Shown: positions 1-19,199 of the stretch, piece by piece
Layout of the letters: every line of letters starts with the position of its first letter
Position numbering within the stretch: the stretch's first letter is position 1
DNA from: a virus
Lineage: Duplodnaviria > Heunggongvirae > Uroviricota > Caudoviricetes
Virus record (IMG/VR): IMGVR_UViG_2617270967_000019
Coordinates: 1 to 19,199 of that record
DNA: 19,199 nt
Reading direction: 5' to 3' (one strand)
Notes under the pieces: generated by a model
Database searches by the model: none
What the model saw: the letters and a program-made list of their open reading frames with translations, nothing else
What the model was told of the DNA's origin: nothing
Position numbers and translations under genes: made by a program

Positions 1-399
1 TCACTTCAGCGGGTAGTCATCAAACTCACCAGTCCGCGCGTCATTGATGATGTACGTCACCACCCCCTTCACTACGACTCGTTCCTCACAATCGTCGTCA
101 GTTATCCATGTCTTTTTATCAGCGTGGTCCAGTTCTTCCAGGTGCACCTTTGGCAGCAGCCTGAGACGCAACAGCCGTATCTGGTCATTCAGATGACAAA
201 TCACCAGGCTTCCGTCTACCGGAGTCAGCGATGTGTCCATGACCAGCAGAGCACCTCTCTTGATTCCTTCCCGCCATGATGTAGCAGCGTAACGGATGAA
301 GAATGTCGCCGCTGGTTTTCGTATCAACTCCTTGTCGAGTGAGATCGCATCCTCGTGGTAATCAGCAGCAGGGCTGGGAAACTGTGACATGGCAACCAT
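1..399 (-). CDS. UmuD'-like protein (LexA/UmuD S24 peptidase fold), N-terminally short
   Basis: 132-aa ORF, ATG at 399-397, stop TGA at 3-1, in-frame stop two codons upstream of the ATG. By-eye alignment to E. coli UmuD: FPSPAADY motif near the N-terminus, then P-AT-F, LLV-D and L-L-P-V-L blocks. It begins about where processed UmuD' begins and lacks the Cys-Gly cleavage site. Ser of the GDSM motif is retained as TSW, but the catalytic Lys position (UmuD VKKL) reads LLRL. Confidence 0.55.
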   Translation of the reverse strand: MVAMSQFPSPAADYHEDAISLDKELIRKPAATFFIRYAATSWREGIKRGALLVMDTSLTPVDGSLVICHLNDQIRLLRLRLLPKVHLEELDHADKKTWITDDDCEERVVVKGVVTYIINDARTGEFDDYPLK

Positions 400-414
400 A
401 ACTCACCTCATTGG

Positions 415-434
415 CACTGTATGTACATACAGTA
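415..434. promoter_or_regulatory. LexA (SOS) box CTGT-N8-ACAG just upstream of the UmuD'-like gene
   Basis: Sequence cactgtatgtacatacagta at 415-434 matches the CTGT-N8-ACAG LexA consensus with an AT-rich spacer, centred about 25 nt upstream of the ATG at 399; it is part of a longer near-palindrome attggcactgt...acagtaccaat. Confidence 0.6.
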
Positions 435-444
435 CCAATGCATG

Positions 445-488
445 GATTTTGATCGTTGCAACCGATCGATTTGAAGATTTTGATCGTT
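445..488. repeat. Two 13-bp direct repeats (GATTTTGATCGTT) with three GATC sites in the divergent intergenic region
   Basis: gattttgatcgtt occurs at 445-457 and 476-488 (31 bp apart, three helical turns). GATC at 451-454, 464-467 (inside the palindrome cgatcg) and 482-485. Confidence 0.6.
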
Positions 489-578
489 ATTTCCCATAAC
501 CAAATAGTGAGCAATTTTGGGACATTTATTATAAATTTAAATTGTCTTTAAATATAAATATCCAATCGGTAAATCATC

Positions 579-1865
579 GTGAAAAATAATTCCGCGCTGT
601 TTGTTGGTTCTTTTTTTGAAAGTGACCAAAGCTCAAAAGTAAACCTGGCATTATCTTATGATGGAGAACGATTCGAAAAAATAAAGGCTCAATTCCTTTG
701 GGCTATTGGTGGAACTGGAGAAGTTTTAGGGAGAGACCCATCAATTATTTATCACAACGGTTGGTGGTTAATAGCCGTATCAGGATATACAGAAAACGTT
801 TATGACGTCGATTGCTGGCGCTCACGTGATTTAACCGTGTGGGAACTGGTACGAATTAAGCTTGGCGATACGCCAGTCTGTGGGAAACGATTACCGGGTT
901 CAGATCTGGTGACCACTGACGTGTGGGCTCCTGAATGGTTTGTTGATGACGAAAATCTGTTCCTGATAGTCAGCCTGCGTTATTACAACGATCAGACTGA
1001 CAGTAAAGGTGTAAATGTCAAAAGTTTTAAAACATTCTATTCTGTCTGTTCTGATGTTGAGAGACTGGAGTTTTACGATCCGGTTGCGGTAAATATCGAA
1101 CCAAAAAACATGATTGATTCTGTTTTTTCCAGAATATTCCAGACGTATTACCTGACAATAAAAGATGAAATCACCAAAAAAATTGAGGTGTATTGTTCAA
1201 ATTGTTTCTCAGGACAGTTCACGAAATTATCAGTAATTCCGTTTACTCAGGCGGCGGAAGGCCCGGCGCTGGTTTATTTGCCGGACGGCACGATCAGAAT
1301 CTATGCGGATTTTTTCGACACAAAAAAATGGACTTATTTTGTAGACACGAAAGACTTCGTGACGTTCACGCCAGAGCGCCCCGTTTTGTTTGACGGCAGA
1401 ATTAAGCGCGGGACTATTACAAATGTGCTGAACTGGCGCGATAGTGAAACCGCATTGCAGCAACTGTCGGCGCTGTTCTGTGCAAACTCCGGGGATTTAC
1501 AGCCAGGGAAAATCCACAAGCTCATTGATGTAGCGGGAACGAGCAATATCAACGCTACTGATTTAATCTGGTGGCCTGAAACTGGACATTGTTATTTCAC
1601 CGAGGGGTTATCCGGTAACGTGACAATCAATGCGCTGCCAACTGTTTACCCGGACGGGAGTTCGTTTTATCTGATGGTCCGAAGCGCAACGCCGGGAGCT
1701 GGTGATCTGACGCTTAAACAGGCTGTCGGCGACCTGTACCACCCGGCTAATGGCATGGCGATATTTGATGCTGATTTGGTAGTGGCGGCTGGCGGGAACG
1801 CCGCATCACGTCTGTTTAGAATGGTGTGCTTTGATGGCCAGTTGTGGGTTGAGGGGGTTTTCTGA
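579..1865 (+). CDS. Hypothetical protein, possible five-bladed beta-propeller glycoside hydrolase (GH43-like)
   Basis: 428-aa ORF, AT-rich. The only in-frame start after the upstream stop is GTG at 579, with a weak RBS. Motifs resembling the GH43 catalytic triad context: GRDPSIIYHNGWW (about residue 50), DVWAPEWF (about 117), AEGPALVYLPDG (about 227). No signal peptide seen. Function is a low-confidence guess. Confidence 0.45.
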   Translation: MKNNSALFVGSFFESDQSSKVNLALSYDGERFEKIKAQFLWAIGGTGEVLGRDPSIIYHNGWWLIAVSGYTENVYDVDCWRSRDLTVWELVRIKLGDTPVCGKRLPGSDLVTTDVWAPEWFVDDENLFLIVSLRYYNDQTDSKGVNVKSFKTFYSVCSDVERLEFYDPVAVNIEPKNMIDSVFSRIFQTYYLTIKDEITKKIEVYCSNCFSGQFTKLSVIPFTQAAEGPALVYLPDGTIRIYADFFDTKKWTYFVDTKDFVTFTPERPVLFDGRIKRGTITNVLNWRDSETALQQLSALFCANSGDLQPGKIHKLIDVAGTSNINATDLIWWPETGHCYFTEGLSGNVTINALPTVYPDGSSFYLMVRSATPGAGDLTLKQAVGDLYHPANGMAIFDADLVVAAGGNAASRLFRMVCFDGQLWVEGVF

Positions 1866-1899
1866 TATAATTGTGGCTCAATGAAAATTGGGCCACATA

Positions 1900-2961
1900 A
1901 TGAACAATAAAATATTTTCCGTCCAGTATCTTCGTGGAATAGCAGCGCTACTTGTGGTGCTGTACCATTTTTCTTTTTTTACTCCGCGCTGGTTTGCTAA
2001 TTTATTTGCAAATGGCATGGTGGGCGTTGATATTTTTTTCATTATCTCTGGATTTATTATTTATTGGTCAACAATAAATCCTGAGGAATGCAGACCAACG
2101 GTATTTATTGTTAAACGATTCGCCAGAATATACCCGCTATTTTTTGTTGTGTTACTGGTTTCGTTGTTATTGCAACCTGCGCCTGCCACACAATTATCCA
2201 GGGGTTTTCTGGTTCTGCACAACGATTACACACTACCCGCTCCGGCGTTTGGATTTAATCTGCTACCGCCCGCGTGGACATTGACTTATGAAATATCGTT
2301 CTACGCTATTTTCTGTATGTGCGCTGCAATAACGACCCGGTATCGAGGTTCATTGTGTATCGCGCTGCTGATTGCAATCCCGGCAGTGCTACAGGTTGCG
2401 TTTAATGGAGGGTTGTCGTTTAACAGCACAGTCACCGCTATCCCTCCTGCTGACTCGCCGTTTTATGGTCTAATCAGGCTGGCAGGCTCAACGATGTTTT
2501 ATGAGTTTGCGTTTGGGATTATGTCTGGAATGATATTTGAAAGGTTTAAATTAATTCTTCCTAACTTAACTGCTATTACTATAGCAATATTCGCATCGGC
2601 TTTATTTTTCTATTTTTTCTTCACATTCTCAGACCATACCAGCGGTATAGAAGGAATGTTCTTTTTTGCTGCAATATTTTTTGTGGGCGTTTTGATGCTG
2701 GATAAATCAAAGGCGGGAGAGATAAAAGCATTATCAATTCTTGGCGACCTGACATATAGCATTTATCTCTGTCATTGGCTGGTAATGCAGATGGTACAGA
2801 AATTTATTCCGATTGGGGAGTATAAGCACTGGGGCGTCCTTGTCCCCTGCATGCTTGTTGCTTCTCTGATGATGGCATTCGCAGCTAACCGGATAATTGA
2901 AAAACCGTTTATCCGTCTGGCCCGTTCGGCGCTGAAACGCCAGGAGATTACGACGCGGTAG
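1900..2961 (+). CDS. Acyltransferase-3 family integral membrane O-acyltransferase (OafA/Oac-like)
   Basis: Begins MNNKIFSVQYLRGIAALLVVLYHF, a typical acyltransferase-3 N-terminus, followed by multiple hydrophobic segments. ATG at 1900; the ORF track start at 1888 is TTG. Sits 22-35 bp after the upstream gene, suggesting an operon. AT-rich. Confidence 0.65.
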   Translation: MNNKIFSVQYLRGIAALLVVLYHFSFFTPRWFANLFANGMVGVDIFFIISGFIIYWSTINPEECRPTVFIVKRFARIYPLFFVVLLVSLLLQPAPATQLSRGFLVLHNDYTLPAPAFGFNLLPPAWTLTYEISFYAIFCMCAAITTRYRGSLCIALLIAIPAVLQVAFNGGLSFNSTVTAIPPADSPFYGLIRLAGSTMFYEFAFGIMSGMIFERFKLILPNLTAITIAIFASALFFYFFFTFSDHTSGIEGMFFFAAIFFVGVLMLDKSKAGEIKALSILGDLTYSIYLCHWLVMQMVQKFIPIGEYKHWGVLVPCMLVASLMMAFAANRIIEKPFIRLARSALKRQEITTR

Positions 2962-3412
2962 CAGGACGTGGCGGCCATTCAAGGCTGTCACTTAATATCG
3001 CTGCTTCATCATTAAACTTCATTTTCTTCAAGGCATCGATATGAGAAAGCCACTCTTTAAAGGTCGCCTTCTCTTCATCGGTGATGATCTCCAGAATGAG
3101 CTTAGAAGGCCAGTGTTCGCTGCTTATATATGCGTTAGCCGCAGAGATTAACGCATCTCTCTTTGACTCGGCCTGTGCCAGTTTAAGCGCGAACAGTTCT
3201 TCTTTAGTTGGCTCGGGAATTTTTTCCCACGCAGGCATGCCGTCTGGCCCTGCAACCCTTCGCATGCCGTCTTTAACTGTTGGGTAAAATTCGGCGAAAA
3301 CACCCATATCAACCGGCACAGCATCACTGTATTCGTCCGTCTTTAACAGAGAGCTTTCCTTGAAAACAAAAGCGTTGCTTTTGGCACTATATAAAAAATC
3401 TGAATCAGACAT
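2948..3412 (-). CDS. tfa: Tail fibre assembly protein (Tfa-like chaperone)
   Basis: 154-aa ORF; C-terminal region ...KATFKEWLSHIDALKK...SLEWPPRP resembles the conserved tail of tail-fibre-assembly proteins (lambda Tfa, Mu U). Its ATG overlaps the stop of the upstream fibre-like ORF (TAATG at 3410-3414). Confidence 0.5.
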   Translation of the reverse strand: MSDSDFLYSAKSNAFVFKESSLLKTDEYSDAVPVDMGVFAEFYPTVKDGMRRVAGPDGMPAWEKIPEPTKEELFALKLAQAESKRDALISAANAYISSEHWPSKLILEIITDEEKATFKEWLSHIDALKKMKFNDEAAILSDSLEWPPRPATAS

Positions 3413-3847
3413 TACGCTCTCCCGATAGCAATCCAGTTAAAAACTGTTGGCTGCGCAGTAAAGTTGTGGTCGGACGAACTCCAGGTTGCAGAACGAACAT
3501 TAAAGCTCCCTGCGTTAACCTTTTCGGCACCATACACGGTTAAGAGTTGATAGATACCGCCGGAGGCTGTCCATCCAGAGACATGGCCTTCTACTGCAAA
3601 TACCTGGTATGAGCTCATCGCCACACCCATATTCACATTATAAAATCCGTTACTGTCCGTTGTACCTACATCCATCTGGATGATCATATTGCCAGGAAGG
3701 CGAATAACCACACCAGACCCGGTTGTTGTATAGGTAAAGGATGACATATCCGGAACTTGCCCGGTAGCCGGTATAAATCACACACTCTCCGACATACACA
3801 TCATCCGGATGGGCAAACAGCTCTTGTTTGTCTGTGAGCTCTGCCAT
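3412..3847 (-). pseudogene. Tail-fibre-like (receptor-binding region) remnant split over two reading frames
   Basis: Two overlapping minus-strand ORFs in different frames (3650-3847, 65 aa, ATG with a GGAG RBS; 3412-3747, 111 aa, Gly/Ser/Thr-rich). The second frame is open from 3777. Position immediately upstream of tfa suggests a truncated or frameshifted fibre gene. Confidence 0.35.
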
Positions 3848-4204
3848 TGTTGGCTCCGTTTATCCGTTAAAAGGGATATCAGTTAAGTTATCCCGTGCAG
3901 GGTATAAGCCATTGTCGAGACCACTCATTGAATGGCCTCTGCAATAACCGATGTCTTTCCATCAGTCCGCCACAACAAAGAATCTTTTTTGCCATAAGGC
4001 AGGAGGTTCATCTTTCAGTGGCTGCCAGTGTTATTTCCCCACTTACTGGCTTGGGTTGTTTCGTGGTACTGCCGTAACTGGTTGCCAAGAATAAATTCCG
4101 GTTTCATTATCAAGCCCACCCGTAGATGGGCTTTGTAATGGATAGCCGTTGCTCAGTTCTCGTAATGCTTTGATTTTTCCGATAACGCAGTTTTGCGTTT
4201 GCCA

Positions 4205-4726
4205 TCAGCACGCGATATCGAGAGTCAACTGCAGTTGCTCGCGCCAGTACTCAACATTTGCTTCAATAACCGGCTTATCCCATCGCCAGCGAGCCATCTC
4301 TCTTGCCCCATTGCTGGCTTTTGATTTCCGGTCATCGCGAATGCGACATGCTTGCTCATATTTCTGCTGCTCAGTCAGTTCACCGCGAAGCAGACTATCA
4401 ATGTGCAGGTCGCACCACACAGCAAAACGAGCATCACACCAACGGGCAAATGCAACTGAAAGTTTTGGATGTAGCCACGTACCACCACCCCTGTCCTTTC
4501 GTGCCTTGCTGGTTTTTACATACCTCGATTGTGAGGGATGTAAAATTTGAGATTCTTTCCCGGTCAACGCTTCGTCTAAAGCACGAACGTATTCAAGCGT
4601 TTCTGCCAAACGCATCCAGTTATCAATGCGTTTTCCAAATCTCTCAGCAACACCTGTGACGTTGATCCAACCATCAGTGTTGAAACTGACAATTTCACCT
4701 TTGTAATTAAGTGGCACGATATTCAT
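4205..4726 (-). CDS. KilA-N domain protein
   Basis: 173 aa; N-terminus MNIVPLNYKGEIVSFNTDGWINVTGVAERFGKRIDNWMRLAETLEY and the later WLHPKLSVAFARWCDARFAVW block match the KilA-N (APSES-like) DNA-binding domain pattern. Confidence 0.55.
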   Translation of the reverse strand: MNIVPLNYKGEIVSFNTDGWINVTGVAERFGKRIDNWMRLAETLEYVRALDEALTGKESQILHPSQSRYVKTSKARKDRGGGTWLHPKLSVAFARWCDARFAVWCDLHIDSLLRGELTEQQKYEQACRIRDDRKSKASNGAREMARWRWDKPVIEANVEYWREQLQLTLDIAC

Positions 4727-4873
4727 AACGTTTACCTACCATTTGAAATGAACCTTTGCCGCATAGGAAACCAGCCCACCGAGGCTCGCCAGCACTAACT
4801 GGTATCCTCAAAGGCCCATTCCAAAGGGGCAGGTTCGGTGTAAAAAACATGCGTTGCGGTACGCATTTATTGC

Positions 4874-4895
4874 AAAAAGCCCCGCATCGCGAGGC
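4874..4895 (-). terminator. Rho-independent terminator downstream of Rz
   Basis: On the minus strand GCCTCGC-GAT-GCGGGGC (7-bp stem including one G-U pair) followed by TTTTT (top-strand A-run 4874-4878). Confidence 0.5.
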
Positions 4896-4927
4896 TCATT
4901 AAATTGACTTTGTGATTTGCAAAAAAA

Positions 4928-5386
4928 TTATTTCAGGCATTGCGTCCTGATGTATTCCTGCAGGTAGTTAACCTGCGCGGTTATCTTGTCGATTCCACTT
5001 CGGAGACGGTAATAATTGAGTTCAGCATCTGCTGTAAGTCTTGGGCTTTCTCCATCGCCCATGCTGCTGGCTCCGGTCGTTGACTTTGCACAGGTGGCGG
5101 CGACTTGCAGGCGCTTACGACCAGCAGAAACATCAGCACGGAGACTTTCGATAGTCGCGTTAGCATCAGCAAGCTCCTTTGTATATCTGGCATCGAGTTC
5201 TGCTACATCACGTTGACGCTTCCGCATGTCAGCGATGGTGGCGTTCGCCTTCTCCAGTTCACTGGCCTTGTTATCGCGCTGCTCTTTGTAGGCGATTGCG
5301 TTATCACGGTAATGATTGACCGCCCACGACAGGCAGACGATGATGCAGATAACCAGAGCGGAGATAATCGCGGTTAACCGACTCAT
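4928..5386 (-). CDS. Rz: Rz i-spanin
   Basis: Starts [31 protein letters not shown], recognised as lambda Rz family (N-terminal TMD then coiled-coil periplasmic domain). The ORF track extends the frame upstream to 5515 but the RBS-preceded ATG is at 5386. Confidence 0.85.
4981..5166 (-). CDS. Rz1: Rz1 o-spanin lipoprotein, embedded in Rz in the +1 frame
   Basis: Embedded ORF; signal plus lipobox [20 protein letters not shown] followed by a Pro-rich segment [16 protein letters not shown], as in lambda Rz1. Confidence 0.75.
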
Positions 5387-5474
5387 GACATCAACACCCC
5401 AACGGCCAGAAACCACGGCCACGCATCGTTGCCATTCAATGCGAGCAACGCTGCCATGAAAAAGCAAATCATGC

Positions 5475-5978
5475 TCATTGTTGCCCCCACAAACAGACTT
5501 CACGCTCAATCTCACGACGGGTCATCAGCCCTTTCCATTGCTTACCGCCAGCGTATGTCCAGCGCCGTAGCTGATCACATGCGCCCTTGATATCGCCCTG
5601 GTTTATTTTGCGAAGAAGCGTCGATGTTCTGAAATTGCCTGTGCCCACGTTATAGACGAACGAGTAAAGAGCGCCGCGCGTTGTTTCCGGTATATCGACT
5701 TTGATGTACGGGTTAATTTGTCTGGCGACCGTGGCAAGGTCTTTATTCAGGAGGGCTTTGCATTCTGCTTCGGTATACGTTTTACCGAGCATGATGTCTT
5801 TTCCGGTGTGTCCGTGGCATACAGTCCATACACCAACAATATCTTTGTATGGTATGTAGCTGACACCTTCCAGACCATCGTTACCACTCGGTCCAGTGAT
5901 TAACACAGATGCTATAGCAATAGCCCCGCCACTTATCGCCGCTATTACGCTATTTCGTAGTGCCGGTGACATTGCCAT
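5475..5978 (-). CDS. R: SAR (signal-anchor-release) endolysin, phage-21 R-like lysozyme
   Basis: 167 aa; N-terminal Gly/Ala-rich SAR domain [19 protein letters not shown], then a catalytic region recognised as the phage 21 / DLP12 R21 family ([27 protein letters not shown]...). GAGGA RBS upstream of the ATG at 5978. Confidence 0.85.
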
Positions 5979-6153
5979 TCAATCTGTCCTCGCGCTCTTT
6001 GCGCTTGTAGTACCAGTTGATGCCAAATGTGCCGACAGTACAAAGAATACCAATGATGACAGCCCAGTCATTCAGGGAGAGAATGCCACCCATCGCAGTC
6101 AGTCCTCCGAAGCTGTAACTGAACCATTCTCTGATTTTGTCCATACGGTACAT
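5950..6153 (-). CDS. Holin with dual-start (antiholin/holin) motif, two TMDs, possible pinholin
   Basis: 67 aa; MYRMDK with ATGs at 6153 and 6144 (Met-Tyr-Arg-Met dual-start). Two hydrophobic segments ([13 protein letters not shown], weakly hydrophobic and Gly-rich; [20 protein letters not shown]) and a charged C-tail. Upstream inverted repeat cccctcaatgaagggg precedes the starts. 3' end overlaps the endolysin start. Not lambda S and not the S21/EssD sequence as I recall them. Confidence 0.7.
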
Positions 6154-6397
6154 GCTCTACCCCTTCATTGAGGGGATTTGCTCTATTTAATTAGGAATAA
6201 GGTCGATTACTGATAGAACAAATCCAGGCTAGTGTGTTTAGTAATCAGATTTGTTCGTGACCGATATGCACGGGCAAAACGGCAGGAGGTTGTTAGCGCA
6301 ACTTCTTGCCACCCGCTTTCACGAAGGTCATGTGTAGAAGGCCGCAGCGTAACTATCACTGATGAATTCAGGACAGCCAGTGGCTACGGCTCAGTTA

Positions 6398-6473
6398 TGG
6401 TGCTGGTTAACGGACTTGAACCGCTACCCATTCGCTTACAAGGCGACTGCTCTACCATTGGAGCTAAACCAGC
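6398..6473 (-). tRNA. tRNA, anticodon UGU (Thr) by manual folding
   Basis: Minus-strand 76-nt cloverleaf GCTGGTT-TA-GCTC-CAATGGTA-GAGC-A-GTCGC-CTTGTAA-GCGAA-TGGGT-AGCGG-TTCAAGT-CCGTT-AACCAGC-A-CCA. Perfect 7-bp acceptor stem, 4-bp D stem with GG in the loop, T loop TTCAAGT, encoded CCA; one mismatch at the top of the anticodon stem. Confidence 0.6.
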
Positions 6474-6478
6474 ATATT

Positions 6479-6552
6479 TGGCGGGACAGCGTGGACTCGA
6501 ACCACGATAAGAAGGTTAACAGCCTTCCGTAATGACCTTATACGACTGACCC
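6479..6552 (-). tRNA. tRNA-like, anticodon GUU (Asn-type), atypical D-arm (possible pseudo-tRNA)
   Basis: Minus-strand GGGTCAG-T-CGTA-TAAGGTCAT-TACG-GAAGG-CTGTTAA-CCTTC-TTAT-CGTGG-TTCGAGT-CCACG-CTGTCCC-G-CCA (74 nt). Anticodon loop and T loop match E. coli tRNA-Asn; one acceptor mismatch and short junctions around the D arm. Confidence 0.45.
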
Positions 6553-6745
6553 AAATAAAAAATCCCGAAACCGTTATGCAGGCTCTAACTATTACCTGCG
6601 AACTGTTTCGGGATTGCATTTTACAGACCTCTCAGCCTGCGATGGTTGGAGTTCCAGACGATACGTCGAAGTGACCAACTAGGCGGAATCGGTAGTAAGC
6701 GCCGCCTCTTTTTATCTCACTACCACAACGAGCGAATTAACCCAT
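6553..6745 (-). ncRNA. pR'-initiated short late leader RNA (lambda 6S RNA equivalent) ending at tR'
   Basis: Minus-strand sequence from ATGGGTTAATTCGCTCGTTGTGGTAGTGAG... to the hairpin CCCGAAAC...GTTTCGGG plus ATTTTTTAT, recognised as the lambda pR'-tR' transcript. TSS placement is approximate. Confidence 0.6.
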
Positions 6746-6790
6746 CGTTGGGTCAAATTTACCCAACTTTATTCAAAAAGTCAATATCAT
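6746..6790 (-). promoter_or_regulatory. Late promoter pR' with Q-utilisation (qut) site
   Basis: Minus strand TTGACT (6784-6779), about 17-bp spacer, TAAATT (6761-6756), immediately downstream of Q; matches the lambda pR' arrangement. Confidence 0.6.
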
Positions 6791-6826
6791 GCCGTTAATA
6801 TGTTGCCATCCGTGGCAATCATGCTG

Positions 6827-7450
6827 CTAACGTGTGACCGCATTCAAGATATTGTCTGCGATTGACTCTTCCTTGTGGCATTGCACCACCAGAGCGTCAT
6901 ACAGCGGCTTAACAGTGCGTGACCAGGTGGGTTGAGTAAGGTTTGGGATTAGCATCGTTACAGCGCGATATGCGGCGCTTGCTGGAATCCTTGAATAGCC
7001 GACACCTTTGCATCTTCCGCACTCTTTCTCAACAACTCTCCCCCACTGCTCTGTTTTTGCTATATCAACCGCGCGGCCTGTACCGTGGCAATCTCTGCAT
7101 CTTGCCCCCGGCGTCGCGGCACTACGGCAATAATCCGCATAAGCGAATGTTGCGAGCACTTGCAGCACCTTTGCCTTAGTATTTCCTTCGAGCTTTGCCA
7201 CACCACGGTATTTCCCCGATACCTTGTGTGCAAATTGCATCAGATAGTTGATAGCCTTTTGTTTGTCGTTCTGGCTGAGTTCATGCTTACCGCAGAATGC
7301 AGCCATTCCGAATCCGGCTTGTGATTGCGCCATCCCCATAGCAGCCATCACATCAGTACCGGAAAGAGAGTCAGAAGCCGTGGCCCGTGGTGAGTCGCTC
7401 ATCATCGGGCTTTTTGGCGAATGAAATTTAGCTACGCTTTCGAGTCTCAT
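6827..7450 (-). CDS. Q: Late antiterminator Q (lambda-type)
   Basis: 207-aa translation MRLESVAKFHSPKSPMMSDSPRATASDSLSG... recognised as lambda Q over its full length. Confidence 0.95.
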   Translation of the reverse strand: MRLESVAKFHSPKSPMMSDSPRATASDSLSGTDVMAAMGMAQSQAGFGMAAFCGKHELSQNDKQKAINYLMQFAHKVSGKYRGVAKLEGNTKAKVLQVLATFAYADYCRSAATPGARCRDCHGTGRAVDIAKTEQWGRVVEKECGRCKGVGYSRIPASAAYRAVTMLIPNLTQPTWSRTVKPLYDALVVQCHKEESIADNILNAVTR

Positions 7451-7637
7451 CGTCTTCCCCCCTCTTGCCCTGTTTGACCATCAGGACGCCGTTAACTATT
7501 ACGTGACGCTCGCCTTTTCTGTCTCGGTTGTACTTGAGCACTGTTCCTCTTGCGCAGGAAAGCATCCTCGCCACTTCGGTCTGATTGCCTCGTGCCTGTA
7601 TAAGCAGTTCTGGTATCGTTTGAATTGTGGCGTTCAT
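7428..7637 (-). CDS. ninH: NinH-like small HTH protein
   Basis: 69 aa; ...TIPELLIQARGNQTEVARMLSCARGTVLKYNRD... resembles lambda NinH as I recall it. Overlaps the Q start by 23 nt. Confidence 0.6.
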   Translation of the reverse strand: MNATIQTIPELLIQARGNQTEVARMLSCARGTVLKYNRDRKGERHVIVNGVLMVKQGKRGEDDETRKRS

Positions 7638-7996
7638 ACGTTCTCCAGTTCGGTGATTTTTATTCCAAGCCGTCCGCCTGGTACTTTCACACCACGAATT
7701 ACGCGAATGTCATCGAATTGCTCGTCGTCTTCCGCAAATCCGGCGTGGATAAGGGAGTCGAGTAAACCTTTCAGGATGTTATCGAGGTCGCGGCGGCGGG
7801 AGTCTGGAACGTCTGCGATGACTTTGATGCGGAGTCGTGATTTGGTGAAAATGTCTAACTTAAGTTGGCGGATGATTTGCTGAACGTCTTTTCGGTATTT
7901 CTGGCCTTTATCGCTGATGTAGTATTGGCTTCCTCGTCTTCGCCAGTAGGTATTCACCGACGGCGGGTATGGAAGCACAAACTGATATTCGTTCAT
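7634..7996 (-). CDS. rusA: RusA-family Holliday junction resolvase
   Basis: 120 aa; matches the RusA pattern (LPYPPSVNTYWRRRG..., DRRRRDLDN..., GGRLGIKITE) of E. coli DLP12 RusA. Confidence 0.85.
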   Translation of the reverse strand: MNEYQFVLPYPPSVNTYWRRRGSQYYISDKGQKYRKDVQQIIRQLKLDIFTKSRLRIKVIADVPDSRRRDLDNILKGLLDSLIHAGFAEDDEQFDDIRVIRGVKVPGGRLGIKITELENV

Positions 7997-8283
7997 GGCT
8001 TAATCTTTCCCTCCTTCAGCAGTATCGCCTGCGTCCTGATCACGCCTTCGAGGTGGTAAAGTCTGGCGTCTTTGTTGTCGAGGTTATGGGTGCGTCGGTC
8101 GATTTCATCGTGACACGCGCTACAAGCCCATGCACCGATCAGGTCGTCAGGCTTCATTCCCGCTCCGCAAATTCCAGCCATCCGGTAATGTGCCAGAACT
8201 GTAGTTTCAGGATTGCCATTGCATATGCCGTAAATACGTACCTGGCATTCTCTGCCGCGCGCTTCTTTGCGTAGGTTAGCCAT
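7993..8283 (-). CDS. YbcO-like (DUF1364) Cys-rich putative nuclease
   Basis: 96 aa; RGRECQVRIYGICNGNPETTVLAHYR...ACSACHDEIDRR resembles E. coli DLP12 YbcO. ATGA start/stop overlap with rusA. Confidence 0.6.
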   Translation of the reverse strand: MANLRKEARGRECQVRIYGICNGNPETTVLAHYRMAGICGAGMKPDDLIGAWACSACHDEIDRRTHNLDNKDARLYHLEGVIRTQAILLKEGKIKP

Positions 8284-8552
8284 TATGGTTCACTCCAGTA
8301 ATTCTCAATTGCAGCAGCCATTCTCTGCATCCACTCAGCCAGCTTTAACGCGGCTTCTCTTTCAGAACCACATTTAGGGAAATCCTTCATTTCCATGCTG
8401 GCCTTATATGTTCTGAATGCCAGGTCTCCGGTAATAATCAGCTCCTGATCAAGCACCGAGCGTTTATTCCGGTGTTGAACGTAATAGACAGATTCAGTCC
8501 GCATTTCTTCTCTGTCTTTTTTGAAGGAAATAAGCTCAGAGAAATCACTCAT
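8283..8552 (-). CDS. Hypothetical nin-region protein
   Basis: 89-aa ORF, ATG at 8552 overlapping the upstream gene stop, stop overlapping the ybcO-like start; no family recognised. Confidence 0.45.
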   Translation of the reverse strand: MSDFSELISFKKDREEMRTESVYYVQHRNKRSVLDQELIITGDLAFRTYKASMEMKDFPKCGSEREAALKLAEWMQRMAAAIENYWSEP

Positions 8553-8721
8553 CGTCTTCTTCCTCGTACATTGAGCTATTCGGATCGCTCATCAGTTCTG
8601 CGCAGCAGTGCTCACACACGTGAACTTCCAGCACATGCAGCTTCTGACCGCAGTTAGCGCACGTTAATACCCGCTCGACGCTTTCTTTCAGGTATTGAAG
8701 GGATTGAGATGGGCTAAGCAT
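8545..8721 (-). CDS. NinF-like small Cys-rich (zinc-ribbon-like) protein
   Basis: 58 aa (below the ORF-track cutoff), [58 protein letters not shown]; C-x2-C ... C-x2-C-C arrangement with an acidic tail. Start and stop overlap neighbours. Confidence 0.5.
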
Positions 8722-9055
8722 TATTGGCCTCCTGCATCAGGAGAAAGACAATCATGGCGGCGCGGAGAGGTCTGGTATCAAATATTGGGCTTACGCCTTT
8801 TGCATCCACACACCATTCAGTTAACTGGTCTAAGATAGAAATCCTGTATTTCTCAATAATCGGCCATGAAGCGCTCGGATCATTGCAGTAGTCAGGCAAA
8901 TGATTTAATGGCTCAAAAGTTGTATAAGCATTTCCGTAATACCATTTGTTGGTGTTATTCCCTGATGTTTCCGGTTTACTTGCCCAAAGGCCTTTAAAAA
9001 TTATGTCTCCTACCATTCTGTTAATTTCAAAATCACTTAACTGTGAATAATCCAT
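8714..9055 (-). CDS. Hypothetical nin-region protein (possibly NinX/DUF2591-like)
   Basis: 113 aa from the ATG at 9055, which has GAGG 8 nt upstream; the ORF track extends to 9097. Family assignment is a weak recollection only. Confidence 0.45.
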
Positions 9056-9081
9056 TGTCATTTCCTCGCACGATATCTTAG

Positions 9082-9234
9082 CTACCGGATATCCCACAGG
9101 TGAGCTGTGTAATTGAAGGTTTTTACGTCAGATTCTTTTGGGATTGGCTTGCGTTTATTTCTGGAGCGTTTCGTTGGAAGGTATTTGCAGTTTTCGCAGA
9201 TGATGTCGGTGAAACTTCGTCGCTGTCGCCTCAT
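9082..9234 (-). CDS. Small basic nin-region protein (NinD/NinE-like)
   Basis: 50 aa from the ATG at 9234 ([50 protein letters not shown]); ATGA overlap with the upstream methylase stop. Confidence 0.5.
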
Positions 9235-9759
9235 GCCGCCCTCCTGACGCCCTGCCCGATCGCCATCAATGCCGCTTTGGATACGGTAGTAAACATCCGT
9301 CGAGGACTGATGAACGGTCGCCAAATCAGCAGCATGGAGCCTTTGCTGTTTCCCTTCTTCTCCAGCCCTGTCGATGGTTCGATAAAATTAATCCGTCCAT
9401 CAGTGATAATGCGAACTTCGTCGACACTCTCCAGAGCCTTGCTGAACCATCCGACTGACATATCCTCTGGCACAAGCATAACTACCGTCTGTCGCTGTTG
9501 TATGCACTGCTCAGCGGCTTTTTCCACCCACGGCCTGATATTGCTGTACGGTGGGTTATTCCAGATTGCACCGTGGCTTATCCACTCAGAATTTAGCGCG
9601 TCGTCGGCCTCAGTTAACCAGTGAGCGCACAGAGCATTTTTTGTCGCTCGCTGCCGAATCCAGCCAGAATCCAAACTCAATATCCAGTGCATCAAAAAGC
9701 CAAAGCGGCGTTTGCCAGCAGTCCTTGTCGTGTGCTGGCGTATTTGATTTGATAGTCAT
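9231..9759 (-). pseudogene. Phage Dam-type DNA N6-adenine methyltransferase, split by a frameshift at a 6-nt homopolymer
   Basis: N-terminal frame (ATG 9759, ...CWQTPLWLFDALDIEFGFWLDSAASDKK) stops at 9610; C-terminal frame (9231-9695) carries IWNNPPYSN, the (D/N)PPY motif. The frames switch at the T6 run at 9637-9642 (A6 in the coding sense); one fewer A would give a continuous protein of about 175 aa. ATGA overlap with ninB. Confidence 0.6.
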
Positions 9760-10196
9760 GCAGCCCGATCTCCCCATCGCGCTTTCCATTCGAGAGCCAG
9801 TCGCGCTTCGTCTGACCACTTAACGCCACGCTCTGTACCGAATGCCTGTATAAGCTCTAATAGCTCCGCAAATTCGTTTACACGCATCCTGCTGGTTGAC
9901 TGGCCTATTACCACAAAGCCATTCCCGGCAAGGTTAGGAACAACATCCTGCTGCTTTAATGCTGCGGTAAACACACACTTCCAGCTTTCTGCATCCAGCC
10001 AGCGACCATGCCATTCAACCTGACGAGAGACGTCACCAAGGCAAGCCCAAAGCTTTCGATTCTGGTCTAAGCTGCGGTTGCGTTCCTGAATGGTTACTAC
10101 GATTGGTTTGGTTGGGTCTGGAAGAATTTGCTGTACCGCGTGAATAGCGTTTTGCTGATGTGCTGGAGATCGAATTTCAAAGGTTAGTTTTTTCAT
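9756..10196 (-). CDS. ninB: NinB (Orf) recombination mediator
   Basis: 146 aa from MKKLTFEIRSPAHQQNAIHAVQQILPDPTKPIVVTIQERNRSLDQNRKLWACLGDV..., recognised as lambda NinB. Confidence 0.9.
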   Translation of the reverse strand: MKKLTFEIRSPAHQQNAIHAVQQILPDPTKPIVVTIQERNRSLDQNRKLWACLGDVSRQVEWHGRWLDAESWKCVFTAALKQQDVVPNLAGNGFVVIGQSTSRMRVNEFAELLELIQAFGTERGVKWSDEARLALEWKARWGDRAA

Positions 10197-10211
10197 GACT
10201 TCCCTCTCCCC

Positions 10212-10244
10212 CAAATAAAAAGGCCTGCGATTACCAGCAGGCCT
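10212..10244 (-). terminator. Rho-independent terminator between ren and ninB (lambda tR2 position)
   Basis: Minus strand AGGCCTGC-TGGTAATC-GCAGGCCT (8-bp stem) followed by TTTTTATTT. Confidence 0.5.
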
Positions 10245-10269
10245 GTTATTAGCTCAGTGATGTAGATGG

Positions 10270-10560
10270 TCATCTTTTAACTCCATATACTGCCAATACC
10301 CGTTTCATCGCGGCACTCTGGCGACACTCCTTAAAAATCAGGTTCGTGCTCATCTTTCCTTCCCGTTCTTCCCTGGTAGCAAATCGGTAATACACCGTTC
10401 GCCAGACCTTACCTTCGATAACCAGAAGACCTGCCCGTGCCATTTTAGCCGCGGCCTGATTTATGCTGGTTACTGTTGCGCCTGTTAGCGCGGCAACGTC
10501 CGGCGCACAGAAGCTATTATGCGTCCCCAGGTAATGAATAATTGCCTCTTTGCCCGTCAT
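10270..10560 (-). CDS. ren: Ren (Rex exclusion resistance) protein
   Basis: 96 aa, MTGKEAIIHYLGTHNSFCAPDVAALTGATVTSINQAAAKMARAGLLVIEGK..., recognised as lambda Ren. Confidence 0.9.
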   Translation of the reverse strand: MTGKEAIIHYLGTHNSFCAPDVAALTGATVTSINQAAAKMARAGLLVIEGKVWRTVYYRFATREEREGKMSTNLIFKECRQSAAMKRVLAVYGVKR

Positions 10561-11258
10561 ACACTTGCTCCTTTCAGTCCGAACTTAGCTTTGATTTCTG
10601 CGATCTTCGCCAGAGCCTGTGCACGATTTAGAGGTCTACCGCCCATGACAGGAAGTTGTTTTACTGGTTCAGGGATCGCCTCACCACGGTTAATTCTCGC
10701 AGTCATATGGACAAGCTCATCTGCGGCCTTACGGCGTAATTCCGCATCAGTAAGCGCATTGGCCCGCATGTTCTGATACAGGTTGGTAACCAGCCAGTAG
10801 TGCGCGTTTGATTTCCACGGATAAGACTCCGCATCCGGATACAGGCCTCGCTTCCGGCAATACTCGTAAACCATATCAACCAGCTCGCTGACGTTTGGCA
10901 GTCCGGCGGTAACGGATGCTTCTTCCCGGCACCATGCAACAAACTGCCCGGGTGATGGCAGAAATGGTCGATTCTGCCGACGGGCTACGCGCATTCCTGC
11001 GTTAACCTGTTCCATCGTGGTGATCCCGTTTTCCCGAAAAGCCAGAACCCACTGGCGACGGATTTCGTTCACTTCGTTCTGGTCACGGTTAGCCAGGCTC
11101 GCCGGGAAAGTTGCCAGTAACTGGCTGAACACACCGTTGATGATCTGCGCTACCTGCTGTACCTGCGGCTTTTCGTCGTACTGTTCCGGCATGTTGTTGG
11201 CGATCCGACGCATCTGCTCACGGTCAAAGTTAACCATCTGTGCGGCGATGTTTTTCAT
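10557..11258 (-). CDS. P: Replication protein P (DnaB helicase loader)
   Basis: 233 aa, MKNIAAQMVNFDREQMRRIANNMPEQYDEKPQVQQVAQIINGVFSQ..., recognised as lambda P. Confidence 0.95.
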   Translation of the reverse strand: MKNIAAQMVNFDREQMRRIANNMPEQYDEKPQVQQVAQIINGVFSQLLATFPASLANRDQNEVNEIRRQWVLAFRENGITTMEQVNAGMRVARRQNRPFLPSPGQFVAWCREEASVTAGLPNVSELVDMVYEYCRKRGLYPDAESYPWKSNAHYWLVTNLYQNMRANALTDAELRRKAADELVHMTARINRGEAIPEPVKQLPVMGGRPLNRAQALAKIAEIKAKFGLKGASV

Positions 11259-12154
11259 AGATCCACCCCGTAAATCCAGTCTGTGTTTGTCAGGTCGAGT
11301 TTTGGTTTGCTGGCTGTCATGCCTGCCTGTTGCTTGTTACGGTTGATTTCGAGTTGGGTCCACTTATCGCGGAGTTTGGCCGGGCTCAGCACGTTACCGG
11401 ACCAGAAGTTGTCCTGGCATGCCCAGCGGAACAGCACGCACATGTCACGGTGGTTACGTCCGTCACGTTCACGCATCAGGCGGATATCGTTAGCCCACCC
11501 AGCAAAATTCGGTTTTCTGGCTGATGGTGCGATAGTCTTCACCATGTCAAACATCCACTCTGCGGCGGTCAGGTCTTCTGCTGTCCCCCACTTGCTGCCG
11601 CTCTGAATTGCAGCATCCGGTTTCACCACAGAAAGGTCGTTTTCTGGCTGGTCAGAGGATTCGCCAGAATTCTCTGACGAATAATCTTTTCTTTTTTCTT
11701 TTGTAATAGTGTCTTTTGTGTCCCCCTGTTTTGAGGGATAGCAATCCCCCAATTTGAGGGATGTTTTATCCCTCGTTTTAGGGGATTTTCCCTCGTTTTG
11801 AGGGATGCACCATTCTGAGATGTTTTTATTTGGTCCAAACATGCCGCCTTGCTGCTTGATAATATTCATTCTGACGAGTTCTAACTTGGCTTCATTGCAC
11901 CGTTTGACGGGTAACTTTGTAATCTCGCTAAGTTGAGAATCGGTGATTCTGTCCATTGGTTTATTCCACCCATAGGTTTTACGCAGAATGGCAAGCAGCA
12001 CTTTAAACTGTCGCTTGGTCAGATCTGCGCCCGAATAAGCCTCAAGCAGCATATTTGATAGTCTGGCGTAACCATCATCGAGATCTGCCACATTACGCTC
12101 CTGTCCGGCAAAGTTACCTCTGCCGAAGTTGAGTATTTTTGCTGTATTTGTCAT
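11255..12154 (-). CDS. O: Replication initiator O
   Basis: 299 aa, MTNTAKILNFGRGNFAGQERNVADLDDGYARLSNMLLEAYSG..., recognised as lambda O; contains the ori iterons. Confidence 0.95.
   Translation of the reverse strand: MTNTAKILNFGRGNFAGQERNVADLDDGYARLSNMLLEAYSGADLTKRQFKVLLAILRKTYGWNKPMDRITDSQLSEITKLPVKRCNEAKLELVRMNIIKQQGGMFGPNKNISEWCIPQNEGKSPKTRDKTSLKLGDCYPSKQGDTKDTITKEKRKDYSSENSGESSDQPENDLSVVKPDAAIQSGSKWGTAEDLTAAEWMFDMVKTIAPSARKPNFAGWANDIRLMRERDGRNHRDMCVLFRWACQDNFWSGNVLSPAKLRDKWTQLEINRNKQQAGMTASKPKLDLTNTDWIYGVDL
11670..11808. repeat. ori-lambda: four O-binding iterons plus adjacent AT-rich region, inside the O gene
   Basis: Top strand 11721-11806 carries four repeats of the pattern (t)cccc/tc...ttttgaggga (tccccctgttttgaggga, tcccccaatttgaggga, tccctcgttttagggga, tccctcgttttgaggga); AT-rich stretch aatctttcttttttcttttgtaatagtgtc at about 11684-11713. 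Confidence 0.8.
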
Positions 12155-12164
12155 AATGACTCCT

Positions 12165-12241
12165 GTTGATAGATCCAGTAATGACCTCAGAACTCCATCT
12201 GGATTTGTTCAGAACGCTCGGTTGCCGCCGGGCGTTTTTTA
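12165..12241 (+). ncRNA. oop: oop antisense RNA (promoter pO upstream)
   Basis: GTTGATAGATCCAGTAATGACCTCAGAACTCCATCTGGATTTGTTCAGAACGCTCGGTTGCCGCCGGGCGTTTTTTATT recognised as lambda oop RNA ending in a hairpin plus U-tract; candidate -10 CATAAT at 12152-12157 and -35 TTGAGT at 12129-12134. Antisense to the cII 3' end. Confidence 0.7.
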
Positions 12242-12480
12242 TTGGTGAGAATCGCAGCAACTTGTCGCGCCAATCGAGCCATGTCGTCGTCAACGACCCC
12301 CCATTCAAGAACAGCAAGCAGCATTGAGAACTTTGGAATCCAGTCCCTCTTCCACCTGCTGATCTGCGACTTATCAACGCCCACAGCTTCCGCTGTCTTC
12401 TCAGTTCCAAGCATTGCGATTTTGTTAAGCAACGCACTCTCGATTCGTAGAGCCTCGTTGCGTTTGTTTGCACGAACCAT
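12187..12480 (-). CDS. cII: Transcriptional activator CII
   Basis: 97 aa from MVRANKRNEALRIESALLNKIAMLGTEKTAEAVGVDKSQISRWKRDWIPKFSMLLAVLEWGVVDDDMARLARQVAAILTNKKRPAATERSEQIQMEF, recognised as lambda CII; the ORF track extends the frame upstream. Confidence 0.95.
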   Translation of the reverse strand: MVRANKRNEALRIESALLNKIAMLGTEKTAEAVGVDKSQISRWKRDWIPKFSMLLAVLEWGVVDDDMARLARQVAAILTNKKRPAATERSEQIQMEF

Positions 12481-12490
12481 ATGTAAGTAT
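12458..12490 (+). promoter_or_regulatory. pRE (CII-activated promoter) with TTGC-N6-TTGC CII-binding repeats
   Basis: TTGCGTTTGTTTGC at 12458-12471 and candidate -10 AAGTAT at 12485-12490, directed toward cI, overlapping the cII start as in lambda. Confidence 0.6.
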
Positions 12491-12591
12491 TTCCTTAGAT
12501 AACAATTGATTGAATGTATGCAAATAAATGCATACACCATAGGTGTGGTTTAATTTGATGCCCTTTTTCAGGGCTGGGATGTGTAAGAGCG
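12490..12591 (-). promoter_or_regulatory. nutR (boxA and boxB) and tR1 region between cro and cII
   Basis: Minus-strand boxA CGCTCTTA (12591-12584) and boxB hairpin GCCCTGAAAAAGGGC (12574-12560), followed by sequence recognised as the lambda tR1 region. Confidence 0.75.
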
Positions 12592-12599
12592 GGAATGTC

Positions 12600-13955
<1,356 letters not shown>

Positions 13956-14005
13956 TCCCCACCTCAATCTCGATAACCAAAAAACAAACTATTTTCCGTT
14001 TAAAA

Positions 14006-14079
14006 ACAATGGAGTTTGTTTTTCATGCCCCTTTCTTACAATATTTCTTGTTTACAACATACAATCTTTTTTGTAATTT
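14006..14079 (+). promoter_or_regulatory. Left operator (three 434-type operators) with candidate pL
   Basis: acaatggagtttgt (14006-14019), acaatatttcttgt (14038-14051), acaatcttttttgt (14061-14074). Candidate -35 TTTACA (14051-14056) and -10 TAATTT (14074-14079) directed toward N; promoter hexamers are tentative. Confidence 0.65.
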
Positions 14080-14119
14080 TAAACCATCAGCAGGACGCAC
14101 TGACCACCATTGAAGGTGA

Positions 14120-14150
14120 TGCTCTTAAAAATTAAGCCCTGAAGAAGGGC
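14120..14150 (+). promoter_or_regulatory. nutL (boxA and boxB)
   Basis: TGCTCTTAAAAATTAA then boxB hairpin GCCCTGAAGAAGGGC (14136-14150), as in lambda nutL. Confidence 0.8.
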
Positions 14151-14308
14151 AGCATTCAAAGCAGAAGGCTTTGGGGTGTGTGATACGAAACGAAGCATTG
14201 GCCGGAAGTGCGAATCCGGATTAGCTGCAAATGAGCCAATCGTGGGGTGTTTTCGTTCAGGACTACGACTCACACACACCACCAAAGCTAACTGACAAGA
14301 GAATCCAG

Positions 14309-14632
14309 ATGGATGCACAAACACGCCGCCGCGAACGTCGCGCAGAGAAACAGGCTCAATGGAAAGCAGCAAATCCCCTGTTGGTTGGGGTAAGCGCAAA
14401 ACCAGTTAACCGCCCTATTCTCTCGCTGAATCGCAAACCGAAATCACGAGTAGAAAGCGCACTGAATCCGATAGACCTTACGGTGCTGGCTGAATACCAC
14501 GAACAGATTGAAAGCAACCTGCAACGTATTGAGCGCAAGAATCTTCGAGTTTGGTATAGCAAGCCAAGTGAGTTCGGTATAACTTGTCAAGGAAGACAAA
14601 AGGTTAAAGGGAAATCCATTCCATTGGCATGA
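14309..14632 (+). CDS. N: Antiterminator N (lambda-type, with several C-terminal substitutions)
   Basis: 107 aa from MDAQTRRRERRAEKQAQWKAANPLLVGVSAKPVNRPILSLNRKPKSRVESALNPIDLTVLAEY..., recognised as lambda N with its Arg-rich motif; the C-terminal third differs at several positions from my recollection of lambda N. The ORF track starts at an upstream codon. Confidence 0.9.
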   Translation: MDAQTRRRERRAEKQAQWKAANPLLVGVSAKPVNRPILSLNRKPKSRVESALNPIDLTVLAEYHEQIESNLQRIERKNLRVWYSKPSEFGITCQGRQKVKGKSIPLA

Positions 14633-14640
14633 GGTACGTA

Positions 14641-14721
14641 ATGAAGAAAATTGATTACAAGTCCATACCAAAACCAATAGACTCAGCATCAGAGCGAAAA
14701 AAAACACAAAAAAGAGGCTGA
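14641..14721 (+). CDS. Possible 26-aa basic peptide immediately downstream of N
   Basis: ATG at 14641 with GAGG 6 nt upstream; MKKIDYKSIPKPIDSASERKKTQKRG. Contains an A8 run (14697-14704) and an A6 run (14708-14713). May be non-coding. Confidence 0.25.
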   Translation: MKKIDYKSIPKPIDSASERKKTQKRG

Positions 14722-14830
14722 AAAATTAGCAAATTATATCAGTTTTATTAGAAACAATGCTCACGGCGATGGCGACAGGAAGTTGCTTTCAGATGCCCGG
14801 ACCCAAGCGTTCAGCATACTTCGTAAGCAG

Positions 14831-15511
14831 ATGCAATATCGTCTTCATCCAGGCTACATAATTGAAATTCGCCCGACTGAAAGACAATTGTTCTTATTAA
14901 ACTCTGTCTTTGACTTTGTAAACGTAGTTGGAGATCTTATCGACAGGTCTGTAGATAAGGCTCCTGATACAAATAGTTTTCTTCTAACAAATAAAGAATA
15001 CTTATATGGTAAATTTGGTATAAACGGATGGCAAAAATATGTACGATTCTTACGTGCATTCGTTGATGCGAATAAAAATTCCGACATGATTTATACATAT
15101 TTGCCTGGTGGTAATAATTGTACGCTTTCGGCAGACAATAGAATATTCATACCTATACTTGGTCTTGGGCTGATTAATGCAGTAAATGAAAGAGATGTTA
15201 TAATTGTTAAGCAGTGGCGAAAGCATGAGGGATATAGATATCTGCCATGCTTTGATATATTAAAAATACAGAATAAATTCTATGTAAAAATTAAATATAA
15301 AGAAGATGTTTTCTTCCTCAGAAAAAACAAAGATCTTTTACAAGAACTTTCTGGGACAATAGATGTCATCGTAGGTTCTAGGTTTATAAAAGAACTGAAA
15401 GAAAGCAGGTCTTTCTCTCGTGTAGAGATAAGCGAGTCAGAGTTATGGGGTATATCAAATAATCCTGTAAACCACGCTCACCAACGAAATCCAAACAAAA
15501 AGTGGTCATAA
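14831..15511 (+). CDS. AT-rich accessory protein (moron) in the N-ea10 interval, function unknown
   Basis: First in-frame ATG at 14831 (226 aa); the frame is open from 14681 and the ORF track uses TTG at 14783 (242 aa). Markedly AT-rich versus flanking N and ea10 (by inspection). No TM segment or motif recognised. Followed directly by a hairpin terminator. Confidence 0.6.
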   Translation: MQYRLHPGYIIEIRPTERQLFLLNSVFDFVNVVGDLIDRSVDKAPDTNSFLLTNKEYLYGKFGINGWQKYVRFLRAFVDANKNSDMIYTYLPGGNNCTLSADNRIFIPILGLGLINAVNERDVIIVKQWRKHEGYRYLPCFDILKIQNKFYVKIKYKEDVFFLRKNKDLLQELSGTIDVIVGSRFIKELKESRSFSRVEISESELWGISNNPVNHAHQRNPNKKWS

Positions 15512-15534
15512 CCCGCTCAGGCGGGTTTCATTTT
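15512..15534 (+). terminator. Hairpin terminator immediately after the accessory gene
   Basis: CCCGC-TCAG-GCGGG followed by TTTCATTTT, starting 1 nt after the TAA at 15509-15511. Confidence 0.45.
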
Positions 15535-15653
15535 CACGCAAACAACAGAATAAACACTGCACTGTGTATTCATTCCAACGAGTGAATACACGGAGCAATG
15601 TCGCTCGTAACTAAACAGGAGTCGACTTGTTCTGATTATTGGAAATCTTCTTT

Positions 15654-15681
15654 GCCCTCCAGTGTGAGGGCGATTTTTTAT
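15654..15681 (+). terminator. Rho-independent terminator upstream of ea10
   Basis: GCCCTC-CAGTGT-GAGGGC followed by GATTTTTTAT. Confidence 0.5.
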
Positions 15682-15699
15682 CTGTGAGGATATGAACAG

Positions 15700-16068
15700 A
15701 TGTCAAACATCAAAAAATACATCATTGATTACGACTGGAAAGCATCAATAGAAATTGAAATCGACCATGACGTAATGACAGAGGAAAAACTTCACCAGAT
15801 TAATAATTTCTGGTCAGACTCTGAATACCGACTCAATAAACACGGCTCTGTATTAAATGCTGTATTAATCATGCTGGCGCAACATGCTCTGCTTATAGCA
15901 ATTTCAAGCGACTTAAATGCATATGGTGTTGTGTGTGAGTTCGACTGGAATGATGGAAATGGTCAGGAAGGATGGCCTCCAATGGATGGTAGCGAAGGAA
16001 TAAGAATTACCGATATCGATACATCAGGAATATTTGATCCAGATGATATGACTATCAAAGCCGCCTGA
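15700..16068 (+). CDS. ea10: Ea10 (single-strand DNA-binding-like early protein)
   Basis: 122 aa, MSNIKKYIIDYDWKASIEIEIDHDVMTEEKLHQINNFWSDSEYRLNKHG..., recognised as lambda Ea10; GAGGA RBS. Confidence 0.9.
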   Translation: MSNIKKYIIDYDWKASIEIEIDHDVMTEEKLHQINNFWSDSEYRLNKHGSVLNAVLIMLAQHALLIAISSDLNAYGVVCEFDWNDGNGQEGWPPMDGSEGIRITDIDTSGIFDPDDMTIKAA

Positions 16069-16093
16069 GCGCGGCGTTACCGCATACCAATAA

Positions 16094-16114
16094 CGCTTCA
16101 CTCGAGGCGTTTTT
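16094..16114 (+). terminator. Possible terminator hairpin between ea10 and cIII
   Basis: CGCTTC-ACTC-GAGGCG (6-bp stem with one G-U pair) followed by TTTTT. Confidence 0.4.
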
Positions 16115-16140
16115 CGTTATGTATAAATAAGGAGCACACC

Positions 16141-16305
16141 ATGCAATATGCCATTGCAGGGTGGCCTGTTGCTGGCTGCCCTTCCGAATCTTTACTTGAA
16201 CGAATCACCCGTAAATTACGTGACGGATGGAAACGCCTTATCGACATACTTAATCAGCCAGGAGTCCCAAAAAATGGATCAAACACTTATGGCTATCCAG
16301 ACTAA
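16141..16305 (+). CDS. cIII: CIII (FtsH inhibitor)
   Basis: 54 aa, [54 protein letters not shown], recognised as lambda CIII; AAGGAG RBS. Confidence 0.9.
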   Translation: MQYAIAGWPVAGCPSESLLERITRKLRDGWKRLIDILNQPGVPKNGSNTYGYPD

Positions 16306-16438
16306 ATTCACTATCGCCACTTTTATTGGCGATGAAAAGATGTTTCGTGAGGCCGTCGACGCTTATAAAAAATGGATATTAATACTGAAACTGAGATCAA
16401 GCAAAAGCATTCACTACCCCCCTTCCCTGTTTTCCTAA
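16274..16438 (+). CDS. kil: Kil (FtsZ-targeting host-killing protein), 54 codons here
   Basis: [47 protein letters not shown]... recognised as lambda Kil; overlaps the cIII 3' end and the gam 5' end. The frame runs 7 codons beyond where I recall lambda kil ending. Confidence 0.75.
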
Positions 16439-16788
16439 TCAGCCCGGCATTTCGCGGACGATATTTTCACAGCTATTTCAGGAGTTCAGCCATGAACGCT
16501 TATTACATTCAGGATCGTCTTGAGGCTCAGAGCTGGGCGCGTCACTACCAGCAGATCGCCCGTGAAGAGAAAGAGGCAGAACTGGCAGACGACATGGAAA
16601 AAGGCCTGCCCCAGCACCTGTTTGAATCGCTATGCATCGATCATTTGCAACGCCACGGGGCCAGCAAAAAAGCCATTACCCGTGCGTTTGATGACGATGT
16701 TGAGTTTCAGGAGCGCATGGCAGAACACATCCGGTACATGGTTGAAACCATTGCTCACCATCAGGTTGATATTGATTCAGAGGTATAA
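16372..16788 (+). CDS. gam: Gam (RecBCD inhibitor)
   Basis: 138 aa, [61 protein letters not shown]..., recognised as lambda Gam. Confidence 0.95.
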
Positions 16789-16793
16789 AACGG

Positions 16794-17579
16794 ATGAGTA
16801 CAGCACTCGCAACGCTGGCAGGGAAGCTGGCTGAACGTGTCGGCATGGATTCTGTCGACCCACAGGAACTGATCACCACTCTTCGCCAGACGGCATTTAA
16901 AGGTGATGCCAGCGATGCGCAGTTCATCGCATTGTTGATCGTCGCCAACCAGTACGGCCTTAATCCGTGGACGAAAGAAATTTACGCCTTCCCTGATAAG
17001 CAGAACGGCATCGTTCCGGTGGTGGGCGTTGATGGCTGGTCCCGTATCATCAATGAAAACCAGCAGTTTGATGGCATGGACTTTGAGCAGGACAATGAAT
17101 CCTGCACATGCCGGATTTACCGCAAGGACCGTAATCATCCGATCTGCGTTACCGAGTGGATGGATGAATGCCGCCGCGAACCATTCAAAACCCGCGAAGG
17201 CAGAGAAATCACGGGGCCGTGGCAGTCGCATCCCAAACGGATGTTGCGTCATAAAGCCATGATTCAGTGTGCCCGTCTGGCCTTCGGATTTGCTGGTATC
17301 TATGACAAGGATGAAGCCGAGCGCATTGTCGAAAATACCGCATACACTGCAGAACGTCAGCCGGAACGCGACATCACTCCGGTTAACGATGAAACCATGC
17401 AGGAGATTAACACTCTGCTGATTGCCCTGGATAAAACATGGGATGACGACTTATTGCCGCTCTGTTCCCAGATATTTCGCCGCGACATTCGCGCATCGTC
17501 AGAACTGACACAGGCCGAAGCAGTGAAAGCTCTTGGATTCCTGAAACAGAAAGCCTCTGAGCAGAAGGTGGCTGCATGA
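16794..17579 (+). CDS. bet: Bet (Red-beta single-strand annealing protein)
   Basis: 261 aa, [72 protein letters not shown]..., recognised as lambda Bet over its full length. Confidence 0.97.
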
Positions 17580-18256
17580 CACCGGACATTATCCTGCAGC
17601 GTACCGGGATCGACGTGAGAGCTGTCGAACAGGGAGATGATGCGTGGAACAAATTACGACTCGGCGTCATCACGGCTTCAGAAGTTCACAATGTGATAGC
17701 AAAACCCCGCTCCGGTAAAAAGTGGCCTGACATGAAAATGTCCTACTTTCACACCCTGCTGGCTGAGATTTGTACCGGTGTGGCTCCGGAAGTTAACGCT
17801 AAGGCGCTGGCCTGGGGAAAAAAGTACGAGAATGACGCCAGAGCCCTGTTTGAGTTTACTTCCGGCGTGAATGTTACTGAATCCCCGATCATCTATCGCG
17901 ACGAAAGTATGCGCACCGCCTGCTCTCCCGATGGTTTATGCAGTGACGGCAACGGCCTTGAGCTGAAATGCCCGTTTACCTCCCGGGATTTCATGAAGTT
18001 CCGGCTCGGTGGTTTCGAGGCCATAAAGTCGGCTTACATGGCCCAGGTGCAGTACAGCATGTGGGTGACGCGAAAAGATGCCTGGTACTTTGCCAACTAT
18101 GACCCACGAATGAAGCGTGAAGGCCTGCATTATGTCGTGGTTGAGCGGGATGAAAATTACATGGCGAGTTTTGACGAGATGGTGCCGGAGTTCATCGAAA
18201 AAATGGACGAGGCACTGGCTGAAATTGGTTTTGTATTTGGGGAGCAATGGCGATGA
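17576..18256 (+). CDS. exo: Exo (Red-alpha 5'-3' exonuclease)
   Basis: 226 aa, [68 protein letters not shown]..., recognised as lambda Exo; ATGA overlap with bet. Confidence 0.97.
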
Positions 18257-18435
18257 CGCATCCTCACGATAATATCCGGGTAGGCGCGATCACTTTCGTC
18301 TACTCCGTTACAAAGCGAGGCTGGGTATTTCCCGGCCTTTCTGTTACCCGAAATCCCCTGAAAGCACAGCGGCTGGCTGAGGAGATAAATAATAAACGGG
18401 GAGCTGTATGCACAAAGCATCTCCTGTTGAGTTAA
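18253..18435 (+). CDS. Orf60a-like small protein
   Basis: 60 aa from the ATG at 18253 overlapping the exo stop; matches the position and size of lambda orf60a. Confidence 0.65.
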
Positions 18436-18599
18436 GAACGAGTATCGAGATGGCACATAGCCTTGCTCAAATTGGAATCAGGTTTGTGCCAATACCAGTA
18501 GAAACAGACGAAGAATTTCATACGTTAGCCACATCCCTTTCACAAAAACTGGAAATGATGGTGGCGAAAGCAGAAGCAGATGAGAGAGACCAGGTATGA
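18408..18599 (+). CDS. Orf63-like small protein
   Basis: 63 aa, [63 protein letters not shown]; matches the position and size of lambda orf63. Confidence 0.65.
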   Translation: MHKASPVELRTSIEMAHSLAQIGIRFVPIPVETDEEFHTLATSLSQKLEMMVAKAEADERDQV

Positions 18600-18679
18600 C
18601 AACCACTGAATGCATTTTTCTGGCAGCGGGCTTCATATTCTGTGTGCTTATGCTTGCCGACATGGGGCTTGTTCAGTGA
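18596..18679 (+). CDS. Possible 27-aa hydrophobic single-TM peptide
   Basis: ATG at 18596 overlaps the orf63 stop (ATGA); MTTTECIFLAAGFIFCVLMLADMGLVQ. Below the ORF-track cutoff. Confidence 0.3.
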   Translation: MTTTECIFLAAGFIFCVLMLADMGLVQ

Positions 18680-18891
18680 CACCTCAGCAGGAAAACGCCC
18701 TTCGCAGCATTGCCCGTCAGGCTAATTCTGAAATCAAAAAAGCCAGACAGCAGTTTCCGGATAAAAACGTCGATGACATTTGCCGTAGCGTACTGAAGAA
18801 GCACCGCGAAACGGTAACGCTGATGGGATTCACACCGACTCATTTAAGTCTAGCAATCGGCATGTTAAACGGCGTTTTTAAGGAACGGTGA
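18610..18891 (+). CDS. Hypothetical protein in the orf61/ea22 region, start uncertain
   Basis: 93-aa ORF in a different frame from the hydrophobic peptide; an internal GTG at 18676 would give about 71 aa. Followed by a terminator hairpin. Confidence 0.4.
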   Translation: MHFSGSGLHILCAYACRHGACSVTPQQENALRSIARQANSEIKKARQQFPDKNVDDICRSVLKKHRETVTLMGFTPTHLSLAIGMLNGVFKER

Positions 18892-18913
18892 ACATGAAAA
18901 GCAAAATCATCAG

Positions 18914-18935
18914 GGAGCTACAGGCTCCTTTTTTA
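18914..18935 (+). terminator. Rho-independent terminator
   Basis: GGAGC-TACAG-GCTCC followed by TTTTTTATT. Confidence 0.45.
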
Positions 18936-18989
18936 TTATTCGCATTCACCCTCAAGCGTATTAACCAACAATTCAGGGATTAATGAAAG

Positions 18990-19199
18990 ATGGCAGACAT
19001 CATTGATTCAGCATCAGAAATTGAAGAATTACAGCGCAACACAGCAATAAAAATGCGCCGCCTGAACCACCAGGCTATATCTGCCACTCATTGTTGTGAG
19101 TGTGGCGATCCGATAGATGAACGAAGACGCCTGGCCGTTCAGGGTTGTCGGACTTGTGCAAGTTGCCAGGAGGATCTGGAACTTATCAGTAAACAGAGA
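18990..19199 (+). CDS. TraR/DksA-family C4 zinc-finger protein (lambda orf73-like), 3' end beyond the window
   Basis: MADIIDSASEIEELQRNTAIKMRRLNHQAISATHCCECGDPIDERRRLAVQGCRTCASCQEDLELISKQR; C-x2-C-x17-C-x2-C spacing typical of TraR/DksA zinc fingers. No stop codon before the window end. Confidence 0.7.
   Translation, partial: MADIIDSASEIEELQRNTAIKMRRLNHQAISATHCCECGDPIDERRRLAVQGCRTCASCQEDLELISKQR

Follow-up and report, generated by a model that had tools for sequence, protein, structure and literature searches.

UmuD' of Escherichia coli arises from a 139-aa precursor by RecA*-dependent self-cleavage at Cys24-Gly25 with the help of Ser60 and Lys97, and its gene forms an operon with umuC. The concept of HumD, a UmuD' homologue that is made short from the outset, is already known, with phage P1 as the source of the prototype in 1999 and a curated NCBI family today; the first description of P1 HumD is reportedly that of McLenigan et al. 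in that year (J Bacteriol 181:7005). The P1 GenBank record states that humD "functionally complements E. coli UmuD'" (P1 HumD, GenBank AAQ14073). According to the note in this record and PMC7092418, P1 HumD can stand in for UmuD' during SOS mutagenesis and is a binding partner of UmuC and RecA*, properties known for this family member only; PMC9603915 likewise agrees with the P1 record on HumD function.

Here, we analyzed a 19,199-nt stretch of viral DNA (referred to below as the window), which opens with a gene of this kind. The window protein and P1 HumD are alike in their length (about 130 aa), in starting at the UmuD' N-terminus (..FPSPAADY), in having neither a cleavage site nor an adjacent umuC, in a putative LexA box 15-19 nt upstream, and in the tail INDARxGEFDDxPxx, with 55% identity. 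They differ in that P1 HumD keeps both Ser and Lys (ADSHH, IKRY), whereas the window protein has Thr40-Ser41 and Leu77. In addition, the N-terminus is MVAMSQ, with five extra residues, in the window protein but MG in P1 HumD, and the C-terminus is YPLK rather than CPVI. The window humD marks the att end of an integrated prophage of lambdoid type, whereas P1 humD lies beside phd-doc on a plasmid prophage. Four other phage genes, encoding N15 gp26, phiKO2 gp23, HK140 gp28 and the HK639 protein, share family, length, tail and LexA box with the window humD and are found after tail-fibre genes, near an att, int or par locus. HK140 and the window have the humD 3' end, the DNA of the attP arm and the ..DDYPLK terminus in common; however, a 79-aa ORF (PHROG 3893) lies directly upstream of humD in HK140, with the LexA box before that ORF, which is not so in the window. 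The processed proteins UmuD' (1umu, 1ay9, 1i4v), MucA' and RumA' show about 30-35% identity to the window protein and share with it the S24 beta-fold and the N-terminal FPSPAADY, and presumably also a role in which a LexA-controlled dimer serves a Y-family polymerase as its accessory subunit. Unlike UmuD', the window protein is translated short, has neither the site nor the Lys nor an adjacent polymerase gene, and carries an extra acidic C-terminal tail.

A predicted HumD-family protein begins near the UmuD' start

The first open reading frame of the window encodes a 132-aa protein running from MVAMSQFPSPAADY to GEFDDYPLK, and the first three window bases are its stop codon (Table 1). The protein scored 171.1 bits against the NCBIfam HumD equivalog NF051876 (cutoff 120; profile positions 3-128 of 129), but remained below the cutoffs of the autoproteolytic UmuD model NF007621/PRK10276 (78.5 bits vs 110) and of the LexA model (17 bits vs 111). 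It also matched the UmuD-like PHROG 811 (2e-40) and Pfam Peptidase_S24 (PF00717; 27.7 bits, above the cutoff). [quoted passage not shown] In a sequence search of the PDB, UmuD and UmuD' were the best matches (E = 2e-15 to 4e-15, residues 6-119) and LexA was much weaker, in agreement with an initial annotation of this DNA that had aligned the protein to the UmuD core. The AF2 model had a mean pLDDT of 75 (86-92 in the core), and confidence was low at both termini (residues 1-18 and 128-132). In the fold comparison, the model came closest to 8gmt (UmuD on RecA) and the UmuD' structures 1umu and 1ay9, with a target-normalised TMt of 0.80-0.83 for 8gmt and 1umu.

Table 1 Positions of the features discussed in the text
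Feature	Position in window	Strand	Remark
humD-family CDS, 132 aa	1..399	-	stop TGA 3-1, start ATG 399-397; from the ORF list and profile matches
Codons of the HumD C-terminal tail (..VVTYIINDARTGEFDDYPLK)	1..66	-	abuts the shared attP P arm; megablast
In-frame TGA	403..405	-	two codons 5' of the ATG; direct sequence reading
Shine-Dalgarno-like GAGGTG	404..409	-	4 nt before the ATG; direct sequence reading
LexA (SOS) box, predicted	415..434	.	TACTGTATGTACATACAGTG on the gene strand, 15 nt upstream of the ATG
LexA box core CTGT-N8-ACAG	417-432		perfect 16-nt palindrome
Inverted repeat of 32 nt around the box	409-440		CATTGGCACTGTATGT/ACATACAGTACCAATG
13-nt direct repeat GATTTTGATCGTT	445-457, 476-488		within the intergenic part 445-497
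Dam GATC sites	451, 464, 482		within the intergenic part 445-497
428-aa and 357-aa proteins	579-2961	+	two-gene module
Right end shared with six contigs	1-3772		3.77 kb
Tail-fibre remnant to Q	3412-4726		junction of gene fragments
tRNA-Thr(TGT), tRNA-Asn(GTT)	6398-6552	-	between Q and lysis genes
Prophage CI	12922-13554		complete HTH_3 + S24 repressor
Lambda cIII thermoregulator RNA element	16128-16186	+	Rfam RF01804, 88.5 bits

When phage records were searched with tblastn, the HumD proteins of P1, P7, D6, SJ46 and RCS47 showed 54-57% identity over 95% of the length, and N15 gp26, phiKO2 gp23, HK140 gp28 and the HK639 protein 49-54%. The exact window protein is already public, both as an E. 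coli "S24 family peptidase" and, in UniRef, as a "HumD family translesion DNA polymerase", so that the name HumD has been attached to it before. The idea of the initial annotation, a UmuD' analogue induced by SOS and independent of self-cleavage, is supported, because it is what the HumD family is, as judged from the passed NF051876 model and the annotation of the P1 record; that such a family already existed had gone unrecognised in the annotation.

The position of the N-terminus points in the same direction. Gln6 stands opposite UmuD Gly25 with five residues before it, which confirms a start near that of UmuD', and Ser5-Gln6 takes the place of Cys24-Gly25, so the cleavage site said to be missing is indeed missing. 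An in-frame TGA only two codons ahead of the ATG leaves no room for a longer N-terminal arm that could be cleaved. The humD gene is under purifying selection and is not decaying: dN/dS was 0.077 against the Phytobacter orthologue (89% identical; dS ~1.07); only the Phytobacter and HK140 genes gave comparisons in which NG86 dS was not saturated. Overall, the window protein is an ordinary HumD-family member, that is, a pre-shortened UmuD' homologue behind a putative LexA operator. A mis-called start, a repressor fragment and a pseudogene were also considered as readings of this ORF and were rejected.

Loss of the catalytic dyad among pre-shortened homologues

The absence of the catalytic Lys was borne out by the alignment to UmuD, in which Leu77 is opposite Lys97 and Arg78 opposite Lys98. 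The retention of the catalytic Ser, which had also been claimed, is doubtful. The pairwise phmmer alignment places Ser41 opposite UmuD Ser60; however, the HumD proteins align with one another without internal gaps (P1 ADSHH, N15 GATHY, window AATSW), which makes Thr40 the equivalent of Ser60, and the family-consistent alignment thus gives Thr40 at Ser60 and Ser41 at Met61. The ambiguity near the GDSM motif arises because the HumD proteins are one residue shorter there than UmuD. Alignment to the UmuD families therefore revealed neither an intact Ser-Lys dyad nor a cleavage site.

The relation between protein length and dyad was examined with an exhaustive phmmer search over 1.84 billion cluster representatives, which yielded 2067 matches. 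The best 150 of the 2067 were aligned and split by N-terminal length, a protein being counted as pre-shortened when it had 6 or fewer residues before the Gly25 column, and the counts refer to 50%-identity representatives. The large MAFFT alignment gapped HumD exactly at the Ser60 column; this gap was treated as an artefact, and the residue preceding it was used for that column, guided by a small alignment in which P1 ADSH pairs with UmuD GDSM. Among these best 150 of 2067 matches, an intact Ser60+Lys97 pair was found in 3 of the 39 pre-shortened representatives but in 49 of the 67 full-length ones (Fisher p = 1.6e-11). The Lys97 position was occupied by K in 15, R in 16, C in 3, V in 2, L in 2 and Q in 1 of the pre-shortened proteins, and by K in 54, R in 10 and C, E and M in 1 each of the full-length proteins from the same 150. 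The cleavage site of the aligned full-length representatives was mostly Ala-Gly.

The clade to which the window protein belongs (P0001-P0019, from E. coli, Phytobacter, Kluyvera and Salmonella) has Leu at the Lys97 position throughout. Other phage HumDs vary, with Ser + Lys in P1, Thr + Lys in N15, phiKO2 and HK140, and Met at position 97 in HK639. Dyad loss is thus the rule among the pre-shortened proteins, as expected when self-cleavage is not needed: under this condition the Ser-Lys dyad becomes dispensable and would have decayed, here to Thr40 and Leu77. An engineered UmuD' with S60A is reported to have remained proficient in mutagenesis (Nohmi et al. in 1988), and the dyad would accordingly be required for cleavage only.

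A putative LexA operator upstream of humD

The SOS box that had been noticed just upstream of the gene is close to the consensus. The sequence TACTGTATGTACATACAGTG matches TACTG(TA)5CAGTA at 17/20 positions. With up to three mismatches allowed, this 20-mer consensus occurs once in the window and in 0/200 shuffles, whereas the loose CTGT-N8-ACAG pattern alone is not significant (at least 1 match in 47/200 shuffles). The box is enclosed by a 32-nt inverted repeat. A single base differs between the window and the identical-humD contig L002, where the 20-nt box, TACTGTATGTACATACAGTA, is a perfect palindrome. A promoter and terminator scan of positions 1-700 gave nothing at threshold, so no sigma-70 promoter was called around the box, and manual inspection near it showed weak -35/-10 candidates only; the Rfam scan of 1-600 likewise found nothing.

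Equivalent boxes precede the humD unit in P1, N15, phiKO2, HK639, HK140 and the loci L012-L018, so that none of the homologous loci checked was without one. The CTGT-N8-ACAG motif lies 8-19 nt before the humD ATG in P1, N15, HK639 and a Phytobacter locus (L016), 44 nt before it in phiKO2, and 257-262 nt before it in HK140, L012-L014, L015 and L018. In HK140, L012-L014 and L018, the box is 17-22 nt before a 79-aa ORF, the end of which overlaps or abuts the humD start. LexA sites are also annotated in the GenBank record of P1, 19 nt ahead of humD, and in that of phiKO2.

The 79-aa ORF belongs to PHROG 3893, has no Pfam hit, and is located at 4390-4629 in HK140 (L001), 3762-4001 in L012-L014 and 3760-3999 in L018. 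With humD, which it overlaps by one base or abuts, it would form a two-gene SOS operon behind one putative LexA box; the ORF is absent from the window.

humD at the attachment end of a prophage

A question raised by the initial annotation was whether a umuC-like gene follows beyond position 1. The answer came from contigs with the identical protein, which is indexed in 80 blocks of an assembly collection; of these, we read the 24 whose contigs were longest. In six of these loci (L002-L007), humD is followed by 344 nt and then by dacD, sbmC, yeeA, yeeX and either cobUST or CP4-44 genes, which corresponds to the dacD/sbcB region of E. coli. The contigs hence run into the prophage attachment arm and host dacD, and not into a polymerase gene. 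No umuC was found next to humD in the six identical-gene loci or beside any homologue examined, nor did a Y-family polymerase gene adjoin humD in the P22-like, lambda-like, Mu-tailed, N15-like and P1-like contexts examined. Neither the window nor the flanking regions of L002-L007 showed the host umuC.

The ~125 nt after the humD stop are near-identical between L002 and the attP arm of the free phage HK140; GTACCAAA repeats lie inside this segment, which is followed by divergence. The shared arm corresponds to window 1-66, L002 8400-8530 and HK140 (L001) about 3885-4066, and the "putative attP" feature of HK140 overlaps the humD 3' end. [quoted passage not shown] A megablast search with positions 1-600 matched only bases 1-66, at 84-92% identity, in HK140, HK544, mEp234 and about 240 complete E. 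coli genomes; DNA conservation is limited to this stretch because it adjoins the shared int/attP module. A scan of genome contigs returned two distant or partial loci only, which gave no useful context. Homologous humD genes lie where late operons end and have int, att or par loci as neighbours. Several Stx prophage records, and Sf101 as well, end in truncated 3' pieces of humD (aa 50-132).

The 3.77-kb right end of the window is 99.5-99.9% identical in L002-L007, where it is joined to Mu-like or other baseplate modules. The same right end on differing modules points to a mobile att-proximal cargo cassette. Further inside the window, what is left of a tail-fibre gene (111 aa) and a tail-fibre assembly gene border directly on a truncated Rha-like regulator, Rz, endolysin and Q. 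Lacking its head and tail genes between 3.7 and 4.2 kb, the window prophage looks defective. Its CI repressor is complete, and two tRNA genes and a lambda cIII thermoregulator element were also detected (Table 1).

Divergent genes opposite humD

The two rightward genes encode a 428-aa protein with weak similarity to GH43/GH32 beta-propellers and to phage tail proteins, and a 357-aa Acyl_transf_3 O-acetyltransferase (PHROG 3333, 1e-56). This two-gene cargo module travels with humD in all six of the six identical-humD contigs. At the DNA level, positions 400-2961 had no match in 50,697 phage records (distant mode) or in 5,426 complete E. coli genomes (near mode).

The intergenic part before these genes contains three Dam GATC sites and a 13-nt direct repeat. 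The element GATCGTTGCAACCGATC combines GATC-N9-GATC with an 8/10 match to the OxyR half-site consensus, as in the P22 gtr OxyR(A) site GATCGGTAACAACGATC, and a second half-site-like sequence lies 31 nt from it, compared with 32 nt in P22. This arrangement suggests a possible Dam/OxyR phase variation of the O-antigen-modification genes downstream of 445-497.

A conserved acidic tail specific to HumD

Residues 119-132 of the window protein are NDARTGEFDDYPLK and contain the tail motif NDARxGEFDDxPxx, of which N119, D120, A121 and G124-D128 do not vary in the family alignment A1. No part of the family is more strongly conserved than this tail (window 1-45; homologues P0001-P0033), which UmuD lacks. 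Among the best 150 of the 2067 phmmer matches, it was present in 15/39 pre-shortened but only 1/67 full-length representatives. AF2 predicted the tail with low confidence.

One representative (P0027) ends in ..GEFDDTPF, and the C-terminal tip of SSB is DFDDDIPF; the HumD tail, NDARxGEFDDxP followed by a hydrophobic residue, resembles that tip. The conservation of a tail that UmuD' lacks hints at an activity beyond simple UmuD' mimicry. The tail is acidic, has no counterpart in UmuD', MucA' and RumA', and is flexible by prediction; it could be a partner-recruiting peptide, an idea to which we give only a slim chance.

Discussion

We consider it likely that positions 1-399 of the window (minus strand) are the humD gene of an E. 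coli lambdoid prophage, the LexA-controlled product of which is a ready-made UmuD' analogue that partners the host UmuC and skips self-cleavage. In the uninduced cell, the host LexA would occupy the operator at 415-434 and keep humD off; upon DNA damage, RecA* would trigger LexA cleavage and HumD would be made. A HumD dimer would then take the place of UmuD' beside the host Y-family polymerase UmuC, as its accessory subunit, giving a pol V-like complex and omitting the slow RecA*-stimulated conversion of UmuD to UmuD'. The partnership with UmuC, the resulting translesion synthesis and the repression of humD by LexA are proposed here by analogy with P1 HumD and pol V. Functional equivalence to P1 HumD, the one characterised member, is assumed at an identity of only 55%; unlike P1 HumD, the window clade lacks the Lys, begins with five additional residues and carries Gln where Gly25 would stand.

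Pol V activity still requires RecA* (as pol V Mut), and transcription still requires LexA cleavage. The earlier suggestion that the usual RecA checkpoint is skipped therefore holds for the cleavage checkpoint only; RecA* would still be needed to activate the complex, so that only one RecA checkpoint would be removed.

Other explanations for this gene have to be weighed against its service as a UmuD' analogue. HumD might act mainly as a binder or decoy of RecA* filaments, with its dead S24 core occupying the RecA* groove used by LexA, CI and UmuD, and would then tune SOS shut-off or the timing of prophage induction, as phage DinI homologues do. The UmuD core does bind the RecA filament, the top fold match is to 8gmt, HK140 and phiKO2 have humD and a DinI homologue side by side with a shared LexA site, the FPSPAADY of the UmuD cleavage-site region is highly conserved although it is not cleaved here, and the repressor of the prophage is itself a cleavable S24 protein of CI type. 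Nevertheless, both its annotation and the citing literature have P1 HumD complement UmuD' in mutagenesis, and such binding would be compatible with a UmuD' role; we therefore regard a primary decoy function as unlikely. It is also quite improbable that the LexA box acts, instead of or besides on humD, on the rightward pair of genes, which encode the 428-aa GH43-like protein and the O-acetyltransferase. The box does lie within a 179-nt divergent intergenic region, and the P1 site is annotated as regulating both lxr and humD; however, it is 15 nt from the humD ATG vs 145 nt from the rightward start, it keeps its position relative to humD despite quite different neighbours, and the rightward side has a gtr-like GATC/OxyR-type element of its own.

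The two remaining explanations concern the integrity of the ORF. A functionless, decaying remnant with its active site lost, be it of umuD, now a pseudogene, or of a repressor reduced to its C-terminal domain, would be consistent with the loss of Lys97 and of the GDSM motif, with a prophage that seems to have no structural genes, and with the truncated humD fragments at the ends of Stx prophages. We think this very unlikely, as a dN/dS of 0.077 was obtained against an 89%-identical orthologue at a dS of about 1, the ORF is intact, full-length and equipped with an RBS, the identical protein recurs in the 80 assembly-collection blocks (24 contigs read), and the LexA box and the C-terminal tail are conserved across a wide family. 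A normal self-cleaving UmuD with its true start further upstream has practically no chance of being correct: general UmuD similarity, and nothing else, speaks for it, whereas all close relatives begin at the same point, the score is under the cutoff of the autoproteolytic UmuD model, and the in-frame TGA two codons before the ATG already refutes it.

The quantitative link between pre-shortening and dyad loss goes slightly beyond the accessible literature, as does the conserved acidic tail. If the tail does recruit partners, the dyad-less prophage HumDs would do more than replace UmuD': HumD might, for example, dock onto SSB-client or RecA*-bound proteins and thereby redirect repair or replication, or time induction, during the SOS response. 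As a class, the HumD proteins are phage-encoded, LexA-controlled versions of UmuD' that bypass the RecA-dependent cleavage step of pol V activation, and their genes are a common att-proximal cargo, always without umuC, of lambdoid, P22-like, Mu-tailed, N15-like and P1-like temperate phages.

Follow-up and report, generated by a model that had tools for sequence, protein, structure and literature searches.

A predicted Dam/OxyR operator of the mom/agn43 type beside a GH43-like and acyltransferase-3 gene pair in a defective Escherichia coli prophage

Epigenetic operators that combine Dam sites with OxyR half-sites are known from agn43 (flu), gtr, opvAB and Mu mom, and methylation of the GATCs in such sites blocks OxyR binding and vice versa (PMC2909390). 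In agn43, three GATCs lie in one OxyR site of two half-sites, a 13-bp GATC pair of the form GATCGxTxxxAxCGATC brackets one half-site, and OxyR represses a single gene whose -10 and 5' UTR the site covers. The prophage-borne gtr genes of Salmonella and P22, which modify O-antigen and lie beside tail genes and att, have 13-bp GATC pairs inside OxyR half-sites, with four GATCs and three half-sites in alternative activating and repressing occupancy; GATC4 of P22 gtr stands at -33 of the promoter (PMC2909390), and family-2 GtrC carries out phase-variable O-antigen acetylation (PMC5364305). The half-sites of opvAB work at 7-8/10 matches and 32-bp spacing (OBSB 8/10, OBSD 7/10; PMC4856963). In phage BTP1, a prophage acetyltransferase shields the lysogen O-antigen from the prophage tailspike hydrolase and from superinfection (PMC4413052).

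The locus described here is the tail-fibre end of a defective lambda-like (lambdoid) E. coli prophage, with the host gene dacD just beyond; we analyzed it within a window of 19,199 nt. A LexA box and an OxyR/Dam operator separate a humD-like gene running one way from a GH43-like gene and an acyltransferase-3 (AT3) gene running the other (Table 1). An earlier note on this DNA had read the region as surface-modification cargo behind a Dam-dependent switch. Its cargo assignments, operon and operator likeness stand, but its operator class and its view of the enzyme need revision, and the Cronobacter and Mu-like counterparts of the module lack the operator.

Table 1. Features of the control region, cargo genes and adjoining tail genes
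Feature	Position	Strand	Details
HumD-family (UmuD'-like, peptidase S24) gene, 132 aa	1-399	-	NCBIfam NF051876, Pfam, PHROG
Presumed LexA (SOS) box CACTGTATGTACATACAGTA (CTGT-N8-ACAG)	415-434		part of 16-nt inverted repeat 409-440
13-bp direct repeats GATTTTGATCGTT	445-457, 476-488		100% identical, start-to-start 31 bp
GATC sites	451-454, 464-467, 482-485		read from the sequence
OxyR-type half-site 1 ATCGTTGCAACCGAT	452-466		flanked by GATC 451-454 and 464-467, 13 bp apart
OxyR-type half-site 2 ATCGTTATTTCCCAT	483-497		GATC 482-485 at edge
Candidate sigma-70 promoter of cargo operon	480-508	+	TTGATC (480-485), 17-bp spacer, AATAGT (503-508); by eye
Predicted 428-aa anchorless tailspike-type module	579-1865	+	GTG start
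Predicted AT3-only membrane O-acyltransferase, 353 aa from ATG	1900-2961	+	PF01757, PHROG 3333
Tail fibre assembly protein (tfa)	2948-3412	-	Pfam Caudo_TAP 2e-14; PHROG 188
Tail-fibre tip remnant, 111 aa	3412-3747	-	weak Gp53-like_C match; PHROG 1396 tail fibre

Architecture and recurrence of the operator

Both GATC-containing repeats reported in the earlier note are exact, and the middle GATC lies between them in the palindrome CGATCG at 463-468. Each repeat consists of flanking sequence plus the initial six bases of one OxyR-type half-site, and the search for such half-sites that the note had proposed found two. Half-site 1 matches ATAGxTxxxAxCTAT at 8/10 positions under strict scoring and at 10/10 under relaxed scoring (the GATC-imposed C3 and G13 allowed), and is the sole 10/10-relaxed match in the window; half-site 2 scores 7/10 strict and 8/10 relaxed. 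Their centres are 31 bp apart, as in Mu mom, the canonical distance being 32 bp. With two half-sites at about 31-32 bp and three GATCs in an 18 + 13 bp register, the 13-bp pair bracketing one half-site, the element is by its architecture a predicted mom/agn43-type Dam/OxyR operator and not a generic GATC cluster.

The cluster had been compared with the switches of gtr, pap and agn43, and it does closely match experimentally characterised Dam/OxyR operators, its 13-bp GATC pair having the form seen in P22 gtr, agn43 and Mu mom. As a whole it is of the mom/agn43 type. The gtr-type signature (four GATCs in two pairs, with three half-sites A, B and C) is not found, the element having three GATCs and two convincing half-sites. 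A third half-site sought 31-32 bp to either side of the operator scored 4-5/10; a site at 504 reaches 7/10 but at a distance of 21 bp, and we found it unconvincing. An Lrp/pap-type arrangement was set aside because the GATC context fits OxyR sites and not pap. As Int arm-type sites the repeats are too distant from any att core, lying more than 400 bp from the prophage end by eye.

The likeness to Mu mom is the closest. GATC register and half-site spacing are identical in the two operators, which share 33/50 ungapped identity including AAATCGATCGGT (the best 50-mer in the window on both strands, against a background of 12.7 +/- 3.1), and mom also lies at the tail-fibre end of its phage genome. 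The surroundings differ: com/mom lie downstream in Mu, whereas here a humD-like gene occupies one side and the GH43-like and AT3 genes the other, and the locus adds a LexA box and divergent transcription and has no evident C-activator site. With agn43 the element shares its three GATCs in one two-half-site OxyR site and the 13-bp pair of the same form around one half-site, but the agn43 spacing is 19 + 13 (32 bp) rather than 18 + 13 (31 bp), and the element here lies between two divergent genes.

Within the window, GATC is scarcer than expected (50 sites, versus 76 +/- 8 in shuffles), and three GATCs inside 35 bp are, taken alone, only mildly unusual. The full gtr/agn43-type motif GATCG.T...A.CGATC occurs once, at 451, and in 0/300 dinucleotide shuffles; a half-site with a relaxed 10/10 match anywhere in the 19 kb turned up in 6% of shuffles. 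In IMG/VR, the strict pattern ACGATC-N11/12-ATCGATCGNTNNNANNGATC recurs at 36 loci, which fall into 10 or more sequence classes. Mu-like com/mom accounts for about 20 of them, and the rest include loci next to genes for a GT25 LPS glycosyltransferase, for an EAL protein, for a lipoprotein and for a membrane protein.

These results bear on whether there is a switch at all. The repeats could instead belong to a conventional promoter or operator, for example as duplicated hexamers resembling a TTGATC -35 or as sites for another regulator. The GATCs would then be fully methylated, and methylation or hemimethylation would at most alter promoter strength without being inherited. The related loci give this some appeal: Cronobacter L019 has zero GATC in the matching region, L010 and L023 carry other GATC palindromes resembling a TTGATC -35 for the humD-like gene, and the GATC/TTGAT elements of Cronobacter and L023 are placed like a -35 hexamer, 17 bp before the TACTGT of the humD-like promoter. 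The modest rarity of three clustered GATCs points the same way, as does the finding that in gtr one base change can abolish phase variation (PMC5364305). It also counts against the switch that Mu mom itself is not known to phase-vary (PMC2909390). We nevertheless consider the absence of a switch unlikely, given the shuffles, the register identical to that of a proven OxyR operator, and the exact architecture at 36 phage loci, a recurrence that speaks for an element dedicated to protein binding. A Dam-family methylase encoded by the prophage itself is a weakened candidate for driver of the predicted Dam/OxyR switch, its gene being intact in L004 but frameshifted in the window.

Divergent promoters and the target of the operator

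Positions 1-399, which the earlier note had left as background, encode a HumD-family protein (NCBIfam NF051876 HumD equivalog, 171 bits against a cut-off of 120; Pfam Peptidase_S24; PHROG 811 UmuD-like, 2e-40). The gene runs divergently from the cargo operon, and both share the control region that holds the operator. We take the site at 415-434 to be a LexA box from the established consensus TACTGT-N8-ACAGTA. Equivalent boxes are present in L019 (TACTGTTTTTATATACAGTA) and L023 (CACTGTTTATATTTACAGTA), and in Cronobacter L019 it is a shorter S24-like gene, with its box, that stands in the place of the humD-like gene. A possible extended -10, TGgTACTGT (437 to 429, - strand), picked out by eye, overlaps the LexA box.

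On the other side, the candidate cargo promoter TTGATC-N17-AATAGT scores 8/12, under the 9/12 threshold of our promoter scan, which listed no site in 400-578. It would set GATC3 near -33, the same geometry as GATC4 of P22 gtr. The description of the cargo as AT-rich applies only to this intergenic stretch: 400-578 has 31.8% GC, whereas the two cargo genes (45.4% and 42.7%) are close to the remaining window (47.4%).

On sequence, the operator may act on the cargo operon, on humD or on both. One reading accepts a genuine OxyR/Dam site but makes the humD-like gene its main target, under mom-like dual LexA and OxyR/Dam control, with the cargo operon constitutive from its own promoter in the AT-rich 500-578. 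The operator is nearer the humD-like gene (16 bp to the LexA box and 51 bp to the start) than the GH43-like start (91 bp), and the order from single-GATC half-site to GATC-pair half-site to gene, which leads here to the humD-like side, is that of mom and agn43 and recurs in four out of five further phage operator classes that we examined. The E. coli version also has a segment of about 48 bp of additional AT-rich sequence before the GTG that could hold a separate promoter. In L030, however, a GT25 LPS glycosyltransferase gene sits on the single-GATC side at 37 bp, so operator orientation is not fixed; the gtr-like position of GATC3, near -33 of a + strand promoter, also favors the cargo, and an OxyR tetramer over 445-500 would sterically affect both divergent promoters. 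We regard humD as main target as possible but somewhat unlikely, and proceed with control of the cargo operon.

The cargo genes and their prophage setting

As the earlier note had it, the two + strand genes converge on tfa. They are co-oriented and 34 bp apart, the second overlapping the tfa 3' end by 14 bp, and their arrangement at the end of the prophage suggests an operon. E. coli, Cronobacter and a Mu-like phage all have this GH-then-AT3 pair convergent on tfa. Identity to Cronobacter is 97% for tfa, 82% for AT3 and 77% for the GH gene, a step that indicates a mosaic boundary. The remaining structural genes are deleted in the window copy; in intact relatives, baseplate genes come after a fibre of 243 aa. 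The similarity shared with L004 and L005 ends near 3767. The module is rare: megablast of 400-3000 against 5,426 complete E. coli genomes gave no DNA match, blastn of the same interval found none among phages, and the 428-aa protein was found on about nine contigs. A contig search with protein alignment yielded distant Firmicutes MAG relatives only, and a profile search of a word-indexed protein database gave 10 matches and little gain.

The reading of the 428-aa protein as GH43-like with D/D/E motifs is borne out. We are confident of a five-bladed GH43/GH159-like beta-propeller (about residues 5-285), the blade number of GH43 and clan GH-F-like propellers, joined through a helix to a beta domain at the C terminus (about 312-428). 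The PF04616 gathering score is not reached (25.0 bits against a cut-off of 32.2), although relatives including P0008 (45 bits) and P0010 (44 bits) exceed it, so we call the protein GH43-like without a CAZy family. The 22 diverse sequences compared all keep D53 (GRDPS), D180 (IDS) and E227 (EGP), a putative triad that may correspond to the GH43 base, modulator and acid.

Nearly all relatives are long phage tailspike or tail-fibre proteins, and some have signal peptides or TM anchors; since relatives are secreted or anchored, the substrate is probably extracellular. The proteins of Serratia fonticola (P0004) and a metagenome (P0005) and the tail fibre of Pantoea phage PdC23 share the propeller and C-terminal domain at 31-47% identity over nearly all 428 aa, with the triad invariant, and thus place the protein among homologues of virion tailspike catalytic/receptor-binding modules; an Ewingella relative is 61% identical. 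These proteins carry N-terminal anchors (Tail_spike_N, T7 tail, tail-collar) and in some cases a C-terminal S74 chaperone or SGNH esterase, whereas the 428-aa protein has none of them: the alignment begins at residue 5 of 428, and residues 8-15 are already a propeller strand. Its gene lies on the strand opposite tfa, with its own upstream region, outside the structural operon. Taken together, the protein is predicted to be an enzyme, a tailspike or fibre catalytic module without a virion anchor, and not an O-antigen biosynthetic enzyme. The absence of a signal peptide, which the earlier note had found unexpected, holds, as does that of any other export signal, but is explained by an anchorless tailspike module.

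Could the open reading frame instead be a decaying tail-fibre fragment, or the alternative cassette of an invertible G-segment-like fibre region? Its position convergent with fibre and tfa recalls S'U' in Mu, distal fibre modules are among its homologues, and a hix-like half-site and an HTH_7 remnant adjoin a variant of the locus that has AT3 only. The 13-bp repeat itself resembles a hix/gix half-site at 9/12 by eye, a candidate we rejected. Neither L002 nor L019 has flanking inverted repeats, no invertase gene lies nearby, and an in-frame TAA stands three codons 5' of the GTG. The 428-aa length and start are the same in four lineages, and with pN of 0.15-0.19 at saturated pS and a dN/dS of 0.075 (L019 versus L010) the gene is, by these estimates, under strong purifying selection. 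We judge the fragment or cassette highly improbable and retain the anchorless enzyme.

The second cargo gene, which the open-reading-frame listing begins at TTG 1888, encodes the acyltransferase-3 membrane protein that the earlier note had recognised. PF01757 covers residues 7-328 of 353 (4e-34, 118 bits against a cut-off of 31), PHROG 3333 (O-acetyltransferase) matches at 9e-57, and there are 8-10 hydrophobic segments and no fused SGNH domain. AT3-only enzymes have the motifs R/K-X10-H in TMH1, FFXISG and RXXR (PMC7448272), and all three are present as R12-X10-H23, FFIISG 46-51 and RFAR 73-76. The product is thus a predicted Oac-like AT3-only O-acetyltransferase. Oac of Shigella phage Sf6 and other AT3-only enzymes share its length of about 350 aa, its motifs and its site at a prophage end, but outside its own small clade the closest homologues are 43-45% identical, with no close characterised member. 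Its AT3 architecture is also unlike that of family-2 GtrC.

The pairing of the two genes raises the alternative that the 428-aa protein is intracellular and acts with AT3 in surface-polysaccharide biosynthesis or modification. The genes are closely spaced, co-oriented and syntenic across three host genera, and the missing export signal would suit a cytoplasmic enzyme. Against this, relatives are virion tailspikes or fibres, or have signal peptides or TM anchors, and so act outside the cell; AT3-only enzymes like Oac need no such partner (PMC7448272); and at this site a related E. coli phage carries AT3 without the glycosidase, so that the two need not act together. We find an intracellular partnership very unlikely and continue with an extracellular substrate.

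A proposed surface-editing switch

We propose a three-gene accessory module in which OxyR and Dam switch the cargo and the cargo edits a surface glycan; to this proposal as a whole we give an even chance. Reduced OxyR would bind the unmethylated operator, shield the three GATCs from Dam and occlude the -35 and spacer of the weak + strand promoter, turning the operon OFF; with the GATCs methylated, OxyR could not bind and the operon would be ON. The outcome would be agn43- or mom-like, possibly heritable ON/OFF expression, the repression by OxyR following agn43. The same OxyR complex would overlie the -35 region of the LexA-controlled humD-like promoter, and the humD-like gene may be gated too.

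In the ON state, AT3 would O-acetylate the surface polysaccharide of the lysogen and so block both adsorption and cleavage by phages that use that glycan. The anchorless glycosidase, whose location and release we infer, would reach its extracellular substrate only at cell lysis. Once freed, it could act as a depolymerase for the unmodified polysaccharide of debris or non-lysogens, while the acetylated glycan of the lysogen would be protected, as GtrC protects against the BTP1 tailspike. The BTP1 hydrolase, however, is an anchored virion tailspike whose gene belongs to the structural operon, and BTP1 gtrC does not phase-vary, whereas the hydrolase predicted here is anchorless and its proposed transcription is joint with the acetyltransferase. 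In its fullest form, the two products would be a 'weapon plus immunity' pair, a depolymerase released only by phage- or SOS-induced lysis and an AT3 protecting the lysogen, with the mom-type OxyR/Dam operator as their switch and a LexA-controlled HumD mutagenesis gene sharing that operator from the other side. We hold this extended version to be quite unlikely; if true, one 180-bp control region would tie together SOS, DNA methylation state and the editing of receptors.

Our data are consistent with what may be a rare surface-editing module switched epigenetically. Because the module is so rare (about nine contigs and 0/5,426 complete genomes), it probably makes little difference to E. coli populations as a whole. 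If the proposal is correct, it would extend the few known Dam/OxyR epigenetic operators, those of agn43, gtr, opvAB and mom, to an E. coli prophage cargo module, and the mom-type operator would be a reusable cassette found beside many phage accessory genes, including those for LPS glycosyltransferase, EAL, lipoprotein and membrane proteins. More generally, the locus suggests a type of prophage gene not described so far, which encodes a free tailspike enzyme without an anchor, is maintained by selection and is paired with an O-acetyltransferase gene. The pairing of GH43-like and AT3 proteins bears on serotype conversion, on phage host range, on superinfection immunity and on how lysogens compete with non-lysogens.

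A maintained enzyme of the tailspike type

The two plus-strand genes of the earlier note, a 428-aa ORF and an O-acyltransferase-3 (AT3) gene converging on tfa, were recovered as described. The 34-bp gap between them holds no convincing terminator, and the proposal of an operon at the prophage end stood: in contigs encoding an identical 428-aa protein the module occupies that end, in the order yeeX-yeeA-sbmC-dacD, S24 gene (leftward), 428-aa gene and AT3 (rightward), then tfa, a 243-aa fibre gene and baseplate (leftward). Its AT-richness is pronounced in the intergenic region (32% GC) and only slight in the cargo genes (45% and 43% versus 47% in the rest of the window). Across positions 1-3000 the E. 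coli copies differ by a single SNP; strains carrying the element include those with assemblies GCA_049343005.1, GCA_028635825.1 and GCA_049205735.1. The left 3 kb of the window had no DNA match among 5,426 complete E. coli genomes and 50,697 phage records.

Table. Features of the window
Feature	Position	Strand	Remarks
HumD-family gene	1-399	-	UmuD'-like
LexA box	415-434		near-consensus, 16 bp from the operator
Repeat, first copy	445-457		GATTTTGATCGTT
GATC1	451
GATC2	464		within palindrome CGATCG
Repeat, second copy	476-488		GATTTTGATCGTT, 31 bp from the first
Candidate promoter	480-485 / 503-508	+	TTGATC-N17-AATAGT
GATC3	482
428-aa ORF	579-1865	+	GTG start
AT3 ORF	1900-2961	+	353 aa
tfa	2948-3412	-	convergent with AT3, 14-bp overlap
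Deletion	~3747-4205
KilA-N antirepressor-like gene	4205-4726	-
Lambda/434-type early, nin and lysis DNA	5117-19199		reversed orientation
Dam-family gene (PF05869)	9231-9819	-	frameshift near 9650

The structural genes are deleted in the window, with a 111-aa fibre tip as the sole leftover, and resemblance to the related contigs L004 and L005 stops at ~3767. The deletion fuses this tip remnant to the upstream region of the KilA-N antirepressor-like gene. Since the head, tail and terminase genes of relatives L001-L005 are all absent while Q, lysozyme and Rz are retained, the prophage is defective but may still lyse its host.

The 428-aa protein had been called GH43-like with a D/D/E motif. Pfam returned GH43 and GH32N below threshold only; the residues themselves (D53, D180, E227) are invariant in the alignment, and an AlphaFold model from 22 sequences (pLDDT 85.4) shows a GH43/GH159-like propeller followed by a helix and, at the C-terminus, a beta domain. 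A word-indexed search yielded four relatives: one from E. coli, a 78% cluster of Cronobacter turicensis members, a 61% cluster including Ewingella americana WP_459176991.1, and, from Serratia, a 'phage tail protein' of 715 aa. Exhaustive HMMER searching raised this to 316, nearly all 500-1250 aa long with the homologous part internal. Ten among the best of these begin with Tail_spike_N, T7-tail-fibre or tail-collar domains, and some of the ten additionally end in S74 chaperones or an SGNH esterase. PHROGs labels the protein 'tail protein', tblastn matched proteins annotated as tail proteins in phages of Pantoea and Propionibacterium, and the top viral structural match, a 667-aa protein, had a TM-score of 0.79 over the query. 

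As that note observed, the protein has no signal peptide; its N-terminus is the first propeller strand. That the protein and AT3 form an enzyme pair inside the cell was considered. Some short relatives, however, carry signal peptides or transmembrane anchors, from which we infer that the family works extracellularly. We also weighed whether the ORF is a remnant or part of an invertible cassette, and rejected both: length and start are identical across four lineages, pN lies at 0.15-0.19 while pS is saturated (dN/dS 0.075 in the closest pair), the segment has no inverted repeats at its flanks in L002 or L019, and an in-frame stop precedes the GTG. Tail-protein relatives, model, invariant residues, absent signal peptide and purifying-type pN/pS together argue for a maintained, anchorless enzyme of the tailspike type, and against both a remnant and an O-antigen biosynthetic enzyme. 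One tailspike relative, P0016 (940 aa), joins a T7-type anchor to a GH43-like module and ends in a GDSL/SGNH esterase; this fusion hints that the glycan targets of the family are O-acetylated, which would fit the pairing with an acetyltransferase at this locus.

The acyltransferase and its boundary with tfa

The assignment of the second gene to a membrane acyltransferase was borne out (PF01757, 4e-34; PHROG 3333 'O-acetyltransferase', 9e-57). It encodes an AT3-only protein with 8-10 hydrophobic segments and the motifs R12-X10-H23, FFIISG and RFAR, as defined in PMC7448272. Every close relative (72-82% identity) sits at the same position, convergent on tfa, and a GH43-like gene accompanies it in Cronobacter and in a phage with a Mu-type baseplate. 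In a related E. coli phage, AT3 (72% identity) occupies the same site without the GH43-like gene (L021 6400-7000; L022 244-1227). Traces of a past invertase system may survive upstream of this lone AT3, where a half-site resembling hix (TTTTATCAAAAACAC) is accompanied by a 32-aa HTH_7 remnant and a 31-nt inverted repeat.

Between E. coli and Cronobacter, tfa is 97% identical, AT3 82% and the GH gene 77%; dS is 0.065 for tfa and saturated for the adjoining AT3 and GH genes. The 3' ends of AT3 and tfa overlap convergently by 11-14 bp in every variant (L019 8055-8068 and L010 2498-2508, in the Cronobacter module and a further non-E. coli version). The step in identity points to a sharp mosaic recombination boundary at this overlap.

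A probable mom-type operator in a divergent control region

The repeats and the three GATCs of the earlier note, the middle one in a palindrome between exact 13-bp copies, are present as described. GATC1 and GATC2 flank ATCGTTGCAACCGAT, giving the form GATCGxTxxxAxCGATC shared by the OxyR half-sites of P22 gtr, agn43 and Mu mom; a second half-site, ATCGTTATTTCCCAT, follows at a distance of 31 bp and begins at GATC3. The whole motif was absent from all 300 of 300 shuffles. On the minus strand the GATC offsets (20/38/51) are exactly those of Mu mom, and with an ungapped identity of 33/50 no 50-mer of the window comes closer to mom (mean 12.7, sd 3.1). The proposed likeness to agn43 holds in a register one base longer there (19 + 13); that to gtr extends to half-site form, but the gtr signature comprises four GATCs with three half-sites, which the element lacks. 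In known systems, methylated GATCs prevent OxyR binding and bound OxyR prevents Dam (PMC2909390), half-sites matching 7-8/10 at 32-bp spacing work (PMC4856963), and O-acetylation can be phase-variable (PMC5364305). We consider it probable that the element is a real OxyR/Dam site.

The same pattern recurs widely. A strict 20-base version of the three-GATC architecture matched 36 IMG/VR loci (L029-L063) belonging to 10 or more sequence classes, against a rough chance expectation below one for a collection taken as ~10^11 bases. About 20 of the 36 are Mu-like com/mom; elsewhere the pattern adjoins genes for a 254-aa membrane protein (L036/L037), an EAL-domain protein (L031/L050/L054/L063), a 125-aa lipoprotein (L038/L043), DUF968 (L051) or a divergent GT25 LPS glycosyltransferase (L030). 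Its recurrence beside such varied genes suggests an epigenetic cassette that phages can reuse for their accessory genes.

Which gene does the operator control here? Divergent from the cargo lies a HumD-family gene (171 bits, cut-off 120) with no UmuC partner. Its LexA box is kept in place in Cronobacter, where a shorter S24-like gene follows, and in the Mu-like variant L023, whose contig ends at the box; the humD-like gene is thus likely a module member rather than background. By eye, GATC3 falls at ~-33 of a candidate plus-strand promoter, like gtr GATC4, and half-site one at ~-36 of a candidate minus-strand promoter (TGgTACTGT, inside the LexA box), so both divergent promoters could be open to an OxyR effect. 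Control of humD alone was considered: in mom, agn43 and four other phage classes the adjacent gene lies on the GATC-pair side, here the humD side, whereas in L030 it lies opposite. That there is no switch whatsoever was also considered. The operator is missing from the homologous modules L019, L010 and L023, where the same position holds 0, 2 and 2 GATCs, respectively, and palindromes (L010 5-33, L019 5555-5582, L023 41-56; for example GAGATCAA-N13-TTGATCTC or GCAGATCAAGATCTGC) replace the OxyR-type site. One palindrome arm there fits a TTGAT(C/T) -35 placed 17 bp upstream of the TACTGT of the humD-like promoter; the GATC palindromes of L010 and L023 differ from the window operator and fit a TTGATC -35. 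Control of the cargo operon by the operator is a tentative proposal, somewhat more doubtful than not, and heritable phase variation of the cargo through such control appears unlikely.

A proposed receptor-editing module

Our working model, which we hold to be evenly balanced, is that a mom/agn43-type OxyR/Dam operator gates a receptor-editing operon, and possibly humD too. The AT3 enzyme would most likely acetylate a surface polysaccharide, and the anchorless 428-aa enzyme would most likely act solely after lysis. Acetylation would then shield the lysogen, by analogy with GtrC and the tailspike of BTP1 (PMC4413052). The nin region also carries the Dam-family DNA adenine methyltransferase gene, split by its frameshift in the window and intact in L004 (175 aa); if such a phage enzyme were active, interplay with the GATC operator would be possible once the prophage is induced.

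Every component is of a known kind, and the functions assigned to operator, 428-aa enzyme and AT3 are predictions from sequence. Three points are new: the combination as such; a selected yet anchorless tailspike enzyme, probably co-transcribed with an AT3 gene; and a putative mom-type operator that would be employed within a LexA-boxed divergent control region.

Follow-up and report, generated by a model that had tools for sequence, protein, structure and literature searches.

Escherichia coli has its own Dam enzyme, which methylates GATC, and the nin genes are dispensable for lambdoid phages. Known contingency homopolymers are typically at least 8 nt long. The target of M.EcoVT2Dam has been reported as GATC (PMC6602927), and ATGA overlaps between neighbouring genes are typical of nin-region organisation (PMC8022706). 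For runs of A residues two kinds of slippage are on record: C-AAA-AAA is a documented ribosomal slippery site of E. coli, giving 25-60% of -1 frameshifting in pDEST17 constructs (PMC1851650), and for programmed transcriptional slippage PMC1088944 cites sites at which about nine A or T follow one another.

In the present study we analyse an interrupted phage dam gene located within a stretch of DNA of 19,199 nucleotides, hereafter called the window. The dam locus (9231-9759, minus strand) is flanked by ninB and ninE in the nin region of a lambdoid prophage, and the coordinates of all features are collected in Table 1. A 629-nt query around the gene gave matches in 1,900 of the 5,426 complete E. 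coli genomes, the best of them 628 nt long, 99.8% identical and annotated as ninB, phage N-6-adenine-methyltransferase and NinE. In the alignment with the top match, ETEC1739 (WP_000153270.1, 175 aa), the sole difference over 629 nt was the change of A5 to A6, and the window gene minus one A is nucleotide-identical to the intact 528-nt ETEC1739 gene. As the one extra A is the only difference, the frame switch at the homopolymer is a demonstrated single-base insertion and not a matter of chance. In the coding sense the junction reads GAC AAA AAA TGC, while the intact orthologues have GAC AAA AAT GCT, that is D K N A.

Table 1. Coordinates of the dam locus, its neighbours and the right-end ORFs in the window
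Feature	Position	Strand	Evidence or remark
ninB (recombination protein NinB/Orf)	9756..10196	-	upstream of dam; gene call in locus L009, PF05772 match, orthologue annotation
dam 5' fragment, 49 codons and premature TGA	9610..9759	-	ORF listing, PF05869 profile positions 1-40, exact-product look-up
A6 run (T6 on the + strand), +1 insertion site	9637..9642	-	A5 in intact orthologues
dam 3' part, +1 frame, native residues 41-175	9231..9636	-	PF05869 profile positions 37-167; native stop 9231-9233
ninE	9082..9234	-	downstream of dam; gene call in locus L009 with PF05322
antisense ORF, 174 aa, without family match	9100..9624	+	called as a gene in some assemblies instead of the broken dam
right-end ORF	579-1865	+	within window 1-4800
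right-end ORF	1900-2961	+	within window 1-4800
right-end ORF	2948-3412	-	within window 1-4800
right-end ORF	3412-3747	-	within window 1-4800
right-end ORF	4205-4726	-	within window 1-4800

The 5' ORF begins with ATG at 9759 and ends with TGA at 9610-9612, its product being MTIKSNTPAHDKDCWQTPLWLFDALDIEFGFWLDSAASDKKCSVRSLVN; residues 1-40 are native and include WQTP and LDSAAS, and the last nine residues are out of frame. The 3' frame is open from well 5' of the A run to the TGA at 9231-9233 and encodes ...NALCAHWLTEADDALNSEWISHGAIWNNPPYSN..., with the catalytic (D/N)PP(Y/F) motif present as NPPY at 9546-9557 of the minus strand (residues 68-71 of the repaired protein). Searched against Pfam PF05869 (DNA N-6-adenine-methyltransferase, Dam), the N-terminal piece matched profile positions 1-40 (E 6.8e-10, 39.3 bits) and the C-terminal piece positions 37-167 of 169 (E 1.7e-49, 168.2 bits), and the two pieces are thus consecutive parts of one domain. 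The repaired protein of 175 aa scored 218 bits over profile positions 1-167 of 169, where the curated cut-off of the family is 28.1 bits, and it is identical in 174 of 175 residues to VT2-Sakai Dam (BAA94133.1) of an Stx2 phage. By analogy, the product of the repaired gene would be a GATC-specific N6-adenine methyltransferase. A single uninterrupted ORF, as carried by intact members of the family, is not found in the window, where a stop follows after 49 codons. The sequence-only reading had described a phage Dam-type N6-adenine methyltransferase with NPPY in its C-terminal part, the halves of which lie in adjacent frames with the switch exactly at a 6-nt A run; both the family and the place of the switch are borne out by the sequence, the PF05869 matches, the position between ninB and ninE and the intact orthologue, which is the same except for A5 at the run.

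The gene order ninB-dam-ninE with overlapping stop and start codons is retained in the window. Inspection of the sequence revealed one ATGA junction of the ninB TGA with the dam ATG (9756-9759) and a second one of the native dam stop with the ninE ATG (9231-9234). Given this organisation and the premature termination at 9610, translational coupling of ninE to dam is presumably lost. The 174-aa ORF running antisense to dam is probably a mechanical by-product and its annotation a spurious call. In loci L007, L014 and L015 this antisense ORF is annotated as a gene, and the broken dam is partly unannotated.

In our view it is highly probable that the locus represents a real, heritable and stably OFF loss-of-function allele of an orphan phage Dam, carried in its nin region by a lambdoid prophage of commensal E. 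coli. The extra A in the former A5 run is most likely due to replication slippage, and translation from the native ATG now ends after 49 residues, past WQTP and LDSAAS and before the catalytic NPPY, so that no active enzyme would be expected from the A6 allele. The loss was probably neutral, considering the redundancy with host Dam, the dispensability of nin genes and the lost head and tail genes of this prophage, and the dead allele has been inherited through diversification of the prophage.

A first alternative is recoding, by which the A6 allele would still yield some full-length Dam at attenuated expression, either because tRNA-Lys slips by +1 or -2 on C-AAA-AAA-U in the ribosome, or because RNA polymerase slips and drops one A. 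The insertion creates exactly the C-AAA-AAA heptamer; a +1 shift after the first AAA would restore the exact wild-type protein, and near-native proteins would come from +1 slippage after the second AAA or from -2 slippage. The documented shift at this heptamer has however the direction -1, and only +1 or -2 joins the two ORFs here. Rescue by -1 frameshifting was considered and rejected, as this frame is a dead end which reaches TAA after 7 codons. A +1 shift normally needs a slow A-site codon or a stop, often together with an upstream Shine-Dalgarno-like stimulator, and in GCAGCGAGCGAC AAA AAA UGC, on inspection of the preceding sequence, neither a slow codon or stop nor a Shine-Dalgarno-like +1 stimulator is visible. 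With respect to RNA polymerase, the window run comprises six residues, against about nine at transcriptional slippage sites. Programmed sites are moreover conserved among homologues, but this one is not, A6 being rare among thousands of A5 copies. Taken together, these points leave recoding very improbable. Its extension, according to which A6 is a recurrent and selected turning-down of phage Dam, a leaky allele arisen in several backgrounds with trace Dam made by +1 or -2 slippage of tRNA-Lys, we hold to be highly doubtful.

Another possibility is a phase-variable methyltransferase, in which the A tract would slip often during replication and switch the gene between ON (A5) and OFF (A6) within populations, in the manner of a phasevarion. 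The lesion falls in a homopolymer within the 5' third of a gene for a methyltransferase, an arrangement that is usual in phase-variable mod genes, and A6 may have arisen more than once (products P0002 and P0004, locus L008; see below). The tract itself, A5 in intact genes and A6 here, is just 5-6 nt long and falls short of the repeats of about 8 nt or more known from contingency loci. It is also not unusual in its surroundings, the window alone containing 35 six-base, 6 seven-base and 2 eight-base homopolymers; the dam gene has further 5-nt runs at 9694-9698 (T5) and 9519-9523 (A5).

The survey of tract length speaks against frequent slippage as well. An 81-nt query centred on the run matched 1,411 places in 1,250 complete E. 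coli genomes and 193 phage records, none of them at 99% identity or above, and among the matches listed each was one base shorter than the query, which corresponds to A5. Complete genomes totalling 28 Gb gave no match to a 40-nt query that seeds only across A6. In IMG/VR, a pattern allowing A4-A7 returned A5 in 118 and A6 in 1 of the 119 matches listed, patterns specific for A4 and for A7 matched nothing, and the A6-specific pattern matched 2 contigs in all. Among GTDB species representatives the A4-A7 pattern had four matches, all of them A5 (E. albertii and three MAG contigs). The intact protein had exact matches on at least 1,000 contigs of the protein collection, and the 49-aa product on 12. 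A 20-mer search for A6 in JGI metagenomes was set aside as uninformative, its four matches being, by inspection of their flanks, chance hits in an unrelated gene. The length is in this way essentially fixed at A5 over about 1,700 copies, with no repeat-length polymorphism among close relatives.

The fetched copies of the window prophage point in the same direction. All of them (the window and L009, L006, L010-L013, L015, L094 and L136) have A6, a variant with a 2.5-kb deletion included, and no copy of an A5 version of this prophage was found in complete E. coli genomes with window 1-4800 as the query. Since all the SNP-diverged copies have A6, the frameshift predates diversification of the prophage and has not flipped back; no ON revertant was seen among these copies of the diverging lineage. 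The dam gene is in addition inactivated by non-repeat lesions in other prophages. These lesions were found by looking up the 98-aa C-terminal ORF, which is called when the gene is broken, followed by alignment. Codon 47 is changed from TGG to TAG (W47 amber) in locus L148, and locus L141 has a 2-nt deletion and a further 1-nt deletion; in L142 and L144-L146 dam is truncated at its 5' end with the 3' half adjoining int/xis, and in L143 the likewise truncated gene adjoins cro. Such varied lesions mark a dispensable gene that erodes in prophages rather than a dedicated switch. In view of all this, we find phase variation of the tract very hard to credit.

The third alternative is an error of sequencing or assembly, with the true genome having A5 and an intact gene. 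A6 occurs in none of the 5,426 complete RefSeq E. coli genomes and in none of the 193 phage records, and the assembly behind one carrier, L008, is rich in indels, with 14-23 gap openings in about 3.6 kb; this carrier should be discounted. Of the window, at most 68% is covered by any of the 5,426 complete RefSeq E. coli genomes or by any phage record in GenBank. Against an error stands the number and diversity of the remaining carriers. Contig JNRW01000063.1 of the E. coli draft assembly GCA_000704885.1 (L009) is 100% identical to the whole window, and the look-up of the exact 49-aa truncated product placed it on at least 20 contigs, among them those of six NCBI assemblies (GCA_000687025.1, GCA_000704585.1, GCA_000704665.1, GCA_000704885.1, GCA_038073755.1 and GCA_019431125.1), of the Logan assembly of SRR23175538 and of an ENA gut metagenome. 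By its NCBI names the product is linked to E. coli isolates, 3-073-06_S3_C1 and 2-011-08_S3_C2 among them, and GCA_038073755.1 and GCA_019431125.1 are unrelated assemblies. A Logan contig from ERR1301012, reached via the C-terminal ORF, has A6 too. The identical allele has thus been recovered in several unrelated projects, including uniform re-assemblies of raw runs and a metagenome.

Nor are the sister assemblies noisy in homopolymers: over 10-12 kb, the alignment of their prophage copies with the window shows 12-28 SNPs and no more than one gap. To our knowledge, a 6-nt run is no systematic error site in short-read data. An artefact repeated identically over independent projects and pipelines would be very unlikely, and we attach very little weight to an error at this position. 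As to the view that the two ORFs are unrelated neighbouring genes, in favour of which gene callers annotate them separately, we give it practically no credence, as it is refuted by the orthologue alignment, by the match of both ORFs to consecutive positions of one Pfam domain and by the repair with a single A, apart from which both are nucleotide-identical to one intact 528-nt gene. Three causes of the split had been left side by side in the earlier reading, namely a sequencing error, an inactivating mutation and a slippage-prone tract giving variable expression; the inactivating mutation stands, while the error fails on the many independent assemblies with A6 and variable expression on the constancy of A5, the lack of A4 and A7 and the uniform A6 of the diverged prophage copies.

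Considering the dead allele as real, we compared its carriers with respect to origin. The A6 copies are, all but one, of the window haplotype, which occurs with A5 in five loci. Two A6 carriers, L007 and L014, are lambdoid backbones differing from the window prophage: L007 encodes a DnaB-type replication module, terminase and portal, and in both backbones NinG and a phosphatase gene lie downstream. They share with the window perfect ninB-dam'-ninE blocks of 1,191 nt (9084-10274) and 1,825 nt (9084-10908), the frameshift included, and the identity of the intact ETEC1739 copy with the window is confined to 9113-9876. Judging from these blocks, recombinational spread of one dead allele between lambdoid prophages would be the likelier and simpler explanation, and an independent insertion in L007 and L014 the less likely one. 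The shared block resembles module exchange among prophages.

Frameshift recurrence is expected at homopolymers. Products P0002 and P0004 (3 contigs) are 49-aa proteins with other out-of-frame tails, the differences of which, on codon reading by eye, are synonymous in the native frame, and L008 has A6 with 2 SNPs. The tails and these SNPs suggest that the A6 insertion may have recurred on other alleles, which fits a mutational hot spot but could also hint at selection. On another contig, product P0003 (121 aa) joins a C-terminal segment of ninB continuously with the 49-aa dam fragment in one ORF, and this copy has a second lesion at the ninB/dam junction. Assembly GCA_000704585.1 contains three contigs (JNRH01000066, 072 and 028, that is L010, L011 and L012) with nearly the same prophage segment, all A6, but flanked differently, either by the dacD side or by an integrase, which points to several copies, a mixed culture or a duplication in the assembly.

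The gene order of the identical locus L009 is exo-bet-gam-kil-cIII-N-cI-cro-cII-O-P-ninB-dam'-ninE-ninX-ninF-...-rusA-ninH-Q-holin-lysozyme-Rz, followed beyond Rz by a KilA-N ORF, a small ORF, a tail-fibre assembly gene, an acyltransferase-3 gene, a 428-aa ORF and the host dacD. The acyltransferase-3 gene, lying in window 1-4800, may encode an acetylase of O-antigen or surface sugars. Terminase, head and tail genes are absent from this gene order, and the prophage is therefore defective. Window 1-3838 is without a near-identical match in the 5,426 complete E. coli genomes. Loci L006, L010-L013 and L094 contain the same prophage minus a 2.5-kb segment (6146-8654), which spans the start of the holin gene, Q, ninH, rusA and ybcO and extends into ninF, so that the deletion puts ninX beside the holin gene; such copies are expected to be without the late-gene antiterminator. 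The window contains 50 GATC sites, compared to about 74 expected from base composition, which is a mild depletion.

There is little to connect the phage dam gene with GATC-dependent regulation, since GATC methylation of the lysogen is independent of this gene owing to the Dam of E. coli itself. The obtained results remove the idea of a phase-variable phage methylase feeding such regulation, as host Dam suffices and the tract is without length variability. What the locus contains is an ordinary frameshift pseudogene of an already well-known phage Dam family and not an on/off switch. It should be annotated as one frameshifted pseudogene, not as two small 'Dam family' proteins and a spurious antisense ORF. 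The identical dead allele in different lambdoid backbones is convenient for tracing how modules are exchanged between E. coli prophages, and beyond annotation the finding has otherwise little significance.

Compared with known systems, the locus shares its C-AAA-AAA with the slippery sites of pDEST17 attB1 and dnaX (C-AAA-AAA and A-AAA-AAG), but the -1 direction of these sites is useless in the window. The A9/T9 transcriptional slippage sites of Thermus thermophilus dnaX, Shigella mxiE and IS elements have a longer run, and the window site, unlike programmed ones, is not conserved. With the phasevarion mod genes of Haemophilus, Neisseria, Helicobacter and Campylobacter it has in common that a mononucleotide run in the 5' part of the methyltransferase gene is the place of the frameshift; it differs from them in its run of 5-6 nt, in the near-invariant A5 over the surveyed copies, in the stable inheritance of A6 and in having no range of lengths. 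Defective (cryptic) lambdoid E. coli prophages with gene decay are the fitting category for the element as a whole, with the same loss of morphogenesis genes and a point-lesioned accessory nin gene, and without material difference; in one detail, the same dead dam allele is also present in the L007 prophage, which retains terminase and portal. The closest relatives of the gene itself are VT2-Sakai Dam and the nin-region phage N-6-adenine-methyltransferases of lambdoid phages (PF05869, e.g. WP_000153270.1), with the same position between ninB and ninE, the same ATGA overlaps and the same NPPY. In contrast to these enzymes, the frame in the window is broken after codon 40 and the full-length enzyme is not encoded, so that, on the reading frames, the dam locus of the window is to be considered a pseudogene of the PF05869 family and not a functional member of it.

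Follow-up and report, generated by a model that had tools for sequence, protein, structure and literature searches.

Nun is the textbook phage protein that freezes RNA polymerase on the DNA of a rival; to our knowledge, it has hitherto meant a single small protein that acts on a single target. The Nun proteins of phages HK022 and HK75 (109-112 aa; phrog_5632) have no folded middle and are targeted by an arginine-rich motif that binds boxB. Their gene occupies a position close to pL. Lambda has, between N and ea10, the genes sieB, orf28 and ral. HK022 Nun inserts its residues 96-109 into the elongation complex of RNA polymerase; contacts and mutant sites were mapped by cryo-EM and mutagenesis at N97, H98, H100, R102, K106, K107 and W108, and N103 served as a no-contact control (PMC5386594).

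Here, we examined the N-ea10 slot in a window of 19,199 nucleotides of viral DNA (IMG/VR record IMGVR_UViG_2617270967_000019), in which a sequence-only reading had proposed an AT-rich ORF as a candidate exclusion or anti-defence factor. On balance, our analysis favors a joint reading in which this ORF belongs to a frameshifted version of a phage 434 gene whose product, of 289 residues, is here called long Nun, and the intact protein is a candidate Nun-type arrest or exclusion factor of the early pL operon with a new targeting body. We regard this combined reading as somewhat probable rather than firm.

Identity of the gene and its frameshift

An ORF on the + strand was confirmed between N and ea10 (15700-16068), extending over 14783-15511 and encoding 242 aa from TTG or 226 aa from ATG 14831. 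It had been taken for a complete gene that could not be matched to a lambda protein; instead, it is only the 3' portion of an 870-nt gene of 289 codons, whose start, ATG 14641, is preceded by GAGG and lies 8 nt past the N stop (Table 1). Nor was the gene previously unseen: it is 97.4% identical in DNA sequence to CPT_434_48 of phage 434 (UMO75312.1, 289 aa), which is annotated in OL657226 as 'Nun C-terminal peptide-containing protein', and 99.6% identical to its counterpart in E. coli H6. CPT_434_48, E. coli WP_001383906.1 and phrog_12139 represent the same gene with the same neighbors as the window copy, and the 289-aa product is encoded in phage 434 and 83 complete E. coli genomes. The repaired translation shares 96% protein identity with cluster P0001. 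Both pieces of the window copy match phrog_12139 ('unknown function'), the 3' ORF at E 2e-169 and the 5' fragment at profile positions 1-25 (E 2.4e-8). Scans of the protein and its relatives against Pfam, NCBIfam and PADLOC gave no match, and the protein is uncharacterized as to function.

Several other features of the first reading were upheld. The GC content was 35.0% over 14641-15511 (33.3% in the core; GC3 29.6%), compared with 48.1% for N, 38.8% for ea10 and 46.9% for the whole window. No transmembrane segment was found, the highest 19-residue Kyte-Doolittle mean being 1.38, and the protein is strongly basic (net charge +14). It is also unrelated in sequence to lambda SieB and Ral (BLASTP E 6.0 and 6.4, respectively), with which it shares only the slot and an accessory, non-essential character; the sizes differ, sieB is annotated on the opposite strand and the mechanism most likely differs as well.

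Table 1 Features of the long-Nun locus in the window
Feature	Position	Strand	Remarks
Lambda-type nutL boxB, GCCCTGAAGAAGGGC	14136..14150	+	Type of RNA site targeted by HK022 Nun
Lambda-type N gene	14309..14632	+	Directly upstream; apparently same transcript
Ribosome-binding site GAGG	14631-14634		Overlaps N stop codon; annotated in phage 434
Whole gene	14641..15511	+	289 codons after removing one A; homolog of CPT_434_48 and WP_001383906.1; +1 frameshift here
5' fragment	14641..14721	+	ATG, 26 codons, TGA; start of basic N-terminal helix
A8 homopolymer, frameshift site	14697..14704	+	A7 in intact alleles; A6 in L033 (other lineage)
First-noted ORF	14783..15511	+	Starts TTG 14783 and ATG 14831; residues 49-289 of full protein
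Core domain	14852..15301	+	Residues about 71-220; predicted WED and REC recognition lobe
Codons for VNHAHQRNPNKKWS	15467..15508	+	Identical to Nun residues 96-109
Hairpin AACCCGC-TCAG-GCGGGTT, then TTTCATTTT	15510..15536	+	Terminator-like; overlaps last two bases of stop codon
Perfect 14-bp inverted repeat	15562..15593	+	-18.8 kcal/mol, z -6.1; spacer common to lambda, HK022 and phage 434
Strong intrinsic-terminator-like site GCCCTC...GAGGGC and T6	15652..15681	+	Annotated terminator in phage 434 and HK75

Unlike CPT_434_48 and WP_001383906.1, the window copy is interrupted, at an A-tract that is A8 in the window but A7 in each of the 83 complete genomes and in 28 further fetched loci. The additional A puts the window copy out of frame past codon 20 and leads in frame 1 to a stop at 14719-14721, 26 codons from ATG 14641; the listed ORF 14783-15511 is the out-of-frame remainder of the gene. 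Any product made from it would thus be without the first 48 residues. Neither internal start has a well-placed ribosome-binding site, and re-initiation appeared unlikely at both, since AGGA stands only 2 nt before TTG 14783 and ATG 14831 has no Shine-Dalgarno sequence. Because of the lost residues and the lack of a well-placed internal ribosome-binding site, the window copy is probably inactive, provided that the sequence is correct. The gene has also been disrupted independently elsewhere, by an A6 tract in one locus (L033) and by IS1 insertions in three others (L036-L038), so that it is dispensable and possibly costly.

It should be noted that A8 might not reflect a true inactivation, being either a homopolymer sequencing error or a tract prone to transcriptional slippage that still yields some full-length protein. 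A-runs are known slippage sites, and the tract does vary in length (A6 in one lineage, A7 in most and A8 in the window lineage); all three tract variants come from draft-derived viral contigs, and none of the 83 complete genomes varies. On the other hand, the window and two further loci (L034 and L035) share A8 yet differ elsewhere by 19-26 mismatches over 8 kb. A8 was also the sole indel against the closest relatives, L027 (over 4.7 kb) and L002 (over 4.1 kb), so the sequence does not appear to be riddled with homopolymer errors. In addition, efficient slippage usually requires runs of at least 9 nt. We therefore consider this alternative unlikely, although it keeps some weight, and treat the window copy as a probably inactive copy of the long Nun gene.

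Position and expression in the early operon

The gene lies directly 3' of N in the window and in phage 434, and in two relatives (L005 and L039) it directly follows an N-like gene. In two others (L006 and L040), no N-like gene intervenes, and of the ORFs called or listed past the repressor gene it comes first, which is the position of nun in HK75. The prophage around the window copy has lost its head and tail genes.

The 8-nt gap after N is too short to hold a terminator, and the stretch from pL to the gene stop gave no terminator-like site; as judged from the sequence, the gene is thus transcribed from pL along with N. Early expression from pL, as first proposed, therefore stands. A moron with its own terminator had also been proposed, and this was borne out only in part. 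A terminator-like hairpin is present at the gene end (stem 15510-15527, -11.8 kcal/mol, z -4.3, followed by TTTCATTTTC), but it overlaps the stop codon, is weaker in phage 434 (-6.9) and is absent in HK75 (-1.4). The divergent relatives L039 and L040 have a canonical hairpin and U-run directly past the stop. The strongest terminator-like site common to phage 434 and HK75 lies 140 nt downstream of the gene, in a stretch that is also present in lambda. A promoter belonging to the gene was unsupported, as a scan gave 6 promoter-like sites against 6.0 expected from shuffled sequences, and this, together with the start so close to N, does not fit a moron.

An early product that is co-transcribed with N, in a phage that has a lambda-type nutL boxB, could also serve to arrest or terminate the early transcription of the phage itself, for example by timing or limiting pL or pR. 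The gene occupies the N or nun slot in all lambdoid relatives examined, which would agree with such self-regulation. The distribution of the gene, however, is sporadic: tblastn over 50,697 phage records found phage 434 alone, only 83 of 5426 complete E. coli genomes have the gene, and a scan of one representative genome per species gave no relative. Such occurrence makes an essential regulator improbable. Moreover, unrelated genes occupy the slot in lambda, the gene has been disrupted repeatedly, and nun mutants of HK022 grow and lysogenize normally (PMC4124055). Self-regulation thus seems quite improbable to us, and the preferred reading remains that of an accessory exclusion factor.

The C-terminal peptide of Nun

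The last 14 residues of the protein are identical to those of HK022 Nun, a recognizable motif that the first reading had missed. Among solved structures, Nun was the sole significant sequence match (E <0.001), with residues 83-109 of 6ALG chain N aligned at E 9e-4. In an alignment of eight family tails, in which the most distant protein is only 36% identical to the E. coli form, nine positions were invariant (V, N, H, A, H, R, K, K and W), corresponding to Nun V96, N97, H98, A99, H100, R102, K106, K107 and W108. The mapped contact and mutant residues of the Nun tail are therefore all conserved, whereas the equivalent of the no-contact control N103 varies across the family. The equivalents of H93 and R94, which contact upstream DNA in Nun, are N273 and N274 and are not conserved.

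Downstream of the gene, the DNA is about 95% identical to that of HK022/HK75, and this identity to nun begins inside the tail codons, so that the tail could be regarded as an accident of recent recombination. This was rejected because, in divergent relatives, the tail persists despite synonymous changes and beside unrelated flanks. The synonymous codon differences between lineages and the unrelated 3' flanks indicate that the tail is under purifying selection. The same tail was found on unrelated proteins of 37-77 aa from Proteus, Providencia, Raoultella and Pantoea (as named by the source records), among the 21 candidates scored in a search with a 44-residue query, so that these are a minimum set of tail-bearing proteins. 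It thus behaves as a portable module, being found on unrelated short proteins in several genera.

BLASTP aligned only the C-terminal ends of long Nun (residues 240-289) and Nun, and the arginine-rich boxB-binding motif of Nun was not detected in long Nun, whose N-terminus is predicted to form a basic, Lys-rich helix. In contrast to Nun, the 289-aa protein has a helical hairpin and a confidently predicted core of about 150 residues, and the phage that carries it relies on lambda N and nut for its own use. The RNA-polymerase-arrest peptide at the end of long Nun nevertheless puts the idea of an exclusion factor on a firmer footing, since Nun of HK022, with the same peptide, excludes lambda.

Arrest of host RNA polymerase on host or defence genes early in infection, that is, host take-over or counter-defence, is a further possibility that we regard as very improbable. 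Lambdoid phages rely on the host RNA polymerase for their entire cycle, which argues against it, and our data do not separate such a role from exclusion. Early expression from pL would be in agreement with it, and so would the observation that overproduced Nun causes transcription arrest toxic to E. coli even without nut sites (PMC4124055).

Predicted fold of the body and proposed action

The intact protein consists of four parts: a basic helical hairpin at the N-terminus (about residues 16-65, with a net charge of +9 for residues 1-70), the core, a long helix with a flexible linker and the C-terminal VNHAHQRNPNKKWS. An AlphaFold model from a 30-sequence alignment reached a pLDDT of 76.7 overall and 76-94 across residues 11-220, in comparison with 46.8 for a poor earlier model from four sequences. 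In this model, the core is predicted to comprise strand 1, three helices and a five-stranded sheet with one flanking helix, an order that agrees with the published WED/REC topology of TnpB. The best four Foldseek matches in the PDB belonged to the Cas12 family (Cas12l, n, p and f) and were non-significant (E 0.05-0.06), and the top match among viral models was a mimivirus 'Transposase' (E 8e-4, probability 0.97), which we take to be a TnpB/Fanzor-type protein. The sole hhalign match placed residues 71-96 on TnpB residues 2-27 (26 columns), in register with the structures, with an E-value of 0.0085 but a probability of 4.7%. Profile search of PDB sequences did not find TnpB, and there was no match to Pfam OrfB/TnpB.

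Thus, the core is predicted to fold like the WED and REC recognition lobe of TnpB/Cas12, with which those enzymes hold the TAM/PAM DNA duplex and a portion of the guide RNA. In the model, it resembles the lobe of TnpB, Cas12, Fanzor and TldR in that a helical domain is inserted past strand 1, and the strand-Pro-helix motif at the N-terminus lines up in register. Unlike TnpB and Cas12, however, long Nun has neither a RuvC nuclease domain with its D-E-D catalytic triad nor a TNB lobe, no evident guide RNA and no significant sequence similarity to them. The approximately 70 residues past the core are predicted to form one helix and a disordered tail. TldRs, which are nuclease-dead TnpB derivatives, retain an inactive RuvC lobe; long Nun, unlike all of these proteins, has a polymerase-binding peptide at its end. 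We also considered a guide RNA within the conserved 3' spacer of 190 nt, which is unsupported, as the spacer occurs in HK022 and for the most part in lambda, both of which are without the core; Rfam gave no match in the 3' flank or spacer, and a relative embedded in a BREX locus has just 34 nt to the next gene.

Distant relatives share the core at 13-26% identity and are located inside a BREX locus, beside large helicase genes or in integrase-bearing islands. They keep the core and a motif near the C-terminus (ES+SFSRVEIS in the Nun-tailed proteins) but end in ...GGLPSLGKRR in place of the Nun tail. Such proteins, in BREX and other genomic islands, would be expected if the tail were not the business end and the family consisted of nucleic-acid-binding accessory or defence proteins that act through the TnpB-like body, the Nun peptide being minor. 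However, a passenger peptide would drift, whereas the tail is invariant at the functionally mapped residues in proteins down to 36% identity, despite synonymous changes. We consider a body-acting protein of this kind improbable and retain the arrest or exclusion factor as the preferred reading.

For such a factor, the body and the basic N-terminus would tether the protein to a specific feature of DNA or nascent RNA, and the tail would thread its way into the cleft at the active site of an E. coli RNA polymerase elongating nearby. Once inserted, it would block translocation in the fashion of Nun, and a competing phage or mobile element would be excluded. A lambda-type boxB is unlikely as the target since the phage itself uses lambda N and nutL; it carries lambda N and boxB and co-expresses the protein, and would therefore harm itself if the protein simply acted on lambda nut sites as Nun does. 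A long Nun that keeps the arrest peptide with a swapped targeting part would establish the peptide as a portable warhead, and would offer a second system, with a different aim, in which to study the delivery of arrest factors to elongation complexes. Its TnpB/Cas12-like body, together with the relatives in BREX loci and islands, would add a nuclease-free branch to the TnpB derivatives.

A broader and more speculative reading, which we find doubtful as a whole, is that stand-alone TnpB recognition lobes form a new family of sequence-directed plugs. These would be nuclease-free proteins that combine WED and REC with a short basic C-terminal effector peptide and act on polymerases or other nucleic-acid machines, the lambdoid branch with the Nun peptide and the BREX/integrase-island branch with the other conserved tail, ...GGLPSLGKRR. 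If this were true, the targeting half of TnpB would have been co-opted for immunity by transcription arrest, with tails that can be exchanged, and the Nun peptide could be delivered by a reader of DNA or RNA sequence other than the arginine-rich motif.

The literature yielded nothing relevant on Nun and phage 434, Nun-like prophage proteins, TnpB and HK022 or the GGLPSLGK motif. The phage 434 genome announcement has no discussion of CPT_434_48, and members of the family were unmentioned in the literature found. Lambda imm434, one of the hybrids in common laboratory use, matches the region at its ea10-proximal end only; it thus has lambda DNA in place of the phage 434 gene, which may explain why CPT_434_48 has escaped study.

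Identity of the gene and state of the window copy

The gap between N and ea10, which in lambda holds sieB, orf28 and ral, had been correctly described by the sequence-only reading, and the ORF proposed there (14783-15511) was present as claimed. However, this ORF is not a whole gene but the remnant of an 870-nt gene that starts at ATG 14641, 8 nt past the N stop codon and preceded by a GAGG ribosome-binding site. Nor is it an unmatched novel gene: phage 434 matches the entire 14600-15720 stretch at 97.4% identity (megablast), and its counterpart is a single 870-nt gene (CPT_434_48) annotated 'Nun C-terminal peptide-containing protein'. Complete E. coli genomes also contain this stretch (83 of 5426, up to 99.6% identity), and there the gene is listed as coding for a hypothetical protein of 289 aa (WP_001383906.1 in two inspected records). 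The reported AT-richness was borne out (35.0% GC over 14641-15511, versus 48.1% in N, 38.8% in ea10 and 46.9% in the window; 33.3% in the core and 29.6% at third codon positions of the gene), and the protein has no transmembrane segment, as had been noted. The earlier observation is thus partly confirmed and its interpretation partly supported. The deposited gene and its annotation for a Nun-like tail are already known, and no study of the gene was found in the literature; new here are the predicted TnpB-like body, the selective conservation of the tail, a wider family whose members end in a different tail, and the finding that the window copy is disrupted.

The window has eight A residues at 14697-14704 (A8) instead of the seven of phage 434 (A7), so that frame 1, read from ATG 14641, stops at 14719-14721 after 26 codons and the remainder of the gene lies in frame 2. 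The split was confirmed by two matches to separate parts of phrog_12139 (PHROG), a 30-aa 5' piece covering positions 1-25 and the 242-aa ORF covering positions 48-289. Among the 31 fetched close copies that span the site, 28 have A7, two have A8 and one has A6. The A8 copies (L034 and L035) show 100% identity with the window across 1.9 kb but differ from it elsewhere, and the A6 copy (L033) comes from another lineage. A8 was absent from all 83 complete genomes with the gene, and it is the sole indel of the window relative to its closest relatives, L027 (4.7 kb) and L002 (4.1 kb). It represents either an inherited frameshift in a tract prone to slippage or a homopolymer error that recurs in draft assemblies; the frameshift may be an artefact, or it may be a leaky switch, and the window copy is likely inactive. 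In three E. coli-derived viral contigs (L036, L037 (1-345) and L038), IS1 interrupts the gene near residue 107. Together with the A6 in L033 at the tract that is A8 in the window, this indicates that the gene has been broken independently several times.

Conservation and distribution of the Nun tail

The protein ends in 14 residues (VNHAHQRNPNKKWS) that match the C-terminus of HK022 and HK75 Nun exactly. Among solved structures, sequence matches with E<0.001 were limited to one, the Nun chain of an RNA polymerase elongation complex (6ALG chain N; E 9e-4). The ordered part of Nun in 6ALG comprises residues 87-109 only; this segment runs along the beta-prime zipper, lid and rudder, enters the active-site cleft and fastens the polymerase to the nucleic acids; contact or mutant positions are N97, H98, H100, R102, K106, K107 and W108, and N103 is a no-contact control (PMC5386594). 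The family is very small, with five clusters from a search of 5.8 billion clusters and two further full-length Nun-tailed members from a profile search of 1.84 billion representatives. Among these proteins, whose identity drops to 36-48%, the tail positions that never change are exactly V96, N97, H98, A99, H100, R102, K106, K107 and W108, and the equivalents of Q101, N103, P104 and N105 are variable.

In the window, DNA identity with nun starts within the tail codons, which suggested that the tail might be a recombination scar. This possibility was countered by four divergent relatives (L005, L006, L039 and L040), in which the tail is written in other synonymous codons and the 3' flanks are unrelated. 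Since the tail is kept despite these changes, it is maintained by selection.

The tail (VNHAHQR[ND/S]P[NKR]KKW) also closes short proteins of 37-77 aa (P0054-P0060) with unrelated N-termini; Proteus, Providencia, Raoultella and Pantoea are the genera given in their source records. Some of these may be fragments or have mis-called starts. The tail behaves as a portable module. One short protein from a read-archive assembly (P0059) has an arginine-rich stretch (SRNRRREERKAE). A further protein (P0009, 96 aa) begins with the N-terminal 23 residues of Bet and continues with the C-terminal 73 residues of the protein studied here, which implies a rearranged or chimeric assembly somewhere.

Predicted body and distant relatives

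The same profile search of 1.84 billion representatives revealed about 20 distant proteins (13-26% identical, 213-473 aa). They have residues about 74-225 in common, together with a conserved stretch close to the C-terminus (ES+SFSRVEIS in the Nun-tailed proteins). The first 70 residues are missing from them, as is the Nun tail, in place of which they have a conserved C-terminus of their own (...G(R/K)xVxGGLPSLGKRR). Neither the distant family nor the protein itself is matched by a model in Pfam, NCBIfam or PADLOC. One distant relative lies in a BREX locus, flanked by a 1153-aa gene (following brxB) and a PglX-type methyltransferase, another lies downstream of a 2142-aa helicase and a UvrD-family gene, and others share islands with genes for integrases, a RES toxin and a SIR2 protein; a Burkholderia copy has ordinary chromosomal neighbours. 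An association of the core relatives with defence islands is suggestive only.

When the alignment included the distant relatives, AlphaFold produced a usable model (pLDDT 76.7 overall, 76-94 over residues 11-220). TnpB/Cas12-type proteins were the top matches in three structure searches: in Foldseek against PDB, Cas12l, n, p and f led the list (E about 0.05, none significant), and against viral models a mimivirus 'Transposase', taken as a TnpB/Fanzor-type protein, came first (E 8e-4, probability 0.97). TnpB has a WED domain (residues 1-12 and 117-176) built as a beta-barrel plus one helix, with the REC helices inserted behind its strand 1; WED and REC jointly clamp the TAM DNA duplex (PMC10097598). 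The predicted topology agrees with this published one. Profile-profile comparison with TnpB gave a single weak in-register match, of residues 71-96 (GYIIEIRPTERQLFLLNSVFDFVNVV) on TnpB 2-27 (E 0.0085, probability 4.7%). Unlike TnpB, which has a RuvC domain, the protein leaves no room for one. It is strongly basic, with a net charge of +14 overall and +9 over the first 70 residues. We read the core as a putative module for nucleic-acid recognition that resembles TnpB at the level of the fold, not as a demonstrated TnpB homolog.

Expression, proposed action and prophage setting

The gene directly follows an N-like gene in L005 and L039; in L006 and L040 no N-like gene intervenes, and the gene is the first ORF called or listed beyond the one for the repressor, the same position as that of HK75 nun. 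Nun is expressed from the repressed prophage. In the window, N and the gene lie too close together for a terminator to fit, and no terminator-like site was found on the + strand from pL to the gene's stop; the gene is therefore co-transcribed with N from pL, and the protein should be made together with N from the earliest pL transcripts. A separate promoter was unsupported. The hairpin terminator that had been placed at the stop is present and is the first such site; a stronger terminator-like site lies further down. At the hairpin position, L039 and L040 have clean hairpin-plus-U-run terminators, and phage 434 and HK75 have decayed versions.

In the proposed mechanism, the body and the basic N-terminus would anchor the protein at some feature of DNA or RNA, from where the tail would enter a nearby elongation complex and block translocation, and a competitor would be excluded. 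HK022 Nun excludes lambda and lambda imm434 via boxB (PMC4124055). Here the target should be other than a lambda-type boxB, because the phage itself relies on lambda N and nutL. Rival explanations are that the protein regulates its own phage, that it shuts off the host, or that the body acts independently of the tail. The gene is a well-defined candidate, open to experimental test, for another type of Nun-like arrest factor, in addition to Nun itself.

Positions of features in the window, the predicted protein and related loci
Feature	Position	Strand	Remark
GH43/GH32-like ORF, weak	579-1862	+	both Pfam scores below curated cut-offs
Acyltransferase-3 gene	1888-2958	+	
Tail-fibre assembly gene	2951-3412	-	adjoins lysis/KilA-N genes
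KilA-N gene	4208-4726		
Rz	4931-5515		lysis gene
Lysozyme gene	5478-5978		lysis gene
tRNA genes Thr (TGT) and Asn (GTT)	6398-6552	-	just downstream of Q, before lysis genes
Q antiterminator gene	6830-7450		
Phage 434 repressor gene	12922-13554		
hex-like gene	ends 13955		
Lambda-type nutL boxB	14136-14150		
N	14309-14632		directly 5' of the gene
First terminator-like site after pL (hairpin)	15510-15527	+	-11.8 kcal/mol, z -4.3
Stronger terminator-like site	15652-15681		common to phage 434 and HK75, in stretch shared with lambda
ea10	15700-16068		3' of the gene; then cIII, kil, gam, bet
Lambda cIII thermoregulator RNA element, complete	16128-16186		Rfam RF01804, 88.5 bits
Long helices	residues 16-38, 43-65		AlphaFold model; region missing in most distant relatives
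Strand	residues 71-77		AlphaFold model
Three helices	residues 80-145		AlphaFold model
Five-stranded sheet with one flanking helix	residues 152-220		AlphaFold model
Long low-confidence helix, then disordered tail	after residue 220		AlphaFold model
Core relative, L046/L047	9001-9831		
Core relative, L045	9001-9828		
Core relatives, L048 and L049			

The window contains a lambdoid prophage with its pL operon on the + strand. This prophage looks defective, since the lysis genes abut the tail-fibre assembly gene and no head or tail genes lie between them (window 1-6000). In the cro-cI intergenic operator/promoter region, a G-run (12895-12897) differs in length by 1-3 bases between the window and close relatives including phage 434, and L032, one of the fetched loci, lacks, in frame, the 12 nt found at 13724-13735 of the window, within the hex-like gene downstream of cI.
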